From a virus (Duplodnaviria; Heunggongvirae; Uroviricota; Caudoviricetes), in IMG/VR virus record IMGVR_UViG_3300047392_000113, positions 55,152 to 119,151 of that record: a stretch of 64,000 nt of DNA. One strand, given 5' to 3'. The notes below the pieces were generated by a model. That model had not been told where the DNA came from and made no database searches. It was given only the letters and a program-made list of their open reading frames with translations. The translations under genes and the position numbers were made by a program. Shown here one piece after another: positions 1 through 64,000 of the stretch. Each line of letters begins with the position of its first letter. The stretch's first letter is position 1.

Positions 1-1918
1 TGCTACTACTCTAAGTTCTACTCTTGCAGTAACTAGCACTTCTACTTTCACAGGCGCTACAACTCACAATGGTGGTTTGACAGCAGCTTCTAGTTCTATT
101 ACTGGTAACGAAACTGTTGGTGGCACATTAGGTGTAACTGGTGCTACTACTCTTTCTAGCACTCTAGGTGTTACTGGTGCAACTACAGTTGGTGGTAACG
201 TAGCCGTTAACGGTGGTAGCTTGACTACTACTCAGACTACATTTAACTTAGTTAACGCTACTGCGACTACTCTAAACATCGGTGGTGCGGCAACTACTGT
301 TTCTATTGGTGCTGCTACTGGTACAACAACTGTTAACAATAACCTAGTTGTTGCTGGTAACTTAACAATCTCTGGTACAACAACTACAATCAACGCAACT
401 ACTCTTGATGTTGCTGACTTGAACATTACTGTTGCTAAGAATGCTGCAACTGCAGCAGCTGCGAACGGTGCAGGTCTAACAGTTGCTGGTGCAAATGCTA
501 CTATTCTCTATGCTTCTACAGGCGATCGTTGGGAACTAAACAAGCCTCTATATGTTGCTGGTACTGGCGCTATCACTGGAAATGCTACTGTTGGTGGTAC
601 GTTTGGTGTAACTGGTGCTACTACTCTTTCTAGCACTCTAGGTGTTACTGGTGCAGCGACATTCGGGACAAGTTTGATTCTGAATGGTTCTACAAGTGGT
701 GCTACAACAATCGTTTCTACAGCTGCAGCTTCTGGTACTTTAACTCTACCAGCTGCAACTGATCAGTTAGTTGGTCGTGCTACAACAGATACATTGACTA
801 ACAAGACAATGTCTGGTGCAAGTAATACTTTCACCAACATTCCAAATAGCGCATTGTCAAACAACACAATCTCTGGTGTTGCTTTAGGTGGTACTCTTGG
901 TACCTTGACTATGAACACTTCTGGAACTGGTCTAAGTGGTTCTACTACTTACAACGGTTCTGGTGCTGCAACGTTCACTGTAACAAGTAACGCTACTAGT
1001 GCAAACACTGCATCTACTATTGTTGCTCGTGATGCTTCTGGTAACTTTACTGCAGGTACTATTACTGCAGCGCTGAGCGGTAATGCTTCTACTGCGACTA
1101 CTCTACAAACTGCCCGTAACATCCAGACTAACCTTGGAAGCACTTCTGCTTCTTCGTTCAACGGATCTGCAGATATTGCTCCAGGTGTAACTGGCACTCT
1201 TGCTATCGGTAACGGTGGTACTGGTGCGACTACTGCAGCTGCTGCTCGTACTAACTTGTTGCCTGCTCAATCTGCGGGCGTTGCTGGTTATGTTCTTTCT
1301 ACTAACGGTACTGATGTTTCTTGGACATATCTTGGTAATGCGATGGTTACTACCTTCAACGGACGTGCCAACGCTGTTACATTAACTTCTGGTGACGTTA
1401 CTACTGCTCTTGGTTTCACACCATTAAATAGCTCATCAACTGCAGCTGCTGCAACATATGCAGCTTATCTAACTGGACGTGATGCTTACACTAACGGCTC
1501 TGATGGTTGGTTCCGTTCTAATGGACAAGCTGGCTGGTATAGCGCAACTTATGCTGTTGGTATCTATGCTACTCAAGCAGGATGGGTTCAGACTTATAAC
1601 TCTGCTGGTATTTTAGCCAATAACTTCCAGCAAGTATCTGACGTAAGACTAAAAGATAATATTACTGATTCTAAATATGGTTTAGATACAGTTCTTCAGT
1701 TACGCTCAGTAGAGTATGACATGAAGAGTAACGGTAATCACGAAGTTGGTTTGATCGCTCAAGAAGTTGAAAAAATCATTCCTGAGTTCGTTCATACTAG
1801 TGCAGATGAAGAAGGTACTAAGTCAGTTAACTATGCACAAATGGTTTCTGTTCTGATCAAAGCGGTGCAAGAACTTAGCGCAGAAGTTACTGCTCTTAAA
1901 GCAAAAATTAAGGAATAA
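1..1918 (+). CDS. Tail fibre / short-fibre-like protein, 5' partial (reading frame open to window start). Thr/Gly-rich repetitive shaft plus C-terminal intramolecular-chaperone autoprocessing domain (peptidase S74-like).
   Basis: Frame-2 ORF with no stop from nt 2. Repeated GATTLSSTLGVTGA motifs. C-terminal ~100 aa (SDVRLKDNITDSKYGLDTVLQLRSVEYDM...GLIAQEVEKIIPEFV...VNYAQMVSVLIKAVQEL) match the conserved S74 chaperone/autocleavage domain of phage fibres and tailspikes. Position is immediately upstream of gp13, like T4 gene 12. Confidence 0.8.
   Translation, partial: ATTLSSTLAVTSTSTFTGATTHNGGLTAASSSITGNETVGGTLGVTGATTLSSTLGVTGATTVGGNVAVNGGSLTTTQTTFNLVNATATTLNIGGAATTVSIGAATGTTTVNNNLVVAGNLTISGTTTTINATTLDVADLNITVAKNAATAAAANGAGLTVAGANATILYASTGDRWELNKPLYVAGTGAITGNATVGGTFGVTGATTLSSTLGVTGAATFGTSLILNGSTSGATTIVSTAAASGTLTLPAATDQLVGRATTDTLTNKTMSGASNTFTNIPNSALSNNTISGVALGGTLGTLTMNTSGTGLSGSTTYNGSGAATFTVTSNATSANTASTIVARDASGNFTAGTITAALSGNASTATTLQTARNIQTNLGSTSASSFNGSADIAPGVTGTLAIGNGGTGATTAAAARTNLLPAQSAGVAGYVLSTNGTDVSWTYLGNAMVTTFNGRANAVTLTSGDVTTALGFTPLNSSSTAAAATYAAYLTGRDAYTNGSDGWFRSNGQAGWYSATYAVGIYATQAGWVQTYNSAGILANNFQQVSDVRLKDNITDSKYGLDTVLQLRSVEYDMKSNGNHEVGLIAQEVEKIIPEFVHTSADEEGTKSVNYAQMVSVLIKAVQELSAEVTALKAKIKE
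113..184 (+). repeat. Direct repeat copy 1 inside the tail-fibre gene (encodes TVGGTLGVTGATTLSSTLGVTGA).
   Basis: About 51 nt (ggtgtaactggtgctactactctttctagcactctaggtgttactggtgca) is identical to the copy at ~606-656. A third degenerate copy lies at 1-40. Confidence 0.7.
587..656 (+). repeat. Direct repeat copy 2 inside the tail-fibre gene.
   Basis: Near-perfect duplicate of 113-184 at the nucleotide level, seen by eye. Confidence 0.7.
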
Positions 1919-1920
1919 TA

Positions 1921-2880
1921 ATGGCTGTTAATTCCAGAGAAAGTCTTAAACAGTATGCGCTGAGAGCACTTGGCGCACCTGTGTTAGAAATTAACATCGA
2001 TGACGATCAACTAGAAGATCGTCTAGATGAAGCCATCGACTACTGGCGACAGTACCATTACGATGGTATTGAAGAGATTTATATGAAGCAACAGATTCGT
2101 GCTTCTGAGATGACTCTAACGACTGGTAATGCAAGCAGTTTCGACATCGGCGAGATTATTACAGGCTTATCTTCTGGAGCCAAAGCAGTTGTCACAAAAG
2201 ACCACAGAACATCTTCTGGTAATCTTTTGTTAATTAAAGATATCACTGGATCATTCCAAACAGGTGAAGTTGTTGCTGGTAAAACAATCACAGCTACTCT
2301 TGATGTAAATACACCAGTAACTCTCCGAGAATACGATAACAAATTCATCTATATTCCAGATTATGTGTTTGGTGTTACAGATGTTCTTTCTATTGGTCAG
2401 GCATCCTCTTCTAAGAGTATGTTTGATTTACAATATCAGTTACGTTTGAATGATTTGTATGATTTGACTTCTACGTCTATCATCTACTATCAAACTGTTA
2501 TGACACATTTAGATCTTTTAGATTTCACTCTAAACGGTAAAGATACATTTAGATTTAACAGACTTCAAGATAGACTATACTTGGATGTTAACTGGAAACA
2601 AAACGTTATCCTTGGTGATTACATTATCATTAAAGCATACCGTGCGATGGATCCAAATCAATGGTCTAAGGTATGGAATGAGACTTGGTTGAAAGATTAT
2701 ACCATTGCGTTATTCAAGCGTCAATGGGCTATCAACATTAAAAAGTTTAAGGGTATTCAACTTCCAGGTGGTGTTACTCTTGATGGTGATTCATTATATG
2801 CAGAAGCGATGACTGAAATCACTGCGCTGAAAGAAGACTTAACTACTAAGTCTGCACCACTAAACTTTATGATGGGCTAA
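1921..2880 (+). CDS. gp13: Neck protein gp13 homolog.
   Basis: N-terminus LKQYALRALGAPVLEINIDDDQLEDRLDEAIDYWRQYHYDG and C-terminus WLKDYTIALFKRQW...LPGGVTLDGDSLYAEA...ALKEDL align to T4 gp13 ([23 protein letters not shown]...YHFDG; WVKDYATALAK...MLPGGVTIDGQRL). Synteny upstream of gp14/gp15. Confidence 0.8.
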   Translation: MAVNSRESLKQYALRALGAPVLEINIDDDQLEDRLDEAIDYWRQYHYDGIEEIYMKQQIRASEMTLTTGNASSFDIGEIITGLSSGAKAVVTKDHRTSSGNLLLIKDITGSFQTGEVVAGKTITATLDVNTPVTLREYDNKFIYIPDYVFGVTDVLSIGQASSSKSMFDLQYQLRLNDLYDLTSTSIIYYQTVMTHLDLLDFTLNGKDTFRFNRLQDRLYLDVNWKQNVILGDYIIIKAYRAMDPNQWSKVWNETWLKDYTIALFKRQWAINIKKFKGIQLPGGVTLDGDSLYAEAMTEITALKEDLTTKSAPLNFMMG

Positions 2881-2881
2881 A

Positions 2882-3793
2882 ATGTCTACAACAAATGTAT
2901 ATTTTTCACAAGGTACACGAAACGAACAGTACCTAATCGAAGACTTGATCATAGAATCTCTAAGAATCTATGGCCAAGAGGTAATGTACATTCCAAGAAC
3001 GTTAGTTTCTAAGGACGAAATTTTAGGTGAGGATCGTCTAAGTAAATTTAAGTCAGCTTTCCCTATCGAAATGTATTTCGAGAATGTAGATTCGTTCGGT
3101 GGACAAGGCGCATTCATTCAGAAGTTTGGTTTGATGATGGAGCAATCAGCTACATTGGTAGTTGCTCGTCGTCGTTGGGAACAATTCGTTGGTCGTTATG
3201 GAGTTACTACTGTTCCAACTAGACCAAACGAAGGTGACCTAATCTACTTCCCATTATCTAAAGGTTTGTTCGAGATTAAATTCGTTCAACATCAAGATCC
3301 ATTCTATCAGCTAGGTAAACTATATGTTTACAAGTTACAAGTAGAACTATTCCAGTATGCTTCAGAAGCTATCGATACTGGTATTGCTGCAGTAGATGCG
3401 TTTGAAACACTTAAGACTTTCAATACTAATACCACTAGAAATAATACTGGTGGTGTTAAGTCTATTACTATAACTTCTAATGGCTCTGGATATACTTCTG
3501 TGCCAACAATTTCGCTCATTAGCTCTACTGGTATGGGTGCTACAGCAGAAGCAGTGATCAATAACGGACAGGTAACTTCAATCAATGTCACTAACAGTGG
3601 AACTGGTTATCAAACTCCACCAGTTATCACAATCACTGGTGGTAGCGGTACTGGCGCTCAGGCAGAATCTCATATCGAAATTAACATCGACAAAGCAGAC
3701 TCTTTCGGTGATAATAATAAGTTTAAACAACAGTCTTCGACTGTTCTCAATTTTGACGATTCTAATCCATTCGGAGAGATAAACAATGCTTAA
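2882..3793 (+). CDS. gp14: Neck protein gp14-like, carrying two ~35-aa SGYT surface repeats in its C-terminal part.
   Basis: Position between gp13 and gp15 and size. Assigned by synteny. Repeats SITITSNGSGYTSVPTISLISSTGMGATAEA and SINVTNSGTGYQTPPVITITGGSGTGAQAE resemble the repeats inserted in the sheath protein. Confidence 0.55.
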   Translation: MSTTNVYFSQGTRNEQYLIEDLIIESLRIYGQEVMYIPRTLVSKDEILGEDRLSKFKSAFPIEMYFENVDSFGGQGAFIQKFGLMMEQSATLVVARRRWEQFVGRYGVTTVPTRPNEGDLIYFPLSKGLFEIKFVQHQDPFYQLGKLYVYKLQVELFQYASEAIDTGIAAVDAFETLKTFNTNTTRNNTGGVKSITITSNGSGYTSVPTISLISSTGMGATAEAVINNGQVTSINVTNSGTGYQTPPVITITGGSGTGAQAESHIEINIDKADSFGDNNKFKQQSSTVLNFDDSNPFGEINNA

Positions 3794-4529
3794 TGGAAAC
3801 GTGTATTATCACGGCATCATCCGAAAGGGTATCGTATCATTCGGACGTTTGTTCAGCGATATCTACATTGATCGTAAACAAGGTGACTCTGTTAATGGTA
3901 CAACTGCACAAAGACTGCAGGTTCCTTTAGCCTATGCACCTAAAGAAAAATGGTTGGTTCGTTTGGATTCTGATCCAAACTTGGAAAACCATACAATGAT
4001 TTCTTTACCAAGAATGTCTTTCGAGATTACAGATTATACATACGACTCTTCTCGTAAAACAAACCGTATGCAAAAGATTAAGTCTGGTGATTCTACAGTT
4101 CAATCTAGTGTCTATACCCCAGTCCCTTATAATGTTGGTATCAATTTATACATTCTGACAAAGACACAAGAAGACGGTCTTCAAATTCTAGAACAGATCT
4201 TACCAACGTTCACTCCAGAATACACTTTAACGATTAACACGATTGATTCATTGGGTATCAAAACGGACATCCCTATCATTCTAAATAATGTATCAGTCCA
4301 AGACGAGTATGATGGTTCTTTCCAAGAAAGAAGATTTGTTACTCATACATTGAATTTCAATATGAAGATGAATCTGTTTGGACCAGTTTCTGGGCAGAAC
4401 GTTATTCAACAAGTTAATGCAAACATTGGAAACTCTGAAGACTTTTCCAATGCTAATAGAATTTATACAGCTGATGGTGATTTAACTACTACAACTGTCA
4501 CTAACGAAACGTGGACAAATAACTTTTAA
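3786..4529 (+). CDS. gp15: Tail sheath stabiliser and completion protein gp15 homolog.
   Basis: RLFSDIYIDRKQG...LQVPLAYAPKEKWLVRL...SLPRMSF...DGLQILEQILPTFTPEY aligns with T4 gp15 (DLFSNIQIKRQ...IRVPITYASKEHFMMKL...ILPRINL...FQIVEQILPYFQPHF). Confidence 0.8.
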   Translation: MLNGNVYYHGIIRKGIVSFGRLFSDIYIDRKQGDSVNGTTAQRLQVPLAYAPKEKWLVRLDSDPNLENHTMISLPRMSFEITDYTYDSSRKTNRMQKIKSGDSTVQSSVYTPVPYNVGINLYILTKTQEDGLQILEQILPTFTPEYTLTINTIDSLGIKTDIPIILNNVSVQDEYDGSFQERRFVTHTLNFNMKMNLFGPVSGQNVIQQVNANIGNSEDFSNANRIYTADGDLTTTTVTNETWTNNF

Positions 4530-4531
4530 TA

Positions 4532-6106
4532 ATGGCAGAATTTTATAATAATAATCCTAACCTGAAGGCTGCTGGTGTTCAGATTAGTTTTACCCCAGAA
4601 CAGATCCAAGAATATATTAAATGTGCTCAGGATCCGATCTACTTCATCGAAAACTATTGCTACATCGTTTCTCTTGACCATGGCTTGATTAAGTTCGCCT
4701 TGTATGATTGTCAAAAGAATAAGATCAATGTCATCCACAATAACCGTCGTGTTATTCTTATGGAAGGACGTCAGCAAGGTAAGACCACCACATCTGCTGC
4801 ATACATCTTGTGGTATACCTTATTCCAACCGAATAAAAACGTAGCTATCTTGGCTAACAAAGCCACTGCTGCTCGAGAAGTTTTAGATCGTTATCAGATT
4901 ATGTATGAAGCATTACCTATATGGCTTCAACAAGGTGTTACAACTTGGAACAAGGGCGACATCGAATTAGAGAACGGATCTAAAGTTTTTACTGCAGCGA
5001 CTTCTGCTTCTGGTATTCGTGGTAAGTCTGTTAACTTATTGTACGTTGACGAAGCTGCGATTATTCCAAACACTGTTGCAGAGCAGTTCTTCACGTCTGT
5101 TTACCCTACTATTTCTGCGGGACAGACCACTAAGATTCTTCTTTCCTCTACACCACTCGGTTATAACCACTTCTGGAAGTTCTGGAATGACGCTGAGAAT
5201 GGTCGTAACGGATTCGTCCCATTATTCATTCCTTACTGGGAGATTCCAGGTCGTGATGAGAAGTGGGCTGAAGAACAAAAGGCGATGCTCGGTGAACTCA
5301 AGTACAACCAAGAGGTTGCTTGTAAGTTCTTGGGTTCTAGTTTAACATTGATTGCAGCAGATATCATAGCTCAGATGTCTATAGACCCAACAATCTATCA
5401 GAAAGAAGGGTTGGATGTTTATGTGAGACCATCGGCTGGACATATGTATTGTTTAATCGCAGACACCGCAAAGGGTGTTGGTGGAGATCACTCGGCATTC
5501 CAAGTTATAGATATCACAGAAACACCATATAGAATTGTAGCTAAGTATAGAAATAATGAGATTAGCCCACTTCTATATCCGAACGTCATCTACAAGATGG
5601 CCAAGGAATACAATGAAGCCTATGTTCTAATCGAAACTAACGTTAGTGAACAAGTGGCTTATATTTTACATGCAGAATTAGAATATGAAAACATTTTGAT
5701 GGTTAACCAATCTTCTACTGGACAGTATGTCGGTGGTGGTTTCGGCGGTGGTAAAAACCGTCTCGGTGTTAATACAGATAAACGTGTGAAGCGAATCGGA
5801 TGCCATAACTTTAAGTCTATGGTTGAAGAGAAAAAGATGATTATTAGCGATGCTGATACTATCTCCGAAATCTCTACTTTCATTGAAAGAAAGGGATCTT
5901 ATGAGGCGGATGAGGGTTATCACGATGATTTGGTTATGCCTCTTGTGTTGTTCGGATGGCTCACAACCCAGCCGTATTTCAAAGAGCTAAATAATGTGGA
6001 TCTTCGAAAAATTATGTATGAGAAGAAAATACAGGCTATCGAAGATGAATTGACTCCATTTGGGTTTTATGATGACGGGCAGGAAGCTGCTCCATTAAAC
6101 TTCTAA
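4532..6106 (+). CDS. gp17: Terminase large subunit gp17 (ATPase plus nuclease). N-terminally short relative to T4 gp17.
   Basis: Walker A LMEGRQQGKTT, Walker B LLYVDEAA, and a C-terminal acidic nuclease region (GYHDDLVMP). The order of ATPase and nuclease motifs is as in T4 gp17. Confidence 0.9.
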   Translation: MAEFYNNNPNLKAAGVQISFTPEQIQEYIKCAQDPIYFIENYCYIVSLDHGLIKFALYDCQKNKINVIHNNRRVILMEGRQQGKTTTSAAYILWYTLFQPNKNVAILANKATAAREVLDRYQIMYEALPIWLQQGVTTWNKGDIELENGSKVFTAATSASGIRGKSVNLLYVDEAAIIPNTVAEQFFTSVYPTISAGQTTKILLSSTPLGYNHFWKFWNDAENGRNGFVPLFIPYWEIPGRDEKWAEEQKAMLGELKYNQEVACKFLGSSLTLIAADIIAQMSIDPTIYQKEGLDVYVRPSAGHMYCLIADTAKGVGGDHSAFQVIDITETPYRIVAKYRNNEISPLLYPNVIYKMAKEYNEAYVLIETNVSEQVAYILHAELEYENILMVNQSSTGQYVGGGFGGGKNRLGVNTDKRVKRIGCHNFKSMVEEKKMIISDADTISEISTFIERKGSYEADEGYHDDLVMPLVLFGWLTTQPYFKELNNVDLRKIMYEKKIQAIEDELTPFGFYDDGQEAAPLNF

Positions 6107-6121
6107 TGAAAACTTGTAAAT

Positions 6122-6129
6122 CATAAATA
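6122..6129 (+). promoter_or_regulatory. T4-type late promoter motif (CATAAATA) upstream of the sheath gene.
   Basis: NATAAATA ~55 nt upstream of gp18 ATG, with a Shine-Dalgarno AAGGAG at 6171-6176. Confidence 0.4.
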
Positions 6130-6183
6130 AAATGTAGACATAAAACCTGTCTAGAGTAAAACTTATCAATAAGGAGAATTACA

Positions 6184-8352
6184 ATGCCTTTCCAATTATC
6201 TCCAGGCGTTGCAGTCGTAGAAAAAGATTTTTCAGCAATTGTTCCAGCAGTATCTAGCTCTCGTGGAGCATTCGCTGGCGCTTTTGCGTGGGGTCCAGTT
6301 TTGGCTCCCACTAGTGTTACCTCTGAAGGCGAACTAGTTCGCATCTTTGGTAAACCAACTGATGCTAACGCTCAGGCATTCTTTACTGCTGCCAACTTCC
6401 TATCTTATACAAACAGTATGCTTATCAGCCGTACTGATGGCTCAGCTGCTAAAAACGCTGTTGCTGTTCAATCTGGTAGCGTTTCTAACATTGCAGTCGG
6501 TGTTGCTGGTTCTGGTTATACAACCAACCCAACAGTAGCGATTTCTGCTCCACAAGATTCTGGCGGTACTCAAGCTACAGCTAACGCTATTCTATCTGGT
6601 GGTGGTGTTACAGCTGTAACTGTTTCTGCTGGTGGTTCTGGTTACACTACTGCTACTGCTATTTTCACTGGTCCACAAACTGTAGGTGGTACTACTGCTA
6701 CTGGTACAGTTACCCTAGCTGGTGGCGCTGTTACTGGTATCGTTATCACTAACGCTGGTACTGGTTATACTACTCCACCAACATTAACTATTAATGGTAA
6801 CGGATCTGGTGCTACTGTTGGTACAGTATCAATCTCTGCATCTTCTGTTCTAACTTTCGTTATCACTAACGCTGGTTCTGGATATACTGCTGCTCCAACA
6901 GTTACTGTTAGCGCTCCAGGTACTGGTGTTACTGCTACAGCAACTGCTACAATCACTACTGCTGGTGTTAAGATCAACAATAGCAATGATTACCTATCAT
7001 CTTTTGCTAACGGCTCTGGCGTATTCGGTGAATTTGCTGCTCGATATCCAGGTGCTCTAGGAAACTCTATCCTAGTTTCCATGGCAGATTCTGCAACATT
7101 TGCTACTTGGGCATACAAGGCTAACTTTGATGCTGCTCCAAGCACATCTACATACTCTGCTTCTGTTAATGGTTCTAACGATGAATTGCACATTGTTGTT
7201 ATCGATGAAGACGGTCTATGGACTGGTACACCAGGAACTGTTCTAGAGAAATATGCGTTCGTTTCTAAAGCATCTGATGCTAAGAAATCTGACGGTACAA
7301 ACAACTACTACAAAGACGCCATCAACGCCAATTCCGATTTTATCTATTGGATGGATCACCCTGCAGCTGTTGCTGCTAACTGGGGCGGTCAAGCTGCAGC
7401 TAAAGCATTCTCTTCTTTGAGTGCTGCTGTTACTCGTTCTCTAAGTGGTGGCGTTGATAGCTTGACTGCTACTGATGGTGAGACAATGACTGCATTCGGT
7501 CTATTCTCAAACGACATTCAGTATGACATCTCCCTAATCCCATTGGGTAAGGCTTCTCCAACTGTTGCTAACTACGTAATCGGTATTGCTGAGTCTCGTC
7601 TAGATTGCGTTGTATTCGCTTCTGCACAAGACGTTTCTTCTGGTGATCCAGTTATCGGTACTGGCTCTGCTGCTACTGATAAGATCGTTGCTTACCGTAA
7701 CGCTCTACCAAGCACTAGCTACGCTGTTCTTGACTCTGGTTTCAAATACCAATACGATCGTTACAATGACAAGTACCGTTGGATCCCATTGAACGGTGAC
7801 ACTGCTGGTCTATGCGCACGTACTGACTACACTAATGATCCATGGTTCTCTCCATCTGGTCTAAACCGTGGTCAAATCAAGAACGTTGTTAAGTTGGCAT
7901 TGAACCCAACTAAAGCAGATCGTGATGTTCTTTACAAGGTTGGTGTTAACCCAGTTGTTAGCTTCCCAGGTGAAGGCACTGTTCTATTCGGTGACAAGAC
8001 TCTATTGGCTAAGCCAAGTGCGTTTGATCGTATCAACGTTCGTCGCTTGTTCATCGTTATGGAAAAAGCAATCGCTACTGCTGCTAAATTCCAGTTGTTC
8101 GAATTCAATGATCCGTTTACACGTGCTCAGTTCAAGAACTTGATCGAGCCATTCCTACGTGACATTCAAGGTCGTCGTGGTATTACTGACTTTGCTGTTA
8201 AGTGCGATGAGTCTAACAACACTGGTCAAGTAATTGACTCTAATAACTTTGTTGCTGACATCTACGTTAAGCCAAATCGTTCTATCAACTTTATTACTCT
8301 AAACTTCGTAGCTGCTCGTTCTAACATCAGCTTCACTGAGTTGGGTGCGTAA
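6184..8352 (+). CDS. gp18: Tail sheath protein gp18, with ~4 copies of an inserted SGYT repeat domain.
   Basis: The C-terminal third (DTAGLCARTDYTNDPWFSPSGLNRGQIKNV...VLFGDKTLLAKPSAFDRINVRRLF...) is the conserved sheath C-domain. The N-terminal region has repeats VAGSGYTTNPTVAISAP, AGGSGYTTATAIFTGP, NAGTGYTTPPTLTING and NAGSGYTAAPTVTVSAP. Confidence 0.9.
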   Translation: MPFQLSPGVAVVEKDFSAIVPAVSSSRGAFAGAFAWGPVLAPTSVTSEGELVRIFGKPTDANAQAFFTAANFLSYTNSMLISRTDGSAAKNAVAVQSGSVSNIAVGVAGSGYTTNPTVAISAPQDSGGTQATANAILSGGGVTAVTVSAGGSGYTTATAIFTGPQTVGGTTATGTVTLAGGAVTGIVITNAGTGYTTPPTLTINGNGSGATVGTVSISASSVLTFVITNAGSGYTAAPTVTVSAPGTGVTATATATITTAGVKINNSNDYLSSFANGSGVFGEFAARYPGALGNSILVSMADSATFATWAYKANFDAAPSTSTYSASVNGSNDELHIVVIDEDGLWTGTPGTVLEKYAFVSKASDAKKSDGTNNYYKDAINANSDFIYWMDHPAAVAANWGGQAAAKAFSSLSAAVTRSLSGGVDSLTATDGETMTAFGLFSNDIQYDISLIPLGKASPTVANYVIGIAESRLDCVVFASAQDVSSGDPVIGTGSAATDKIVAYRNALPSTSYAVLDSGFKYQYDRYNDKYRWIPLNGDTAGLCARTDYTNDPWFSPSGLNRGQIKNVVKLALNPTKADRDVLYKVGVNPVVSFPGEGTVLFGDKTLLAKPSAFDRINVRRLFIVMEKAIATAAKFQLFEFNDPFTRAQFKNLIEPFLRDIQGRRGITDFAVKCDESNNTGQVIDSNNFVADIYVKPNRSINFITLNFVAARSNISFTELGA

Positions 8353-8357
8353 TTAGA

Positions 8358-8365
8358 GATAAATA
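8358..8365 (+). promoter_or_regulatory. Late promoter motif GATAAATA upstream of the tail tube gene.
   Basis: NATAAATA ~20 nt upstream of the gp19 start, followed by an AAGGAG RBS. Confidence 0.35.
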
Positions 8366-8386
8366 AGAAGAACAAAGGAGAATTAA

Positions 8387-8974
8387 ATGGCAAATATTGC
8401 TGATTTTAAATCACAGATGATTGGTGGGGGCGCTCGCCCTAACCAATTCCGTGTAGAACTAACATTCCCAAGTTTTGTTACGCTTGGGGCTGTAGCTGGA
8501 CAACGTGCACAATTCTTGTGTAAAGCTGCTCAACTACCAGCTTCTAGTATCGAGACTATCCCTGTACTATTCAAGGGTCGTCCAGTTAACTTTGCTGGTG
8601 AGCGTACTTTCGCTCCATGGACTGTTACAATCTATAACGATACCACTTTCGGTATTCGTAACGCTCTTGAGCAGTGGCAATCTGGTATCCAGAACTATGA
8701 CACTACTCTAGGTCGTACAAACCCTACTGATTATCAAGTAGACCTACAAGTTCACCAACTAGATCGTTCTGGTTCTATCATCAAGACTTACAAGTTTATC
8801 GATGCATTCCCAACCAACATCTCTGCGATCGGTTTGGATTACGAACAACAAAACGCTATCGAACAGTTTGATGTAGAGTTCCAATACAACTACTTCACTT
8901 CTGGCACTGGCGCTTCTGGTGGCTTTGGAGTTAATGTTTCTGTTGATACACCAGTTGGTTCTATTCCTCTATAA
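8387..8974 (+). CDS. gp19: Tail tube protein gp19.
   Basis: ARPNQFRVELTFPSF...AQFLCKAAQLPASSIETIPV...GRPVNFAGERTFAPWTVTIYND aligns with the T4 gp19 N-terminus (FARPNLFQVEISYLGQNFTFQCKATALPAG...). Confidence 0.9.
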   Translation: MANIADFKSQMIGGGARPNQFRVELTFPSFVTLGAVAGQRAQFLCKAAQLPASSIETIPVLFKGRPVNFAGERTFAPWTVTIYNDTTFGIRNALEQWQSGIQNYDTTLGRTNPTDYQVDLQVHQLDRSGSIIKTYKFIDAFPTNISAIGLDYEQQNAIEQFDVEFQYNYFTSGTGASGGFGVNVSVDTPVGSIPL

Positions 8975-8993
8975 TTAGAAGAAGGTTTATATA

Positions 8994-10625
8994 ATGCAAT
9001 TATTTGGATTCGACATTACACGTAAAAAAGAGAAGGATCTAGGCAGTGTCGTAGCTCCTCCTCCAGTAGACGGTAGTACCGTAATAAACACTGGCGTAAA
9101 TGCTGGTGGGTATTACGGTATGGTCATGGATGTTGAAGGTATCGTTAAAAACGAAAACGACCTAATCCGTCGTTATCGTGAGGTATCTCAATATTCAGAT
9201 TGCGATGGCGCAATCGAAGACATCGTTAATGAAGCAATCGTTGTTGATGAACAGGGTAAATGCGTCAAGATGAATCTTGATGACGTTGATGTTTCTCCCA
9301 ACATCAAGAAAAAGATTAATGATGAATTTTTGAATATTCTTAAAGTTCTAAAATTCGAAGAACGTGCTCACGACATTTTCCGTTCTTGGTATATTGATGG
9401 GCGTTTGTACTATCAAATCCTTATCGATGAAAAAAATATGAAGCAAGGTATCGTTGAATTGCGATACATTGATCCACGTAAGATTCGTCGTATTAAAAAC
9501 GTTGTTAAAGAAAAGAACCAACAAGGCGTTGAGATTATCAAGTCTGTTGAAGAGTTCTATCTGTTTAACGACAAAGGTATTACTGAACAAACAACACAAG
9601 GTGTCAAGCTATCCATTGACTCTGTTGTTTATGTTCCTTCTGGTTACCTAGATCAGAACACTGGTATGATGATGTCATACCTACACAAAGCAATTAAAGC
9701 TGTTAACCAGCTAAAGATGATCGAAGACGCATTGGTCATCTATCGTATTTCTCGTGCACCAGAACGTCGTATTTTCTACATTGACGTTGGTAACTTACCT
9801 AAGGTTAAAGCTGAGCAATATGTTACGGACATTATGAACAAGTTCCGCAACAAGATTGTTTATGACGCTACGACTGGTGAGGTGCGTGATGATCGTAAAC
9901 ATATGTCTATGATGGAAGATTTCTGGATGCCACGTCGTGAAGGTGGTAAAGGTACAGAGATTACTACTCTTCCAGGTGGACAGAATCTTGGCGATATCGA
10001 AGATATTCAATATTTCCAGAACAAACTATACCATGCGCTAAACGTTCCAGTTGGTCGTTTGCAAGAGCAACAAGGTTTCTCTATTGGTCGTTCTGTTGAA
10101 ATCTCTCGTGATGAAATTAAATTCCATAAATTTGTTAGCAGATTACGTAAGAAATTTGCCAATATCTTTACAGATGCCCTACGTGTTCAGCTAGCAGCTA
10201 AGAACATTATGAGCCCAGATGAATGGGATGAAATCAGACAAGATATTCGTTTTGATTTCGTAGAAGATAACCACTATGCTGAGTTGAAAGACAACGAAGT
10301 ATTGATGGCTCGTCTTGCTACTATCCAGCAATTAGAACCATACCTTGGTAAGTTCTTCTCAATGGACTGGGTTAAAAAGAATGTTCTTCAACAAACTGAA
10401 GGCGACATCGAACAGATGCAAAAAGAGATGGATGCCGAAGAAGATTACCATATGGATATGGCATCACGTGAAGGTGAATTGCAAGGTGTTGCAGCAGCTG
10501 CGGCAAGTAACTACCAAGCAAATAATGATCAACAATACTTAGACCAGCAAGCTGCACAAGAAGCTCAAATGTTGCAACAACAAGAGCAACAAGCACAAGC
10601 AGCTAAAGCACCAAAAGGAAAATAA
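8994..10625 (+). CDS. gp20: Portal vertex protein gp20, with a Gln-rich low-complexity C-terminus.
   Basis: Size and position between tube and prohead core/protease genes. Conserved portal core (RISRAPERRIFYIDVGNLPKVKAEQYV...). C-terminal ...QQAAQEAQMLQQQEQQAQAAKAPKGK. Confidence 0.85.
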   Translation: MQLFGFDITRKKEKDLGSVVAPPPVDGSTVINTGVNAGGYYGMVMDVEGIVKNENDLIRRYREVSQYSDCDGAIEDIVNEAIVVDEQGKCVKMNLDDVDVSPNIKKKINDEFLNILKVLKFEERAHDIFRSWYIDGRLYYQILIDEKNMKQGIVELRYIDPRKIRRIKNVVKEKNQQGVEIIKSVEEFYLFNDKGITEQTTQGVKLSIDSVVYVPSGYLDQNTGMMMSYLHKAIKAVNQLKMIEDALVIYRISRAPERRIFYIDVGNLPKVKAEQYVTDIMNKFRNKIVYDATTGEVRDDRKHMSMMEDFWMPRREGGKGTEITTLPGGQNLGDIEDIQYFQNKLYHALNVPVGRLQEQQGFSIGRSVEISRDEIKFHKFVSRLRKKFANIFTDALRVQLAAKNIMSPDEWDEIRQDIRFDFVEDNHYAELKDNEVLMARLATIQQLEPYLGKFFSMDWVKKNVLQQTEGDIEQMQKEMDAEEDYHMDMASREGELQGVAAAAASNYQANNDQQYLDQQAAQEAQMLQQQEQQAQAAKAPKGK

Positions 10626-10627
10626 TT

Positions 10628-10822
10628 ATGAGTGAAACTGTTAAACAATTAGTTGACGCTATGATGGCTAAAGATGCCAATGGAACACAAGCTGCATTCC
10701 AAGCAGCAATGGCAGAAAAGATTTCTACCAAGTTAGACGACATGCGCTCTTCTATGGCACAGAGTATGTTCAAGACTCCAGAAGCAGCACCTACAGAGAC
10801 ACCAGTAGAAGCGACAGAGTAA
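10628..10822 (+). CDS. Small acidic prohead core protein (gp67-like by position).
   Basis: 64-aa ORF translationally coupled between portal and protease, as gp67 is in T4. No strong motif. Confidence 0.4.
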   Translation: MSETVKQLVDAMMAKDANGTQAAFQAAMAEKISTKLDDMRSSMAQSMFKTPEAAPTETPVEATE

Positions 10823-11367
10823 TGCGTTATACAGAGTTTAGTAAATCAATCAAAGAAATGAGTATCATTGAAGATATTCGTTCTTATCGCCGACACATTC
10901 AGTTAAACACTGAGGGTAAGGTATTGATTGATGGCTCTGTTACAGACTTTAAGAGTTTGGAAGAAGCTAGACAATACGTTAAGCAAGAATATATTAGTGA
11001 AAAATTAGAACACCAAGTATCAAAAGACTTATACGAAGAACTATCTGCTAGTAAAGTAGCTGGTATCATTAAAGAATATTACGAAATCAAAGTCACAGAT
11101 ACCCTTATAGAAAATTATATTAAGCTGGCTTCTTCCAACATTTTTACAATAGACCCAGTCGTTCAAAGAATTCGTGCACTAAACAAATTGGATAAGATTG
11201 TTGAAGGTAAACTTCACTACGTTCTTGATGATGATACAATCATTGCAATCTCTGAACAAACGCAAGAACGCCTAAATAAGTTATTATCCAATCAAACAGA
11301 GATTATCGAGTATATGAGAGAAAGCAGTAGCAATTTCCTTCATGTGCTTGAACAAATAGAGGAATAA
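10822..11367 (+). CDS. Prohead core protein (gp68-like by position).
   Basis: Overlapping ATGA start with the previous gene. Position equals T4 gene 68. Sequence similarity not verifiable by eye. Confidence 0.35.
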   Translation: MRYTEFSKSIKEMSIIEDIRSYRRHIQLNTEGKVLIDGSVTDFKSLEEARQYVKQEYISEKLEHQVSKDLYEELSASKVAGIIKEYYEIKVTDTLIENYIKLASSNIFTIDPVVQRIRALNKLDKIVEGKLHYVLDDDTIIAISEQTQERLNKLLSNQTEIIEYMRESSSNFLHVLEQIEE

Positions 11368-11369
11368 AA

Positions 11370-11801
11370 ATGGCTGTCCTATTCACAACAGTTAAAAACA
11401 CTAACCAAGAAGTGATCGTACACTTTGATACAGTTCTTGCTGAATCAGGTACTATTGCTTTGAACACATTAACTGCTGCTTCACAAGCTCTTACTTCTGG
11501 TGGAACTCCAACAGTAAACATCGTTAAGTTTTTCAGCACTGGTCAACTTGGTTCTGGTCTTCGTATCACTCGTAATGGTAAAAACATTATTGCGTGCGCC
11601 CCAGAAAATGCACCAGCTTTAGAATTTAATGAAAATGGTTTTGTAGATAACATCAACAACACAGCAGATATCGTTATTGTTAATGATGTTGCTAAACCAG
11701 TTACTGGCTACCTAGTTCTACGTAAAGTAGATGGATGGTCATCTAAAGTTGAAACTGCTAGTTTTGGCGCTGCAGATAACGTTAACCAAGTAGGTGCATA
11801 A
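11370..11801 (+). CDS. Hypothetical protein in the head module (β-rich, possibly a structural or decoration protein).
   Basis: 143-aa ORF tightly packed (stop/start coupling) between the core protein and prohead protease genes. No recognisable motif. Confidence 0.35.
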   Translation: MAVLFTTVKNTNQEVIVHFDTVLAESGTIALNTLTAASQALTSGGTPTVNIVKFFSTGQLGSGLRITRNGKNIIACAPENAPALEFNENGFVDNINNTADIVIVNDVAKPVTGYLVLRKVDGWSSKVETASFGAADNVNQVGA

Positions 11802-12454
11802 TGAAACTTATTAGAGAAGACGTACAAGAAGCCAAGCTGATCGTTGAAGAAAAGCTAGGTAAAGGTAAGACTTATTTCATTGAGGGTATTTTCCTTCAAT
11901 CAGATCTTAAGAACCGTAATGGTCGTATGTATCCAGAACACGTTATGGATCGTGAGGTTGGTCGTTACTTACAAGAACAAGTTCAGAACATGCGTGCGTA
12001 TGGTGAACTTGGACACCCAGATACTCCTTCCATTAATTTGGACCGTGTGTCTCACTTGATCGTTGACCTTCGTAAAGAAGGTACTAACTACATCGGTAAA
12101 GCAAAGATTTTAGAAACCCCAATGGGTAATATCGCTAGAGGTCTTCTAGACGGTGGTGCAAACCTTGGTGTTTCTTCAAGAGCACTTGGCTCTCTTGTTC
12201 TAAACAAAGAGGGAGTTAATGTTGTTCAGGATGACTTTATGTTATCCACTGCTGCAGATATCGTAGCAGACCCATCTGCCCCAGACGCTTTTGTCCGTGG
12301 TATTATGGAAAACAAAGAGTGGATTTATATTGATGGAAAGTTTGTGGAGCAACAAATCGAAGCTGCTAAGGCTTCAATCAGAAAGGCTTCTACTCGACAA
12401 CTAGAGGAAGCTAAATTGCACGCTTTCCAAAATTTTCTGAGTAAAATCAGATAA
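11801..12454 (+). CDS. gp21: Prohead core protease gp21.
   Basis: YGELGHP motif and overall length (217 aa) typical of T4-type prohead protease. Located before scaffold and MCP. Confidence 0.85.
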   Translation: MKLIREDVQEAKLIVEEKLGKGKTYFIEGIFLQSDLKNRNGRMYPEHVMDREVGRYLQEQVQNMRAYGELGHPDTPSINLDRVSHLIVDLRKEGTNYIGKAKILETPMGNIARGLLDGGANLGVSSRALGSLVLNKEGVNVVQDDFMLSTAADIVADPSAPDAFVRGIMENKEWIYIDGKFVEQQIEAAKASIRKASTRQLEEAKLHAFQNFLSKIR

Positions 12455-12466
12455 ATAATAAATAAT
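12450..12466 (+). promoter_or_regulatory. Tandem late promoter motifs GATAAATA and ATAAATAA upstream of the scaffold gene.
   Basis: Two overlapping NATAAATA-like octamers ~35-45 nt upstream of gp22 ATG, with a GGAG RBS at ~12490. Confidence 0.35.
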
Positions 12467-12500
12467 TTAATAGAACTAATCCAGTTACAGGAGATAACGA

Positions 12501-13517
12501 ATGTCTATCGAACAAAAGATTGCTCAGATTCTAGCCGAATCAAAGAAGCAAAAATTAGATGAAGCAAAACTAGGTGGAGCTGAAACAGGCTCTAAAGATG
12601 TTGCTGCAGGCGCATCTGGTGAGAAGTCTGTCATCCGTCAAGGCAATTCAGTGCCAAACGGTGGCGAAACACCTAATCCAGATTCTGCACGTAACAACGT
12701 TGACGATGAGAAGCAAGCTGAAGAAGCACCAAAGGGAACTCAAAATCCTAAGAATGGTGACCAAGCTCCTATCCGTCAAGGTAATGCTGTTAAAGGCATG
12801 AAAGAAGATATGGATGCTCTTTTCAATGGTGAAGAGCTAACAGAAGAATTTAAAACTAAAGCAGCTACAATTTATGAAGCAGCTGTTTTAGCACGTGTTA
12901 ACGAAGAAGTTGCACGTATTAGCGAAGAATTCGAAGCTAAACTTGCTGAGCAAGTCGAGCAGAATACTCAGGGAATTGTTGAACAAGTTGATGGATATCT
13001 TGGCTATATTGCCGAGCAGTGGATTGCACAGAATGAATTAGCCCTTGAGCGTGGTATCAAGTCTGAGATCTTAGAAGGTTTCATTACTGGCTTGAAAGGT
13101 CTTTTCGAAGAACACTATATTGATATTCCAGAAGAAAAGTACGATGTACTTGGCGAGATGGAAGAAACAATTACTTCTTTGGAAGCTAAGCTAAATGAAC
13201 AAGTTGAAGCCAACGTTGAGTTGACTAAGACTTTGGCAGAAGCAAAGCGTCAAGAGATCGTTAAACAAATCAGCGAAGGTTTGACTGACTCTGAAACTGA
13301 AAAGTTCATGAGCCTAGTTGAAGAACTTTCTTATGAAGAAGCAGATACATTTGAGACTAAAGTAAAGACTATCCGTGAGAATTATTTCTCTGGTAAGAAG
13401 ACTGAAGTAGCATCTGTTGTTACTGACGCTCCAGTAGAAGTGTTGACTGAGGAAAAGAAGGCTACGCCTGTTGATCCAAAAATGTCTGCATATCTATCAG
13501 CACTCAACAAAATCTAA
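12501..13517 (+). CDS. gp22: Prohead scaffolding core protein gp22.
   Basis: Highly acidic, coiled-coil-rich 338-aa protein immediately upstream of the major capsid gene. Confidence 0.75.
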   Translation: MSIEQKIAQILAESKKQKLDEAKLGGAETGSKDVAAGASGEKSVIRQGNSVPNGGETPNPDSARNNVDDEKQAEEAPKGTQNPKNGDQAPIRQGNAVKGMKEDMDALFNGEELTEEFKTKAATIYEAAVLARVNEEVARISEEFEAKLAEQVEQNTQGIVEQVDGYLGYIAEQWIAQNELALERGIKSEILEGFITGLKGLFEEHYIDIPEEKYDVLGEMEETITSLEAKLNEQVEANVELTKTLAEAKRQEIVKQISEGLTDSETEKFMSLVEELSYEEADTFETKVKTIRENYFSGKKTEVASVVTDAPVEVLTEEKKATPVDPKMSAYLSALNKI

Positions 13518-13529
13518 AAGGAAAATAAA

Positions 13530-14831
13530 ATGACTACACGTCAACAATTAATCGAAAAGTGGGCACCGATTCTAAACCACGAATCTGCTCCAGCGTTCAA
13601 AGATCAGTATCGTAAGGAAGTTACTGCTGTTCTATTGGAAAACCAAGAACGTGAAATGCAAAAACAAGCTGAGGCATTGTTCGAAGCTGTTCCAACTAAC
13701 TCTGGTGGTACTGGTATCTCTATGGGTGGTGCAGGTACTAACGGTCAAATGGCTGGTTTCGACCCAGTTTTGATCAGCTTGGTTCGCCGTGCTATGCCAC
13801 AATTGATCGCCTATGATATCGCTGGCGTTCAACCAATGACTCAACCAACTGGCTTGATCTTCGCAATGAAGTCTCGCTATGCTACTCAAAACGGTACTGA
13901 AGCGTTGTTCAACGAAGCAGATACTGATTTCTCTGGTACTGGTACTCACGCTGGTTCCGACTGGAATCCAGGTACTAACACTACTGGTACTCCAATGTCT
14001 ACAGCTGCTGCTGAAGCACTAGGTTCTTCTGGTGGTGGTGCTTTCGGTGAGATGGCATTCTCTATCGAAAAGACTTCTGTAACTGCAAAGACTCGTGCTT
14101 TGAAGGCTGAATACTCTATCGAATTGGCACAAGACTTGAAATCTGTTCACGGTCTTGACGCTGAAGGCGAATTGAGCAACATTCTTTCTACAGAAATCTT
14201 GGCTGAAATCAACCGTGAAGTTGTTCGTACTGTTTACACTGCTGCTAAAGTTGGTGCACAAGTTGGTACTGCTACTGCTGGCACTTTCGACTTGGACGTT
14301 GACTCTAACGGTCGTTGGTCTGTTGAAAAGTTCAAAGGTCTAATGTTCCAAATCGAACGTGAAGCCAATGCTATCGGTCAACAAACACGTCGTGGTCGTG
14401 GTAACATCATCATCACTTCTGCAGACGTTGCTTCTGCATTGGCGATGGCTGGTGTTCTTGACTACTCTTCTGCAATCGTTGGTAAAAACAACCTAACTGT
14501 AGATGACACTTCTACTACTTTCGCTGGTATCCTAAACGGCAAGTACAAAGTTTATGTTGACCCATACACTGCAAACGTATCTGCTAACCAATTCTTCGTT
14601 GTTGGTTACAAAGGTACTTCTGCGTTTGACGCAGGTATGTTCTACTGCCCATACGTTCCATTGCAAATGGTTCGTGCAGTTGATCCTAACAGCTTCCAAC
14701 CAAAGATTGGTTTCAAGACTCGTTACGGTCTAGTTGCTAACCCATTCACTACTATCGACGCTGGCGCTGATGGTCTTGCTTCTGGTAACAACTACTACTA
14801 CCGCAAAGTTAAGGTTACTAACCTAATGTAA
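13530..14831 (+). CDS. gp23: Major capsid protein gp23.
   Basis: Position after gp21/gp22. Conserved gp23-family segments (e.g. ...AYDIAGVQPMTQPTGLIFAMKSRY..., ...GNIIITSADVASALAMAG...). Strongest codon bias in the window. Followed by a strong terminator. Confidence 0.9.
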   Translation: MTTRQQLIEKWAPILNHESAPAFKDQYRKEVTAVLLENQEREMQKQAEALFEAVPTNSGGTGISMGGAGTNGQMAGFDPVLISLVRRAMPQLIAYDIAGVQPMTQPTGLIFAMKSRYATQNGTEALFNEADTDFSGTGTHAGSDWNPGTNTTGTPMSTAAAEALGSSGGGAFGEMAFSIEKTSVTAKTRALKAEYSIELAQDLKSVHGLDAEGELSNILSTEILAEINREVVRTVYTAAKVGAQVGTATAGTFDLDVDSNGRWSVEKFKGLMFQIEREANAIGQQTRRGRGNIIITSADVASALAMAGVLDYSSAIVGKNNLTVDDTSTTFAGILNGKYKVYVDPYTANVSANQFFVVGYKGTSAFDAGMFYCPYVPLQMVRAVDPNSFQPKIGFKTRYGLVANPFTTIDAGADGLASGNNYYYRKVKVTNLM

Positions 14832-14856
14832 TCGGTAGCCGACTAGTTCGGTACTC

Positions 14857-14885
14857 AAAGGGTCTCTTCGGAGACCCTTTTTTAT
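14857..14885 (+). terminator. Rho-independent terminator after the major capsid gene.
   Basis: AAAGGGTCTC-TTCG-GAGACCCTTT perfect hairpin with UUCG loop followed by TTTTTAT. Confidence 0.8.
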
Positions 14886-14900
14886 TTCCTAAATAATATT

Positions 14901-15419
14901 ATGCCTATGTCACTACCTTCTCAGTTAAACCCGTTATCACCAAACGGCTTCCAGTTTTCTGTACAGAAACTGCCTGACATCTCATTCTTTTGTCAGCAGG
15001 CAAACCTTCCTGGAATTATGTTAGGTGAACCAACGTATGCTACTCCTTTCTCAACACAACCAATTCCAGGCGATACGTTATCGTATGAACCGCTGGAACT
15101 GCAGTTTCTGATTGATGAAGATATGAAGAACTATCGCACACTCTATAACTGGATTGTTGCGTTAGGTTTCCCAGAAAGTTATGAACAGTACATCAACCAA
15201 AACGCAACTGATACTACTGCGTATGGTGAACTTGCTAAAAACTATTCTGACGCTACATTGCAAATCTTAGATAGTAACAATCAGGCAGTACAGACTGTGC
15301 AATTCTATGATGTGTTTCCAACAAACATCAGTTCCCTGCAATTTGCATCTACCAATGAAGACGTTCAATACCTTGTAGGTAGTGTAACATTTAGATTCGG
15401 TTGGTACAAACTTTTGTAA
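14901..15419 (+). CDS. Tail tube family paralog (gp19 fold). Possibly tail completion/terminator gp3-like or baseplate tube protein.
   Basis: Shares the FPTNIS motif and general pattern with the gp19 ORF at 8387 (FYDVFPTNISSLQF vs FIDAFPTNISAIGL). Cyanophage-like synteny gp23-gp3-uvsY-uvsW suggests gp3. Confidence 0.45.
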   Translation: MPMSLPSQLNPLSPNGFQFSVQKLPDISFFCQQANLPGIMLGEPTYATPFSTQPIPGDTLSYEPLELQFLIDEDMKNYRTLYNWIVALGFPESYEQYINQNATDTTAYGELAKNYSDATLQILDSNNQAVQTVQFYDVFPTNISSLQFASTNEDVQYLVGSVTFRFGWYKLL

Positions 15420-15426
15420 ATTTAAA

Positions 15427-15455
15427 TTGATTTTTTTGCAACTCTACTGTATAAT
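15427..15455 (+). promoter_or_regulatory. Sigma70-type early promoter (TTGATT-17-TATAAT) upstream of uvsY.
   Basis: -35 TTGATT at 15427-32 and -10 TATAAT at 15450-55 with a 17-nt spacer. Confidence 0.5.
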
Positions 15456-15479
15456 GGTAGAGTCAAATAAAGGTATATT

Positions 15480-15917
15480 ATGAACATTGAACAACTGCAA
15501 GAAATGTGGGATGCCGATTCCGAGATCAACGATAACTTTCTCGGCGAGCAATCTACAGCAACTCCCAAACTCCACGCTAAGTACATTAAACTTTTAGTTA
15601 ATGTGAAACTCAAACACACCAAGCTGAGTTCGGACTATAACATCCTACGTAAAAATAAATTTCGATACTATCGTGGTGAAATGTCTCGTGAAGAATTAGT
15701 TGATTATGGATGGACACAATGGCAAGGAATCAAACCTCTCAAGAATGAGATGGATGAATTTCTAACTGGCGATAACGAACTAAATACATTGAAGGTAAAG
15801 ATTGAATACCTTGAGACAATGATTTATTTCCTTGAATCCATTTTGGGTCAGATCAAAGCACGTGATTGGCAGATCAAGACCCACGTAGAATGGAAGAAGT
15901 TTTTAGCAGGTATGTAA
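15480..15917 (+). CDS. uvsY: Recombination mediator UvsY.
   Basis: N-terminus MNIEQLQEMW and C-terminus QIKARDWQIKTHVEWKKFLAGM align to T4 UvsY (MRLEDLQEEL...IKSRGFAIKHIQDMRAFEAGK). YYRGEMS matches YYSGRGD. Confidence 0.8.
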   Translation: MNIEQLQEMWDADSEINDNFLGEQSTATPKLHAKYIKLLVNVKLKHTKLSSDYNILRKNKFRYYRGEMSREELVDYGWTQWQGIKPLKNEMDEFLTGDNELNTLKVKIEYLETMIYFLESILGQIKARDWQIKTHVEWKKFLAGM

Positions 15918-17393
15918 TTGGTTAATGTAACTATTGAAAAATTAGATGAGGTGTATGTTAGAATTTTCTCTGACGCCAGCGTTGAGCAAGAACTAGCAGA
16001 CTTCTTCACATATGAATATCCAGGTGCAAAATTTACACCACAATATAAAGCAAGATTGTGGGATGGTAAAGTTCGCCTGTACGATCAACTAAGAAAAACT
16101 CTTTACGTTGGTCTAATTAGTTACGTAGAGCAATTCTGCGAACAAAACGGATATGAGATTACTTGGAAAGATGACTTCAATAAAACGAATGACATCACTC
16201 CAGAAATCGTAGAAGGTTTTATCAAAGCACTTAAACTCCCAGATAAAATCGAAATCCGTGACTACCAGATAGATGCTATTCAAAAAGCATTAGACACAGA
16301 AAGAACATTGCTACTTTCTCCTACTGGTTCTGGTAAGTCATTTATCATCTATACAGTTATGCGTTGGTTAGTTGCCAAGGGCAACAAATGTGTTCTTATT
16401 GTACCAACAACATCTCTTGTTGAACAAATGCATTCTGACTTTGAAGATTATTCAAGCGTCAATGGATGGTCTGTTCAATCTCACTGCCAAAAACTTTACA
16501 GTGGATTCTCTAAAGAATTTACCAAAGACGTATTGATTACTACTTGGCAGTCAATCTATCTACAACCTAAGTCTTGGTTCAGACAGTTCGATGTAATCTT
16601 TGGCGATGAAGCACATAGCTTCAAAGCAAAGTCTTTGACTACTGTTATGGAAAAGATGGATACGATCCGTCATCGTATTGGAACTACGGGAACGCTTGAT
16701 AACAAGAAGGTTCATCGTTTAGTTCTAGAAGGCATTTTTGGTCCAGTACATAAAGTTGTAACTACAAAGAGTTTAATTCAGTCTGGAAGATTGGCTGACC
16801 TAAATATAACGTGTGTGGTCTTTAAGTATAATGAAGAGATTCGTAAGGGACGTAATAAAAATACATACCAAGAAGAAATGGATTGGCTAGTATCTTATTA
16901 TCCAAGAAATAAGTTTATCCGAAACTTGGCAGTAAATTCTAAAGGTAACACGCTGGTTCTTTTTCAATACGTTGAAAAGCACGGCAAAGTCCTATACGAT
17001 ATGATCAAAGAAAAGTCGCACGATAAGCGAAAAGTGTTTTTCGTTTATGGTGGCACTGAGACTTCTGATCGTGAATCGATTCGTCATATAACAGAAGGTG
17101 AAGATGATGCAATCATCATTGCATCTTATGGTACATTCTCGACTGGTATTAATATTCCTTCGATTGAGAATGTTGTATTTGCTTCGCCATCTAAAAGTAA
17201 AATTCGTAATTTGCAATCTATCGGTAGAGGATTGCGAAAGAAAGACGGTAAAGTTGGTTGTAACCTTTACGACCTTGCCGATGATTTACATTGGAAATCT
17301 TGGAAGAATCATACATTGAACCATGCAGCTGAACGTTACAAAACGTACGCAGAAGAAGAATTTGATATTAAAGTTATTGAGGTAGATCTTTGA
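15918..17393 (+). CDS. uvsW: UvsW SF2 DNA helicase (non-ATG TTG start proposed by the ORF track).
   Basis: The N-terminus resembles T4 UvsW (HFHDFSHVRIDCE... vs IEKLDEVYVRIFSD...). Walker A LLSPTGSGKS, DEAH box FGDEAH, helicase C-domain. Confidence 0.85.
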   Translation: MVNVTIEKLDEVYVRIFSDASVEQELADFFTYEYPGAKFTPQYKARLWDGKVRLYDQLRKTLYVGLISYVEQFCEQNGYEITWKDDFNKTNDITPEIVEGFIKALKLPDKIEIRDYQIDAIQKALDTERTLLLSPTGSGKSFIIYTVMRWLVAKGNKCVLIVPTTSLVEQMHSDFEDYSSVNGWSVQSHCQKLYSGFSKEFTKDVLITTWQSIYLQPKSWFRQFDVIFGDEAHSFKAKSLTTVMEKMDTIRHRIGTTGTLDNKKVHRLVLEGIFGPVHKVVTTKSLIQSGRLADLNITCVVFKYNEEIRKGRNKNTYQEEMDWLVSYYPRNKFIRNLAVNSKGNTLVLFQYVEKHGKVLYDMIKEKSHDKRKVFFVYGGTETSDRESIRHITEGEDDAIIIASYGTFSTGINIPSIENVVFASPSKSKIRNLQSIGRGLRKKDGKVGCNLYDLADDLHWKSWKNHTLNHAAERYKTYAEEEFDIKVIEVDL

Positions 17394-17791
17394 TGCTAAC
17401 AGGTAATGAATTTTACGTTGTAGTTAGGCTGACGTCAGGTGAGCAACTTATGTGTGCTCTGCAACAAGAGGATGACAACTATATTGAGTTGCTCCATCCC
17501 ATGCAAATAAGAACAATCCCAAATTTTGAAACAGGTAAAGAGCACGTTACTGCTGCTCCATTCTGCACGTTCACTGATGATGAATCATTCGTGCTAGATA
17601 AAAAGAACGTTTTGTTTATCAAACCGATGAAGGAAATGTTCGTTGCTCATTATTTGAATCTGGTTAGAGAAAGCCAGAATGTAAGATTCACCCCGAAGGG
17701 TGGAGAGGATGATGCAATGTCATCCGATGTGGAAGAGACTAGGGAAGAGAATCAGAGAGTGTTTATTGAAGGTAACGAAACTAAACATTAA
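17390..17791 (+). CDS. Hypothetical protein (133 aa) downstream of uvsW.
   Basis: ORF translationally coupled to uvsW. No recognised motif. Confidence 0.35.
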   Translation: MMLTGNEFYVVVRLTSGEQLMCALQQEDDNYIELLHPMQIRTIPNFETGKEHVTAAPFCTFTDDESFVLDKKNVLFIKPMKEMFVAHYLNLVRESQNVRFTPKGGEDDAMSSDVEETREENQRVFIEGNETKH

Positions 17792-17939
17792 GTAGTAACG
17801 ATCAACCCTAACTCCGTTATTATGCCCCAAAGTCAAGCAGAAAGCAAATATATTTTGTAAGAAAATAAGATTTGTCTTTTCTTACTAGTTGTTGTATACT
17901 TCTCCTTAGCTTTGTGAAAAACAAAGAAAGATATAGCCT

Positions 17940-18527
17940 ATGGCGCACTACGTAAACAACGCTGACTTTTTAGCAGCAATTTCAGAATATAAACGAAAAG
18001 TAAAAGAAGCTCAAGAACAGGGGCTACCTAAACCAATCGTTAGCAATTACATTGGAGAATGTATCCTAAAAATTGCTAACCACCTTTCGTATAAACCAAA
18101 CTTTATTAACTACTCTTATCGTGATGATATGATTCTCGATGGTATTGAGAACTGCATTCAATACATTGATAACTTTGATCCAGCGAAATCTAACAATCCA
18201 TTCGCATACTTCACGCAGATTATTTACTATGCATTCTTACGTAGGATCGCCAAAGAAAAGAAACAAGCATACATTAAAGGTAAGCTGATTCAAGAAATGC
18301 CATTTGAAATGTTCGAGTTACAAGAGCAAGATGAAAGTGGTGAGTTTCACAATGCATATCTTGAGTTTATGCAAAACAATCAAACATTTGATGATTCATT
18401 CATTGAACGTAAAAAAGAAAAAAAGAAAAAGAACCAAGCGAGTTTAGATAATTTTATAGGTGAAGAAAATGTCACAGAACATCCGCCAATTGATTCGGGA
18501 TCTGGCAGCGGGGATACCGAGCAGTAG
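17940..18527 (+). CDS. gp55: Late-transcription sigma factor gp55.
   Basis: MAHYVNNADFLAAISEYKRKVKEAQEQGLPKPIV...NPFAYFTQIIYYAFLRRIAKEKK aligns to T4 gp55 (YNYVNNKELLQAIIDWK...[23 protein letters not shown]). Confidence 0.85.
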   Translation: MAHYVNNADFLAAISEYKRKVKEAQEQGLPKPIVSNYIGECILKIANHLSYKPNFINYSYRDDMILDGIENCIQYIDNFDPAKSNNPFAYFTQIIYYAFLRRIAKEKKQAYIKGKLIQEMPFEMFELQEQDESGEFHNAYLEFMQNNQTFDDSFIERKKEKKKKNQASLDNFIGEENVTEHPPIDSGSGSGDTEQ

Positions 18528-18609
18528 TCCTCCGATTCGTCATAGAACACACAGAGTTAAAAGAAAACAAAGAACTCTCAAACGTCATGTTTGGGACGCA
18601 GCAGACAAT

Positions 18610-19647
18610 ATGTTAAATTTGAGTAATATTATGGAAAACGAAAACAAAATCTTCTTAGGTGTTTCTGACTTTGATGACTTGATCACTAGCCAGATTCTTG
18701 AACGTAGAATTGCACGTGGTGCTGATACAATCCATCGTGACACTACTGTTCTTGCTAATCGTGAGAAGTGGGCTGACTGGGCTGAACATAATTTTGCTGA
18801 AGGATATCTGTTGGTGCAATCCAACAACTCATCTGGGTTCATTATCCATAAAGAGTCTGAAAACTATATCAACTACAGCGTGAACAGTAACTCAACTTCT
18901 GTTCGTGCTTTTGGTGATATGGAATTCGCTGAAGGTATCATCGATGTTATCGAAAAGAAATTCTCTGTTGTAACATCTTACATCGAATGGGTTTACTCTA
19001 GTGATGGTCATTCTGTTAATGTTCCATTGAACCGTGAACGACTGCCAGTTGACGAGATGTATCCATTCCTTAATGGCGAAACTCTTGGTAGCTACTACGA
19101 TCGTTATATGGAATCCAATGCTAACATTCTGTTGTTGATTGGTCCTCCAGGAACTGGCAAGACTACATTCATTCGTGGTTTGCTTGCACACACAAACTCT
19201 TCTGCTATCGTTTCTTATGATGGTAACATCCTTGACAAGGATGGTTTCTTTGCTCGCTTTATTGAAGACGATGCCAGCATTATGGTTCTTGAAGACTCTG
19301 ATGCATTCTTGAAGAGCCGTTCTGATGGTAACACAATGATGCACCGATTCCTTAACGTTGGTGATGGTCTTGTCACAACCAAAGGTAAGAAGATGATCTT
19401 CTCTACAAACCTTCCAAGTATTCGTGATATCGATAGCGCATTGGTTCGTCCAGGACGTTGTTTTGATATTGTGACATTCGACAACTTAAATGTTGCTGAA
19501 GCACAAGCATTGGCAGATCGCCTTAACGTTAAGTTGCCTGTTCGCCAACGTGGTAAAGAAACTTCTAAGTATTCAATCGCAGAAGTATTCAATGAACAGG
19601 TGAACGCACCTGCTGCTCAGGCTAACCGTAAAGTGGGGTTTATCTAA
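18610..19647 (+). CDS. Classic-clade AAA+ ATPase with unknown N-terminal domain. Start uncertain: the ORF is open from 18460/18469 and would overlap gp55 by ~60 nt.
   Basis: Walker A LLIGPPGTGKTTF, Walker B IMVLEDSDAF, and a second region of homology motif STNLPSIRDIDSALVRPGRCFD typical of FtsH/p97/ClpA-type AAA modules. Confidence 0.6.
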   Translation: MLNLSNIMENENKIFLGVSDFDDLITSQILERRIARGADTIHRDTTVLANREKWADWAEHNFAEGYLLVQSNNSSGFIIHKESENYINYSVNSNSTSVRAFGDMEFAEGIIDVIEKKFSVVTSYIEWVYSSDGHSVNVPLNRERLPVDEMYPFLNGETLGSYYDRYMESNANILLLIGPPGTGKTTFIRGLLAHTNSSAIVSYDGNILDKDGFFARFIEDDASIMVLEDSDAFLKSRSDGNTMMHRFLNVGDGLVTTKGKKMIFSTNLPSIRDIDSALVRPGRCFDIVTFDNLNVAEAQALADRLNVKLPVRQRGKETSKYSIAEVFNEQVNAPAAQANRKVGFI

Positions 19648-19805
19648 TGTATAAAGTTAGCTACTATTTGGCAGGAACACGTTTAGCGTTCAGATGGTTT
19701 GATACACTCCACGAAGCTACTAAATTCTCAATAGAATTACCAACAGGCGATGTTCTTGAAATTAAATTCTATCCTGAGAAAATTAAAAAAGAGGATCGTA
19801 CATGA
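19647..19805 (+). CDS. Small hypothetical protein (52 aa) coupled between the AAA ATPase and gp47.
   Basis: TAATG start overlap with the upstream gene and ATGA overlap with gp47, filling the gap exactly. No motif. Confidence 0.3.
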   Translation: MYKVSYYLAGTRLAFRWFDTLHEATKFSIELPTGDVLEIKFYPEKIKKEDRT

Positions 19806-20854
19806 AGGTTGCCATTATCACAGACCAACACTTTGGCGCACGCAATGACAGTATTGCTTTCTTAGATTACTTTGAGAAGTTTTATAATGATGTTTTCTTC
19901 CCTACTCTTGCTGAAAATAATATCGATACTGTTCTTGTTCTCGGTGATACATTTGATCGTCGTAAGTACGTCAACTTCTATGCTCTTGATAGAGCAAAGA
20001 AAATGTTCTTTGATAAGTTACATAACCGTGGCATCGCTGTACACATGCTTGCTGGTAACCACGATACTTACTTTAAAAATACCAACGATGTAAACTCTCC
20101 AGATTTACTTCTGCGAGAGTATAATAACATCAATGTGATTGATCATCCAGCTACAATCTACATTGATGATGTTCCTATCTGCATGATGCCTTGGATTTGT
20201 CCTGAGAATTATCAAGATTCTATTGATACTCTTACAGACACCAAAGCAGAAATCTGTATGGGGCATTTTGAAATTGCTGGCTTCTCAATGTATAGAGGAA
20301 TGGAAAGCCATGAAGGAATGGGTAAAGAAATATTCAATAAATTTGATCTGGTTTTTAGCGGGCATTATCATCACCGCAGTAACGATGGTCACATTTATTA
20401 CCTTGGTAATCCCTACGAACTCACATGGCAAGATTATAATGACCCCAGAGGATTTCACTTGTTCGATCTTAGCACAAGAGAACTTAGATTCTACCAAAAT
20501 CCTTATCATATGTTTGAGCGAATTGAATATAATGACAAGGAAACAGATCCCATCGACCTCGACGCCACCGACCTTAAAGGGTTATATGTAAGATTGATTG
20601 TGGTCAATAAAACAGACTACTATAAATTTGACAAGTTCGTTCAGAAGCTGTATAATAAAGGATGCGCTGACATTAAGATTATCGAAGATCTATCAGACTT
20701 TGGTGATGGTGAGATCGGCGAAGAAATTAGTTTAGAAGATACATTATCTGTCTTGACTCATTATGTTGATAGTATTGAGACTGATGTTAGTAAAGAACAT
20801 ATCAAATCCTTTATGCGTAACCTTTACACCGAAGCAGTGAATGTTGAAGTATGA
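19802..20854 (+). CDS. gp47: Recombination endonuclease subunit gp47 (Mre11/SbcD-like phosphoesterase).
   Basis: Calcineurin-like phosphoesterase motifs (DQHFG, GDTFD, GNHD, GHFE). Located upstream of gp46 as in T4. Confidence 0.85.
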   Translation: MKVAIITDQHFGARNDSIAFLDYFEKFYNDVFFPTLAENNIDTVLVLGDTFDRRKYVNFYALDRAKKMFFDKLHNRGIAVHMLAGNHDTYFKNTNDVNSPDLLLREYNNINVIDHPATIYIDDVPICMMPWICPENYQDSIDTLTDTKAEICMGHFEIAGFSMYRGMESHEGMGKEIFNKFDLVFSGHYHHRSNDGHIYYLGNPYELTWQDYNDPRGFHLFDLSTRELRFYQNPYHMFERIEYNDKETDPIDLDATDLKGLYVRLIVVNKTDYYKFDKFVQKLYNKGCADIKIIEDLSDFGDGEIGEEISLEDTLSVLTHYVDSIETDVSKEHIKSFMRNLYTEAVNVEV

Positions 20855-21201
20855 AACAATTAGAAATTGAATTCTTCTTTCCATTAACTGAGCAGACTCG
20901 TCTTGACTTGGATTACACTCCATGTGAAGATTATGCTAAGAAGCGACAAGAAGAACTTTTAAAATCCTCTGTTAGTATTACCGCAGGACAATCTTTGTGG
21001 GCATTTAATGGTGGCTCAGTTACACTTGGACCAGCACCTCAGTCTCTGGCTAATATGACGGAGTTCCATCCAACTAAAGAATCTGTTGGATACTGGTTAG
21101 TAAGTCCAGAGTTGAAATACTATGTATCTAAAGAACCTAATTGGTTCGTTAAGAAAATGACCAAGTTTATGCTTGGTTGGGAATGGGGTAAAAAGAATTG
21201 A
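20851..21201 (+). CDS. Hypothetical protein (gp46.1-like by position).
   Basis: 116-aa ORF coupled between gp47 and gp46. Confidence 0.35.
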   Translation: MKQLEIEFFFPLTEQTRLDLDYTPCEDYAKKRQEELLKSSVSITAGQSLWAFNGGSVTLGPAPQSLANMTEFHPTKESVGYWLVSPELKYYVSKEPNWFVKKMTKFMLGWEWGKKN

Positions 21202-22916
21202 TCATCTTTAAAAGCGTTGAATGGAAGAACTTTCTATCTACAGGAAACTCTCCGAACAAAGTCCTACTTAATAAGTCTTCAACAACATTAATCATCGGTA
21301 AGAATGGTGAAGGTAAGAGCACAATCTTAGATGCATTGTGCTTTTCGCTTTTCGGTAAACCATTCCGTAACATCAATAAGGGACAGTTGGTAAACTCTAT
21401 CAACGGTAAGGGTTGTATTGTTACGATCGAATTTTCTATTGGTCCACGTAACTACAGAATTGTTCGTGGTATCAAACCAAACATCTTTGAGATTTATCTG
21501 AATGATGAGTTGATCAATCAGGATGCAGCATCACGTGATTACCAAAAGGTTTTGGAACAACAAATTCTTAAGTTGAACTATAAGACATTCACTCAGGTTG
21601 TTATCCTTGGTTCTGCTTCATTCGTTCCATTTATGCAGTTACCTTCTGGTCAACGTCGTGATGTTATCGAAGATATTCTTGACATCCGTATTTTCTCGAC
21701 TATGAATCAGATTCTGAAAGAAAAGGCTCAGGAGACTAAAGATGCCATCACTAAGATTGACACTGAGGTTGCAGCTGCTAAGACTAAAGTCGAAGCACAA
21801 AATGCAATTATTAAAACTATCTCGGAAGCGAAAGCAGATAGTATTAGATCCATCCAAACGAAAGTCGCTAACAGCCTTAAAGAAATTGAGCAAAATCAGT
21901 CGGATGTTGATGTCCTCGTCGGAGAAATCACAACTCTTAAAAATAAGACTTCAGACAAAGAGAAAATCAAAGAAGATCTTGCCAAAGCAAATCAACTCCA
22001 ACAACGACTGTTACAAAAAGTCGAGACTTGTGAGCATCACATGGAATTCTTTGGTGAACATGATGTATGTCCCTCTTGCAATCAAGACATCTCAGAGCAA
22101 TACAAAGAGAGCATTCTCAAAGACCTTAATGAGAAACTGTCAGAACAAAACAACAAGGTTGATGAACTCAACGCAGTCCACACCAAACTTCAAGAAAAAC
22201 TTTCTTCAATTAATGAAATTCTACAGGAAATTTCCGACAAGAACATTGAACTGTCTACAAAGAACTCATCAATCACCTTACTTAATCGCCAGATCAAAGA
22301 GGCAGAAGCTGAAGTTCTAAAGATTCAATCTGATACAACTAACATCGATGAAGAAAAGAATAAGCTAAAGGCTCTTGCTCAGGATGCTGTTTCTAAGATC
22401 AATCAGAAAACTGCACTACAAGAACATCGTAACTTAGAAGAAGTTGCTAGCATTCTTTTGAAAGACACTGGTATCAAGACAGCCATCATTCGTGAGTATC
22501 TCCCGATTATGAATAAGTTGATCAACAAGTATCTGAATGCTATGGATGCTTATATCCACTTTGAACTTGATGAGTCATTCAATGAAATTGTTAAGTCTCG
22601 TCATCGTGATGAATTCACTTACGCAAGTTTCTCTGAAGGCGAGAAGATGCGCATTGACTTGTCCATCTTATTCACTTGGCGTCAGATCGCTAAGATGAAG
22701 AACTCAGTTAACACTAACCTTCTACTGCTTGATGAAATCTTTGACTCAAGTTTGGATACAGCTGGTACTGACTACTTCTTGAATTTGATGAATACGTTTG
22801 GTGAAAATTCAAACATCTTCGTTATCAGTCACAAGGGCGACCAACTGTTCGACAAGTTCCGTTCGGTTATCAAGTTTGAGAAACGTAACGACTTTTCTGT
22901 AATAGCTACAAACTAA
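21198..22916 (+). CDS. gp46: Recombination endonuclease subunit gp46 (Rad50/SbcC-like ATPase).
   Basis: Walker A GKNGEGKST, long central coiled coil with CxxC zinc hook (CPSC), and a C-terminal signature/Walker B region (LLLLDE). 572 aa. Confidence 0.85.
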   Translation: MIIFKSVEWKNFLSTGNSPNKVLLNKSSTTLIIGKNGEGKSTILDALCFSLFGKPFRNINKGQLVNSINGKGCIVTIEFSIGPRNYRIVRGIKPNIFEIYLNDELINQDAASRDYQKVLEQQILKLNYKTFTQVVILGSASFVPFMQLPSGQRRDVIEDILDIRIFSTMNQILKEKAQETKDAITKIDTEVAAAKTKVEAQNAIIKTISEAKADSIRSIQTKVANSLKEIEQNQSDVDVLVGEITTLKNKTSDKEKIKEDLAKANQLQQRLLQKVETCEHHMEFFGEHDVCPSCNQDISEQYKESILKDLNEKLSEQNNKVDELNAVHTKLQEKLSSINEILQEISDKNIELSTKNSSITLLNRQIKEAEAEVLKIQSDTTNIDEEKNKLKALAQDAVSKINQKTALQEHRNLEEVASILLKDTGIKTAIIREYLPIMNKLINKYLNAMDAYIHFELDESFNEIVKSRHRDEFTYASFSEGEKMRIDLSILFTWRQIAKMKNSVNTNLLLLDEIFDSSLDTAGTDYFLNLMNTFGENSNIFVISHKGDQLFDKFRSVIKFEKRNDFSVIATN

Positions 22917-22977
22917 AGTATTACTTTTACCCTACTTGCAGTAGGGTATTGACTTTTCGACAGATTGATGTATAATA
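22917..22977 (+). promoter_or_regulatory. PeSL-like cassette: AAGTATTAC motif, hairpin ACCCTAC-ttgca-GTAGGGT, then early promoter TTGACT-16-TGTATAAT.
   Basis: Stem 22929-35/22941-47. -35 at 22949-54, extended -10 at 22969-76. Same architecture as cassettes at 26.1, 28.6, 29.9 and 38.7 kb. Confidence 0.6.
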
Positions 22978-23002
22978 AAGTCCTGTCGGAAAGGAGTTGA
23001 AG

Positions 23003-23197
23003 ATGTCTGAAGTTAAACTGAATGGGCTCTACAAAGTTACTGTAACTGAGTACGAACGTGGTTGGGGACAACGTGTTGACGAAAATGATACAAAGTTCTT
23101 CACAACCCTCGAAGAAGCCGAGAAGTACAAAACCCATTGGGAAGAAGGTGGTACACCTGAATACTTCTGGCGTGCAAGAATTGAGAAGGTAAGTTAA
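23003..23197 (+). CDS. Hypothetical small protein (64 aa).
   Basis: ATG preceded by AAGGAG RBS. Charged, Trp-rich. Confidence 0.4.
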   Translation: MSEVKLNGLYKVTVTEYERGWGQRVDENDTKFFTTLEEAEKYKTHWEEGGTPEYFWRARIEKVS

Positions 23198-23322
23198 TGA
23201 GTTTCAAAGAGTGGTTGAAGTCTTTAGAGCCAACTCGTCGTCAATCTGCTGGTGAAGACTTTGCAGACAGTGTCGGTTTGATGGTGATTATGGCTCTTGT
23301 TTGTTTTGTTATTTTTCTGTGA
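23197..23322 (+). CDS. Small protein (41 aa) with C-terminal transmembrane helix.
   Basis: TAATG coupling to the upstream ORF. C-terminal LMVIMALVCFVIFL hydrophobic segment. Below the ORF-track size cut-off. Confidence 0.3.
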   Translation: MSFKEWLKSLEPTRRQSAGEDFADSVGLMVIMALVCFVIFL

Positions 23323-23329
23323 GATCGTT

Positions 23330-23644
23330 ATGAAAACACTCGTAGCACTTATTCTTGTCGCATCTATTGCAGGCACTGCAGTCGCTAAAGGTGGCGGTGG
23401 TGGAGGTGGCCATGGCGGTGGCGGTGGTCATGCTAGTTCTAGTGGGCATTCCAGTTCTTCTGGCAGTCATTCTAGTTCTGGTGGTGGTAAGGGTACATCC
23501 ACTGGTAAAAGTGCATCGGTTGCACCTGAGCCAAGTCGTTCTTCGACAACTACAAACACAACAAGTTCTAGTTGGTTCCCATGGTTTGGTGGTGGATCAA
23601 AAGGTTCTTCTGAGGAGAAGTGTAAGAAAGAAAAAACCTGCTAA
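23330..23644 (+). CDS. Secreted Gly/His/Ser-rich low-complexity peptide (signal peptide plus ~83-aa mature region with two C-terminal Cys).
   Basis: N-terminal MKTLVALILVASIAGTAVA is a canonical Sec signal (AVA-K cleavage). Mature part KGGGGGGGHGGGGGHASSSGHSSSSGSHSSSGGG...WFPWFGGG...CKKEKTC. Confidence 0.5.
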   Translation: MKTLVALILVASIAGTAVAKGGGGGGGHGGGGGHASSSGHSSSSGSHSSSGGGKGTSTGKSASVAPEPSRSSTTTNTTSSSWFPWFGGGSKGSSEEKCKKEKTC

Positions 23645-23702
23645 CAGGTTTCCTATATAAACAGGACAGGTAGTCTGTCCTATAATTTCTAAGGAGTTTA
23701 GA

Positions 23703-24677
23703 ATGAAAACTGGTATATTCATTGGGCGTTTCCAGCCCATTCATCACGGTCACATCCATGCGCTTGGAGTGGCTGCATCCCAAGTACAAAAACTGTACAT
23801 CCTTGTTGGTTCTGCCAACACATGTCGTAGTATTAAAAATCCTTGGTCGTTTGAAGAACGCAAGCAAATGCTTACGTTGAAACTTCACACCGAGCGAATC
23901 ACAAACTACGAAATTATTCCACTCAACGATTATCGTTACAGCGATACGCAATGGATGTCTGACGTCCGTGCAACTATCGAACATTACAATATGGGTTCAC
24001 CGATTTTGTTCGGACATATGAAAGAAGGTAATGATTATCTCAAGTGGTTCCCCGAATTAAAATTTAAGAGCATTGAGGCTCAATACACTATCAACGCCAC
24101 GATGATTCGTGAGGAGATGTTCGAGAACAATGACCCTCTAATGCCAGAAACTGTCAGAGGCGACTATGCTTTCTACCAAAAAGAAAAACAACTCTTCAAA
24201 GATTATCCATTTCCCGAAACACTCAACTTCAACTGTTCAGATGCAATCCTCGAATGTCAAGGACACGTCTTGCTTATCCAACGCAAGTTCAGTCCAGGAC
24301 GTGGTGCTTGGGCACTTCCAGGAGGTTTTCGCAATCAGCGTGAAACATTTCTCGACTGTGCAATCCGTGAATTGATTGAAGAAACTAATGTAAGAGTCCC
24401 AGAGAAAGTTCTCCGTGGCTCTATCGTGAAGACCGAATTGTTTGACAATCCAAGTCGTTCATTTGGTATTCCAAGAAACACTATGGCTGTGTACATGCGA
24501 GTTAGTCCTAATCCAGACTATTCGTTGCCACGTGCCAATGGTGCGGATGATGCTGCTCTGTGCAAGTGGGTGCCACTTACTGATGCACTGAACAACATCG
24601 AAATGTATGATGACCACAAGGACATCATCTCTAAAGTAACTGGTGTCATGCCGATGCCAGCGTTTGTTAAACTGTAA
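23703..24677 (+). CDS. natV: Bifunctional NMN adenylyltransferase / Nudix hydrolase (NatV-type).
   Basis: N-terminal cytidylyltransferase HIGH motif GRFQPIHHGH. C-terminal Nudix box GGFRNQRETFLDCAIRELIEETN. Confidence 0.85.
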   Translation: MKTGIFIGRFQPIHHGHIHALGVAASQVQKLYILVGSANTCRSIKNPWSFEERKQMLTLKLHTERITNYEIIPLNDYRYSDTQWMSDVRATIEHYNMGSPILFGHMKEGNDYLKWFPELKFKSIEAQYTINATMIREEMFENNDPLMPETVRGDYAFYQKEKQLFKDYPFPETLNFNCSDAILECQGHVLLIQRKFSPGRGAWALPGGFRNQRETFLDCAIRELIEETNVRVPEKVLRGSIVKTELFDNPSRSFGIPRNTMAVYMRVSPNPDYSLPRANGADDAALCKWVPLTDALNNIEMYDDHKDIISKVTGVMPMPAFVKL

Positions 24678-24687
24678 GGAGCTTACT

Positions 24688-26085
24688 ATGAAACTCGCAA
24701 AAAACATTCTCTTGAACACTGACAGCTACAAAGTCTCGATGTTCAAACAATATCCCGCTGGTACTACTGGCGTTTATAGCTACATCGAATCTCGTGGTGG
24801 TCGTTATGACAAAACCGTGATGTTCGGTCTACAAGCATTCATTAAGGAGTACCTGCTTGAACCAATCACCCAAGCCGATATTGATATTGCTGATGAAATT
24901 CTTACAGCCCATGGCGAACCTTTCAACCGAGAAGGATGGGAATACATTCTATCAGCACACGGAGGTTTCCTTCCTGTCGTTATTCGGGCTGTTCCTGAAG
25001 GCACAGTGGTTCCTGTTAAAAACGTTTTGGCAACTATTGAAAACACTGATCCAAAGGCGTTTTGGTTGACCACTTATCTGGAAACTGCATTGCTTCGTGC
25101 TGTGTGGTATCCTACTACTGTGGCTACTCAAAGCTACACTATTCGTAAAGTAATTCTTGACTATTTGGAGCGTACAGGTGACCCTAGTGGAATCGATTTT
25201 AAGTTGCACGATTTCGGTGCTCGTGGTGTGTCTAGCCTTGAATCTGCGGGCATCGGAGGTGCAGCACACTTGGTTAACTTCATGGGTAGTGATACTATTT
25301 CTGGTGTTCTGTATGCTCGTGAATACTATGGTGCTGGGATTGCAGGTTTCTCGATTCCTGCCGCAGAGCACAGTACAATTACTTCGTGGGGACGTGAAGG
25401 TGAAGTCGACGCCTACCGAAACATGCTTACCCAATTCGCAAAACCTGGAAGCATCGTCGCAGTAGTAAGCGACAGCTACGATGTATTCAATGCAGCTGGC
25501 AACTTGTGGGGTGATGAATTGAAAGCAGAGGTTGTTGCTTCTGGTGCTACTGTTGTTATTCGTCCTGACTCTGGTGATCCTTTGACTATTAACCAACAAT
25601 TGATCGAGATTCTTGGTCGTAAGTTTGGTTACACTGTTAACGGTAAAGGATTCAAAGTTTTGAACAACGTTCGTCTTATCCAAGGTGACGGTGTTAACGA
25701 ATTGAGCATTCGTTCTATCCTTGGTGGCTTTATGGCAATGGGTTGGTCTGCTGACAACATTGCATTCGGTATGGGTGGTGCTTTGCTCCAACAAGTGGAT
25801 CGTGACACTCAGAAGTTCGCAATGAAGTGTTCAGCTGCTCAAGTCAATGGTGTATGGGTTGATGTGCAAAAAGATCCTATCACTGATAGCGGTAAAAAGT
25901 CTAAAGCAGGGCGTGTAACCTTGTGGCAGTCTGGTGGTGAGTTTGCTTCTGGTGTGACTCCACCTTCTGGTTGGACTGATAAAGGTTTTGGTGGTTGGAC
26001 TGAAGCAATGCAAACAGTGTTCCGTGATGGTAAAATCATCCGTGAATACGACTTTGCAGAGGTTCGAGCCAACGCTAAAAAGTAA
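24688..26085 (+). CDS. nadV: Nicotinamide phosphoribosyltransferase (NAMPT/NadV).
   Basis: N-terminus NILLNTDSYKVSMFKQYP and overall 465-aa length typical of NAMPT. Adjacent to natV, forming an NAD+ salvage pair. Confidence 0.9.
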   Translation: MKLAKNILLNTDSYKVSMFKQYPAGTTGVYSYIESRGGRYDKTVMFGLQAFIKEYLLEPITQADIDIADEILTAHGEPFNREGWEYILSAHGGFLPVVIRAVPEGTVVPVKNVLATIENTDPKAFWLTTYLETALLRAVWYPTTVATQSYTIRKVILDYLERTGDPSGIDFKLHDFGARGVSSLESAGIGGAAHLVNFMGSDTISGVLYAREYYGAGIAGFSIPAAEHSTITSWGREGEVDAYRNMLTQFAKPGSIVAVVSDSYDVFNAAGNLWGDELKAEVVASGATVVIRPDSGDPLTINQQLIEILGRKFGYTVNGKGFKVLNNVRLIQGDGVNELSIRSILGGFMAMGWSADNIAFGMGGALLQQVDRDTQKFAMKCSAAQVNGVWVDVQKDPITDSGKKSKAGRVTLWQSGGEFASGVTPPSGWTDKGFGGWTEAMQTVFRDGKIIREYDFAEVRANAKK

Positions 26086-26104
26086 TACTTTAGACTTACA
26101 AAAG

Positions 26105-26130
26105 AAACCCCACCTCGTGTGGGGTTTTCT
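26105..26130 (+). terminator. Rho-independent terminator after nadV.
   Basis: AAACCCCAC-ctcgt-GTGGGGTTT followed by TTTCT. Confidence 0.7.
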
Positions 26131-26163
26131 AACTTGTTGATTTTACACGTCTTTTTTCAACTG

Positions 26164-26192
26164 TTGACTTTTTACAAGAATTCAGGCATAAT
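26164..26192 (+). promoter_or_regulatory. Early promoter TTGACT-17-CATAAT, part of a PeSL-like cassette that also contains the AACTTGTTGATTTTACA motif at 26131-26147.
   Basis: -35 at 26164-69, -10 at 26187-92. Upstream GTAATACT motif at 26082-89. Confidence 0.5.
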
Positions 26193-26216
26193 TCATTATA
26201 CTGAATCGGAGAAAAT

Positions 26217-26384
26217 ATGTGGGATGACTTTAGTGACTACGAACTAGCCGAACTGGCTGGTCAGTATGGGTTGGAAGACAACCTAGTTTTTGATTATGAA
26301 CTTGGTCTTGCGAATCGTGATGAGATCGAGAAACTTTTGACAGAATTTGAATGGGAGATTGCAAATGCAGAATACAGCATCTGA
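26217..26384 (+). CDS. Small acidic protein (55 aa).
   Basis: ATG with GGAGAAAAT RBS. Overlaps the start of the following VWA gene by ~20 nt in another frame. Confidence 0.3.
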   Translation: MWDDFSDYELAELAGQYGLEDNLVFDYELGLANRDEIEKLLTEFEWEIANAEYSI

Positions 26385-28563
26385 TCTGAGCGCACGTTTG
26401 TTGGCCACAGAAAACCTTTCTGTTGTTCGTGCCAAAGCACCCACTGCATCCTTTAACATTAAGTCTCGTGTTTTGACTTTGCCTCTTTGGAAAGATATGA
26501 CTCCAGAGATCGAAGATATGCTTATCGGACACGAAGTTGGTCACGCATTGTGGACTGGCGAAGCATACTTGGAGCCGATTAAAGAAACACCCAAGTTGAT
26601 GACATATATGAACGTATTGGAAGACGTTCGTATCGAAAAGATGATGAAGCGTAAGTATCCTGGAATTCGTAAGCGTATGAATGAAGGTTACAAGCAACTC
26701 AATGAACGTGACTTCTTTGGTGTTAAGTCTATCCAAGACTTCAATGAGTTGCTATTGATTGACCGCATCAATCTGTATTTCAAAGTTGGTTTCGATTGTG
26801 GTGTTACATTCACGCCTGTAGAAAAAGCATTCGTGAATCGTGCAGAGCGCACTGAGACCATGGAAGAGATTGTTGCCTTGGCTCAGGAAATTTTCGCATA
26901 TTCTAAAGAACAAGCTGAGAAGCGTAAACAAGAGCGCATGGAATTGGGCTTGGACTCTGAAGAAGATGAAGACGAAGACGATGAACCGATGCAAGGTGAT
27001 TTTGATATCGATGATCTTGATGACTTTGATCTTGAAGAAGACGAAGACGCTGGCGATGATAAGAAAACATCCAAGGGTGGTTCAAGCAAAGAAAATCAAG
27101 ATGCTGCCAGTGACGATGTTAAGGATGAAGACTTAGAAGCCAAAACTGATAAGGTATTCCAACAACGTCTTGAGGAATTGGCTGACGATTCTACAGAGTA
27201 CTTGTACTGGAAATTCGATACAAAATACTATGAAGATCCAGTTGTTGGCTACAAGACTATTCTCAATGAGACTAAGTCTATCCACGATTGGAATGCTGAC
27301 TTGTATCAACAACAAGACTACAAGACTCGCTACATGGACGATGCCCAGCGTAGAGAATTCTTTGGCACTTTCACCCGAGAGTATGATCAATTCAAAACCG
27401 ATTCTATGCGCACGGTAAATTACCTTGTTAAAGAATTCGAGATGAAGAAGTCTGCACAAATTCTTAAACGTGCTCAGGTTTCCAAATCTGGTTCTCTGAG
27501 TATGGGTAAGGTTTGGGCTTACAAACTGCAAGATGATTTATTCAAGCGTGTGACTGTCTTACCACAAGGTAAGAATCACGGTATGGTTATGTTGCTGGAC
27601 TGGTCTGGTTCCATGGACGCTGTATTGCAAGACACATTGAAGCAGGTTATTAACCTTGCTATGTTCTGCCAACGAATCCAAGTGCCATATCGTGTGTATG
27701 CATTTTCAACTGATTACGAAAAAGATTTGTCTTATGACGAACGCAATCTTCGTCATCAAAAGATGCGTGACTTCTATTCATCTCTTGGTGATCGTACTAG
27801 TTTGTTGAGCAACACACGTGGTTTCCACTTGTTGGAATTCTTCAACGATAAGATGTCTTCATCCGAGTTTAATGAAATGTCTCGTCGTTTGTTGGATTAT
27901 CGTTTCCGTTGGAATGATGGTTACAGTACTTCTGGTACTCCATTGAACGAAGCATTGGCATGGTGCTATCTGAATCTTGGTGAGTTTATCAAGAGAAACA
28001 ATCTCGAGAAAACTACATTCATTACTCTTACTGATGGTGAAGGTGGTCAGCTGCATGGTGATGGTCGTCGTCTTGAGTCTGTTCGTAATGATTATATTGA
28101 CGGTAAATACACCCGCACTAAACTGCGCCATTTTATCCGTGATGACGTTACGAAGAAAACTTATGAGTTGAACAATCATTCTGCAACTCAGACTGAAACG
28201 ATTTTGCGAATGATCAAAGATCGCCACAATGTGAACACCGTAGGTTTCTATATCTGCCGTAATCATCGTCGTGATTTGCAGTCTGTCATTGGTGCAAACC
28301 TTCCAGGTTATACTGGCAGTACTGAAGTTTTGATTGAGAATTGGAGAAAACAATTCCGTGATCAATCCTTCGCTTCTGTCAAAAACACTGGGCGTGATGA
28401 GTTGTTCTTGATTCCTCAGTCTTCTACAAAGATTGAAGAAGGTGAACTTGATGTCAAGTCTGATGCAAAGGCTGCTAGCATTGCTCGCAACTTTAGCAAA
28501 TACCTGAACGTTAAGAAGACTTCTCGGGTGCTTTTGAATCGTTTCGTGGCTCTTGTAGCCTAA
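26365..28563 (+). CDS. cobT: CobT-like von Willebrand factor A (VWA) domain protein with an acidic linker and a predicted metallopeptidase-like HExxH (HEVGH) near the N-terminus.
   Basis: MIDAS motif LLDWSGSM in a VWA fold region. Long acidic stretch EEDEDEDDEP...DDLDDFDLEEDED. HEVGHALW motif near the N-terminus. Gene pairs with the following MoxR/CobS ATPase. Confidence 0.65.
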   Translation: MQNTASDLSARLLATENLSVVRAKAPTASFNIKSRVLTLPLWKDMTPEIEDMLIGHEVGHALWTGEAYLEPIKETPKLMTYMNVLEDVRIEKMMKRKYPGIRKRMNEGYKQLNERDFFGVKSIQDFNELLLIDRINLYFKVGFDCGVTFTPVEKAFVNRAERTETMEEIVALAQEIFAYSKEQAEKRKQERMELGLDSEEDEDEDDEPMQGDFDIDDLDDFDLEEDEDAGDDKKTSKGGSSKENQDAASDDVKDEDLEAKTDKVFQQRLEELADDSTEYLYWKFDTKYYEDPVVGYKTILNETKSIHDWNADLYQQQDYKTRYMDDAQRREFFGTFTREYDQFKTDSMRTVNYLVKEFEMKKSAQILKRAQVSKSGSLSMGKVWAYKLQDDLFKRVTVLPQGKNHGMVMLLDWSGSMDAVLQDTLKQVINLAMFCQRIQVPYRVYAFSTDYEKDLSYDERNLRHQKMRDFYSSLGDRTSLLSNTRGFHLLEFFNDKMSSSEFNEMSRRLLDYRFRWNDGYSTSGTPLNEALAWCYLNLGEFIKRNNLEKTTFITLTDGEGGQLHGDGRRLESVRNDYIDGKYTRTKLRHFIRDDVTKKTYELNNHSATQTETILRMIKDRHNVNTVGFYICRNHRRDLQSVIGANLPGYTGSTEVLIENWRKQFRDQSFASVKNTGRDELFLIPQSSTKIEEGELDVKSDAKAASIARNFSKYLNVKKTSRVLLNRFVALVA

Positions 28564-28569
28564 AACGTA

Positions 28570-28672
28570 AGTATTACATCTGTAAGTTGTTGATTTTACA
28601 AGGAAAATAACCCTACTTTTTGTGGGGTTATTTCCAAAAAGTTGTTGACTTTTTTGCAGATTGATGTATAAT
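28570..28672 (+). promoter_or_regulatory. PeSL-like cassette: AAGTATTAC, 21-nt motif TGTAAGTTGTTGATTTTACAA (28581-28601), hairpin 28607-28631, promoter TTGACT-16-TGTATAAT.
   Basis: -35 at 28645-50 and -10 at 28667-72. The 21-nt motif recurs inverted at 38682-38702 and degenerate at 26131-47. Confidence 0.6.
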
Positions 28673-28694
28673 ATGTGTATGTTCTTGATTATGA

Positions 28695-29867
28695 ATGGAG
28701 TTTGTGATGAGTAAAGTTGACGCTGTGGTTCGCCGTGAGTTTGAGATTAAACTTGCTGAGATGTTCCCCGATACCCAAACGTCTGGGCAGGTATCTCGCC
28801 CCCAACTTATTGAAGTTATGGGTGCTCTAAAGACAGAGAAGTTCCCTCTCTGGCTTATGAAAAATAAAGTTGGTCGTGGTATTTACGCTATTGATGGTGG
28901 TAAAACTACAACTGTTGTTGGTAATACCGCATTGAAAGATGAACCCGTGGAATCATACGTTGTTGACTACACAAATGTAGAATCACTTATCCCTCTTAAA
29001 GATCCAAACTTTGTTCCATTCGGTAACTACACTGATTTGGAAAACATTATCAAGTCTGGTATTTTCTATCCTGCATACATCTCTGGTCCAACTGGTAACG
29101 GTAAGTCCACGATGGTCGAACAAATTTGTGCCAAGCACAAGCGTCCACTGATTCGTGTTAACCTGAACATGATGACTGACGAAGAACAACTCATCGGTTC
29201 CAAAACTCTTCAGAATGGAAACGTAGAAGTTGTGGAAGGTCCAGTTCTTATCGCTATGCGCACTGGTACAACTCTGCTGCTTGACGAAATTGACGCTGGC
29301 TCTGCTAACACTCTGTTGTGTTTGCAACCAATTCTCGAAGGTAAACCCTACTACTTCAAGCTGAACAACGAGATGATTGTTCCTGCCAAGGGTTTCAATA
29401 TCTGCGCCACTGCTAACACAAAGGGTAAAGGCTCAGACGATGGTCGTTATATTGGTACTAACGTACTGAACGAAGCGTTCTTGGAGCGTTTCGCTGTAAC
29501 CTTTGAACAGGAATATCCTAGTGCTAAGGTTGAAGTTAAGATTGTTAAGAATCTTATGGAATCTTACGGTTGTGCAGACGAAGAATTTGCAGAGACTCTC
29601 GTTAAGTGGGCTGATGCAATTCGTCGCACATTCGAAGATGGTGGTGTCGATGAGACTATTACGACTCGTCGTATGATTCACATCGTACGTGCCTTTGCGA
29701 TTTTCCAGAATCGTGCTAAGGCAGTTGAGTTGTGTTGCAATCGTTTCGACTCGGCTACTAAGGATGCGTTCCTGAAGCTGTACGATAACATTGCAAACCC
29801 TGCTCCCGAAGCACCTCCTGTAGTGGAAGCACCGACTCCTCGTCCTTCGGATGAAGTTCCATTCTAA
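28695..29867 (+). CDS. cobS: CobS-like MoxR-family AAA+ ATPase.
   Basis: Walker A GPTGNGKST, Walker B LLLDEIDAG, overall similarity to aerobic cobaltochelatase CobS / phage CobS proteins. Probable start MSKVDAV at 28707. Confidence 0.85.
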   Translation: MEFVMSKVDAVVRREFEIKLAEMFPDTQTSGQVSRPQLIEVMGALKTEKFPLWLMKNKVGRGIYAIDGGKTTTVVGNTALKDEPVESYVVDYTNVESLIPLKDPNFVPFGNYTDLENIIKSGIFYPAYISGPTGNGKSTMVEQICAKHKRPLIRVNLNMMTDEEQLIGSKTLQNGNVEVVEGPVLIAMRTGTTLLLDEIDAGSANTLLCLQPILEGKPYYFKLNNEMIVPAKGFNICATANTKGKGSDDGRYIGTNVLNEAFLERFAVTFEQEYPSAKVEVKIVKNLMESYGCADEEFAETLVKWADAIRRTFEDGGVDETITTRRMIHIVRAFAIFQNRAKAVELCCNRFDSATKDAFLKLYDNIANPAPEAPPVVEAPTPRPSDEVPF

Positions 29868-29870
29868 AAA

Positions 29871-29948
29871 GTAATACTTAAGTAATCCCTTGCAAGTTGT
29901 AGGGGATTACAACTAAGTGTTGACTTCTTGGATGGTTTGGTGTATAAT
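29871..29948 (+). promoter_or_regulatory. PeSL-like cassette: GTAATACT motif, hairpin GTAATCCC-13nt-GGGATTAC, promoter TTGACT-17-TATAAT.
   Basis: Stem 29882-89/29903-10. -35 at 29920-25, -10 at 29943-48. Confidence 0.6.
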
Positions 29949-29990
29949 ATAGTCTTGAAATCGTTGAAATCTTTCTAAAGGAAATTTATT

Positions 29991-30473
29991 ATGTTGAAAT
30001 TTGCTGACTTGTCTTTGTCTCAAAAGCGTTTTGTTGTGGCTCTGTTGGAAGCTAATCCTCAGTACAAGAAAAACTCTCAGATTACTCTGAAGGAATGTGC
30101 TGCGTTCTATTACACTATGCGTGACCAACGCACTGGTGCTAAGGGCGAGAAGATCGGTTATCCTAACTGGTTGTTCAACAAGAACAAAGTTGAGCGTGGT
30201 TTGTACCAAGTACCTGTGCCTAACGCAACTGAATTGTCTGCGTTCGCTAAGGAAGTTGCTGCAAAGCAAGCACCGAAGGCTACTGCAAAAGCAGCTAAGG
30301 CTACTGTAGCCAAAGTTGTTAAGGTGAAGACTGCAAAGGTCGCACCTGCTCCTGCCAAGGAGAAAACTCTGGAAGGCACTCGTCTCCAGAAAGTTATCGA
30401 TGAATCCATCAGCATGGACGACGAAGTCGAAGACTTCAATCAGATCCTGCGTGAGAATGGTATCGAAGTCTAA
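29991..30473 (+). CDS. Protein with N-terminal globular domain and histone H1/AlgP-like Ala/Lys-rich repeat tail. Putative DNA-binding.
   Basis: AAKQAPKATAKAAKATVAKVVKVKTAKVAPAPAKEK low-complexity KA(P) repeats, acidic C-terminus. Confidence 0.45.
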   Translation: MLKFADLSLSQKRFVVALLEANPQYKKNSQITLKECAAFYYTMRDQRTGAKGEKIGYPNWLFNKNKVERGLYQVPVPNATELSAFAKEVAAKQAPKATAKAAKATVAKVVKVKTAKVAPAPAKEKTLEGTRLQKVIDESISMDDEVEDFNQILRENGIEV

Positions 30474-30490
30474 TTATTTTAGTTTAGTTG

Positions 30491-30527
30491 GCTGACGAGG
30501 GACACCATCCCCTCGTCGGCTTTTTTC
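30491..30527 (+). terminator. Rho-independent terminator.
   Basis: GCTGACGAGGG-acaccatc-CCCTCGTCGGC followed by TTTTTT. Confidence 0.8.
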
Positions 30528-30556
30528 GTTTGATGGTTTTATAATGGAGAAATTCT

Positions 30557-30817
30557 ATGTCTCGACAAGCTAAGTTGCTTTCTTACCTGCAGACTGGTGC
30601 TGAAGTTACTGCTCGCCAGATCCACGGATCTTTTGGTTTGAAGAATCCTCATGATGCAATTCACCAATTGCGTTCACAAGGATATTGCATTTATTCTAAT
30701 CGTGCTAAACTTTCTGATGGCTCTGCCACCACTAAGTACCGTATCGGTAAACCAAGCAAGCGTATGGTTGCATTGGCTAACATGATCGGTGGCGGTTCTA
30801 TTTTCGCCCGTAGCTAA
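30557..30817 (+). CDS. Small basic protein, possible winged-helix DNA-binding protein.
   Basis: 86 aa with a predicted HTH-like segment (AEVTARQIHGSFGLKNPHDAIHQLRSQG). No firm family assignment. Confidence 0.3.
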   Translation: MSRQAKLLSYLQTGAEVTARQIHGSFGLKNPHDAIHQLRSQGYCIYSNRAKLSDGSATTKYRIGKPSKRMVALANMIGGGSIFARS

Positions 30818-30869
30818 TCGGTCAATGGGTATTCTCTGAGTACCCATTAGCAGTTTAACTGGAGAGAAA

Positions 30870-31202
30870 ATGGCTACGTTAGAAGAAGTAAAAGCATCCC
30901 AAAAATCGACCACTGGAGGTCGTAAATTTGACGGTGGTAAACTGCAGTATGGTTTACTCCCACCTTTGGCACTGGCAGAAACAGTAAAGGTTCTGACATT
31001 TGGTGCAGAGAAATACGAACCCGATAATTGGAAACAAGTACCTGATTCCAAGCGTCGTTATTTCGATGCCCTTCAACGACACCTGTGGGCTTACAAAGCA
31101 GGTGAAGAACTAGACCCTGAGTCTGGTATCCACCATCTGGCACATGCAATGTGTTGCCTGATGTTTCTTTATGAACACGATGTGAAGTACTCGAAGGAAT
31201 AA
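30870..31202 (+). CDS. DUF550-like nucleoside triphosphate pyrophosphohydrolase (MazG-related, dATP/dGTP diphosphohydrolase N-domain family).
   Basis: KFDGGKLQYGLLPPLALAETVKVLTFGAEKYEPDNW...HLAHAM resembles the conserved core of the phage dATP/dGTP pyrophosphohydrolase DUF550 domain. Confidence 0.45.
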   Translation: MATLEEVKASQKSTTGGRKFDGGKLQYGLLPPLALAETVKVLTFGAEKYEPDNWKQVPDSKRRYFDALQRHLWAYKAGEELDPESGIHHLAHAMCCLMFLYEHDVKYSKE

Positions 31203-31203
31203 T

Positions 31204-31578
31204 ATGTTATTTGGTATCAATCCAATTATACATTCAGATCTTAAAGTTCAACTTGAGAATCTGAAAAAAGAAAACGAAAACCTAAAATATGCCAATGACG
31301 TATATCGTAAACGTCTTGAAGGTGAGATGGCTACTGCTTCAGTTGCTATTGACTGGAATGCAATGAAAGTTTTCTCAGTTGAGCGTATGTGGGAAAACGG
31401 ACTACCAAAAACAGTCCTTGGTTATATGTTATCAGAGCCAATGGTCACTACTTCTGGCGAAGGTGTTGAACGTGTAACTGAGAAAGAAATTGTTCGTGAG
31501 TGGACGTTATATTGTTCTGCAGAAAAGCATGAACAATTGGTCGTGGAATTTAATCAATATTTAATGGAGAAACAGTGA
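31204..31578 (+). CDS. Hypothetical protein with N-terminal coiled coil.
   Basis: 124-aa ORF coupled to neighbours. No motif. Confidence 0.35.
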   Translation: MLFGINPIIHSDLKVQLENLKKENENLKYANDVYRKRLEGEMATASVAIDWNAMKVFSVERMWENGLPKTVLGYMLSEPMVTTSGEGVERVTEKEIVREWTLYCSAEKHEQLVVEFNQYLMEKQ

Positions 31579-32450
31579 TGTTTATTTTTGGCGTAACCTT
31601 GCTCTTGGCGATTGCAGCTGCAATTTTTCTTTATGTTTTGCACGAAACTCGTGGTGGAACTACAACGTATCCATTCCGTAAACTTGTAGCACTACCTTTC
31701 ATTCTTCCAGTAGTTGTTCTGGTGTTTGAATCCTTTACTGTTGTTTCTGCTGGTCACGTTGGTGTTCAGGTTACAATGGGTACTGTGAATCCCGAAACTC
31801 TTTCTGAAGGTGTTCACTTGGTGAATCCTGTGTCACGTGTTCGTGATGTTGAAGTTCGAGTTGTAAAGGCAGACTTGAAGGGTGCTAGTGCTGGTACCAA
31901 AGACTTGCAAGTTGTACACACTGACCTAGTTGTTAACTACCGAATTGATGGTAGCAAAGCAGCACACATGTACAAAGAGTTTGGATTGGATCTAGAGAAT
32001 AAGATTCTTCTTCCTGCTGCAAACGAATCTTTCAAAGCAGTCACTGCACATTACAATTCTGAAGAACTTGTTATCAAACGTGATCAAGTCAGCAAGGGTA
32101 TTCACGATGAGTTACAAAACAAAGTCGGTAAGTATGGTTTGACTATTAGCGAAATCTCTTTGGTTAACTTTGGATTCTCTGCAGAGTACCAACAAGCCAT
32201 CGAACAAAAGGTTATTGCTACACAACAAAAGCAAAAAGCTGAACAAGACTTAGAGCGTATCAAAGTTGAAGCACAACAAGCAATTGCTCGTGCTGAGGGT
32301 AATGCAAAGGCTATTCAGATTCAAGCACAGGCTATCCAAAATCAAGGTGGTGCTGCTTATGTGCAACTTCGTGCAATTGAAAAGTGGGACGGTAAGCTAC
32401 CCCAATACAATGGCGGTGGTGCAGTTCCTTTCGTAAACTTGGGGAAATAA
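31575..32450 (+). CDS. SPFH/band-7 (prohibitin/HflK-like) membrane protein.
   Basis: N-terminal TM helix, then SAGHVGVQVTMG...VHTDLVVNYRI...IKRDQVS...LTISEISLVNFGFSAEYQQAIEQK plus a C-terminal coiled coil (QQKQKAEQDLERIKVEAQQAIARAEG) typical of the PHB domain. Confidence 0.7.
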   Translation: MMFIFGVTLLLAIAAAIFLYVLHETRGGTTTYPFRKLVALPFILPVVVLVFESFTVVSAGHVGVQVTMGTVNPETLSEGVHLVNPVSRVRDVEVRVVKADLKGASAGTKDLQVVHTDLVVNYRIDGSKAAHMYKEFGLDLENKILLPAANESFKAVTAHYNSEELVIKRDQVSKGIHDELQNKVGKYGLTISEISLVNFGFSAEYQQAIEQKVIATQQKQKAEQDLERIKVEAQQAIARAEGNAKAIQIQAQAIQNQGGAAYVQLRAIEKWDGKLPQYNGGGAVPFVNLGK

Positions 32451-32699
32451 ATGACACTAGCATCTGATGCAGATAAAAAGAAACTCCACGCTGCAATCGT
32501 GGAAATTAGTAACTCAATGACTCGTATTGAAGGTGAGCGAGACTTGATTAAGGAAACTGTGAAGGATCTTTCTGATGCCTTCCAGATTCCTAAGAAGACT
32601 ATTAGCAAGATTGCCAAAACGTACCACAAACAAAACTTCTCTCAAGCTGTTGCTGAGAACGAAGAATTTGAAGAGTTGTACGAAAAGATTACAAAATAA
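32451..32699 (+). CDS. Hypothetical small acidic protein.
   Basis: 82-aa ORF. No motif. Confidence 0.35.
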   Translation: MTLASDADKKKLHAAIVEISNSMTRIEGERDLIKETVKDLSDAFQIPKKTISKIAKTYHKQNFSQAVAENEEFEELYEKITK

Positions 32700-32769
32700 A
32701 TTTGTCAGAAAGCCCAATTTCGGGTAAAATGTTTTATACATAGTAATGTGTTTATTGAATGGAGAAAAT

Positions 32770-33426
32770 ATGAAACTTAGTAAAGAGACTGTCGGTCTGA
32801 TTAAGAATTTTGCTGGCATCAACAGCAACCTTCTGTTAAAGAGTGGCAACAAGCTGGCAACAATCAGCGCACAGAAAAACGTAATGGCTGACGCCACTGT
32901 TACAGAAACATTCCCAGACTTTGGTATCTATGACTTGAATGAGTTTTTGGGTGCAATGTCTTTGTTTGAAGATCCTGAATTGGACTTCAGCGAGAAGTAT
33001 GTAACTATTAAACAAGGTAATAGTTCTATCAAGTATTTCGCTGCAGATGCTAGCGTACTTACTGCTCCTCAAAAGAGCATTACATTCCCGAATGCTGAGA
33101 TCGAATTTAATATGAGCGCAAATATGCTCAGTATGATTCAGCGTACTGCTTCTGTACTTCGTGCATCTGACGTATCAATCGTTGGTGACGGATCAACAAT
33201 CACTGCAGTTGTTGGCGATAAAAAGAACTTAACTGGTAACTCGTTTAACCAACCTGTTGGTCAAACTGATAAATCTTTCAAGGTTAACTTGAAGGTTGAA
33301 AACCTAAAGATGCTTCCAGGCGATTATGTCGTGAGCATCTCTAGCAAGAAAATCTCTCGCTTCCAAGGCACTGGAGACCTAGTTTATTATGTAGCAGTCG
33401 AAGCAGATTCCACCTTTGACTTTTGA
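32770..33426 (+). CDS. gp45: Sliding clamp gp45.
   Basis: MKLSKETVGLIKNFAGINSNLLLKSG...YVVSISSKKISRFQGTGDLVYYVAVEADSTFDF aligns end-to-end with T4 gp45 (MKLSKDTTALLKNFATINSGIMLKSG...ANYVVALEADSTHDF). GGAG RBS. Confidence 0.9.
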   Translation: MKLSKETVGLIKNFAGINSNLLLKSGNKLATISAQKNVMADATVTETFPDFGIYDLNEFLGAMSLFEDPELDFSEKYVTIKQGNSSIKYFAADASVLTAPQKSITFPNAEIEFNMSANMLSMIQRTASVLRASDVSIVGDGSTITAVVGDKKNLTGNSFNQPVGQTDKSFKVNLKVENLKMLPGDYVVSISSKKISRFQGTGDLVYYVAVEADSTFDF

Positions 33427-33429
33427 TTT

Positions 33430-33460
33430 AAGAGGGAGATTATAATCCCTCTTCTTTTTA
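33430..33460 (+). terminator. Rho-independent terminator after gp45.
   Basis: AAGAGGGA-gattataa-TCCCTCTT followed by CTTTTTATT. Confidence 0.6.
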
Positions 33461-33473
33461 TTATGGATGTATT

Positions 33474-34037
33474 ATGACTGCAAATATCAAAGATCCTTTA
33501 TACTTTTACACATCGTTCAACTCACGTGAAGAACTAGAAGCTGAGATACAAAAGCGTGAAGAGGTTTCTGCTTACAACAAACAGAATGCAGAAACTTGGT
33601 ATGAGGATTTGTCGAGATTCATCAATAGAAACCTTTATCAAAACACTATTGACAATGCTAGACCTAAGGGTAAGAACAAGAGAAAGTTTGAACACACCAT
33701 AACGTTGGATAACCTAGAGAAAATGTGGGAACATAATAAAGGGTTATGTGCTGCAACTGGTGTTCCTATGACTTGGCGTAAAGACGATTCTCCTATCACT
33801 CGTGTCACAGTAGATAGGATCGATTCTTATCGTGGTTATACTCTTGATAATATATGGCTAGTTACAAGTGGATTTAATACGATGAAGATGGAGTTTCATC
33901 TTAGCGAAGTGTTAAAGGTTTTCCCTTATGAGAAAACGACAGATACATTTAAACAAATTTTGGAAGAAATGCGGTTAGGAAAAAGATTGACTCATAATGA
34001 TCATCTGCTTCCTACTAATATTGAAGCAACTTTTTGA
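33474..34037 (+). CDS. Hypothetical protein with a degenerate HNH-like segment (possible homing-endonuclease relic) inserted between gp45 and gp44.
   Basis: LCAATGVPMTW...VDRIDSYRGYTLDNIWLVTSGFNTMK fits the HNH pattern C..CG...DHID...N...LC..CN..K with His→Arg and Cys→Ser/Gly substitutions. Confidence 0.35.
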   Translation: MTANIKDPLYFYTSFNSREELEAEIQKREEVSAYNKQNAETWYEDLSRFINRNLYQNTIDNARPKGKNKRKFEHTITLDNLEKMWEHNKGLCAATGVPMTWRKDDSPITRVTVDRIDSYRGYTLDNIWLVTSGFNTMKMEFHLSEVLKVFPYEKTTDTFKQILEEMRLGKRLTHNDHLLPTNIEATF

Positions 34038-34047
34038 GGATTATATA

Positions 34048-34998
34048 ATGGATATTCGTGATGGACAGTTTTTGTGGGTCGAGAAGTATCGCCCACAGAC
34101 TATTGATGATTGTATTTTACCCGAACGTCTGAAAAAGACTTTCAAGGACTATGTGGCACAGGGTGAACTGCCACATATGCTACTCTGTGGAACTGCTGGT
34201 GTAGGTAAGACCACAATTGCTAAGGCATTGTGTAACGAGATTGGTGCAGAGTATATCGTTCTTAACGGCTCTGACACTGGTGGTCACGTTGATACTTTGC
34301 GTGATCTAGTCAAAGGTTTTGCCACAACAGTCTCTCTAACTGACGCTAAGAAAGTCGTTATTATGGACGAGGCTGACTATATGCAAGTAGCCTCAACGCA
34401 ACCTGCTTTGCGTAACTACATGGAAGAGTTTTCTGCAAACTGCCGATTCATTTTCACTTGTAACTTTAAGAATCGTATCATTGAACCCATCCATAGCCGT
34501 TGTGCTGTGATTGAGTTTAAGATCGATGCTGCAGATAAAGCTAAGATTGCTACCGCATTCTATCGACGTGCCGTAGATATTCTTACTGCGGAAAAGATTG
34601 AATTTGATTCCAAAGTCGTAGCTGAACTTATCACTAAGCACTACCCAGATTGGCGTCGTGTTTTGAACGAGTTGCAACGCTATAGCGTTTCTGGTAAGAT
34701 CGATACAGGTATCCTTGCTAACCTTAGCGAAGAATCCTATAATGCTCTTATTAATGCGATGAAGGTTCGTGACTACTCCGCTGTACGTAAGTGGGTTGGT
34801 ACTAATACCGACGTTGATACCATTCAATTGTTTAGAGAACTTTACGATAGCGCCAGCGAAAAGATGGAACCTTCTACGATCCCTAATCTAGTTTTGGTTC
34901 TTGCAGACTATCAGTATAAAGCTGCTTTTGTTGCTGATCAAGAATTGAATACCATGGCTGCAATGACAGAAATTATGGTGCAATGTAAATTCAAGTGA
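34048..34998 (+). CDS. gp44: Clamp loader large subunit gp44 (RFC-like AAA+).
   Basis: EKYRPQTIDDCILPE...LLCGTAGVGKTT aligns with the T4 gp44 N-terminus (EQKYRPSTIDECILPA...SPSPGTGKTT). Walker B VVIMDEAD. SRC-like motif. Confidence 0.85.
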   Translation: MDIRDGQFLWVEKYRPQTIDDCILPERLKKTFKDYVAQGELPHMLLCGTAGVGKTTIAKALCNEIGAEYIVLNGSDTGGHVDTLRDLVKGFATTVSLTDAKKVVIMDEADYMQVASTQPALRNYMEEFSANCRFIFTCNFKNRIIEPIHSRCAVIEFKIDAADKAKIATAFYRRAVDILTAEKIEFDSKVVAELITKHYPDWRRVLNELQRYSVSGKIDTGILANLSEESYNALINAMKVRDYSAVRKWVGTNTDVDTIQLFRELYDSASEKMEPSTIPNLVLVLADYQYKAAFVADQELNTMAAMTEIMVQCKFK

Positions 34999-35005
34999 GG
35001 ATACT

Positions 35006-35329
35006 ATGGAAGAATTTTTAGTAGTTGTTGCAGTGTTTGTTGTAGGTTTCATATTTGGTTGGGATTTCCGTGAACGTACTGCACGTAAATTTGTTGATAA
35101 ATTCTTAAGTGAGAATCTGGATACCCTCCAACGCCATGTAGATGAGAACACGGTAAGTATTATTATCGAGAGACATGGAGAAATGCTCTATATCTTTCAA
35201 AAAGATGACAGTTCTTTTATGGCTCAGGGTAAGAATCGTGAAGAATTGGAATCGGCTTTGGCTAAAAAGTATCCAGGAAAACAATTCTTTGCATCCCCAG
35301 AAAACTTAAAAGAAGTTGGGTTTAAATAA
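35006..35329 (+). CDS. Small membrane-anchored hypothetical protein.
   Basis: N-terminal TM helix FLVVVAVFVVGFIFGW. 107 aa. Confidence 0.35.
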   Translation: MEEFLVVVAVFVVGFIFGWDFRERTARKFVDKFLSENLDTLQRHVDENTVSIIIERHGEMLYIFQKDDSSFMAQGKNREELESALAKKYPGKQFFASPENLKEVGFK

Positions 35330-35330
35330 T

Positions 35331-35519
35331 ATGATGAAAATTTTAAGTGAGTTCCAACAAGGGACACGTAACGCTAGAGTTTATAAAACTACTAATGGTG
35401 AGTACGGTGTTGTGGTTTATGATTCACAAGATGATTACAATGGTTTCGATAGCTTCGAATTCTTAGAGCATGCTGAGGATTTCGCAGAAGATTGGGTGAC
35501 AGGAAATGTCTCCATTTGA
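35331..35519 (+). CDS. Small acidic hypothetical protein (62 aa).
   Basis: ORF coupled to neighbours. No motif. Confidence 0.3.
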   Translation: MMKILSEFQQGTRNARVYKTTNGEYGVVVYDSQDDYNGFDSFEFLEHAEDFAEDWVTGNVSI

Positions 35520-35889
35520 TTTCGTCAACGCCATTAACTTTAAAAAGAACATCTTAGCAGAAGACCCTCAAGCAGAAAAGGAGTACGATAAAGGTAAGTG
35601 GATCGTCAATAAAGCGTATAGTTATTTTCCAGATACGATTATGCCAGCCAATGCTATGAATGAGCATTGGTCTATTCCAGCTAAGTGGCAATTTCAGTTT
35701 TTCCTAAATACAATTACCAAAGGTAAGCGTAAGTCTGATTGGATCAAAAAAGAACCAACACCAGAGGCGCTCAAACTCGTAAAAGAATACTTTGGTTACT
35801 CAAGCGAAAAGGCAAAGGAAGCGTTAAGAATTCTCACAGCTGAAGACTTGAAAGTGATTGAAGAAAAATTATTTAAAGGTGGAAAATAA
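35506..35889 (+). CDS. gp62: Clamp loader small subunit gp62-like (by position between gp44 and regA).
   Basis: 127-aa ORF in the T4 gene-62 slot. Short gp62 orthologues exist in divergent T4-like phages. Direct similarity weak. Confidence 0.45.
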   Translation: MSPFDFVNAINFKKNILAEDPQAEKEYDKGKWIVNKAYSYFPDTIMPANAMNEHWSIPAKWQFQFFLNTITKGKRKSDWIKKEPTPEALKLVKEYFGYSSEKAKEALRILTAEDLKVIEEKLFKGGK

Positions 35890-36308
35890 TGTCTGTAGAG
35901 ATGATATACTACGACTGGACACCCGAGTCCATGCTTGAAGTGACACTGCCAGAACCCGACAACTTTTTGAAGGTTCGAGAGACTCTTACTCGCATCGGCA
36001 TCGCATCCAGAAAAGAAAACAAATTGTACCAATCCTGCCATATCTTACATAAGCAGGGTAGGTATTTCATCGTCCATTTCAAAGAACTCTTTGCATTGGA
36101 TGGTAAAGAATCGAATATCACTAGCGGTGATATCGAGAGACGAAACGCTATTGCTAGTCTGTTGGCTGATTGGGATCTATTAAAGATTCTAAATACTCAG
36201 CAGGCAGAACAAAAAGCGTCTCTGTCTCAAATTAAGGTGGTCTCTTATAAAGAGAAAGACCAATGGGAATTAGTGCCAAAATATAATATTGGGAAAAAAG
36301 CAAAATGA
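35889..36308 (+). CDS. regA: Translational repressor RegA.
   Basis: FLKVRETLTRIGIASRKENKLYQSCHILHKQGRYFIVHFKELF...WELVPKYNIG aligns closely with T4 RegA (FLKVKETLTRMGIANNKDKVLYQSCHILQKKGLYYIVHFKEML...WKLVPKYTIG). Confidence 0.9.
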   Translation: MSVEMIYYDWTPESMLEVTLPEPDNFLKVRETLTRIGIASRKENKLYQSCHILHKQGRYFIVHFKELFALDGKESNITSGDIERRNAIASLLADWDLLKILNTQQAEQKASLSQIKVVSYKEKDQWELVPKYNIGKKAK

Positions 36309-36481
36309 TTAAACTTGATTTGACAATTGAAGAAGTAAATACTATTCTACGCTCTTTGGGTAAGCACCCTTTTGACGAGATCGCAAACTTAATCGTTAAG
36401 ATTAAACAGCAAGGTGAACCACAGGTTGAAGAAATCGTTCGCCAAGCTGAAGCAGCAAAAGCTGAAGCACCAGCTGCATAA
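36305..36481 (+). CDS. Small hypothetical protein (58 aa).
   Basis: ATGA overlap with the regA stop. Ala/Glu-rich C-terminus. Below the track size cut-off. Confidence 0.3.
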   Translation: MIKLDLTIEEVNTILRSLGKHPFDEIANLIVKIKQQGEPQVEEIVRQAEAAKAEAPAA

Positions 36482-36482
36482 A

Positions 36483-36705
36483 TAAATTTGCATCCCTCGG
36501 GATGGGAACCAGCATACCTGCGAAGGCTGGATAAATGTCCACAGGTGCCGAATTTAAGAACCCACCTTAGGGCACGTTAGTCGTCACGGTAACAGGCGTC
36601 CGAGCAATTGCACTGACACTCGTAGTTGTCGCTGGATAAAGTAACCAGCATGTTATGCCTTCGGGGTAACTACAATTTAATTAACTCGCTTAATAGGAGA
36701 AAACT
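36483..36705 (+). ncRNA. Candidate structured non-coding RNA / leader upstream of hsp20. GC-rich island with multiple tetraloop hairpins.
   Basis: Largest non-coding gap in the window. ~50% GC vs ~38% genome. Hairpins CATCCC-tc-GGGATG, CCAG..CCT-GCGA-AGG..CTGG (GNRA loop), GTGCC...GGCAC, CC-TTCG-GG (UUCG loop). Repeated AACCAGCAT. Confidence 0.35.
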
Positions 36706-37215
36706 ATGATTACTAAATCATTCGTACCCGCATTCTTTTCACAAGATGCATTCAAAGACATCGATAAACTATTTCTAGGATTCGATGACCAATTCAAGCA
36801 AATGCAACAACTGCATGATGACTTGACAAAAAACATTCCAAACTATCCTCCATTTAATGTCCGTAAGAACGGTAACACTTACACAATCGAATTAGCTGTT
36901 GCTGGTTTCGCACAAAACGAAATCGACATCACTATCGATGGTGGTAAGCTAATCGTCAAGGGCAACTCTGAGTCTACTGAACCAGAGGATAACTTTGTAT
37001 TCAAAGGTATCGCTAACCGTGCATTCACTCGTGCATGGGCTATCGGCGATACTTATGAAGTCAAAGATGCTGAGTTGTTCAACGGTATCTTGAAAATTGC
37101 GCTTGATAAGCTAGTTCCAGAAGAACAAAAAGCTAAGAAAGTTCCAGTAAAAACTAAAGGAAGCAAGCAATTTTTACAGGAGGATGGTTATGACAAAGCT
37201 GCTGAAAGCCTGTAA
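36706..37215 (+). CDS. Small heat-shock protein (Hsp20/alpha-crystallin family).
   Basis: Alpha-crystallin domain features (PPFNVRKNGNTYTIELAVAGF...IDITIDGGKLIVKG...GILKIAL). 169 aa. Confidence 0.8.
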   Translation: MITKSFVPAFFSQDAFKDIDKLFLGFDDQFKQMQQLHDDLTKNIPNYPPFNVRKNGNTYTIELAVAGFAQNEIDITIDGGKLIVKGNSESTEPEDNFVFKGIANRAFTRAWAIGDTYEVKDAELFNGILKIALDKLVPEEQKAKKVPVKTKGSKQFLQEDGYDKAAESL

Positions 37216-37518
37216 AGAAATCGTACTTGGAATTGCTGATGGCATTAATCAGTTTAAAACTTACAAGCAAGGTAAAGTAAAATGATGAACTTGCTCAAAA
37301 GACTGTCCAAGTTATTTGAGCAAAAATCCCAACTTGAGTTGTATATACTTTCTAAGAATCCACAATCTGCCGCAGATGTAGAGCACTGGTCTAGAAATTA
37401 TTCTCAAAGAAGGGGTTATACATTATGAACAACTGGATTCCAATGACTGATGACGACTGGGATTGGGTGAACGGTAAAGTTCCACCAAACCCAAATGATA
37501 AAACAAAGTGAGGAAATC

Positions 37519-37968
37519 ATGTCACTAACATTAAAAAATATTGAGAGTGCTTTAGCTGGTGAGTCTATGGCTCACATCAAGTATCGTTACTTCGCTAAGA
37601 TCGCACGTGAAGAAGGTTTCGAGGAAGTTGCTCAACACTTTGAGCATACAGCTGACCAAGAAATCAAGCACGCATGGGGTCATCTAGAATTGCTAATCGG
37701 CAAGCCATCCACTAAGGAATGCTTGGAGAAAGCGATCGAAGGTGAGACTTATGAGTATACAGAAATGTATCCGCAGTTTGAAAATACTGCAAAGGCAGAA
37801 CAAAACATTGAAGCTGTTAAAGAATTCAATGAGCAGGGTCGTGAATCAAACGAACACGCTCAACAATTCAAAGCAGTACTTGCAAAAGCAGAAAAGCGTT
37901 TCGCAGCTTTGAAGAAAGTTGAAGAGCGCCATGCTAATGCATACAAACAAGTTTTGGGAGGTCTATAA
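37519..37968 (+). CDS. Rubrerythrin-like ferritin-type diiron domain protein (lacks the fused rubredoxin-like domain).
   Basis: Paired diiron motifs E..H: ALAGESMAHIKYRYFAKIAREEGFEEVAQHFEHTADQEIKHAWGH and a second EGETYEYTEMYPQF...E half. Immediately followed by a separate rubredoxin gene. Confidence 0.75.
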   Translation: MSLTLKNIESALAGESMAHIKYRYFAKIAREEGFEEVAQHFEHTADQEIKHAWGHLELLIGKPSTKECLEKAIEGETYEYTEMYPQFENTAKAEQNIEAVKEFNEQGRESNEHAQQFKAVLAKAEKRFAALKKVEERHANAYKQVLGGL

Positions 37969-38096
37969 TGGAACACGTATGTGTAGTTTGTGGTCACATC
38001 CACGATGAGGAAACTGAAGGTAAGTGGGAAGATCTTCCAGCTGACTTTCTCTGTCCAGAGTGTGGTGTAGGTAAAGACGAATACGAAAGTATTTAA
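37968..38096 (+). CDS. Rubredoxin (42 aa).
   Basis: MEHVCVVCGHIHDEE...W.DLP.DF.CPECGVGKDEYE has both CxxCG and CPxCG knuckles and the conserved W. TAATG coupling to the rubrerythrin gene. Not in the ORF track because it is under 60 aa. Confidence 0.8.
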   Translation: MEHVCVVCGHIHDEETEGKWEDLPADFLCPECGVGKDEYESI

Positions 38097-38140
38097 TCGT
38101 CATACAATTTTAGGGGTCTTAGGATCCCTAAATAATTTGT

Positions 38141-38344
38141 ATGATGAGAGCAAGACTATCCCCCAATCTAATTTCATTCGTCTTAGTGCGAAGAGGGGAA
38201 TGGCATCTCAAGGTATCTGTTTACAAAAACAAATACATAATGGTTGCAGCACATCACACGATAGACTTTGATAAGTTTATCATCAAGTTCTTTGAAGACC
38301 AAAATGTTGCTGCAGATTTTATCGAAAGATTAGTTGAGGAATAG
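38141..38344 (+). CDS. Hypothetical small protein.
   Basis: 67-aa ORF. No motif. Confidence 0.3.
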   Translation: MMRARLSPNLISFVLVRRGEWHLKVSVYKNKYIMVAAHHTIDFDKFIIKFFEDQNVAADFIERLVEE

Positions 38345-38636
38345 TATGATTAAAGTGTTTAAGTTGATTAATGGTGAAGAAGTTATTAGCGAAGTTACAT
38401 CTGACTCACAAGCTGGGTATTTCTTAGAGAGTCCAGCATCAATTCAATTACAACAAACTGCTCAGGGTGTTGGTGTAGGTATTGCTCCGTATATGCCTTA
38501 CGCTAAAGATAAGATTTATCTTTTCAAGCATGCAATTGCCAGTGAAGCTAATGCTGATGAAAAGATGGAAAACGAATATCGCAGAGTTTTCGGCTCTGGT
38601 ATTCAGGTAGTCTCCGCTGGCTCCATCAAACTGTAA
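38334..38636 (+). CDS. Hypothetical protein (100 aa).
   Basis: ORF with overlapping start. No confident family. Confidence 0.35.
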   Translation: MRNSMIKVFKLINGEEVISEVTSDSQAGYFLESPASIQLQQTAQGVGVGIAPYMPYAKDKIYLFKHAIASEANADEKMENEYRRVFGSGIQVVSAGSIKL

Positions 38637-38642
38637 TCCAAA

Positions 38643-38766
38643 AGTATTACTTTTTAGGCTCCCTCTTGGGGGCTTTTTTCATTGTAAAATCAACAACTTA
38701 CAATCCCCTCAACCCTGTAGGGTTACTCCAGAAAGGTGTTGACTTTTTTGCAGATTAGGGTATAAT
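38643..38766 (+). promoter_or_regulatory. PeSL-like cassette: AGTATTAC, terminator hairpin (38657-38679), inverted 22-nt motif TTGTAAAATCAACAACTTACAA (38682-38703), hairpin AACCC-tgta-GGGTT, promoter TTGACT-16-GGTATAAT.
   Basis: -35 at 38739-44, -10 at 38761-66. The motif is the exact reverse complement of 28581-28601. Confidence 0.6.
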
Positions 38767-38799
38767 ATATCTTATGATGAATTGAAAAGGAGCTTTGTC

Positions 38800-39264
38800 A
38801 TGGGTCTCGATATGTATTTTTCGGCTAAGAAGTATATGAGCAAGTATTTCGACACAGCTGATGTTAAGCGAATTGAACAAGTCAATGACATCTTTGGCGT
38901 CACTGGTATTGAAGACGAAGACTATGGCGCACAAGAAGTGACTTTCCGTGTTGCTTATTGGCGCAAAGCCAATGCCATCCACGAATGGTTTGTTAAGAAT
39001 TGTCAAGATGGTCGAGACGAATGCCAAGAAGCATGGGTTAGCCGTGAGCAGATGCAAGAACTCATTGAGATCTGTAAACAGATTATTGCTGATCCAAAGA
39101 AAGCTGACGACCTTCTCCCAACTGCAAGTGGATTCTTCTTTGGCTCTACTGAATACGATGAGTGGTATATGGGTCAACTTCAGTACACAGCTGAACGAAT
39201 GGAAAAGATCCTAAAAGATCCTGCGTTCGCTAAAGCAGACTTCTACTATCAGTCGAGCTGGTAA
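38800..39264 (+). CDS. Hypothetical protein (154 aa).
   Basis: ATG with AAAGGAG RBS downstream of the PeSL promoter. No motif. Confidence 0.4.
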   Translation: MGLDMYFSAKKYMSKYFDTADVKRIEQVNDIFGVTGIEDEDYGAQEVTFRVAYWRKANAIHEWFVKNCQDGRDECQEAWVSREQMQELIEICKQIIADPKKADDLLPTASGFFFGSTEYDEWYMGQLQYTAERMEKILKDPAFAKADFYYQSSW

Positions 39265-39452
39265 TGAAAGCGTTCCAAGAAACGACTAAAGACTGGGTAG
39301 GAAATGTGAGCAATCACATCTACTACCTGTCTGACGACAAGCGTAAGATGTACGCATTTTATAATGTTGATACTGGTGTCGTGAAGAAATTTAGTAAGCC
39401 ACTTGGTTTTGATCCACGTTACCGCACCTTTAAAGAATTGAAACGCAAATGA
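39264..39452 (+). CDS. Hypothetical small protein.
   Basis: 62-aa coupled ORF. Confidence 0.3.
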   Translation: MKAFQETTKDWVGNVSNHIYYLSDDKRKMYAFYNVDTGVVKKFSKPLGFDPRYRTFKELKRK

Positions 39453-40759
39453 ATATCAATGAGTTTTTCGAGAGTCTATCCAGCAACAACTCACGCAACT
39501 TTAAAATTGAGCAGCTGGAACAACAGCGCAATAATACTCTTTTGAGAGAAGTTGTTCGGTTGGCTCTCGATCCCTTCACACAGTTTTACATTCGGAAAAT
39601 CCCGAAGTACACCCCAAACACTGGTAAAGGTATTGCTCTTAAGTTTGCTCTCGATTCTCTTTATGACTTGTCATCACGCCAAGTGACTGGTAATGCAGGC
39701 ATTGCTCATCTTAAGGGTATGCTCGAAGCATTGAACATCGAAGACGCTAAAGTTATCGAACGCATTATTGCAAAGGATCTAAAATGTGGAGTAGCAATCT
39801 CAACCGCAAACGCAGTGTGGACTGGTTTGGTGAGCGAATATCCCGTGATGTTGTGCAGCCAGTTCGAGCAGAAACTCGTGGACAAGGTAAAGTTCCCAGC
39901 ACTGGTACAAACCAAAATGGATGGAATGCGGTTCAACGCTATCGTCCGCAATGGGGCAGTAGAGTATCGTTCCCGAAACGGTAAAGAGATCCAACTGCTT
40001 GGTAATCTCGATGAAGATTTTATTGCATTGGCTGGCGACATCGACTGTGTGTTTGATGGAGAACTAATTGTCAAAGACAAAGGTATCATTCTCGATCGTC
40101 AGACTGGTAATGGTATTCTCAACAAAGCCAACAAAGGTACAATCTCTGATTTGGAAGCACACAAGGTTCGTGCAACCATCTGGGATGTGATTCCATTTAT
40201 TCAATTTTCTGAAGGACGTTGCGACGTTCCCTATGGAAAGCGATGGGACTCTCTTTGCACGTTGGTGAATAAGAATAAACCCAACAAAGTTTCTACTGTT
40301 CAAAGCTGGGAAGTTGAGAACTACGAAACTGCAAAAGCGTTGTTTGAAGAACTACTGCAACGTGGTGAAGAAGGTATCATCCTCAAAGATAAGTCTGGTG
40401 TCTGGGAGGATAAACGTGCTAAACACCAGATCAAGTTCAAAGGGGAGATGGAGTGTGATCTCGAAATTCTCGCTGTGGAAGAAGGCACTGGCAAGTACGC
40501 TGGAAAACTCGGTGCTGTTGTATGTGGCTCCAGACTCGAAAACGGAAAGCGTCTTACCGTCTCTGTTGGTTCTGGTTTCAACGATGCTCATCGTGATAAT
40601 CTATGGGCTATTCGTGATAGTCTCATTGGTAAAATTGTTGCAGTAAAATACAACATGCGCATTCAAAACAAGCAGGGTGAGGAATCTTTGTTCCTTCCAA
40701 TCTTTGTTGAAGTGCGTAGTGATAAAGATGTTGCAGATTCTATTGGAGACATTAAATGA
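39449..40759 (+). CDS. gp30: ATP-dependent DNA ligase.
   Basis: Nucleotidyltransferase motif I VQTKMDGMR (KxDG), downstream motifs (FDGELIV, EGIILK), and a C-terminal OB region. 436 aa. Confidence 0.8.
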   Translation: MNINEFFESLSSNNSRNFKIEQLEQQRNNTLLREVVRLALDPFTQFYIRKIPKYTPNTGKGIALKFALDSLYDLSSRQVTGNAGIAHLKGMLEALNIEDAKVIERIIAKDLKCGVAISTANAVWTGLVSEYPVMLCSQFEQKLVDKVKFPALVQTKMDGMRFNAIVRNGAVEYRSRNGKEIQLLGNLDEDFIALAGDIDCVFDGELIVKDKGIILDRQTGNGILNKANKGTISDLEAHKVRATIWDVIPFIQFSEGRCDVPYGKRWDSLCTLVNKNKPNKVSTVQSWEVENYETAKALFEELLQRGEEGIILKDKSGVWEDKRAKHQIKFKGEMECDLEILAVEEGTGKYAGKLGAVVCGSRLENGKRLTVSVGSGFNDAHRDNLWAIRDSLIGKIVAVKYNMRIQNKQGEESLFLPIFVEVRSDKDVADSIGDIK

Positions 40760-40980
40760 TTCTTGAAACTCTTGTTAGACAAAAACGTTACTTTGATGTT
40801 AGCAAAAAGGCAGACATCGAATCTGCCAAAGAATTCTTTACTAACCTTAGTTGGGGGCATGACAAGGGTTGTCCTTTTATTCTAGAGTATCCCTATGTTT
40901 CTGTTCCTGATATGATCAAAGATAAGTTGATCCACAAGGTGTTGGGAATTACATTTGACCGAGAACATCATTGGCGATAG
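40756..40980 (+). CDS. Hypothetical small protein.
   Basis: 74-aa coupled ORF. Confidence 0.3.
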   Translation: MILETLVRQKRYFDVSKKADIESAKEFFTNLSWGHDKGCPFILEYPYVSVPDMIKDKLIHKVLGITFDREHHWR

Positions 40981-41001
40981 AATATACCTATTGGAGATAC
41001 T

Positions 41002-41544
41002 ATGAACTACGAAGAATTTGAAAAACATATGGTAGAAAAATATCCTCGCTACTTTGGTGAGGGTAAACAATATGGTGGTTTTGCAATTGGTGAGGGTTGG
41101 TATCCTATCATCGAGTCGCTTATTGGTCAGATTGATCACTACACTAAGTGGAAACGAAATCAACGTTCATATGAATTGAAACGTCAACGTGCCAAGAAGA
41201 AGGGTGTCGATGGTGTATTGAAGTTTATGGTTAAGGCAGGACGTACCCCAAGTGATTGGGATATTGAGAATGCAGAGAATATCATGAACAGCGAACAAAC
41301 CATTCCACCAAAAGTTGATTGGGTTCGTGTTGCACAAATCAAAGAAAAGTTTGGTGGGCTACGTTTCTATTATGATGGTGGCGATGAACATATCTCTGGT
41401 ATGGTAACAATGGCTGAAGTTTGGGCAGGTCGCACATGCGAAACCTGCGGAGAAAAAGGTAAGCAACGAGGTGGTGGGTGGATCCGTACTTTGTGTGACA
41501 CACACGAAGCTGAATATCAAGCAAGGAGAAACAGTGATGAGTAA
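41002..41544 (+). CDS. Hypothetical protein with C-terminal Cys cluster (CETCGEKG...C).
   Basis: 180-aa ORF. CxxC...C motif possibly Zn-binding. Confidence 0.35.
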   Translation: MNYEEFEKHMVEKYPRYFGEGKQYGGFAIGEGWYPIIESLIGQIDHYTKWKRNQRSYELKRQRAKKKGVDGVLKFMVKAGRTPSDWDIENAENIMNSEQTIPPKVDWVRVAQIKEKFGGLRFYYDGGDEHISGMVTMAEVWAGRTCETCGEKGKQRGGGWIRTLCDTHEAEYQARRNSDE

Positions 41545-41857
41545 GTATGTATTAGTCGAGGCTATCTCGCAATTCCGTGAACGCTATGTTATCGAAGTTC
41601 CAGATAACCATGCTGATGTTAATGAAACCCAATTTGGTTGCACAGCTAAGACTTGGGCTGAAGATACTGTAACAATGGAAGAGATGAAAGAGTTTTCTCA
41701 ACTATGGTTGGGTGAAACTATCACTAGCTCTCGTGAACTCACAAAAGAACAAGTTCTTGAATTGTGTGATGAGGATAACAGTTACACTAAAGCGTGGACA
41801 GACGAACAAAAGTTCAATGCGTTCGTTACTGAAATTGGATACAAGAGAGATTATTAA
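41537..41857 (+). CDS. Hypothetical protein (106 aa).
   Basis: ATG after GGAGAAACAGTG RBS. Acidic. Confidence 0.35.
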   Translation: MSKYVLVEAISQFRERYVIEVPDNHADVNETQFGCTAKTWAEDTVTMEEMKEFSQLWLGETITSSRELTKEQVLELCDEDNSYTKAWTDEQKFNAFVTEIGYKRDY

Positions 41858-42429
41858 TGTTTATCTTTGACATAGAGAGTTTAGGTGTCGAATCAAATGC
41901 TGTCGTTTTATCGGCAGCTTTGATTCATTTTGACCCAGAGAAACGACCAACATATCAAGACCTTCTTGATGGTGCGTGTTTTGTTAAGTTTAAAGCCAAG
42001 GAACAGGTAACCAAGTATGGTCGTACCGTGTCTCAATCTACTCTCGAGTGGTGGCAGAATCAACACGAATACGTAAAGAGCGTTTCACTAGATCCATCTA
42101 GCACCGATGTTACAGCAGAGGAAGGTCTTGCTCTGCTGCATAACTATATGAATAAGTTTCCAAACGCAAGGAAACAAACTATGTGGGCACGTGGCTCACT
42201 TGACCAACTTGTAATCGACTCGCTTGCTGTAAAAATTGGAGCAGTAGAGATTACAGACTACGCACAATGGCGTGATGTTCGCACTGCCGTTGATATTATG
42301 TATGGTTCAACTAATGGATATTGTAATGTTGACCATCCACTATTTTTAAGGCATAATGTTATTAAGCATCACCCTGTTCACGATTGTGCATTGGATGCTA
42401 TGATGTTAATGTATGGTAAATCAAACTAA
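41857..42429 (+). CDS. DnaQ-like 3'-5' exonuclease (DexA-like).
   Basis: Exo I motif FIFDIESLG at the N-terminus, and a C-terminal H..D (HHPVHDCALDA) typical of DEDDh exonucleases. Confidence 0.55.
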   Translation: MFIFDIESLGVESNAVVLSAALIHFDPEKRPTYQDLLDGACFVKFKAKEQVTKYGRTVSQSTLEWWQNQHEYVKSVSLDPSSTDVTAEEGLALLHNYMNKFPNARKQTMWARGSLDQLVIDSLAVKIGAVEITDYAQWRDVRTAVDIMYGSTNGYCNVDHPLFLRHNVIKHHPVHDCALDAMMLMYGKSN

Positions 42430-42567
42430 CGAATATGGTGTTCCGTTGCATGCGTGTAACGGATATCGACACGATGAACATTGGTGGGTTTGGGCTAAGT
42501 GGGTTACAGAAAACTATGGACAACTTGGCAGCGATGGCATTAAGGTTTATTACAAGAGAAAAGATTA

Positions 42568-45057
42568 ATGGAATTTTATACAAGCGTTCACCCCATGGGA
42601 GACAAGATGTTGGTTCGTGGGTATGATAAGGGGCGAGCATATCAGCGTAAGGTGGATTTCTACCCTACGCTGTATGTCACTTCTAAGAAAGAATCTTCTA
42701 AGTGGCGCACACTTGAAGGCACTATTGTTGATGAAGTAAAACCTGGAACCATCAAAGAGACTCGTGACTTTGTTAAACGTTACGAAGGTGTGCAGGGTTT
42801 TGATGTTTATGGTAATACAAACTACTCATACCAATACATCAGTGATATGTATCCCGATGACATCAAATGGGATATGGAAATGTTCAAGGTATTCACCATT
42901 GACATTGAGACATCTACAGAAGGTGGCTTCCCAGATATTCGCTCAGCCAACGAAGAAATTCTTCTGATCACAGTTAAGGATCTACAATCAAAGCGTATCA
43001 TTACGTTTGGCTGCAAGACCTTTGTACACAATCGTGAAGATCTAATTTATGTCCATGCAAACGATGAACGTCATCTGTTGCAGGAGTTTTTGGCATTTTG
43101 GGAAAAGAGTTATCCCGATGCCGTGACTGGTTGGAACACAGACTTCTTCGATATGCCATATCTGATTCGGCGTATTTCTCGTGAACTTGGTGACAAAGAA
43201 GCCGAGCGTATTAGCCCATGGCGTTATATCAACGAACGTAAAACCTTTATCAAAGGTAACGAAGAGCTTCATTACGATATTCTTGGTATTAGTCAGCTGG
43301 ACTATTTGGAACTCTACAAGAAGTACACCTATCAAAAACAAGAGTCTTATCGTCTTGACTACATTGCCGAGCAAGAACTTGGCGACAAGAAGAAAGAAAA
43401 CCCTGGAGAGTCTTTCAAAGACTTTTATACTGACCACTGGCAACAATTCGTAGAGTATAACATCCACGACGTAGAGTTGGTTGACAAGCTAGAAGATAAG
43501 ATGCGTTTGATTGAACTGCATCTGACTATGGCTTACAATGCCAAGATCAATCCTGAAGATGTTTACTCACAGGTTCGTATGTGGGATACGATCATCTATA
43601 ACCACTTACGCAAAAAGGGTATTGTTATCCCACAGAAGACTCACAGTGGCAAAGATGCGCAGTTTGAAGGTGCTTATGTAAAAGATCCAATCATCGGTGG
43701 TCACAAATGGGTTGCCTCGTTTGACTTGAACAGTCTGTATCCTCACTTGATTATGCAGTATAACATCAGTCCAGAAACTCTAACATCTGATAAACTAAGT
43801 GTTACTGTTGACAAGTTGTTGAACAAAGAAGTGGATACCTCACATTGCCACAAACGTGACTTGGCTCTAACTGCAAATGGTTGGTGTTATCGAAAAGACA
43901 TCAAAGGGTTTATGCCTGAGTTGATGGAAGAGATGTATAAAAACCGTTCCAAGTTTAAAAAGCAGATGTTGAAGATCGAACAGGAATATCAAAACGACAA
44001 GAGCAAGAAGCACTTGCTGAAAGATATCTCTCGTCTCAATAACTTGCAGATGGCTATGAAAATTGCCCTAAACTCTGCTTATGGTGCGATGGGTAATCAA
44101 TACTTCCGTTACTTTGATATTCGTATGGCTGAAGGTATTACCACTTCTGGTCAGTTGTCAATCCGTTGGATGGCTAACAAGTTGAATGCGTTTATGAACA
44201 AAACGCTAAAGACCGAAGGTGATGATTTCGTTATTGCGATTGACACAGACTCAATCTATCTTTCTCTCGAGAAGTTAGTAGAGACTGTTGCTGGTGATAA
44301 AGATACAACTGGTAAGATCAAGTTTATGGACAAGATCTGTGATGATGTATTCCAACCTTTCATTGACTCTGGTTACACTGAACTGTCTCAATATATGAAT
44401 GCTTATAGCCAGAAGATGGTTATGAAACGTGAGGTTCTTGCTGACAAAGGTATCTGGACAGCCAAGAAGCGTTACATTCTTCGAGTGCATAACTCTGAGG
44501 GTGTTCAGTTTGCCAAACCTAAGATCAAGGTGATGGGATTGGAGATGGTTAAGTCTTCAACTCCAGCTGTCATTCGTGATAAGTTGCACCAGTCTATTGA
44601 TGTTATTCTGGAAGGCGACGAAAAAGTACTACATAAGTATGTGTCTGACTTCAGAGAAAAGTTTGTTGAGTTGCCAGTTCAAGATATAGCATTCCCTCGT
44701 AGTTGTAATGGTGTAAAGCAGTATGCTGGTTCACCTATTTACCAAAAGGGAACACCGATTCAAGTGCGTGGTGCTCTGCTCTACAATCACTATTGTAAAC
44801 GTCATGGGCTTGATAGAAAGTATCAGGCTATCCGTGATGGTGATAAGATCAAGTTTGTGTATCTGCGAACACCGAATCCAATTCACGAGAACGTGATTGC
44901 ATTCCCTCAAGAGATGCCAAAGGAACTTGGACTTCACGACTACATAGATTACGACTTACAATTCGAAAAGGTTTTTCTTGATGCGCTTCAGATTGTTATT
45001 CAGCCACTGGGCTGGAAGACGCAAGAAGAATCTTCGTTGGAGGATTTCTTTGGATAA
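42568..45057 (+). CDS. gp43: Family B DNA polymerase gp43.
   Basis: MEFYTS (T4 MKEFYIS). Exo motifs FDIETS and YNIHDVEL. Pol motifs FDLNSLYPHLIMQYNISPETL, NSAYGAMGNQYFRYFDIRMAEGITTSGQ, IAIDTDSIY, KKRYIL and KIKVMGLEMVKSSTP. C-terminus EESSLEDFFG. Confidence 0.95.
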   Translation: MEFYTSVHPMGDKMLVRGYDKGRAYQRKVDFYPTLYVTSKKESSKWRTLEGTIVDEVKPGTIKETRDFVKRYEGVQGFDVYGNTNYSYQYISDMYPDDIKWDMEMFKVFTIDIETSTEGGFPDIRSANEEILLITVKDLQSKRIITFGCKTFVHNREDLIYVHANDERHLLQEFLAFWEKSYPDAVTGWNTDFFDMPYLIRRISRELGDKEAERISPWRYINERKTFIKGNEELHYDILGISQLDYLELYKKYTYQKQESYRLDYIAEQELGDKKKENPGESFKDFYTDHWQQFVEYNIHDVELVDKLEDKMRLIELHLTMAYNAKINPEDVYSQVRMWDTIIYNHLRKKGIVIPQKTHSGKDAQFEGAYVKDPIIGGHKWVASFDLNSLYPHLIMQYNISPETLTSDKLSVTVDKLLNKEVDTSHCHKRDLALTANGWCYRKDIKGFMPELMEEMYKNRSKFKKQMLKIEQEYQNDKSKKHLLKDISRLNNLQMAMKIALNSAYGAMGNQYFRYFDIRMAEGITTSGQLSIRWMANKLNAFMNKTLKTEGDDFVIAIDTDSIYLSLEKLVETVAGDKDTTGKIKFMDKICDDVFQPFIDSGYTELSQYMNAYSQKMVMKREVLADKGIWTAKKRYILRVHNSEGVQFAKPKIKVMGLEMVKSSTPAVIRDKLHQSIDVILEGDEKVLHKYVSDFREKFVELPVQDIAFPRSCNGVKQYAGSPIYQKGTPIQVRGALLYNHYCKRHGLDRKYQAIRDGDKIKFVYLRTPNPIHENVIAFPQEMPKELGLHDYIDYDLQFEKVFLDALQIVIQPLGWKTQEESSLEDFFG

Positions 45058-45598
45058 TATCCGAATCATTAAAACTGGAATCAATGTGTCAAAGATTTTG
45101 GCACAATTGAATGCACACCCAGAAGACTGGGGAAGTCAACTCAACGTGGCTGGAGTTAAGTCACTGCTTGATCGTGGATTTCCTCAGGTAGAAGCTGGTG
45201 TGCTTCAACTTGTTATGGGTGGTATAGAATCTATAGATCAGTACGTTGGAGATACAGAGATTTGTATTCCAACTCCTGCGATTGAAAGACATACTGAAGT
45301 TGTTCGATTCCTCAAACGCAACTTTAAGAAGTTCAGTCGTTGTGGTTTCCTTTCACTGCCAGTTGGTGGAGAAGTTGGAAAGCATATCGACATTGGCAGT
45401 TACTACCAAACTCGAGATCGTTATCATCTGTCCATCCAAGGCAGATACATATACACTGTAGGAGATGAATCTGTTACAGTGGAACCTGGAACCCTGTTGT
45501 GGTTCAATAATAAATTACCCCATGGGACTAAAAATGTTGGTGATTGCGTTCGTGTTACATTCGTTTTCGATGTACCACATTCCAAGAACAATCCATAA
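44981..45598 (+). CDS. 2OG-Fe(II) oxygenase / cupin-like protein. Start uncertain: an ATG at 44981 overlaps the polymerase 3' end by 77 nt, and alternatives are GTG ~45094 or ATG ~45216.
   Basis: HxD...H facial triad candidates (VGKHIDIG ... LPHGTKNV) and a C-terminal RVTFVFD strand. Confidence 0.45.
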   Translation: MRFRLLFSHWAGRRKKNLRWRISLDNIRIIKTGINVSKILAQLNAHPEDWGSQLNVAGVKSLLDRGFPQVEAGVLQLVMGGIESIDQYVGDTEICIPTPAIERHTEVVRFLKRNFKKFSRCGFLSLPVGGEVGKHIDIGSYYQTRDRYHLSIQGRYIYTVGDESVTVEPGTLLWFNNKLPHGTKNVGDCVRVTFVFDVPHSKNNP

Positions 45599-45626
45599 TT
45601 GTCCTGTAATACTTTTTAGGAGATAA
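45598..45626 (+). promoter_or_regulatory. Early promoter TTGTCC-17-GATAAT with embedded GTAATACT motif upstream of the thioredoxin gene.
   Basis: -35/-10 spacing of 17 nt. Same GTAATACT element as the PeSL cassettes. Confidence 0.4.
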
Positions 45627-45628
45627 TA

Positions 45629-45880
45629 ATGAAACTATACAAATTTTACGCTGAGTGGTGCGCACCTTGCAAGATGTTGAGTAAGGTTATTGATGATGCT
45701 AAGGACAAGATTAATGTTGACATTGTCGAGTTCGATATTGATGCAGAAATGATGACTGCTATTAACTATGGAGTTCGCAGCGTACCTACGATGGTTCTTG
45801 TTGACGAGAACGATAAAGAAATCAAGCGTTTAAATGGATATGCCAACGAAGAAAAACTTCTAGACTTTTTGAAAGTTTAA
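45629..45880 (+). CDS. Thioredoxin.
   Basis: WCAPC active site (thioredoxin WCGPC variant). 83 aa. SVPTMVL cis-Pro loop. Confidence 0.8.
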   Translation: MKLYKFYAEWCAPCKMLSKVIDDAKDKINVDIVEFDIDAEMMTAINYGVRSVPTMVLVDENDKEIKRLNGYANEEKLLDFLKV

Positions 45881-45881
45881 A

Positions 45882-46262
45882 ATGAGAGACCCACTAAGGA
45901 ATGTTATGAATAGTGTAAAAATGAACCGCAAAGAACTTCTTAAAATTGTTAAAGACAATGCCAAGAAGCATGTTACAGAATATGTCGAGTCTGTTGAAGA
46001 CTATAAGGTAGCTGTGTTGAAAGTCGCACAAGAGAATCTTAAGAAAGCTAAGACTGCAGATACAAAACAATTTAAGTTTCGTGCAATGCCAACAGCACCG
46101 CAAAGCTATGAAGACAACTACAATCGTGCGATCCGTATGCTAGAGTTGTCTGTTGAAGATATCATCGAAGTTGAAGAGCATGTCTTCAATCAGTTGGTAT
46201 TGGACGAGTGGGGTTGGAAGCAAAACTTTGTTGCACAATCAGCATTGTATAAATCTATCTAA
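45882..46262 (+). CDS. Hypothetical protein (126 aa).
   Basis: ORF between trx and uvsX. No motif. Confidence 0.35.
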   Translation: MRDPLRNVMNSVKMNRKELLKIVKDNAKKHVTEYVESVEDYKVAVLKVAQENLKKAKTADTKQFKFRAMPTAPQSYEDNYNRAIRMLELSVEDIIEVEEHVFNQLVLDEWGWKQNFVAQSALYKSI

Positions 46263-46270
46263 GGAACATT

Positions 46271-47341
46271 ATGAGTATTCTTGATAAAATTAAAAAGAAT
46301 AGCACGATCAAAGACTCTGCTATTCTTGCGAACTCAAAATTCTTCACTAAGAAGGATATGATTCCTACTAGCATTCCAGTCATTAACGTGGCTCTTTCTG
46401 GTCGTCTTGATGGTGGTCTAACTCCAGGTCTTACTATGTGGGCTGGTCCATCTAAACACTTTAAGACAGCGTTCAGCTTGCTGATGGCAAAGTCTTATCT
46501 GGACAAATATCCAGATGCTGCTTTGTTGTTTTATGACTCTGAGTTTGGTACACCTCAGTCATACTTCGATAGCTTTGGTATCGATACAGATCGTGTGCTT
46601 CATACTCCTGTGACAGATGTTGAACAACTCAAGTTTGATATTATGCAACAACTGCAAAACATCGAACGTGGCGAGCGAGTGATGATTGTTATTGACTCCA
46701 TCGGTAACTTGGCTTCTAAGAAAGAAGTTGAAGATGCTTTGGATGGTAAGTCTGTAGCAGATATGTCTCGTGCCAAACAAATGAAGTCATTGTTCCGTAT
46801 GGTAACACCTCACTTGACTCTCAAGGATATTCCTTGCGTAGTTGTTAACCACACTTACAAAGAAATTGGTTTGTATCCTAAAGACATCGTTGGTGGTGGC
46901 ACTGGTTCTTACTACTCTGCCGATAACATCTTTATCTTAGGTCGTCAACAAGAAAAAGACGGAACTGAAGTTGTTGGTTATAACTTTATTATCAACGTAG
47001 AAAAATCACGATATGTTAAAGAAAAATCTAAAATCCCTGTTGCCGTATCTTTTGATGGCGGTATTAGCAAGTGGAGCGGTCTATTGGATCTTGCACTCGA
47101 GTCAGGGCATGTTGTCAAGCCTAGCAATGGTTGGTATTCAAAAGTAGACGCTGATGGTGTTGTAGAAGATAAGAAGTATCGTATCAAAGATACAGACACT
47201 AAAGAGTTCTGGATGCCTATTCTAACCAACAAGTCATTCTATGATTTTGTTAAGAGCAAGTATTCAGTTGGTAATGTTTCAATGGTTCAGTCTGATGAGT
47301 TGGACAAAGCCTTAGAAGAATTGGAGTTTGAAGATGAGTGA
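46271..47341 (+). CDS. uvsX: RecA-like recombinase UvsX.
   Basis: Near-colinear identity with T4 UvsX (FFTKKDMIPTSIPVINVALSGRLDGGLTPGLTMWAGPSKHFKT...IDSIGNLASKKEVEDAL...MSRAKQMKSLFRMVTPH...IPCVVVNHTYKEIG). Confidence 0.95.
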   Translation: MSILDKIKKNSTIKDSAILANSKFFTKKDMIPTSIPVINVALSGRLDGGLTPGLTMWAGPSKHFKTAFSLLMAKSYLDKYPDAALLFYDSEFGTPQSYFDSFGIDTDRVLHTPVTDVEQLKFDIMQQLQNIERGERVMIVIDSIGNLASKKEVEDALDGKSVADMSRAKQMKSLFRMVTPHLTLKDIPCVVVNHTYKEIGLYPKDIVGGGTGSYYSADNIFILGRQQEKDGTEVVGYNFIINVEKSRYVKEKSKIPVAVSFDGGISKWSGLLDLALESGHVVKPSNGWYSKVDADGVVEDKKYRIKDTDTKEFWMPILTNKSFYDFVKSKYSVGNVSMVQSDELDKALEELEFEDE

Positions 47342-47522
47342 TCCATCTAAATTTAAACAAGAGTGGGAAGCTAAGAAACTTCTCAATCGTGCCAAGAAGA
47401 AAGCTAAAAAGACTCTACAGAAACAGGGTTGGGGTCGTAAAGAAGCCACGAAGCAGGTTAAAGATGCTGTGAAACGAATCACAACACAACCAGTTACCCG
47501 TAGCACTGGTCGAGGCGAATAA
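47328..47522 (+). CDS. Small basic protein (64 aa).
   Basis: Lys/Arg-rich ORF coupled between uvsX and the next gene. Confidence 0.3.
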   Translation: MKMSDPSKFKQEWEAKKLLNRAKKKAKKTLQKQGWGRKEATKQVKDAVKRITTQPVTRSTGRGE

Positions 47523-47842
47523 TGGGAGAACACCTCGCTAAACCTCCGTACACAGTTCTTCAAAGTGCATCAACTGGAGCTTACAGGCTAAAGTTGACAA
47601 GTGGTCCATACTCAGGTATAATCTTCTCTTACGGTGAGGTTAAGTTTGAAGAAATGGGTGATACTTGTAAGATGCATTTTGAATATGAAGTGCATGAAGA
47701 CGCAGGTGTTACCTATACTGCCACTGATCTTGAGCATTATCTTGGTGACTTGTTGCAGTTTATCATTGTTGACCAACTGCAACAAAATGAAATAACATAT
47801 ACTGGTGGAGTTGATGAGAATAGAACAACAGATTCTGAGTAG
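47522..47842 (+). CDS. Hypothetical protein (106 aa). gp40-like by position between uvsX and gp41.
   Basis: Position only. Confidence 0.3.
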   Translation: MGEHLAKPPYTVLQSASTGAYRLKLTSGPYSGIIFSYGEVKFEEMGDTCKMHFEYEVHEDAGVTYTATDLEHYLGDLLQFIIVDQLQQNEITYTGGVDENRTTDSE

Positions 47843-49205
47843 ACTAATTTATGATGAACACTATTGCCGAAAAGTAATTCCCTTTATTAAAAAAGAATAT
47901 TTTGGCGATAAGAAAGAATCCATCGTAGCTACGATTGTATCAGAATTTTTCAGTAAGTATAACAAACCTCTAACGAAAGAAATCCTTTCGATTGAAATTG
48001 GTAATAGAAAAGACCTCAATGACAAAGAGTTAGCTGATGTTAACTCTTATGTTAATGAGTTAACTGACGCTCCAGTCAATGAAGACTGGATGATGGAAAA
48101 CACTGAAAAGTTTTGTAAGGATCGTGCAGTTTACAATTCAATCCTAAAGTCTATTCAGATTATTGATGGGCGTGAGAAGACTTTAACCCAAGATGCTATT
48201 CCTTCTATTCTTTCTGAAGCACTAGCAGTTTCTTTCGACAGTCATATTGGTCACGATTATTTGGGTGACCACGAATCTCGTTATGAATTTTATCACCGAG
48301 TTGAAGAGAAGATTGCCTTTGACTTGGAGATGTTTAACAAGATTACAAAGGGTGGTCTTTCTAAGAAAACTTTGAACATCGCACTGGCTGGTACTGGTGT
48401 TGGTAAGTCTTTGTTTATGTGTCACGTTGCCTCTGGTTGTTTAACACAGGGTAAAAACGTATTATACATAACAATGGAAATGGCAGAAGAGCGTATCGCT
48501 GAACGTATTGACGCCAATCTTTTGAATCTGACGATGGACGAACTAAAGGTTATCGATAAAGATATCTACGAAAGTCGTATCAATAAGATTACAAAGAAGA
48601 CTAAAGGCAGATTGATCATTAAAGAATACCCAACTGCTGGTGCGCACTCAGGTCATTTCCGTGCATTGTTAGAAGAATTAAAACTCAAACTAGAGTTTAT
48701 GCCAGACATTATCTTCATCGACTACTTGAACATCTGTGCAAGTCAGCGTATGAAGCAAGGGGCAAATGTTAATTCTTATACATATGTTAAGGCAATTGCA
48801 GAAGAGTTGCGTGGTTTGGCAGTCGAGTTTAATGTTCCAATCGTCTCAGCTACCCAAACCACCCGATCTGGATTTAGCAGTTCAGATCCAGGACTCGAGG
48901 ATACCTCAGAATCTTTCGGTTTACCTGCGACAGCCGACTTTATGTTTGCGTTGGTTAGTAATGAAGAACTAGAAGCACTGAATCAAATTATTGTTAAGCA
49001 GTTGAAAAACCGATACAATGATCCTAGTTATTTTAAAAGATTTGTTATTGGCATTGATAGGTCAAAGATGAAGTTATATGATGTAGAGGCTTCTGCTCAA
49101 GTAGGCTTAGCAGATTCTGGTCAAGATACTGGTCCAGTTTTTGACAAGGGAGACTTTGGTAAGAGAATGAAGTCTGAGGGTAGTTTTGACGGTTGGAAGT
49201 TTTAA
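47814..49205 (+). CDS. gp41: Replicative DNA helicase gp41 (DnaB family).
   Basis: IEQQILSRLIYDEHY (T4 VEIILSHLIFDQAY), Walker A LAGTGVGKS, ITMEMAEE, RIDAN, GLPATADFMFALV. All colinear with T4 gp41. Confidence 0.9.
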   Translation: MRIEQQILSRLIYDEHYCRKVIPFIKKEYFGDKKESIVATIVSEFFSKYNKPLTKEILSIEIGNRKDLNDKELADVNSYVNELTDAPVNEDWMMENTEKFCKDRAVYNSILKSIQIIDGREKTLTQDAIPSILSEALAVSFDSHIGHDYLGDHESRYEFYHRVEEKIAFDLEMFNKITKGGLSKKTLNIALAGTGVGKSLFMCHVASGCLTQGKNVLYITMEMAEERIAERIDANLLNLTMDELKVIDKDIYESRINKITKKTKGRLIIKEYPTAGAHSGHFRALLEELKLKLEFMPDIIFIDYLNICASQRMKQGANVNSYTYVKAIAEELRGLAVEFNVPIVSATQTTRSGFSSSDPGLEDTSESFGLPATADFMFALVSNEELEALNQIIVKQLKNRYNDPSYFKRFVIGIDRSKMKLYDVEASAQVGLADSGQDTGPVFDKGDFGKRMKSEGSFDGWKF

Positions 49206-49215
49206 GGAGAAAGAA

Positions 49216-50550
49216 ATGGTTAAAGTATTAGTTGCACCAATCAAGCACGATTGTTCTCATATGCAAGGACAATTTCCAACAGAGAAAGATTACGATCTTC
49301 TAATTGAAGAAGATATGGATGTTTATATGCCTGAGATTCCAGGACATCCTGAGTTAACTGGTACTGAAGAACGTATCATTCTAAAGTTTCGTAAGAACTA
49401 CTTCACCAAAGAACAACAAGACCAAGCATATGCTGGTTTGCGTGAAGCTGCTGTTGAAACTCAGAACCGTGGTATGGCAGCTGGACCACGTGGTGAGAAA
49501 TTAGGTAATCGTGAGTGGGTTACTGAATACGAATCTGACATCATTGATTACTTCTCAAATCCAGGTGCTAATTTGTACGGAGATGATCCAGTAGAAGACA
49601 TTCGTGCAAACCATAAAGGCAAGAAGGAACAACCTTCTACACGAAATAATGTTTGGGGTATTCAGGCAGTAAAACGTGATAACTTTGATTTTGAAACTTG
49701 GGTAGATACTTGTAAGCAATTACCTGATAACGAAAAGAAGAAAGAAGTAGACCGTATCGTTAAGAAGTACGTTTGTTCTACTACTTACGCTAATGGAGTA
49801 TTCTCTGGAATCGCTGGTTGGTTTGATCGTTACCCACGTATCCCTTATGGTCGTGCAACTTCTTATACACAGCGTGAACCTGAGAAGTTTGCTATGTCAT
49901 TCCCATTCCTGCAGACTCTGTCTAAAGGTTTCATGGATTTATTACCACAACGTTTTGCTGCCCAGATGAATGCTGCAAGTAAGGTTGACAGTGGTTTCTT
50001 AGTTCCAGGAACTCCATTCACTACTATCACGGTGAACAAAACATTCCGTACTGCTTGCCACTTTGACGCTGGTGATTTGACATCTGGTTTGAGTAACCTG
50101 TTGGTTCTGTCTAACAATGGTAACTACTCTGGTTGCTATCTTGTTGCTCCAGAATATCGTGTTGCAGTTAACGTTCGTCCAGGTGACTTGTTGTTGATTA
50201 ACAACCACGAAGTTATGCACGGTAATACTGAAATCAAATTGCTTGACGAAGAAGCAGAACGTGTTTCACTGGTTTGTTATTTCCGTGAGAAGATGCTTGA
50301 ACTTGGTACAAAAGATTACGAAGATTTGCGTTATGAGTATGTTGAATCTCGTCGTCTTAACAAGGAACATCCAGGACATCTGAATGAAGATGGTTCTCAA
50401 CGTCACCTCTGGAATGGTGTTAGCCAAGCTATGTGGGAGAACGAAGAATGGTATGACTTCTTGCGTAACAAAGGTCGCCAAGATTTGGTCGATAAGTATC
50501 ACCCACCAAAGACAACTACTGTTGGTGCTCTCGAGAATTTCTTCGGATGA
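49216..50550 (+). CDS. Large 2OG-Fe(II)-dependent dioxygenase (candidate nucleic-acid base hydroxylase or other hydroxylase).
   Basis: HxD CHFDAGD, distal His VMHGNTE, and Arg ~14 residues later (RVSLVCYFR). AGGAG RBS. 444 aa with a long N-terminal extension. Confidence 0.5.
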   Translation: MVKVLVAPIKHDCSHMQGQFPTEKDYDLLIEEDMDVYMPEIPGHPELTGTEERIILKFRKNYFTKEQQDQAYAGLREAAVETQNRGMAAGPRGEKLGNREWVTEYESDIIDYFSNPGANLYGDDPVEDIRANHKGKKEQPSTRNNVWGIQAVKRDNFDFETWVDTCKQLPDNEKKKEVDRIVKKYVCSTTYANGVFSGIAGWFDRYPRIPYGRATSYTQREPEKFAMSFPFLQTLSKGFMDLLPQRFAAQMNAASKVDSGFLVPGTPFTTITVNKTFRTACHFDAGDLTSGLSNLLVLSNNGNYSGCYLVAPEYRVAVNVRPGDLLLINNHEVMHGNTEIKLLDEEAERVSLVCYFREKMLELGTKDYEDLRYEYVESRRLNKEHPGHLNEDGSQRHLWNGVSQAMWENEEWYDFLRNKGRQDLVDKYHPPKTTTVGALENFFG

Positions 50551-51146
50551 TCTTAGAAGCATTTCCAGAGCCGATCTATAAAGGTGAGATGGTTTTCTCT
50601 AACGAGGTACTGTCTTACTTTAATTCGGCTAGAGAAAAAGGTGGTTACAAAAACATCTCTGGTAACTATACATCCAATGATAGTTTTGTTTTAGAAAATG
50701 AAGAAATGTCTGGTGTAAAGATCCAAGCCCAACACCATCTAGATTACTATCTCAAAAATATCATAGGTGCTGGTAATGTTAGTTTGGAAATTACACAGTC
50801 TTGGTTAAACTTTAATGACTATGCTTCTTCACATCATACACACATTCACGTGAACAGTATTGTCAGCGGAGTAATCTATACATCACCAAATCCAGCACCA
50901 CTTGTTGTGTTCAGGAAGCAGGATTATTTCCCACTTAGACCGATGATAACTAATATGACAGAGTACAATAATCCTATGAGAGTTATTGATGTCAAGCAGG
51001 GTGATATTGTTTTGTTCTCTTCACAACTACCTCATGGTGTTCAAGCAAACAAAACGAATAAAACTAGAACATCTCTGGCATTTAATACTTTCTACAAAGG
51101 TGTTCTTGGAAGCGCACCAAACTTAACTCACTTGGAGATCTCTTAA
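50547..51146 (+). CDS. Second 2OG-Fe(II) oxygenase-like protein (PhyH-like).
   Basis: His-rich metal site candidates SHHTHIHVNS and a C-terminal GDIVLFSSQLPHGVQANKTNKTRTSLAFN signature typical of the oxygenase C-termini. Confidence 0.4.
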   Translation: MILEAFPEPIYKGEMVFSNEVLSYFNSAREKGGYKNISGNYTSNDSFVLENEEMSGVKIQAQHHLDYYLKNIIGAGNVSLEITQSWLNFNDYASSHHTHIHVNSIVSGVIYTSPNPAPLVVFRKQDYFPLRPMITNMTEYNNPMRVIDVKQGDIVLFSSQLPHGVQANKTNKTRTSLAFNTFYKGVLGSAPNLTHLEIS

Positions 51147-51862
51147 TGTGTGCCGTTATTGGGGCTGTTATTCAAAAGCCCACTACTAAAGATTTTGATA
51201 TGTTGAAGCGTGTCTTCCACGAATCTCGTATTCGTGGATTGCATGCCACTGGTATCTCGTTTCTACCGAAGTGGTCTACTGGTATCGAAACTATCAAAGA
51301 ACCTATCCCTGCAGATAAGTTCATTGAAAAGTTTATGCACAATGACAACTTAGCAGATATGGTTGCTGATGATGGAAACCTTTATCTAATCGGACATTGT
51401 CGTTACAGTACTTCTGATCTTGAGTACAACCAACCAATCGGTAATAGCTATATGAGCGTTGCACATAATGGTGTTATCACGCAAGAACTTCCAGAGAACT
51501 GGGAGAAGTTGTATGGTTACAAATGCGATGGTAAGAATGATACTGAATTGTTGGTGCACACATTTGCTTCTGGAAAGTCTCCGTTAGTAGAGTGGCAAGA
51601 TTCTTCTCTTGCAGTATGTGTTCTTAATAAAGGTAGAACACTTACAGCATTCCGTAATGGAAAGCGACCATTATATTTGACAAGTTTAGATAATGGTTGT
51701 ATAATTACTTCTACTGCCGATGTTATAAAACGTGCGGGTATCGAAGAAGAACCATTCTTACTCAATATGAATATGTATTGCGTCTTTGATGGTGATTTAA
51801 CTATGTCTATTGAAGCTGTGCCAATTGAAGGAGCAGTTGATCTACAAAATGCTATTTGTTAA
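51146..51862 (+). CDS. Class II (Ntn) glutamine amidotransferase domain protein.
   Basis: N-terminal nucleophile MCAVIG (Cys2 after Met removal), as in GATase type 2 / asparagine synthetase N-domains. 238 aa stand-alone. Confidence 0.6.
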   Translation: MCAVIGAVIQKPTTKDFDMLKRVFHESRIRGLHATGISFLPKWSTGIETIKEPIPADKFIEKFMHNDNLADMVADDGNLYLIGHCRYSTSDLEYNQPIGNSYMSVAHNGVITQELPENWEKLYGYKCDGKNDTELLVHTFASGKSPLVEWQDSSLAVCVLNKGRTLTAFRNGKRPLYLTSLDNGCIITSTADVIKRAGIEEEPFLLNMNMYCVFDGDLTMSIEAVPIEGAVDLQNAIC

Positions 51863-52487
51863 CTCTACAAAAGTCGAACAACTTATTGCCACTAGTCCAG
51901 CTGGTAAGAACACAAAGTTCTTATCGACTGCACATTCATTATGGTATCGGTTTAAGAATTATGAAAAGTGCCCACCGATGGCTTACGAAGACAACGGTGA
52001 TGTTGTATGCTTAATCTTTGCTACATTTAATCGAGATGGTTATGCCAATCTGTATGAGATTGTTACACTCGAAGGAAAAGAAGGAAAAGGATATGCGTCA
52101 AAGTGTTGGGATTCGTGGATCAAATATGCAGTCGAAGAACGAAAAACTCAACGTCTCAAAATCTCCTGCACTCCCTCATCTGTCAGCTGGCACTTACGGA
52201 ATGGCTTGGTCTTCTGGGCAGTTGATCCAACAGGTTCACTCCGTAGCGACCAGCCACTATTCCCTACACGTACAGAACAAATTGCCTACAGAGACAAAGC
52301 AATCGTAAATCCACTTCAAGCACTTCCACCTTACAAAGCTCGTGAACAATTCCGAGCAGAAGGATTAGAATCTTATTCATGGGGTGAGAAAAAGAAAGCT
52401 AAAACTCAAACTGCTATCGATGCAGTTGGTAAGGCATGGTTACGAGAAGCATTGATGGATCAACCATCACTAGAAGAATTTTTATAA
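51849..52487 (+). CDS. GNAT-like acyltransferase domain protein with C-terminal extension.
   Basis: Putative acetyl-CoA binding motif EGKEGKGYASKCWDSWIKYAVEE resembling GNAT motif A (Q/RxxGxG/A). Confidence 0.35.
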   Translation: MLFVNSTKVEQLIATSPAGKNTKFLSTAHSLWYRFKNYEKCPPMAYEDNGDVVCLIFATFNRDGYANLYEIVTLEGKEGKGYASKCWDSWIKYAVEERKTQRLKISCTPSSVSWHLRNGLVFWAVDPTGSLRSDQPLFPTRTEQIAYRDKAIVNPLQALPPYKAREQFRAEGLESYSWGEKKKAKTQTAIDAVGKAWLREALMDQPSLEEFL

Positions 52488-53506
52488 TGGATTATCGTTT
52501 AAAAGAGAATCGCCGAGAAGCGTTCATTCGTTGGTATGCTTGGTCGTTGAAATATGATGACTGCGATCCAGCAGTCTGGGCTACGAACTATCTACACAAT
52601 AGATACAACCACAATGATGAAGAACGTATTTGGCTTGCTTGGTTGTATGGTAATACTTACCAACTCCCAACTGCATGGGTTTTAAAGAATGAATTTCCTG
52701 ATTATGAATTAGCCACAGTTGATCGTATCACTCAATGGAACACAACTAATTATAAACGTCTGCGTTATCAAACAGACACAAAGTGGAACAAGGGACATCT
52801 ACCATCGATGTTCGAATCATATCAGAAGTTTATTGGTGATGGCACTCAACGTGAGAAAATGGAGTCTTATTATGGAGACAGTGAAAAACAAAATTTTACA
52901 AATTTGTGGAATGTTCTTAAAGGAGAGCTTCATAAGTTTGGGCGTTATAGTACTTGGTTCTATATTCAGCATCTTAAGCACACTGCTAATATTGTTGTTG
53001 AGCCCACTAGTCTTATGCTGGATGATTATGATGGCTCTCGCTCTCATCGTAATGGATTACTTTATGCCCTTGGACAAGAAGACGATGTGGATCGAAAACT
53101 CACTGCAGCGGAGTATGGAAGACTTGAATCGCACGGCACAAGCATTATCGAAGAAATGAAACAGCGTTTCCCTGAGTTGAAATCCCAGATTGATTTCTTT
53201 ACAATGGAAACATGCCTTTGTTCTTTTAAGAAAATCTTTCGTGAGAAGCATGGACGTTATCTTGGATACTATCTGGATCGTCAGGCAGAAGAAATTGTCC
53301 AAGCTGAGAAAGACGGTTGGTATGGTATCGAGTGGCAGGTTATGTGGGACGCACGTAATGAAACCATTGACTTGAGACTCGATGATAAACGTGGTATTGA
53401 TAAAGAAAGATTCTCTAACTTTATTCGTACAGGTAAAATGGAAAACTTAGGATGGATGTTCGATGATGAAGAACCTATTCTAATGGGATTGGAAGCGTTC
53501 GCTTAA
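52487..53506 (+). CDS. Hypothetical 339-aa protein immediately upstream of a P-loop kinase. Candidate DNA-base transferase (aGPT-Pplase-like) by context only.
   Basis: No motif recognised by eye. The assignment rests on gene neighbourhood. Confidence 0.25.
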   Translation: MDYRLKENRREAFIRWYAWSLKYDDCDPAVWATNYLHNRYNHNDEERIWLAWLYGNTYQLPTAWVLKNEFPDYELATVDRITQWNTTNYKRLRYQTDTKWNKGHLPSMFESYQKFIGDGTQREKMESYYGDSEKQNFTNLWNVLKGELHKFGRYSTWFYIQHLKHTANIVVEPTSLMLDDYDGSRSHRNGLLYALGQEDDVDRKLTAAEYGRLESHGTSIIEEMKQRFPELKSQIDFFTMETCLCSFKKIFREKHGRYLGYYLDRQAEEIVQAEKDGWYGIEWQVMWDARNETIDLRLDDKRGIDKERFSNFIRTGKMENLGWMFDDEEPILMGLEAFA

Positions 53507-53516
53507 AGGAAATACT

Positions 53517-54125
53517 ATGTCATTTGTTGATAAATTGGGTGTGCAGGATCAGATTAGTGTTCAACTTATTAAGAACACTTTAAAGACTCGTAAAATTATT
53601 GCTGTAGGTGGACAACCTGGAACTGGTAAGACTACCCTATTCCGTAAGTATATGGAAGGTAAAGACTGGATCGTTGGTGAGCCAGCTAAGCTAGTCTCAG
53701 CTTCTTACAATGCAGATCGAGATCTATACATCCTCGGTAAATATGATGAAGGTGAAACCTTTGCTGGAACAGATCGTCTTTCTATGGCGGTTCAACCACC
53801 TCTTCAAGAATGGGTTGCCTCTCACAACTGCAACATCCTTTTCGAGGGAGATCGAGTCTTTAATCAGTCTTTCTTGGAGTTCTGTATGGGACTACCGAAT
53901 ACAGACTTACAGGTGGTCTATTTGAAGGCTCCGAAGACTCTTCTAGAGCAACGATATAAGGATCGAGGATCCGAACAGTCCGAGCAATTCCTAAGAGGGC
54001 GAGAGACTAAATATAGTAATCTATTATCGAATTTTGAGTTAATGCCCTATATTACTGAGTTCAGCAATACTAACTTAGAGGAACAAACGAAAGTCCTAAC
54101 CTTCTTGGATAAACATCTAGGCTGA
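53517..54125 (+). CDS. P-loop kinase (polynucleotide-kinase / 5-hydroxymethyl-dU DNA kinase-like).
   Basis: Walker A IIAVGGQPGTGKTTLF similar to the T4 Pnk kinase N-terminus (IILTIGCPGSGKSTWA). 202 aa, with no phosphatase domain. Confidence 0.55.
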   Translation: MSFVDKLGVQDQISVQLIKNTLKTRKIIAVGGQPGTGKTTLFRKYMEGKDWIVGEPAKLVSASYNADRDLYILGKYDEGETFAGTDRLSMAVQPPLQEWVASHNCNILFEGDRVFNQSFLEFCMGLPNTDLQVVYLKAPKTLLEQRYKDRGSEQSEQFLRGRETKYSNLLSNFELMPYITEFSNTNLEEQTKVLTFLDKHLG

Positions 54126-54147
54126 GGTTAGGGCTTTCTGGGAAGCT

Positions 54148-54846
54148 ATGAATTTCCTAGAGAAAGCCAACTTCGACTGGATGGAAATGCTCAATTTTTA
54201 TGAGCGTCCATTTAGAGCTAAACTCATTCCTGCGAAAATCTGGAGAGACTTAGACGAGTATGAAAATGACTCGGCTGGTCTCTCAAACTATTTTAGGAAG
54301 TGGAAAACTAAGATAGAGTTTAGAGATCCACCTAAAAAGTCTAAACTATGGACCAAGTATGTAGCTGTGGGTGGCGAATACGCACCAGATGAGAGACAGT
54401 GCGCTATTCAGATTTACACGTTGAACTTCGACAAACATGAGTTCGACCAGAAGACTTGGGATAAATTTAAGTATCGTGTCATTCAAACTTTGATGCACGA
54501 GATGATTCACTTCATGCAGTATGATCGTCGTTTTGACGAATCCAGTGGTTACGTAGTCCCATATAAAAGAGTAGGGCATTCTTTAAAGGACGCTGAACGT
54601 AGATACCTATCAGAGTTCGATGAGATTCAGGCATATGCTCACTGTGTCTATCTCGACTATAAAATGAACAAACCTAATGTTCCTCTGCACATACTATTGA
54701 ATCGTTGCAAGACAAAACGAGACTCCTCAACTCTACACTATTTCTTAAAGACGTTCAACTACGACTTTAGAAACAACATCTCCCCTCAAAAAATTATTCA
54801 GCAAATCGGCAAGTGGGATAGAAAGTATAATCGACTAACTAAATAG
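54148..54846 (+). CDS. HExxH zinc-metallopeptidase-like protein (SprT/Wss1-like).
   Basis: TLMHEMIHFMQYD motif with a downstream Glu/His. 232 aa. Confidence 0.45.
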   Translation: MNFLEKANFDWMEMLNFYERPFRAKLIPAKIWRDLDEYENDSAGLSNYFRKWKTKIEFRDPPKKSKLWTKYVAVGGEYAPDERQCAIQIYTLNFDKHEFDQKTWDKFKYRVIQTLMHEMIHFMQYDRRFDESSGYVVPYKRVGHSLKDAERRYLSEFDEIQAYAHCVYLDYKMNKPNVPLHILLNRCKTKRDSSTLHYFLKTFNYDFRNNISPQKIIQQIGKWDRKYNRLTK

Positions 54847-54873
54847 TAGATCTACTAATTCGGATAAAGATTA

Positions 54874-55596
54874 ATGAGTGCTGCTTCAGACAAATATGAA
54901 AAAGACGTTGCTGATAACGTCGATAAAATTCCAGGTGTTACTGCTATTCGTCCACCTGGAGACACAGCGTATGCTGATGTAAAAATCACTTACAAGAAAG
55001 TCACTTCTTGGATGGAAGTGAAGATGAATCACACTGACAATTTGTCTAACCCTCGTGTATACTATGAGAATGGTATGTGGAAGACTACCTATAAAACTCC
55101 ATCCGCTAAAGCTGCTGTTGATATCCTAAACAAAGACCCAAAGACTAAGAAGTTTCTTAAGGATATCGCTGAGTTCTCTGGCATCCCATTTAGATCTCTA
55201 AAGATTCCTACCACTAAAGGTGGTTTAAAGGAAGAGGGAGCAGTTCCACTTCACATCATGAAGAAGTTTTTCGATCAACCAAGCGTTAATCGTTATATCG
55301 CTAATAGTGAAAACGTAGACTTAGGTAAGGTAGTAACCGAACACTACACTAAAGGTAAGGCTGAGCCAGCATACTACATGCAAGCAGGTGATGACTTTTA
55401 TCGTATCTCAAATACAGACCCATTCAAATTAGGTGTAAGTATTCCACTATTGACTGGTCGTGGAGATTTCAAGGTTCGAGTTGCAACACGTTCTGAGTTC
55501 TATGAGGTACAAGCTGAGATCAAGATCGCTCATATGCCATCCAGCAGATACTCAGTGAAACCTGGAACCAACAAGACTAATCCGTTTTTAAAATAA
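54874..55596 (+). CDS. PD-(D/E)xK nuclease-like protein.
   Basis: PGDTAYADVKI ... WMEVKMN fits the PD...ExK pattern with ~20-aa spacing. 240 aa. Confidence 0.35.
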   Translation: MSAASDKYEKDVADNVDKIPGVTAIRPPGDTAYADVKITYKKVTSWMEVKMNHTDNLSNPRVYYENGMWKTTYKTPSAKAAVDILNKDPKTKKFLKDIAEFSGIPFRSLKIPTTKGGLKEEGAVPLHIMKKFFDQPSVNRYIANSENVDLGKVVTEHYTKGKAEPAYYMQAGDDFYRISNTDPFKLGVSIPLLTGRGDFKVRVATRSEFYEVQAEIKIAHMPSSRYSVKPGTNKTNPFLK

Positions 55597-55603
55597 CTCG
55601 GAT

Positions 55604-55611
55604 TATAAATA
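55604..55611 (+). promoter_or_regulatory. Exact T4 late promoter octamer TATAAATA upstream of the capsid-targeting-motif gene cluster.
   Basis: TATAAATA 28 nt upstream of the 55639 ATG. Confidence 0.5.
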
Positions 55612-55638
55612 AGATTATTACTTTATAGATGGATTCCA

Positions 55639-56418
55639 ATGAAAGATTACAAACAATTCCTAAGAGAATTGCCGTCCAAAACTGTCGTTTTAGCGTGCGG
55701 GAGATTTAATCCTCCTACATTAGCCCATGAAATGATAGTGAAGACTGTCAAGAAACTGGCTGAGTCGAAAGGCGCTGACCACGTAGTCTATGCATCCAAT
55801 GTAAGCGATGCGAAAAAGAATCCTCTATTAGTAGAAAAGAAACTTCAGTACCTAGAACTGGTATTCCCTAAGACCAACTTTGTTGAGAGTGGGGATAACG
55901 TCGGTGAGGTTATTAAGAAGCTGAAGGAAAGTTATAAGAATATCATCGTTGTCACTAGCGCTGACAAGGTTCAATCATTGAAGAAATATATGGTTGAAAC
56001 TGTATCCATTGTTGACAAGGATCCAGACAGTGAAGACTCTGTTAGAAGTCTGGCATCAAAGGGTTTATACGAAGAGTTTAAGAAGAATCTTCCTACTTCT
56101 ATTCGTGAACTTGATAGTCGTCGCTTGATGAATGATATGCGTATTGGTTCTGGATTGGAACCGATCAAAGAACAGATTAACTTGGTAAAAGATAGTCTCA
56201 GAGAACAGTATTTTAGAGGTGAGATCTTCAATATAGGAGATCTTGTTGAAAACTGTGGCGTTGAATATCAGATTGTTAAACGTGGTTCAAATCACTTGCT
56301 TTTGAAAGACGAATCAGGTAAACTTGTATCTAAGTGGATTCAAGAAGTTACACAAAAAGATATTAGATCAGATGAACCTTTCTTTAAGGAATCGTTCAAA
56401 GAGTGGAGAAAGAAATAA
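55639..56418 (+). CDS. HIGH-motif nucleotidyltransferase-fold protein (paralog A) with T4-like capsid targeting sequence at the N-terminus.
   Basis: N-terminus MKDYKQFLRE matches T4 IP capsid-targeting sequence MKTYQEFIAE. ACGRFNPPTLAHEMIV is a (T/H)xGH nucleotidyltransferase motif. Paralogous to the 59030 ORF. Confidence 0.5.
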   Translation: MKDYKQFLRELPSKTVVLACGRFNPPTLAHEMIVKTVKKLAESKGADHVVYASNVSDAKKNPLLVEKKLQYLELVFPKTNFVESGDNVGEVIKKLKESYKNIIVVTSADKVQSLKKYMVETVSIVDKDPDSEDSVRSLASKGLYEEFKKNLPTSIRELDSRRLMNDMRIGSGLEPIKEQINLVKDSLREQYFRGEIFNIGDLVENCGVEYQIVKRGSNHLLLKDESGKLVSKWIQEVTQKDIRSDEPFFKESFKEWRKK

Positions 56419-56864
56419 TGGACGAGTTAAGAACAAGAATTAAAATTTTACTTGCCAATGCTACAGTTATGTACTATAAGGCACATCAGTTCCATTGGAA
56501 CCTTGAAGGCATCGAATTCACTCAGTACCATGAATTCTTTGGGGATATTTACACTGATGTGTATGCTTCAGTAGACCCAATTGCAGAATTGCTACGTAAG
56601 CTAGATGATTACGCTCCAGTTAGTATTGACGAATTGTACAAATTTAAAACACTTGAAGAAGAAACTACTCGTGTTGTTCTTCTAAAAGATATCCTTGTCA
56701 GTTTAATCAAAGCAAATGACGAAGTTCTTTCTAATTTGAATAAAGTGTTTGAAGTTGCGAATGCAAACAAACAACAAGGTGTGTGTAACTTTATCGCAGA
56801 TAGAATAGATACTCACCAAAAACATGGTTGGTTCCTAAAGGCATCAGCCAAAAAGGTAGGATAA
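56418..56864 (+). CDS. Dps-like ferritin (DNA-binding protein from starved cells family).
   Basis: LLANATVMYYKAHQFHWNLEGIEFTQYHEFFGDIYTDVYASVDPIAELLRKLDDYAP matches the Dps ferroxidase-site helix pair (H..HWN...F...HE..). Confidence 0.75.
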   Translation: MDELRTRIKILLANATVMYYKAHQFHWNLEGIEFTQYHEFFGDIYTDVYASVDPIAELLRKLDDYAPVSIDELYKFKTLEEETTRVVLLKDILVSLIKANDEVLSNLNKVFEVANANKQQGVCNFIADRIDTHQKHGWFLKASAKKVG

Positions 56865-56865
56865 A

Positions 56866-58038
56866 ATGAAATCATTTATCGATTTTCTAAAAGAAGAAGC
56901 CGAAGAAGGTGCTAAGTTAAAGCACATTCACCACGCTGAAGATCGCCCATTGATGCATGGTGCAAGTGGTTTTGAGCACACTCATGAAGCATTGACAAAA
57001 GCGCATGAACATATGAAAGCTGGTAAAAAGTCCAGCGACTTGACCATGAAGTATGATGGTTCTCCATCAGTTGTTTATGGTCATCATCCAGAAACAAAAA
57101 AATTCTTCGTTGCATCTAAGTCTGCATTCAACAAAGATCCAAAGATCAATTATACTCACGAAGATATCGAAAAGAACCATGGACATGCTCCAGGTCTTGT
57201 TACTAAACTAAAAGCTGCTCTTGATCACCTACCAAAGATTGCACCAAAGAAAGGTGTTTATCAGGGTGACATTATGCACAGTGGTGACGTCGAGAAAAAG
57301 AAAGATGGCGTCTCTTTCAAACCAAACACTATCACATATACGGCTAAAGGTGATCAAGCCAAAGCCCATGAGAATGCTAAGTTAGGTATTGTCACTCATA
57401 CCAAGTATGAAGGTAAGACAATGGCTTCTATGAAAGCTACACCTAATGTTAGCGACAAAGAATTTGGTCACCATAAAGATGTAGCACATCATACTGCTGA
57501 ACACGATACATCTAAGATCAGTTATCCAGAAAAGGCTCAGAACGAATTCCAAAGCCATATGGATAAGGCAAAAGAAATCCACGATAAACATGGCGCAGAA
57601 ATGTATGATGCTGCAAAGCCACATCGTGGTGAGAATACTCATCTAACTACTTACATTAACAGCACTGTTAAAAATGATGAGAAGCCTTCTGCAGAAGGTT
57701 TACAAAAGCACATAACTTCTCAAGGAGAGAAGGCAGCTGCTAAAGTTAAGACAGACAGAGCCAAATCCGCTAAAATGTCTGAACATCAATCTCAAGTTGA
57801 TCACATCGAACAGAATAAAGAACACTACAATAATCTTCTAACGATGCACGATCATTTACAAAAAGCCAAGAATACTCTAGTGAAACATCTAGAAACTCAC
57901 GAAGGTGGTTATGAACACCACATCAATGGAACTAAATCAAAACCAGAAGGGTTTGTTGTAAACCACAAAGAAGAACCTACCAAGTTGGTTAATCGTGCTG
58001 AGTTTGCAAAGGCTAACTTTTTAAAGGCAAAGAAATGA
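56866..58038 (+). CDS. His/Lys-rich protein with capsid-targeting N-terminus and covalent-nucleotidyltransferase-like motifs (KxDG ... EGFVV ... KxK). Possible RNA/DNA ligase-like enzyme.
   Basis: N-terminus MKSFIDFLKE (CTS-like). LTMKYDGSPSVVYG (motif I-like) and PEGFVVNHKE...KANFLKAKK (motif IV/V-like). ~35 His in 390 aa (HIHHAED, HTHEALTKAHEHM, HHTAEHD...). Confidence 0.4.
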   Translation: MKSFIDFLKEEAEEGAKLKHIHHAEDRPLMHGASGFEHTHEALTKAHEHMKAGKKSSDLTMKYDGSPSVVYGHHPETKKFFVASKSAFNKDPKINYTHEDIEKNHGHAPGLVTKLKAALDHLPKIAPKKGVYQGDIMHSGDVEKKKDGVSFKPNTITYTAKGDQAKAHENAKLGIVTHTKYEGKTMASMKATPNVSDKEFGHHKDVAHHTAEHDTSKISYPEKAQNEFQSHMDKAKEIHDKHGAEMYDAAKPHRGENTHLTTYINSTVKNDEKPSAEGLQKHITSQGEKAAAKVKTDRAKSAKMSEHQSQVDHIEQNKEHYNNLLTMHDHLQKAKNTLVKHLETHEGGYEHHINGTKSKPEGFVVNHKEEPTKLVNRAEFAKANFLKAKK

Positions 58039-59030
58039 TTAAATTTAAAGACTACATTGACGAAGGTAAACGTGGCTTGTGGGACAACATCCACGCTAAA
58101 CAAAAACGTATCAAAGCTGGTTCTGGTGAACGTATGCGTAAACCTGGAAGTAAGGGTGCTCCAACTGCAGCAGCATTGAAGGCATCTCAGAATGAAGAAG
58201 TTTCTCTTGATGAGGGAATTGATCCTAGTGAAGTTGCTGGTAATCCAAAGATGTATAATGCAGATACTGCAAAGAAAGCATACTACCACAAGAACGCCAG
58301 TGCCAGTGACAAAGAATCTCTAGCAAAACATCTAGATCGTCATCATGGCAATAAAGAGTGGCGCACACCAGTTAAAGAAGAATTAACAGCAGAAGAGATG
58401 TTTGATCTTATCGAAGAAATGGCTGTAGAACTTGCTGAAGAAACTCAACTTGATCTTGAACAAGTTTGGGAAGAGTTAGACGAGTTTAGTGATAACGAAT
58501 TACTAGAAGCATGCACCTGCTGGACTGGTTATAAGCGCAAGACTGGAACTAAGCCATGTGAAGAAGGTTCTTGTGTTAAAGAAGAGTCTGAACTTGATGA
58601 GGGTATGAAACAAAACCTAAGAAAGTATGTTCCTGGTTATGCCAAGCGTGAAATTGATAAAAAGATGGATGCTGGAAAATTTGGTAAAGATGATGTGGCC
58701 AAGGATGCTAATTACTATCGCTATAAAAATATTCAAGACAAAATCAAAAAAGAAGAAGTTGAACTTGATGAAGCAGCTGTTGACGCTAAAGGTTACAAGT
58801 CTTCTACTGGTGGCTTGACTCAAAAGGGTCGTGATGCTTACAACCGTAAAGAAGGCAGTAATCTCAAGGCTCCAGTAACAACATCACCATCTAAGCTAAA
58901 GAAGGGTAGTAAAGCTGCCAATCGCCGCAAGTCTTTCTGTGCACGTATGAGTGGCGTGGAAGGTCCAATGAAGAAACCAAATGGTGAACCAACACGTAAA
59001 GCGTTGGCATTAAGAAAGTGGAACTGCTAA
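58035..59030 (+). CDS. Lys/Glu-rich protein with capsid-targeting N-terminus (candidate internal head protein).
   Basis: N-terminus MIKFKDYIDE (CTS-like). Highly charged, with a Cys cluster CTCWTGYKRKTGTKPCEEGSC. ATGA coupling. Confidence 0.4.
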   Translation: MIKFKDYIDEGKRGLWDNIHAKQKRIKAGSGERMRKPGSKGAPTAAALKASQNEEVSLDEGIDPSEVAGNPKMYNADTAKKAYYHKNASASDKESLAKHLDRHHGNKEWRTPVKEELTAEEMFDLIEEMAVELAEETQLDLEQVWEELDEFSDNELLEACTCWTGYKRKTGTKPCEEGSCVKEESELDEGMKQNLRKYVPGYAKREIDKKMDAGKFGKDDVAKDANYYRYKNIQDKIKKEEVELDEAAVDAKGYKSSTGGLTQKGRDAYNRKEGSNLKAPVTTSPSKLKKGSKAANRRKSFCARMSGVEGPMKKPNGEPTRKALALRKWNC

Positions 59031-59641
59031 TGTTATCATTTCTTTCATTCCTAAAAGAATCTGCTGGCGAGAAACACGGTGTTCTTGCCTTTGGTCGTAT
59101 GAACCCTCCGACTGCTGGACACGAACAAGTTATCAATAAGGTTCACGAAGTTGCTAAGATGCACAAGGCTGAACATCATGTTGTTCTTTCTCATAGCCAC
59201 GATTCAAAGAAGAATCCTCTTCCAGTAGATCGTAAAGTTGAACACGCTAAGAATGCATTCCCTGGAACTAATGTAGTTGGAGCATCGAAAGAAAAACCAA
59301 CGATTCTACACCATGCTGCCGAACTACACAAAGCTGGTGTTAAGCATCTTCATGTTGTTGCTGGTTCTGATCGTAAAGATAACATGCACGAATTGTTGCA
59401 TAAATATAATGGGCAGAAATCTGCACATGGTCATTATAACTTTAAGTCAATCACAGTTCACTCTTCTGGTGATCGTGATCCAGACTCTGAGGGTACTGAA
59501 GGTGTTTCTGGAACTAAGATGCGTGAACATGCATCTCATGGTGATACAGAATCTTTTAACAAGAACTTACCTTCTAAGATGAAGCCAGAGCATAGAGAAG
59601 CACTGTATCACGACTTACGTAAACATATGGGGCACGAATAA
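59030..59641 (+). CDS. HIGH-motif nucleotidyltransferase-fold protein (paralog B), His-rich, with capsid-targeting N-terminus.
   Basis: N-terminus MLSFLSFLKE (CTS-like). AFGRMNPPTAGHEQVI parallels ACGRFNPPTLAHEMIV of paralog A. C-terminal SGTKMRE resembles the ISSTxIR motif of cytidylyltransferases. TAATG coupling. Confidence 0.5.
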   Translation: MLSFLSFLKESAGEKHGVLAFGRMNPPTAGHEQVINKVHEVAKMHKAEHHVVLSHSHDSKKNPLPVDRKVEHAKNAFPGTNVVGASKEKPTILHHAAELHKAGVKHLHVVAGSDRKDNMHELLHKYNGQKSAHGHYNFKSITVHSSGDRDPDSEGTEGVSGTKMREHASHGDTESFNKNLPSKMKPEHREALYHDLRKHMGHE

Positions 59642-60777
59642 TGAAAACGTTTAAACAATTTTCTGAGAAGATGGATATGAAATCCGCATCTATGGGAGAT
59701 GTGATTAAAGATTTTCAAGCATCTGATGCGCCACAGTTCTCTGGTAAGAGCAAAGAAAAACGTCGTCAAATGGCCATCGCTGCTAAGATGCAAGCAGAAG
59801 GTACTATCCAATCAAACGGTACAGATAAGATCGAGCTTGGTGTTCCTGATGTAGCTACTAAAAAGAAAACGGATAAAGAGATGAAAGATCAACAAAACGA
59901 ATCATGGGGTTTTGATACAGCTGCTATGGCCAAGCAAGAACTAGCAGACGCTAAGAATAAGAAACACCGCAAACGTGGTAAGGTTGCTAACCTTCTACGT
60001 AAGTTGGGTATGAAAGAAGAAGTTCAACAAGACCCTCTTCTAGAATATGAAATCTCTCACGATGGTAATGGTAACTATCGTGACGATGAAGGTAACGAAT
60101 GGAGTGACAAAGATAAGAATCGCCCACGTGGTTCATTCGCTCGTCGTCACACTATCACTTCTAAAGAACCAGAGCATCCACATGCTGTTCATATCAATGG
60201 TAAGAAGTGGAAGTCATTCGGTTCCCACTCCCACGCAACGAACGTAGCTAAGAAAATTAAAGGAGCAACTGTGCACAAAGAAGAATTAAATCAAGAAGGT
60301 ATTCTTGATAAAGTCAAAGCTGTAGGTAAGAAGGCATTAGATACACTAACGCATGGTTCAGACGAAGATTTGCGCAAAGACCTTCAGAAGAAGGTTGGTG
60401 TGCCACAAACTGGTCAAAAGCCAAAGAAACTTCGTGAGTTCATTGAAACTCTTAAAGAAGGCAAACCTACTGCTTCTAAAGAAGTCGATGTAGATAAAGT
60501 TCACGCTGCGGGCGAGAAACCACACGAAGAAAAGTGGGAAGACGCTAAGAAAGTTAAGAAAGAATCCTATACTGCAGACCAACTTCTACAGGCTTTAAAA
60601 GAAGGTATGTGGCCAGGAACTCCAGAGTATACTGCTAAGTTTGGTAATCAAGCTAAACAAGGTGGAGGTGCTGGTGTTAAAAAGGGAAGTCGTTATGGTG
60701 GCTCACTACAAAAGCCAGAAAAAGAAGATGATAACGATGCTGATGACAAACCAGCAAAGAAACCAAAGAATAAATAA
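59641..60777 (+). CDS. Lys-rich low-complexity protein with capsid-targeting N-terminus (candidate internal head protein).
   Basis: N-terminus MKTFKQFSEK (CTS-like). Extremely Lys/Glu-rich. TAATG coupling to paralog B. Confidence 0.4.
   Translation: MKTFKQFSEKMDMKSASMGDVIKDFQASDAPQFSGKSKEKRRQMAIAAKMQAEGTIQSNGTDKIELGVPDVATKKKTDKEMKDQQNESWGFDTAAMAKQELADAKNKKHRKRGKVANLLRKLGMKEEVQQDPLLEYEISHDGNGNYRDDEGNEWSDKDKNRPRGSFARRHTITSKEPEHPHAVHINGKKWKSFGSHSHATNVAKKIKGATVHKEELNQEGILDKVKAVGKKALDTLTHGSDEDLRKDLQKKVGVPQTGQKPKKLREFIETLKEGKPTASKEVDVDKVHAAGEKPHEEKWEDAKKVKKESYTADQLLQALKEGMWPGTPEYTAKFGNQAKQGGGAGVKKGSRYGGSLQKPEKEDDNDADDKPAKKPKNK
60769..60776 (+). promoter_or_regulatory. Late promoter-like AATAAATA upstream of the 60807 ORF.
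   Basis: NATAAATA 30 nt upstream of the ATG, with AAGGAG RBS at ~60793. Confidence 0.3.
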
Positions 60778-60806
60778 GATTACAGTCCAAAATCAAGGAG
60801 ATTAAA

Positions 60807-61097
60807 ATGGCACTATGGGGAAATACAGATAATGCACAAAGCAAGCCAAAGTTCGTTACACAAGACGCTAACGGAACTATTGGTGGTACTGCTGGTGTAG
60901 CAATCACTTACGGCGTTGACGCTGTAGAAGAAAACGTAGCTTCTAACAAAGCTAAAGGTATGCAACACGCTGGATGGGTTCGTCGTGTAACATATACCGA
61001 TGCACAAGGTAACGTTCGCAACAAGACTGAAACTCTAGTTGCTATGGGTTCCATGACTGGTGACGCTGCTGACGACTCAGTTGTAGCTGACGCTTAA
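60807..61097 (+). CDS. Hypothetical protein (96 aa), likely a late/structural gene.
   Basis: Strong RBS, late promoter-like motif, Gly/Thr/Ala-rich composition similar to structural proteins. Confidence 0.35.
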   Translation: MALWGNTDNAQSKPKFVTQDANGTIGGTAGVAITYGVDAVEENVASNKAKGMQHAGWVRRVTYTDAQGNVRNKTETLVAMGSMTGDAADDSVVADA

Positions 61098-61128
61098 TTT
61101 ATTATACTGGAGGGCTTAGTCCCTCCAC

Positions 61129-61512
61129 TTGATTATGCAAACAAAATTGGATGAGAATAACTTTTTAGTATATGCGATGCACCATTATGACAACCCACAG
61201 TGTCACAGTGTTGCAGAGTTTGAAGATGATCTTAAAAAGATCTTATACCTTAAAAAATTATTGACAAGGTATAAAGTTAATGGTGACCTAAGAGAACGAT
61301 TGATTCTTAATCATATAATCGTTCTTTACAATATTTTTGGAGAAGCTGCGACTAATATACTTTTCCATAAAATCGAAGAATCTAATTGGGATGCTTTAGT
61401 AACATTTTTGGTATATCTACAGAGAATGCCAGAAACGATACCACAATATGGTATAAAACTTTCTGAGATTAAGTTGGACGAAAGAATTATAGCTACCTTA
61501 AGGAACATTTAA
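61129..61512 (+). CDS. Hypothetical protein (127 aa).
   Basis: ORF only. Confidence 0.3.
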   Translation: MIMQTKLDENNFLVYAMHHYDNPQCHSVAEFEDDLKKILYLKKLLTRYKVNGDLRERLILNHIIVLYNIFGEAATNILFHKIEESNWDALVTFLVYLQRMPETIPQYGIKLSEIKLDERIIATLRNI

Positions 61513-62039
61513 TGTCTCGTGTTGTAGATAACGTATTAGCGTTAAAGATAGTTAGAATGATGGTAACGAATTTTACCGACACACCAGCATTCAGACTCGG
61601 TATTATCGACGCTAACGGTAATACTTTAAAACCATCTAACACTCTTAAAAGCAATGAAGAGAAGGATGCGTTCACGTATTTGCACAGACTAGTGTTCAAT
61701 ATGAAAAAGATTATCAACAGATTTCCAGGTGGTGAAAATCACTTGAAGAGTATGGTTGGTGCTCTTTGGTTAGTTAAAGAATACTATGAGAATGGTTCTC
61801 GTACCACATCTCTAATGGAAGCACGCTATAAAGAAGTTATGCGTATGCTTGAGAACAATATTATCTTAGCAGAAGAACAACTTGTTGTTTCTAAAGTTCT
61901 TGCTGAGGATGGTATGGTAGTTGGTGCACCAACAAATAATACTAGTGGTCCAGTTGCTACTCAAGAACCAAAGATTAGCAAAAAGAACATTAAAAAGTAT
62001 CAAGTGATGGCTCGTCGTTCTACTCCAGTAAATAAATAA
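61512..62039 (+). CDS. Hypothetical protein (175 aa).
   Basis: ATGA-coupled ORF. Confidence 0.3.
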   Translation: MSRVVDNVLALKIVRMMVTNFTDTPAFRLGIIDANGNTLKPSNTLKSNEEKDAFTYLHRLVFNMKKIINRFPGGENHLKSMVGALWLVKEYYENGSRTTSLMEARYKEVMRMLENNIILAEEQLVVSKVLAEDGMVVGAPTNNTSGPVATQEPKISKKNIKKYQVMARRSTPVNK

Positions 62040-62040
62040 T

Positions 62041-62469
62041 ATGTGGATACTAGACTGGTTACCTTTTTGGATTTTCCACCTTGTTACTTTGGTGGGATTT
62101 GTTGCGTTGATTGCAGCGCAGTTCTTTAAAGTTATTCCAGTAATCTCTCAATACCGTCTACCGATTCAAGTTGGTGGCGTTCTTGTTTTAGCTTTCGGGC
62201 TTTACATGGAAGGTGGTATTGCTACTCAAGAAAAATGGGAAGCGAGAGTAAAGGAAGTAGAAGCAAAGGTTGCCGAAGCTGAAGCTAAATCTGCTAAAGT
62301 TAATACTAAGATCATCGAAAAAGTTAATACTAAAATCGAGATCGTTAAAGTTCGTGGTGAAGAAATCGTTAAATATGTTGACAGAGAATTGGTTAAATAT
62401 GATGACCAATGTAAGATTCCTAAAGAATTTGTAAAAGCACATAATGACGCAGCGGAGCCATTGAAATGA
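62041..62469 (+). CDS. Inner-membrane spanin component (i-spanin-like). N-terminal TM plus periplasmic coiled coil.
   Basis: Hydrophobic N-terminus followed by an EAKVAEAEAKSAKVNTKIIEKVNTKIEIV coiled coil. Immediately upstream of a lipoprotein gene. Confidence 0.5.
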   Translation: MWILDWLPFWIFHLVTLVGFVALIAAQFFKVIPVISQYRLPIQVGGVLVLAFGLYMEGGIATQEKWEARVKEVEAKVAEAEAKSAKVNTKIIEKVNTKIEIVKVRGEEIVKYVDRELVKYDDQCKIPKEFVKAHNDAAEPLK

Positions 62470-62738
62470 TTAGAACATTATTAACTGTTGTTGTAACATT
62501 AAGCCTTATTGGTTGCTCAACAACAGTGCCAGTTACTGCCAAGTTTCCAGAAGCTCCAGGAAAACAAGCTACAACACAATGCCCAGATCTAAAAAAGTTA
62601 AATGAAGACGCTAAACTAAGCGACGTAGCTAAAATGGTAACTATCAATTACGGCGAATATTATACTTGTGCTGTAAAAGTTGATGCATGGATCGAGTGGT
62701 ACAGCATTCAAAAACAAATATTCGAGAACATCAAATGA
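62466..62738 (+). CDS. Outer-membrane lipoprotein spanin component (o-spanin-like).
   Basis: Lipobox LSLIG-C in the signal peptide MIRTLLTVVVTLSLIGCSTT. 90 aa, with periplasmic Cys residues. ATGA coupling to the i-spanin. Confidence 0.55.
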   Translation: MIRTLLTVVVTLSLIGCSTTVPVTAKFPEAPGKQATTQCPDLKKLNEDAKLSDVAKMVTINYGEYYTCAVKVDAWIEWYSIQKQIFENIK

Positions 62739-63061
62739 TAGACGCAGAAAGAGTTGCTAAATTGGAAGCGCAAGTAGAAGCCATCAAAGATGATGTCTGC
62801 GAGGTTAAAGCAGACATAAAGGAAATACACTCACGCATTACAACAGGTAACCGTGAGATCATGGACAAACTAGACGACAAGATTGACAGTCTTGCAAAAT
62901 CTGACGCTGAACAACACAAGAGTCTAAAAGGCACGATGGAAGAAGTTAAATCCCGTGTTGATGTTCTTGAGAAATGGCGCTGGATGATTGTGGGTGGGGC
63001 TGTCGTATTAGGTTATGTGCTAGGACATTTAGAAATTTTTGCAAAGTTTTTTAATAAATAA
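62735..63061 (+). CDS. Coiled-coil protein with C-terminal TM anchor. Start uncertain: an alternative ATG lies at 62687.
   Basis: Coiled coil then a C-terminal hydrophobic helix WRWMIVGGAVVLGYVLGHL. Confidence 0.35.
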   Translation: MIDAERVAKLEAQVEAIKDDVCEVKADIKEIHSRITTGNREIMDKLDDKIDSLAKSDAEQHKSLKGTMEEVKSRVDVLEKWRWMIVGGAVVLGYVLGHLEIFAKFFNK

Positions 63062-63064
63062 ACT

Positions 63065-63093
63065 TTGCTTTGCAACCGTAGTTGGTGTATAAT
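63065..63093 (+). promoter_or_regulatory. Early promoter TTGCTT-17-TATAAT upstream of the primase gene.
   Basis: -10 TATAAT at 63088-93 preceded by TG (extended -10). Confidence 0.4.
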
Positions 63094-63119
63094 TACATCA
63101 TCTACGGAGATATTTTGGA

Positions 63120-64000
63120 ATGCTATACATTGATGTGAAGTTTGCGCAAATCTTAGGACCACGCCTAAGAAACTTCAAAAAGAAAAAAGATTACAACTGG
63201 AACTTCTCGTGTCCATTTTGTGGCGATAGTACAACCAACAAGCTAAAGGCACGTGGTTATCTCTATCGTGCAAAGGCAGATCTTTTTTACAAATGTCACA
63301 ACTGCGGTAAGGGTACTAACCTAGGAAACCTTATCAAGTGTGTAGACCACAAACTATATGATGAGTATGTTCTTGAACGCTACAAAGCTGGCGCATCAAA
63401 ACATAATGATCACAAAGACATTAGTGACACTAGTGTTATCTTAGAATCACCCAAAGAAGACTTACTTGAGGATGACATCCTTGAGTCGTTGACACGCATG
63501 GATAAATTACCCAGTAATCATCCAGCGTTGCAGGTTCTGCTTGATAGAAAGATCCCACGTGACAAGTGGAATCTGCTATATTTTGCTCCGAAATTTAAAG
63601 CATTCACCAATTCGGTGACGCCAAAATTTCAAGAACCAATCGAGGGTGAACATCCTCGACTAATTATTCCATTCTTCACCAATGCTGGAAAGTGTTTCGC
63701 TTTCCAAGGTAGAGCATTTGGAGATGAACAGCCTAAGTATTATACCATTAAAGTCGATGAGACTGAGGAGAAAATTTATGGACTCGACAGAATTGATTTC
63801 AGCAAACGAATTTATGTGGTTGAGGGTCCAATCGATTCTCTATTCATCCCGAACTGCGTGGCTGTTTCAGGAAGCAGTTTTGACACCCCTACTGTTCGTC
63901 GCATCCTTGCCAACGCTACGTTGGTAATGGATAATGAACCGAGATCTAAAGAAATTACCAAACTTTTAGAGAAGAATATCGACGCTGGTTATTCAGTTTG
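63120..64000 (+). CDS. gp61: DNA primase gp61, 3' partial (open to the window end). Missed by the ORF track because it has no stop inside the window.
   Basis: N-terminal zinc ribbon NFSCPFCGDSTTNKLKARGYLY...YKCHNCGKG (T4 FRCPVCGDSKTDQNKARGWYY...IHCYNCNYH). Later YVVEGPIDSLFIPNCVAVSGS and VMDNEPRSKEITKLLEKNIDAG match T4 gp61 (YVLEGPIDSLFIENGIAITGG; VLDNEPRHPDTIKRMTKLVDAG). Confidence 0.85.
   Translation, partial: MLYIDVKFAQILGPRLRNFKKKKDYNWNFSCPFCGDSTTNKLKARGYLYRAKADLFYKCHNCGKGTNLGNLIKCVDHKLYDEYVLERYKAGASKHNDHKDISDTSVILESPKEDLLEDDILESLTRMDKLPSNHPALQVLLDRKIPRDKWNLLYFAPKFKAFTNSVTPKFQEPIEGEHPRLIIPFFTNAGKCFAFQGRAFGDEQPKYYTIKVDETEEKIYGLDRIDFSKRIYVVEGPIDSLFIPNCVAVSGSSFDTPTVRRILANATLVMDNEPRSKEITKLLEKNIDAGYSV

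Follow-up and report, generated by a model that had tools for sequence, protein, structure and literature searches.

What does a compact run of enzyme genes do inside the replication module of a T4-like phage, between gp41 and a DUF6267 module? For the island listed in Table 1, found in a 64-kb stretch of phage DNA from a metagenome (the window), a preliminary description had offered two answers: DNA hypermodification by a hydroxylase, a kinase, a transferase and tailoring enzymes, or Pnk/Rnl-style RNA repair built around the kinase. In thymidine hypermodification, the central intermediate is 5-PmdU, and in Pseudomonas phage PaMx11 an AADT, a 5-HMUDK and a GNAT make 5-AcNmdU (PMC8989533). Metavirome contigs pair TET_JBP with such genes and with glutaminotransferases without assigned function (PMC8989533), and phage T-dioxygenases have been experimentally validated, those of clade C1 being linked with GATases, P-loop kinases and AADTs (PMC13229309). 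Clusters of such composition are already known from metaviromes (Lee 2021, PMC8989533; O'Toole 2026, PMC13229309). Here we examine the island gene by gene and conclude that ORF1 and ORF3-ORF7 probably encode a pathway by which this T4-like phage hypermodifies thymidine after replication.

Results

The eight tightly coupled ORFs are all present, with their coordinates and motif residues verified, and the JGI gene calls of an identical contig match them. Neighbouring genes overlap by 1-14 nt or are separated by 10-27 nt; such packing is general across the whole window and by itself not distinctive of the island. The positional analogy drawn earlier with the T4 beta-glucosyltransferase and dCMP hydroxymethylase genes is a loose one, as in T4 the stretch from gene 43 to uvsX holds gene 42 and beta-gt, upstream of uvsX, whereas the island sits downstream of gene 41. 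What this T4-like phage has in common with T4 is that modification genes lie inside the replication/recombination block; T4 hydroxymethylcytosine glucosylation (gene 42, alpha/beta-gt) concerns cytosine and begins at the nucleotide level, before replication, unlike the pathway proposed here.

Table 1. Features of the island, in window coordinates.
Feature	Position	Strand	Length (aa)	Assignment	Family or signature
Island	49216-55596	+		Eight ORFs	
ORF1	49216..50550	+	444	Long-form TET/JBP 5-methylpyrimidine dioxygenase	PF12851
ORF2	50547..51146	+	199	2OG-Fe(II) oxygenase, PF13759 type	PF13759
ORF3	51146..51862	+	238	Stand-alone class II (Ntn) glutamine amidotransferase	GATase_6/GATase_7
Promoter	51677..51705	+		Perfect sigma-70-type promoter, TTGACAAGT...TATAAT	12/12 match
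ORF4	51849..52487	+	212	GNAT-fold acyltransferase	GNAT fold
ORF5	52487..53506	+	339	Amino acid:DNA transferase (AADT, formerly aGPT-Pplase)	PF18724
ORF6	53517..54125	+		P-loop kinase, 5-HMUDK-like	PF18751
ORF7	54148..54846	+	232	HExxH zincin-like protein	Invariant H117-E-x-x-H121
ORF8	54874..55596	+	240	PD-(D/E)xK nuclease-like protein	Invariant E9, D35, E48-x-K50

ORF1 had been recognised as a large 2OG-Fe(II) dioxygenase by its HxD...H...R motif, and a Pfam profile search assigns it to TET/JBP (PF12851 Tet_JBP, E=1.4e-23, 83.4 bits; cutoff 34.9). The motif residues H282-x-D284, H335 and R349 are invariant, the catalytic residues align with those of CcTet and TET2, and the top PDB match is human TET2 with the profile and CcTet with the single sequence. 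Full-length homologues with 40-47% identity occur in phages DLP_6, Cr30 and C48C1. From this similarity ORF1 is predicted to oxidise thymine to 5-hydroxymethyluracil in DNA.

The ORF5 protein was previously said to have no recognisable family, which is wrong: it matches both PF18724 ADDT (E=4.4e-22) and phrog_3271 (E=7.5e-55), its PF18724 score is comparable with those of the verified enzymes PaMx11 gp46 and M6 gp51, and the aGPT-Pplase link already suspected for it is borne out. The gp46 residues D24, E243, T244 and the nucleophile Cys247 are conserved in ORF5, whereas other residues stand in place of W146 and K150, which contact glycine in gp46 (compared with PMC11472151). Its motifs FGRY/GSRSHRNGL are common to ViI-like, Cr30 and VioletZ enzymes, and ORF5 belongs to the FGR(Y/L/M) AADT subfamily, which includes the serine-transferring ViI type. 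The predicted role of ORF5 is to let a nucleophile replace the phosphate of 5-phosphomethyl-dU.

ORF6 scores 31.4 bits against PF18751 Ploopntkinase3 (cutoff 27), and residues G32, P34, G37, K38 and T40 of its GGQPGTGKTT motif are invariant. Its Pfam clade is that of PF18751, whereas M6 gp54 belongs to PF18748 and the ViI type to PF18747, yet hhalign aligns ORF6 with the verified 5-hmdU DNA kinases M6 gp54 and PaMx11 gp49 at 94-96% probability over 114-123 columns. With T4 Pnk, the alignment is restricted to the 24-residue P-loop. The kinase is thus 5-HMUDK-like rather than Pnk-like, ORF6 has no phosphatase domain, and a tblastn search of 50,697 phage records (E<=1e-3) turned up no T4-type Pnk. 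The RNA repair proposal, in which ORF6 would be a polynucleotide 5'-kinase paired with the KxDG ligase-like DUF6267 protein, draws on the position of the DUF6267 gene 2.7 kb downstream of ORF6 and on invariant KxDG, EG and K..R motifs that fit a ligase-like nucleotidyltransferase. However, the DUF6267 protein does not detectably resemble T4 Rnl1 or any PDB sequence, and its fusions involve ORF8 and a cytidylyltransferase-like protein, not the kinase, so that we consider this reading of the kinase highly improbable. The KxDG protein, at 56866, may still be ligase-like, with ORF8 rather than ORF6 as its partner.

The peripheral genes differ in how they relate to the cluster. ORF8 was rightly described as PD-ExK nuclease-like, and its family profile places the invariant residues on the Hjc-type resolvase 7bgs (E=0.04), but its supposed place in the pathway does not hold. 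Elsewhere the ORF8 domain occurs as a C-terminal fusion to DUF6267 proteins, and also at the C-terminal end of a protein of 1,568 aa in which a cytidylyltransferase-like domain is present as well; the genes next downstream here encode a DUF6267 and a cytidylyltransferase-like protein, and only 5 of the 80 related loci contain ORF8. It is part of that adjacent module and not of the hypermodification pathway. The second oxygenase, ORF2, does belong to an oxygenase family (PF13759, E=1e-16; phrog_81, E=2e-34), but is found at the same position in only about 7 of the 80 loci, at 32-46% identity, and is a variable accessory gene, probably outside the core pathway. ORF7, whose description as an HExxH metalloprotein stands, is lineage-specific and syntenic with the cluster in every sufficiently long relative; because the gene order of the 80 loci has for the most part been passed down vertically in a single lineage, this synteny lends little support to a role for ORF7 in the pathway.

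The order TET-GATase-GNAT-AADT-kinase-HExxH is kept in about 80 related metagenomic contigs, among 301 relatives, and the TET/AADT/kinase trio also occurs in the unrelated phages Cr30 and Mycobacterium phage VioletZ. Tet_JBP, ADDT and Ploopntkinase3 are three rare, mutually associated families, and their meeting within 5 kb is far beyond chance. Alternatively, dense packing alone might have made neighbours of auxiliary metabolic genes with no functional connection (a hydroxylase of proteins or small molecules, a fragment of an asparagine synthetase, a nucleotide kinase), as the tight packing throughout this phage and the ORF2-type oxygenases and cupin hydroxylases scattered over the window would allow. 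We give this very little credence, as Tet_JBP, ADDT and Ploopntkinase3 all belong to DNA modification and co-occur in unrelated phages and in published metavirome surveys.

A scan of the non-structural ORFs in the 64-kb window found no C5-cytosine methyltransferase, thymidylate-synthase-like hydroxymethylase or ParB, and in DLP_6, Cr30 and C48C1 no C5-methyltransferase is encoded closer than 9 kb to the homologous TET. To our knowledge, the AADT family has been characterised on 5hmU-derived substrates alone. Both points argue against a cytosine target, in which a C5-methyltransferase encoded elsewhere would supply 5mC for oxidation by ORF1 to 5hmC, which the kinase and transferase would go on to hypermodify. 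5mC is indeed the substrate of clade A and B phage TETs (PMC8256090), but a C5-methyltransferase occurs in only 6% of phage 5mYOX neighbourhoods (PMC13229309). In Melnitz, a PF18751-like kinase stands beside a C5-methyltransferase/TET pair, so this kinase clade may also serve 5hmC; the Melnitz TET, however, is of another, short type, and a tblastn search with ORF1 does not detect it. Since the window is part of the genome, a C5-methyltransferase or dUMP hydroxymethylase could be encoded outside it. On balance we think a cytosine target unlikely.

ORF3, noted earlier for its MCAVIG nucleophile (Cys2), exceeds the Pfam cutoffs for GATase_6 (E=3.6e-9) and GATase_7 (E=1.5e-6). Every catalytic residue is kept, the family invariants C2, R86, T89, N108-G109 and D132 having R73, T76, N98-G99 and D123 as counterparts in GlmS. 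Among its 2,222 homologues, the best 120 are without exception stand-alone and 232-247 aa long, and none of these 120 is a GATase-AADT fusion. Within ORF3, about 145 nt 5' of ORF4, lies a promoter that matches perfectly in 58 of 65 relatives, while GATase identity is 56-66% in nearly all. Its extended -35 element also occurs at 20628 and 47594. ORF4, previously called GNAT-like, does have the GNAT fold and ends in a basic, helical tail about 55 aa long; its start is most likely the ATG at 51849, matching its homologues.

Discussion

Predicted from sequence, and by analogy with characterised homologues for its first three steps, the pathway would run as follows. The dioxygenase ORF1 would convert thymine in phage DNA to 5-hydroxymethyluracil, ORF6 would phosphorylate the hydroxyl to give 5-phosphomethyl-dU, and ORF5, by covalent catalysis through its conserved cysteine, would exchange the phosphate for a nitrogen or oxygen nucleophile. 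In our preferred reading this nucleophile would be ammonia, which we infer ORF3 to release from glutamine, yielding 5-aminomethyl-dU, and the installed amine would then be N-acylated (acetylated) by ORF4 to 5-acetylaminomethyl-dU or a related amide. As a guess, the zincin-like ORF7 might trim an intermediate or clear trapped enzyme-DNA adducts.

The ammonia route is suggested by the need of a class II GATase for an electrophilic acceptor in a cluster without a synthetase domain, by the overlaps that join ORF3 to ORF4 (14 nt) and ORF4 to ORF5 (1 nt), and by the presence of a GNAT but no FAD lyase. Membership of ORF5 in the subfamily of the ViI type makes an amino-acid donor as plausible as ammonia. 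ORF5 would then add a free amino acid such as serine or glycine, the GNAT would acetylate its alpha-amine, and the GATase would do another job, for instance amidation or trimming of the added group, or the supply of nitrogen to some other process. We regard this as quite possible, though short of probable. The donor of characterised AADTs is always an amino acid or polyamine (PMC8989533), ORF5 has the FGRx / GSxSxRNG motifs of the ViI-like serine-transferase group, and the lack of GATase-AADT fusions noted above fits as well; yet carboxylate amidation requires an ATP-dependent synthetase domain, which is absent, the glycine contacts of gp46 are replaced, and the cluster lacks tailoring genes of the PLP, FAD and radical SAM kinds, although some relatives have gained radical SAM genes.

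Several known systems come close to the island. The metavirome 5mYOX (TET/JBP) clusters (PMC13229309; PMC8989533, Fig. 2 sequences 22-25) have the same set, in which T is oxidised in situ before kinase and AADT act; both include a GATase and neither has an adjacent C5-methyltransferase. GATase/kinase/AADT-linked T-dioxygenases are reported to be ParB-dependent, and some ParB-less clade C1 enzymes to be inactive (O'Toole et al., PMC13229309); no ParB activator was detected in our window, a point against the proposed pathway. The present cluster further differs in its T4-like replication setting, its long dioxygenase, common to the T4-like DLP_6, Cr30 and C48C1, and its additional GNAT and lineage-specific zincin-like gene. 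PaMx11 (gp46-gp49, 5-acetylaminomethyl-dU) has the same AADT Cys/Glu/Thr/Asp catalytic set, its 5-hmdU DNA kinase is homologous to ORF6 (hhalign 95.9%), and its acetyltransferase, gp48, likewise has a GNAT fold, though no significant sequence similarity to ORF4; the phage obtains 5hmdU from a dUMP hydroxymethylase rather than a TET, reaches the amine with glycine and an FAD lyase (gp47) rather than a GATase, and has an AADT of the FGPW rather than FGRY subfamily. In the 5-NeOmdU pathway of Salmonella phage ViI (kinases gp67/gp243, serine:DNA transferase gp247, PLP decarboxylase gp226), ViI-like AADTs have about 28% identity with ORF5 and the same subfamily motifs, but the PLP decarboxylase is missing here, the kinase clades differ, and 5hmdU would here be made post-replicatively. 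In trypanosome base J (JBP1/2 and a glucosyltransferase) and its phage analogue in DLP_6 (TET and TAGT), T oxidation by TET/JBP likewise primes the pathway, which continues by glycosylation there and would continue by phosphorylation and nucleophilic substitution here. Phage DNA modified in this way would withstand host restriction.

Layout and relatives of the island

The window belongs to a T4-like phage, in which gp55, gp47/46, gp45, gp44/62, regA, gp43, uvsX and gp41 follow one another in T4 order. Downstream of gp41, at 49216-55596, stand eight ORFs on the + strand, joined by overlaps of 1-14 nt or separated by gaps of 10-27 nt (see table). The identical JGI metagenome contig, for which genes were called independently, has the same genes, in agreement with the eight closely packed genes of the preliminary description. 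That description had also put the island where T4 carries beta-glucosyltransferase and dCMP hydroxymethylase. The replication and recombination block is indeed shared, but the position is not: T4 has genes 42 and beta-gt between gene 43 and uvsX, and its gene 41 is followed by dmd, gene 61 and dam. The G+C content of the island is about that of the rest of the window and so gives no sign of recent foreign origin. When 50,697 phage records were searched for DNA nearly identical to the island, none matched, and hence there was no close cultured relative; the best distant matches of the phage are Phage C48C1, Stenotrophomonas phage DLP_6, cyanophages and Methylophilales phage Melnitz. PADLOC and NCBIfam scans added nothing specific.

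Features of the window discussed in the text, with family assignments (ORF1-ORF8 lie on the + strand)
Feature	Coordinates	Length (aa)	Assignment	Pfam score or E-value
NMN adenylyltransferase-like/Nudix fusion	23703-24677		CTP_transf_like + NUDIX	
480-aa ORF	24643-26085	480		
Acidic protein	26347-28563	738		
ATPase	28695-29867		AAA_5 / CbbQ_C	
Diphosphohydrolase family protein	30870-31202		PF18909, dATP/dGTP diphosphohydrolase N-terminal	E=1e-34
Cupin	44978-45598		Asp/Arg beta-hydroxylase-like, oxygenase-type	
ORF1	49216-50550	444	TET/JBP dioxygenase; Tet_JBP PF12851	83.4 bits (cutoff 34.9)
ORF2	50547-51146	199	2OG-Fe(II) oxygenase; 2OG-FeII_Oxy_5	E=1e-16
ORF3	51146-51862	238	glutamine amidotransferase; GATase_6 / GATase_7	above cutoff
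ORF4	51849-52487	212	GNAT-like; GNAT	20.0 bits (cutoff 20.7), weak
ORF5	52487-53506	339	amino acid:DNA transferase; ADDT PF18724, formerly aGPT-Pplase	E=4.4e-22, 79.4 bits (cutoff 26.2)
ORF6	53517-54125	202	P-loop kinase; Ploopntkinase3 PF18751	31.4 bits (cutoff 27)
ORF7	54148-54846	232	HExxH zincin-like	no Pfam match
ORF8	54874-55596	240	PD-(D/E)xK-like	no Pfam match
Gene after ORF8	55639-56418		cytidylyltransferase-like	
Ferritin/Dps-like gene	56403-56864			
DUF6267 gene	56866-58038		DUF6267	
Promoter	20628-20656		TTGACA-N17-TATAAT	
Promoter	47594-47622		TTGACA-N17-TATAAT	
Promoter	51677-51705		TTGACA-N17-TATAAT	

Scanning IMG/VR with ORF1 gave 301 relatives, of which the best 80 (72-93% identity) were fetched. 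Among these, every sufficiently long locus has the order uvsX-gp41-TET-GATase-GNAT-AADT-kinase-HExxH, where GATase stands for the glutamine amidotransferase ORF3 and AADT for the amino acid:DNA transferase ORF5. ORF2 occupies its position in only about 7 of these 80 loci, at 32-46% identity, and we therefore regard it as an accessory oxygenase that varies among relatives; 5 of the loci have ORF8. The relatives also carry three elements that the window lacks: between AADT and kinase, a conserved gene of about 150 aa that matches no known family (45 loci), a 242-aa insert (9 loci), and one or two radical SAM genes (CxxxCxxC, PF04055; 4 loci, for example L008:6881-8392 and L036:12870-16354). The radical SAM and ~150-aa genes point to differing end products within one phage lineage. 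Since the 80 loci represent a single lineage, their synteny is weak evidence of function.

The three perfect promoters in the table share an extended -35 element, TTGACAAGT. In 58 of 65 relatives the copy within the GATase gene is still perfect although the protein has diverged, which suggests a real internal promoter driving GNAT-AADT-kinase-HExxH. A wider promoter and terminator scan revealed no operon boundaries, and promoter-like sites were fewer than in shuffled sequence, two perfect promoters excepted.

The predicted thymine dioxygenase

ORF1 scores above the gathering cutoff of the TET/JBP (5mYOX) family and has its HxD...H iron ligands and 2OG-binding arginine; these residues (H282, D284, H335 and R349) are invariant across homologues and align with those of CcTet and human TET2. 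The window is part of the genome, and scanning its non-structural ORFs turned up neither a thymidylate-synthase-like hydroxymethylase nor a C5-methyltransferase nor a ParB. Phage T-dioxygenases have been shown experimentally to oxidise thymine in situ (O'Toole et al., PMC13229309), and Lee et al. proposed that TET/JBP enzymes make 5hmdU in situ in metavirome contigs that lack a dUMP hydroxymethylase (PMC8989533). Two indirect pointers, the lack of a C5-methyltransferase in the window or near homologues and the published association of such enzymes with thymine hypermodification genes, make the 5-methyl group of thymine rather than 5mC the predicted substrate of ORF1. ParB family matches were likewise missing among the scanned ORFs of the window and the scanned TET neighbours of DLP_6, Caulobacter phage Cr30 and C48C1; judged by the scanned ORFs, ORF1 would lie outside the ParB-dependent 5mYOX subclass (O'Toole 2026), as defined by a co-located ParB-like activator, though a ParB may be encoded elsewhere in the genome. 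Annotations of cultured T4-like phages label this 444-aa TET 'SNF2 DNA repair protein' or 'hypothetical protein' (loci L001:6057-10347, L002:8938-12385 and, in Cr30, L003:9001-17894).

A rival, less probable substrate is cytosine, by way of 5mC and 5hmC, and it draws support from Melnitz, where a kinase like ORF6 (PF18751-like) adjoins a C5-methyltransferase/TET pair. However, Melnitz has a short TET of another form, and the long-form TET stands without a methyltransferase both in the window and, by annotation or detection, beside its homologues in DLP_6, Cr30 and C48C1. Methylophilales phage Melnitz-3 itself (L089:3481-7561), a cultured marine phage, has an HhaI-like C5-methyltransferase, a 328-aa Tet_JBP, a 427-aa protein and the PF18751-like kinase in consecutive order between DNA polymerase and RecA/UvsX, a row that is likely a cluster for cytosine hypermodification.

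The kinase and the amino acid:DNA transferase

In the characterised pathways, a kinase converts 5hmdU to 5-phosphomethyl-dU and an AADT then substitutes the phosphate (Lee et al. 2018, 2021, PMC8989533). ORF6 belongs to PF18751, the sister family of PF18748 and not PF18748 itself. By hhalign it is related to the verified 5-hmdU DNA kinases M6 gp54 (94.3%, 123 columns) and PaMx11 gp49 (95.9%, 114 columns), and the alignments extend past Walker A to GKY...G..GTDR and EGD motifs, as expected of a putative 5-HMUDK.

The preliminary description had offered RNA repair as another role for this kinase, which would then be a Pnk-like enzyme working in the manner of T4 Pnk/Rnl. The comparison with M6 gp54 and PaMx11 gp49 argues against it: in a control alignment, T4 polynucleotide kinase (301 aa) matched the 202-aa ORF6 over the 24-residue P-loop only. 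Nor do ORF6 and the DUF6267 protein make up the T4 set of a Pnk-type kinase, a 3'-phosphatase domain and an Rnl-family ligase partner; DUF6267 had no match to T4 Rnl1 by hhalign, or in the PDB by sequence and profile search.

For ORF5, which had been described as lacking any recognisable family, the suggested comparison with the aGPT-Pplase families settled the matter, the protein being a PF18724 AADT. It conserves D24, F143-G144 (the FG motif of helix alpha-9), the metal and base ligands E243 and T244, and C247. In the crystal structure of PaMx11 gp46, D24, E243 and T244 are catalytic and C247 is the covalent nucleophile (PMC11472151), and ORF5 keeps all four. The glycine-binding W146 and K150 of gp46 are Y and F in ORF5, which argues for a donor that is not of the glycine type. 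A wider alignment finds the same Y/F pattern in the ViI-like, Cr30 and VioletZ AADTs and places ORF5 in the FGR(Y/L/M) subfamily, which includes the ViI-type serine transferases. We had considered the two substitutions as a sign of a non-amino-acid donor and dropped this reading, as they are a subfamily trait common to the serine-transferase group.

The amidotransferase and the proposed nitrogen donor

ORF3 has the catalytic set of a class II (Ntn) GATase, namely an N-terminal cysteine, a glutamine-binding arginine, an Asn-Gly oxyanion hole and an aspartate: C2, R86, T89, N108-G109 and D132 are invariant, the last four elements corresponding to R73, T76, N98-G99 and D123 of GlmS. The stand-alone enzyme with an MCAVIG nucleophile that had been reported from the sequence is thus borne out, with no fused domain. 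None of its top 120 homologues, all stand-alone and 232-247 aa long, is fused to an AADT or other acceptor domain, and we infer that the ammonia acceptor is ORF5 or its DNA substrate. Distant phage homologues of the GATase (PaP3-like, Vibrio phages, Sinorhizobium phiM6) were considered as a clue and set aside, for they lie in amidoligase, ATP-grasp or gamma-glutamyl clusters with no tie to DNA modification. ORF4, a candidate for the GNAT fold with its acyl-CoA-binding motif A, has an ExxGxA-like motif; hhalign with the acetyltransferase PaMx11 gp48 was not significant, and tblastn found no match in cultured phages.

In the pathway that we favour, the TET/JBP enzyme would make 5hmdU in situ, the kinase would convert it to 5-phosphomethyl-dU, and the AADT would then substitute the phosphate with glutamine-derived ammonia as the nucleophile; acylation by the GNAT would follow, so that the route would converge on the PaMx11 base 5-AcNmdU without glycine or FAD. 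We infer the ammonia step because an intact class II GATase must have an electrophile to receive its ammonia, a synthetase domain is lacking, the AADT substrate is the sole activated intermediate of the pathway, and ORF3, ORF4 and ORF5 overlap one another. An amino-acid donor for ORF5 is about equally likely, since the subfamily of ORF5 includes the ViI-type serine transferases. The full scheme, in which GATase ammonia enters the AADT step, 5-aminomethyl-dU is acylated by the GNAT, and a ParB-independent long-form T-dioxygenase serves as the common primer, is tentative, and we hold it to be possible rather than probable.

ORF8 and the neighbouring module

The preliminary description had tentatively counted the PD-(D/E)xK protein in the modification pathway. 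In an exhaustive search the family of ORF8 proved small, and E9, D35 and E48-x-K50 are invariant in it; these residues, the E...D...ExK set of a putative PD-(D/E)xK nuclease, align to the Hjc-type resolvase 7bgs (E=0.04). Elsewhere its domain is a C-terminal fusion on DUF6267 proteins, and a 1,568-aa protein with a cytidylyltransferase-like domain likewise has it at the C-terminus. Since these are the types of gene that come next to ORF8 in the window, and ORF8 itself is found in just 5 of the best 80 loci, we place it in the module next door, which leaves ORF1 and ORF3-ORF7, inserted between gp41 and that module, as the predicted hypermodification cluster proper.

The PD-(D/E)xK-like, cytidylyltransferase-like and DUF6267 genes (54874-58038) form a separate conserved module. 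PHROG 455 spans both DUF6267 and the cytidylyltransferase-like protein, and Melnitz, too, has DUF6267 downstream of gp41. The invariant residues of DUF6267, KxDG (K62, D64, G65), EG (361-362) and K373..R377, resemble ligase and capping nucleotidyltransferase motifs. The module may serve the end processing or ligation of nucleic acids, as a system not yet characterised. The ferritin/Dps-like gene sits between the cytidylyltransferase-like gene and the DUF6267 gene.

Linkage in unrelated phages

Unrelated phages that carry TET, AADT and kinase together are stronger evidence of linkage than synteny in one lineage. In Cr30 the long-form TET is joined, inside 9 kb, by an AADT (PF18724, E=1.3e-52) and a kinase resembling ORF6, the TET standing beside the AADT, a protein like the TET-associated glycosyltransferase (TAGT), inositol-1-phosphate synthase and the kinase. 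Genes 2-4 of Mycobacterium phage VioletZ encode a Tet_JBP-like protein, an AADT and the archetypal PF18751 kinase. The long-form TET is accompanied in DLP_6 by TAGT and a sugar nucleotidyltransferase, and in C48C1 by UDP-galactopyranose mutase. The DLP_6, C48C1 and Cr30 isolates are candidates for detecting modified thymine.

The VioletZ genes (L095:785-3465) adjoin terminase, and the kinase is annotated 'adenylate kinase'; in the related Quesadilla, the same kinase type instead follows a ParB-like protein and a 7-deazaguanine (DpdA/QueCDE) cassette. The PF18909 family of the window also occurs between TET and AADT in Cr30 (L003:11196-11723), and is possibly linked to DNA modification or nucleotide-pool control.

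Other genes in the window

The NMN adenylyltransferase-like/Nudix fusion is followed by the 480-aa ORF, which we take to resemble nicotinamide phosphoribosyltransferase; as a pair, the two would serve NAD+ salvage by the phage. The AAA_5 / CbbQ_C ATPase adjoins the acidic protein, and together they resemble the CobS/CobT-like pairs that are common in marine T4-like phages. The cupin gene directly follows DNA polymerase.

Discussion

Metavirome clusters that join TET/JBP, P-loop kinase, AADT and glutamine amidotransferase have already been described (PMC13229309; PMC8989533), with GNATs, helicases and DNA polymerases among their listed neighbours (PMC13229309). What distinguishes the present cluster is its T4-like genome, a long-form dioxygenase without ParB, and a tailoring set of GATase, GNAT and zincin with no FAD, PLP or radical SAM enzyme.

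If the ammonia scheme is true, ammonia would be the nucleophile of an AADT, with no need of glycine or an FAD lyase, and the reaction would be chemically parallel to that of PurF, in which the pyrophosphate of PRPP is displaced. It would also explain what is done by the GATases found again and again in TET-linked hypermodification clusters, where they have had no assigned role, and phages would combine one primer with interchangeable tailoring modules: sugar in DLP_6 and C48C1, amine in this phage, and mixed in Cr30. The compact ParB-less cluster is a convenient test bed both for the role of the GATase in TET-linked clusters and for activator-free thymine oxidation by a long-form TET, and its enzymes are candidate tools for the site-selective chemical tagging of thymine in DNA. 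A widespread T4-like lineage, with its 301 IMG/VR relatives, joins the phages predicted to hypermodify thymine after replication, and sequencing, restriction and cloning of its DNA may go abnormally.

Follow-up and report, generated by a model that had tools for sequence, protein, structure and literature searches.

Five adjacent genes of an uncultured, aquatic T4-like myovirus open with a shared 10-residue tag that closely resembles the capsid-targeting sequence (CTS) found on the internal proteins (IPs) of phage T4. The most likely reading, to which we assign a probability of roughly 0.72, is that the tags are T4-type CTSs in a late unit, whose products dock on gp22, are cleaved by gp21, travel in the head and are injected. 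The window analyzed here, a 64-kb stretch of viral DNA, has no DNA-level match to any deposited phage, and its major capsid protein is 64–66% identical to those of Kyanoviridae-type phages. All five tagged open reading frames (ORFs) listed in an initial annotation of the window are present with the reported starts and N-termini, as are an untagged Dps-like protein inside the block and gp21 (Table 1).

Table 1. Head-assembly genes and tagged late block of the window.
Feature	Position	Strand	Evidence or remark
gp21-type prohead protease	11801..12454	+	phrog_207 E=3.8e-75; presumed tag-removing enzyme
gp22-type scaffolding core protein	12501..13517	+	phrog_237 E=3.2e-83; presumed docking partner of tags
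gp23 major capsid protein	13530..14831	+	phrog_138 E=8e-162
Late-promoter-like box, T4-type, TATAAATA (extended ATAAATAAGATTA)	55604..55611	+	28 nt 5' of the block's first gene
NT1, tag MKDYKQFLRE, HIGH-motif nucleotidyltransferase, 259 aa, extra C-terminal domain	55639..56418	+	
Dps/ferritin-like, untagged, acidic; start GTG 56403 or ATG 56418	56403..56864	+	PF00210 E=3.8e-20
DUF6267 protein, tag MKSFIDFLKE, 390 aa, His-rich, RNA/DNA-ligase-like nucleotidyltransferase fold	56866..58038	+	
Modular protein, tag MIKFKDYIDE, 331 aa, DUF6321 at end, candidate polyprotein	58035..59030	+	
NT2, tag MLSFLSFLKE, HIGH-motif nucleotidyltransferase, 203 aa, 25 His	59030..59641	+	
Lys-rich protein, tag MKTFKQFSEK, 378 aa, no known family	59641..60777	+	

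Within the window the tag is specific to the block. The pattern M-x-x-[FY]-x-x-[FY]-[LIVS]-x-[EK] fits 5 of the 586 ATG sites at which an ORF of ≥50 aa begins on either strand, all five in adjacent genes at 55639–60777; a looser pattern adds one site inside another gene. Codon choice differs among the five tags and the likeness is therefore at the protein level. It ends after about 11 residues, and at least four unrelated folds lie downstream of the tags. Mutagenesis of the T4 CTS assigned targeting to residues 4 and 7 and processing by gp21 to residues 8 and 10 (PMC9026906), and the tag's conserved positions 4, 7, 8 and 10 are these same functional positions. Like the propeptides of T4 IPI, IPII and IPIII, the tag comprises 10 residues from Met1, with aromatic residues 4 and 7 and with residues 8–10 reading [LI]-x-E. 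Its carriers, as in T4, are unrelated basic proteins expressed late, and their genes form a cluster within a variable locus of a phage that also encodes a gp21 protease and a gp22 core (Mullaney and Black, 1996; reviewed in PMC9026906, PMC3012670). The T4 sequence MKTYQEFIAE, previously attributed to all three IPs, is that of IPII and IPIII; IPI starts MKTFKEFTST. Similarly, F/Y-L/I-x-E at residues 7–10 had been ascribed to every ORF of the set and is found in four of five. ORF 59641 reads F-S-E-K there, with its earliest [LI]xE at residues 133–135, and its tag is identical to that of IPI at 7 of 10 positions.

The same features recur among relatives, nearly all of which carry an L-x-E site, as do four of the five block genes. 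In 84 distinct tags, F/Y occupies positions 4 and 7 in 100%, L/I/V position 8 in 96% and E position 10 in 99%, frequencies which are not independent evidence because the collecting pattern fixed these positions; at the free positions the preferred residues are K at 2, 5 and 9, S at 3 and E at 11. Within the clade the consensus reads M-[KLI]-S-F-K-x-[FY]-L-K-E, and a short acidic/Ala linker comes next. The NT1 tag is conserved, with E10 replaced by Q in some relatives.

In the proposed mechanism, the block (55639–60777) would be transcribed late as a single unit and the tag would fold into a short amphipathic helix whose residues 4, 7 and 8 share one face. While the prohead is built, this helix would dock its protein on the scaffolding core of gp22, gp21 would cut after Glu10 at [LI]-x-E, and the basic mature proteins would stay inside the head alongside the DNA and pass into the host together with it. 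Docking on gp22 and a head-internal location are what we infer; cleavage after Glu10 and injection are predicted by analogy with T4, in which packaging and cleavage have been demonstrated. The window gp21 aligns with T4 gp21, including GELxHP and GVSSRxLGS, and alignment of gp23 with T4 gp23 places a candidate maturation site of L-x-E/A type, ALFE/A, near the position of T4 FLTE/A. The N-terminal helix might instead be a signal for virion association or assembly outside the head core, leading to the tail, the baseplate, the neck or an assembly site on a membrane, and perhaps be neither cleaved nor injected. Amphipathic helices are generic interaction modules, E10 is not available for cleavage in ORF 59641 or in some NT1 relatives, and the shotgun mass spectrometry (MS) of CsCl-purified particles available for relatives does not localize proteins. 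However, the one-for-one coincidence with the T4 head-targeting and gp21-cleavage positions, the prevalence of the L-x-E site, the repeated L-[DE]-E linkers in tagged polyproteins and the presence of a gp21/gp22 system make this reading unlikely.

Capsid targeting by the tag is consistent with the virion proteomes of three cultured relatives, in which tagged proteins are detected in virions whereas untagged DUF6267 proteins are not. All three strictly tagged annotated genes of S-CREM2 (gp6 SAM hydrolase, gp14 kinase and gp154 cytidylyltransferase) are among its 52 virion proteins (Fisher p=0.013, an enrichment resting on 3–4 genes), and the loosely tagged gp13 is also present. S-SCSM1 virions contain ORF91 (MKSFLQFLKE), which like gp154 shares the block's tag, and S-SZBM1 virions contain S-SZBM1_140, whose start MRFRQFIIEA is a tag variant one residue shorter. 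The untagged DUF6267 proteins S-SZBM1_141 and S-CREM2 gp87 do not appear in the published virion protein lists; the family is tagged in the window's clade. S-CREM2 gp12–15, each of them present in virions, have S-CRM01 g128–131 as orthologues, and the latter sit between DUF6267 and the nucleotidyltransferase at the locus corresponding to the block. S-SZBM1_139 and S-CREM2 gp155/156 were detected in virions without a canonical tag, and the tag is thus not the sole route into the virion.

Among virion-borne proteins, a SAM hydrolase, kinases and proteins of cytidylyltransferase/NMNAT-like type were already reported for S-CREM2, S-SZBM1, S-SCSM1, S-CBWM1 and S-CRM01, in studies which went no further than detection, proposed no targeting signal and regarded true packaging as doubtful (PMC10665884, PMC9146016, PMC9602691). 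NT1 and NT2 are homologous to the cytidylyltransferase/NMNAT-like members, and the locus, downstream of uvsX/gp41 and adjoining DUF6267, is common to the block and these cyanomyoviruses. The description of the cargo as previously undescribed packaged enzymes therefore holds only in part, and a capsid-targeting tag would explain the unexpected enzymes repeatedly found in virions of relatives. Alternatively, the tagged proteins could be abundant late cytoplasmic enzymes contaminating the particles, with the tag serving oligomerization, stability, degradation as a degron or translation initiation. Both the S-CREM2 and the S-SCSM1 study raised the possibility of contamination, with co-purification of abundant late proteins as the concern, and peptides are few for gp154 (3), S-SZBM1_140 (2) and gp13 (1). 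Yet gp6, gp12 and gp14 yielded 19–28, the same protein class recurs in four different proteomes, and S-CREM2 detects every strictly tagged gene but neither the neighboring untagged late genes nor untagged DUF6267. The late genes with the highest expression (gp23, sheath) have no tag, which further opposes a general expression feature, and the likeness to the experimentally defined T4 CTS would become a coincidence. We consider this explanation quite improbable.

A survey of 80 related metagenomic loci found the tag at the start of 145 among 1356 plus-strand ORFs, none of 961 minus-strand ORFs and none of 237 members of neighboring untagged families; Dps homologues in related loci are tagged in 0 of 29 cases. 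Judged by these sequences, the tag is a portable add-on, since it is found on 11 sequence-unrelated protein clusters and is missing from the DUF6267 orthologues of P-HM2, HTVC008M, S-SZBM1, S-CRM01 and S-CREM2, which start about 16 residues later; the orthologues of Melnitz and DLP_6 are tagged. The motif is retained in loci of just 59–65% identity and in Melnitz, DLP_6, S-CRM01, S-CREM2 and S-SCSM1. These comparative data, with the differing codons, the abrupt end of the likeness and the unrelated folds, refute the idea of a functionless side effect of recent duplication, or of gene conversion between neighboring paralogues, which the adjacency of the genes and the 36% identity of NT1 and NT2 might have suggested. 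The earlier proposal that unrelated cargo proteins bear a capsid-targeting propeptide of T4 type in a phage with gp21 is backed by the T4 functional positions, the portability of the tag and the virion MS of relatives.

The delivered cargo would comprise an RNA-ligase-like DUF6267 protein, two nucleotidyltransferases of NMNAT/PPAT fold, a Lys-rich protein and several small basic polyprotein peptides. PF01467 scores above its gathering threshold for both nucleotidyltransferases (NT1: 26.5 bits vs. cut-off 21), confirming two HIGH-motif paralogues, and NT1 matches phrog_3041/395 "cytidyltransferase" (E=4.5e-33). Their fold is of the NMNAT/PPAT type; they are not clearly NAD enzymes, and the suggested NAD role loses ground to a genuine NadM-type NMNAT and a NAMPT encoded elsewhere in the window. 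The KxDG and EGxVV motifs noticed in the DUF6267 protein proved invariant (K62-Y-D64-G65 and E361-G362-x-V364). This protein has an RNA-ligase-like fold, and searches against ligase families and PDB chains gave no sequence-level match. It differs from ATP-dependent RNA ligases (Rnl2/REL1/NgrRnl/Trl1 adenylyltransferase domains) by a 120-residue helical insert between the two halves of the ligase-like domain and by its very high His content. Its AF2 model shows a short helix at residues 4–13 within a region of pLDDT <50 (residues 1–19).

ORF 58035 matches PF19846 (E=3.3e-25) and phrog_16028 on residues 12–50, and in relatives each of its modules is located directly behind a tag. Its linkers EEVSLDE/G (residue 60), EESELDE/G (189) and EEVELDE/A (246) include ExEL[DE]E linkers exactly at module borders, a motif with 12 occurrences in tagged proteins vs. 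0 in 174 untagged ones. The ORF looks like a polyprotein to be cut into small basic peptides, and gp21 may also cleave after these internal E-x-E-L-[DE]-E linkers. All five mature tagged proteins have a pI of 8.7–9.4, compared with 5.7 for the untagged Dps. The remark that the cargo is not the usual small basic IPs was thus overstated. Three cargoes are enzymes of 200–390 aa. Internal [LI]xE sites are strongly depleted in DUF6267 (O/E 0.17) and NT2 (0 vs. 11 expected) but enriched in NT1 and the DUF6321 family, and there is therefore no uniform avoidance signature.

In contrast to the T4 IPs, the block belongs to a phage of a different family-level lineage, its cargoes are homologous to no T4 IP and include the enzymes mentioned above, and its polyprotein-like gene has internal cleavage linkers absent from T4 IPs. 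A precedent for enzymes is the packaged T4 ADP-ribosyltransferase Alt, which enters the head by virtue of an N-terminal propeptide, undergoes trimming by gp21 and is injected, so as to act at the very start of infection; its propeptide has six residues (cut at ITE-6) and its C-terminus is trimmed too (PMC5694885). The block enzymes have ligase-like and HIGH-nucleotidyltransferase folds rather than ART folds. Giant phages such as phiKZ and SPN3US also process many head-internal proteins, including enzymes, at x-x-E, some multiply, with a homologous gp21-like prohead protease acting on ejection and inner-body proteins. Their propeptides are, however, mostly >100 residues long with the motif A/S/G-x-E, whereas those of the block are of the short T4 type with L/I-x-E.

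The exact late promoter reported ahead of the block is present, but by itself it is without significance because TATAAATA occurs once in the whole window vs. 3.1 copies expected by chance. The core ATAAATA lies 9–61 nt 5' of seven gene starts, including those of sheath, tube, gp22 (28–61 nt for these three), the block and 60807, and the extended ATAAATAAGATTA recurs in identical form 5' of 60807. This placement supports late expression of the block, as judged from promoter-like sequence; sigma-70-like sites and terminators show no excess within it. The most likely job of the cargo would be counter-defence or takeover in the first minute of infection. The phage appears to hypermodify its own DNA, and such a role would suit a phage of this kind.

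Five adjacent genes of the window, at 55639, 56866, 58035, 59030 and 59641, start with the peptides MKDYKQFLRE, MKSFIDFLKE, MIKFKDYIDE, MLSFLSFLKE and MKTFKQFSEK, as quoted in the initial annotation. They encode a nucleotidyltransferase-like protein (NT1), a DUF6267 protein, a modular protein (ORF 58035), a second nucleotidyltransferase-like protein (NT2) and a Lys-rich protein (ORF 59641), and an untagged Dps-like gene (56403–56864) lies among them. A scan of all ATGs on both strands opening at least 50 codons (586 sites) revealed the pattern M..[FY]..[FY][LIS].[EK] at five sites, all adjacent and identical with these genes; within the 64-kb window the prefix is confined to them. F/Y occupies positions 4 and 7 in all five. 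The L/I-x-E site that had been described at positions 8–10 of every gene is present in four (L-R-E, L-K-E, I-D-E and L-K-E) and missing in ORF 59641, which reads S-E-K and has no [L/I]-x-E site before residue 133. Suppressor analysis of the T4 IPIII tag by Mullaney and Black assigned residues 4 and 7 to capsid targeting and residues 8 and 10 to processing (PMC9026906). T4 Alt was rejected as a precedent for an F-x-E cut in ORF 59641, as Alt is cleaved after ITE-6 (PMC5694885). T4 IPI, said to start MKTYQEFIAE, starts MKTFKEFTST in the fetched sequence, and the ORF 59641 tag is identical to it at 7/10 positions. The likeness of the five tags lies at the protein level, because the codons differ among them.

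In AlphaFold models, a short helix spans residues 4–13 of the DUF6267 protein (pLDDT <50 for residues 1–19) and residues 4–12 of NT2; a helix would bring residues 4, 7 and 8 onto the same face. The predicted pI of all five mature proteins is 8.7–9.4, as opposed to 5.7 for the Dps-like protein. Searches of the mature parts in Pfam, PHROG and NCBIfam revealed no homology to T4 IPI, IPII, IPIII or Alt, returning only PF01467, DUF6267, DUF6321 or nothing. The T4 internal proteins (IPs) are unrelated to one another, and the mechanism is therefore not defined by homology to them. With its N-terminal tags, and with a gp21 prohead protease and a gp22 scaffold core encoded by the phage, the block appears to work like the T4 capsid targeting sequence (CTS)/internal-protein system, and four of its five genes carry every sequence-level hallmark; it differs from that system in lineage, cargo and polyprotein architecture.

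Among 80 IMG/VR loci encoding DUF6267 relatives at 59–92% identity, the tag is found within the first residues of 145/1356 plus-strand ORFs, of 0/961 minus-strand ORFs and of 0/237 members of untagged neighbouring gene families. Near-uniformity at positions 4, 7, 8 and 10 of the 84 distinct tags is expected, as these are fixed by the search pattern; the free positions are strongly biased, with K/L/I preferred at 2, S at 3, K at both 5 and 9, and E at 11. After removal of the first 15 residues, 111 distinct tagged proteins form 11 clusters without detectable mutual similarity: DUF6267, the nucleotidyltransferases, the DUF6321/CWTGYK family and eight more, namely the ORF 59641 family and seven matching no window gene. 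In relatives, modules are shuffled behind the tag. The DUF6267 proteins of P-HM2, HTVC008M, S-SZBM1, S-CRM01 and S-CREM2 are untagged and start at a conserved (N/K)xHLEHxED motif, which begins at residue 17 in the window protein; those of Melnitz ((L)INFSKYITE) and Stenotrophomonas phage DLP_6 (MMKFTQFLAE) are tagged. The tag is a portable module on otherwise unrelated proteins, and its distribution fits a sorting label subject to gain and loss. Recent duplication, raised in the initial annotation as another source of the shared N-termini, is ruled out, since the same enzyme occurs with or without the tag, the codons differ and the 11 clusters are unrelated. Tag gain and loss on the same enzyme across lineages would make loading evolvable.

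Among the papers searched, none links a capsid targeting sequence to cyanophages, and searches on DUF6267 and "cytitidyltransferase" found nothing. For S-CREM2, the whole 174,876-bp genome was assembled and 4,841 start sites were scanned. Three annotated genes start with the strict tag: gp6 (SAM hydrolase, MKDFDSFLEE), gp14 (kinase, (V)KRFDAFLTE) and gp154 (cytidylyltransferase, MKNFSSFLTE). The list of 52 virion proteins includes each of them (Fisher p = 0.013, with few tagged genes; PMC10665884, Table 3). A looser pattern adds gp13 (MKDLHSFLTE), present in the virion, and an undetected 55-aa ORF. The untagged neighbours of the tagged genes are absent from the virion list, as is gp87, an untagged DUF6267 homologue. 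In S-SZBM1, the virion cytidylyltransferase S-SZBM1_140 starts MRFRQFIIEA, a tag variant one residue shorter, and the adjoining untagged DUF6267 protein S-SZBM1_141 is absent from the virion table. S-SCSM1 ORF91, a virion "NMNAT", starts MKSFLQFLKEAAESGA. From residue 11 onward, ORF91 reads AAESGASVQAK, and S-CREM2 gp154, gp6 and gp14 read ADEKQQQAPK, FDRDQESLEESSLSR and EETEAHK. S-CREM2 gp12–15, all detected in virions, are orthologues of S-CRM01 g128–131, which lie between DUF6267 and the nucleotidyltransferase and hence at the same locus as the window block. A citing paper, together with orthology, identifies S-CRM01 g130 (MISFDQFLSE) as the kinase that had been reported from virions of this phage.

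The tagged orthologues or analogues in virion mass spectrometry of S-CREM2, S-SCSM1, S-SZBM1 and S-CRM01 lend good but indirect support to packaging. The authors of the S-CREM2 and S-SCSM1 virion proteomes considered co-purification possible, and some virion proteins of the relatives have no canonical tag. The tag offers a candidate mechanism for a recurring puzzle, the cytidylyltransferase/NMNAT-like proteins, kinases and SAM hydrolase in cyanophage virions, of whose packaging the authors were unsure. S-CREM2 gp12 (annotated "Cas9", in the virion; locus 3000–14500) and S-CRM01 g128 have a tag-like sequence about 18–20 residues in (…LRFASFMAE/A and …LSLDSFIKE/A), behind a conserved MxxSRWxxWS leader; this may reflect an extended form of the propeptide or a wrongly called start.

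ORF 58035 appears to be built from modules in a row: first a GLWDNIHAK peptide, then an acidic helix, next a CxCWTGYK...GSC knuckle and a piece of 57 residues, and last DUF6321. Its joints read ...EEVSLDE/G, ...EESELDE/G and ...EEVELDE/A, the final Glu of each being residue 60, 189 and 246, respectively, and in relatives each module can stand directly behind a tag. Tagged proteins contain the linker ExEL[DE]E 12 times in all, and none of 174 untagged neighbours has it. At the module borders of DUF6321-family proteins (window 58035–59030; related loci L004, L029, L038 and L043), the acidic linker E-E-V-E-L-D-E is followed by G/A/M/R, with up to three copies per protein (L043, 12477–13574), which suggests that these may be polyproteins diced by the prohead protease. 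On the simplest reading, ORF 58035 would be a polyprotein cut by an L-x-E-specific protease into small basic peptides, the putative functional analogues of T4 IPs, suggesting a polyprotein route to small internal peptides. ORF 59641 matched no known family. The DUF6267 clade has 21 internal [LI]xE sites where 126 would be expected, and NT2 has 0 against an expected 11, a strong depletion in both; NT1 and the DUF6321 family are instead enriched for such sites, and uniform avoidance of them in packaged proteins was rejected on this ground. Single DUF6267 orthologues, tagged versus untagged, show no clear difference, and the depletion is weak evidence of packaging.

The DUF6267 protein (56866–58038) shows the ligase nucleotidyltransferase-domain fold. 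The KxDG and EGxV motifs noticed earlier proved invariant in 54 sequences, with K62, D64, G65, E361, G362, V364 and K373 conserved throughout. KxDG provides motif I, including the catalytic lysine; from their positions, EGxV is a putative motif IV and a further lysine a putative part of motif V. Among curated families only PF19782 (DUF6267) matched, with no ligase Pfam or NCBIfam match and no PDB sequence match at E<=1. The protein is described as a putative RNA-ligase-like enzyme, giving a fold to a family of thousands of proteins without annotation. NT1 and NT2 show a Rossmann-like nucleotidyltransferase fold, and their reading as HIGH-motif nucleotidyltransferases holds, as both score above the curated PF01467 cut-off of 21 bits (26.5 and 21.7). 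For the (H/T)xGH motif behind strand 1, NT2 carries GRMNPPTAGHE; NT1 has GRFNPPTLAHE, where Ala replaces Gly. Against NMNAT equivalog models they reach 17–19 bits (cut-offs 112–341), and a phmmer search of NT2 against the PDB gave no match. The proposal that they are the phage's NAD-salvage NMNAT was rejected: a NadM-type NMNAT/Nudix and a nicotinamide phosphoribosyltransferase (NAMPT) are encoded elsewhere in the window, so that the phage has an NMNAT-fold enzyme besides the tagged nucleotidyltransferases.

The window has a GC content of 40%, the + strand codes nearly everything, and a T4-type head and tail module is present, including the gp21 gene reported previously (see table). The major capsid protein is 64–66% identical to those of P-TIM40, P-RSM6, S-WAM1, S-SZBM1 and methylophage Melnitz. 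Megablast against 50,697 phage records gave no nucleotide match to the block, with relatives at the protein level only, and an identical copy of the DUF6267 protein lies on a 170.8-kb metagenomic contig. These findings place the phage, which is uncultured, in the T4 superfamily as a Kyanoviridae-like member.

Features of the window outside the tagged block
Feature	Position	Basis
Large terminase	4532–6106	
Sheath	6184–8352	
Portal	8994–10625	
gp21 prohead protease	11801–12454	phrog_207, E=3.8e-75; aligned with T4 gp21
gp22 scaffold	12501–13517	phrog_237, E=3.2e-83
gp23 major capsid protein	13530–14831	
NadM-type bifunctional NMNAT/Nudix	23703–24677	238 bits on bifunctional NMNAT/Nudix equivalog model (cut-off 397)
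Nicotinamide phosphoribosyltransferase (NAMPT)	24688–26085	NF006629, E=2.9e-196, above cut-off
MoxR/CbbQ-type AAA ATPase	28695–29867	
Hsp20	36706–37215	
Rubrerythrin, second ferritin-like gene of the window	37495–37968	
ATP-dependent DNA ligase	39449–40759	
Tet/JBP 2OG-Fe dioxygenase	49186–50550	PF12851, E=1.4e-23
GATase-like protein	51146–51862	
Amino acid:DNA transferase	52436–53506	PF18724, E=5e-22
P-loop nucleotide kinase 3	53517–54125	PF18751
SprT-like protein with HExxH	54148–54846	

The block had been described as late genes preceded by an exact TATAAATA promoter. This box is present at 55604–55611, 28 nt upstream of the block, but as a single copy in the window against 3.1 expected it is not above chance, and it was rejected as stand-alone evidence. 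The core ATAAATA lies 9–61 nt upstream of seven gene starts, including those of sheath, tube, gp22, the block and gene 60807, and would be better support for late expression than exact TATAAATA; an extended ATAAATAAGATTA is common to the block and gene 60807, the next gene. The block genes are tightly packed, with stops and starts that overlap or abut, and no excess of promoter-like or terminator-like sequences was found inside the block.

By analogy with T4, the most likely sequence of events is that late transcription would start from the box at 55604, the tag helix would dock on the gp22 core and the shell would close, after which gp21 would strip the tags and dice the polyprotein, and the basic products would remain with the DNA and be injected. 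A plausible, hypothetical function of the cargo is a first-minute role, e.g., in repairing RNA, in nucleotide chemistry or in shielding modified DNA. More tentatively, at a probability of about 0.35, the T4 code (aromatic residues at 4 and 7, L/I at 8, E at 10) may be conserved superfamily-wide and reach as far as Kyanoviridae-type phages that infect cyanobacteria, SAR11, methylophiles and freshwater hosts; if so, N-termini would directly reveal which proteins are injected by thousands of uncultured aquatic myoviruses. In this clade the code would have converted an RNA-ligase-like enzyme that is normally cytoplasmic, along with two nucleotidyltransferases, into pre-made, co-injected effectors, and would also deliver small basic peptides diced from a polyprotein by gp21, together a first-minute counter-defence kit that could serve, e.g., RNA repair after anticodon-nuclease attack or the protection of hypermodified DNA. 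Ten N-terminal residues would provide a cheap, testable rule for predicting which proteins the abundant T4-like phages of marine and fresh waters inject before their genes are expressed; such proteins are the likeliest anti-defence or takeover effectors. On the practical side, protein delivery in the manner of T4 may be possible with phages whose hosts are of environmental importance.

Immediately upstream of the tagged block, the stretch 49186–54846 looks like a DNA base-hypermodification cluster. In T4, packaged IPI shields modified DNA against type IV restriction, and given this role the adjacency of cluster and block may be meaningful. The Tet/JBP dioxygenase, amino-acid:DNA transferase and P-loop nucleotide kinase directly upstream are worth noting beside the proposed modified-DNA role.

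Between portal and gp21, T4 encodes core proteins, gp67 and gp68. At this position the window encodes a 181-aa ORF (10822–11367) that begins MRYTEFSKSIKE/MSIIE/D; its aromatic residues are spaced much as in the tag, and I-x-E occurs at two sites. This ORF has no PHROG match and only a weak DUF5505 match, and is a candidate prohead core protein. The NMNAT/Nudix and NAMPT genes (23703–26085) form a NAD salvage pair resembling phage NAD+ reconstitution pathways. A small ORF at 23330–23644 combines a signal-peptide-like start with long Gly/His runs (MKTLVALILVASIAGTAVAKGGGGGGGHGGGGGH...) and has no family match. His content is extreme in the window's clade only, with 38 residues in DUF6267 and 25 in NT2, as opposed to 2–14 in the DUF6267 proteins of cultured relatives. 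The His-rich DUF6267 and NT2 genes flank or adjoin the Dps/ferritin-like gene, and metal binding by their products is a possibility. The next transcription unit (60770–61127) has a late-promoter-like ATAAATAAGATTA followed by a gene for a 96-aa homologue of a cyanophage "virion structural protein" (relatives S-SZBM1_136 and PHM2_169; phrog_26159, E=4e-22), and is closed by a strong hairpin terminator at 61108–61127.
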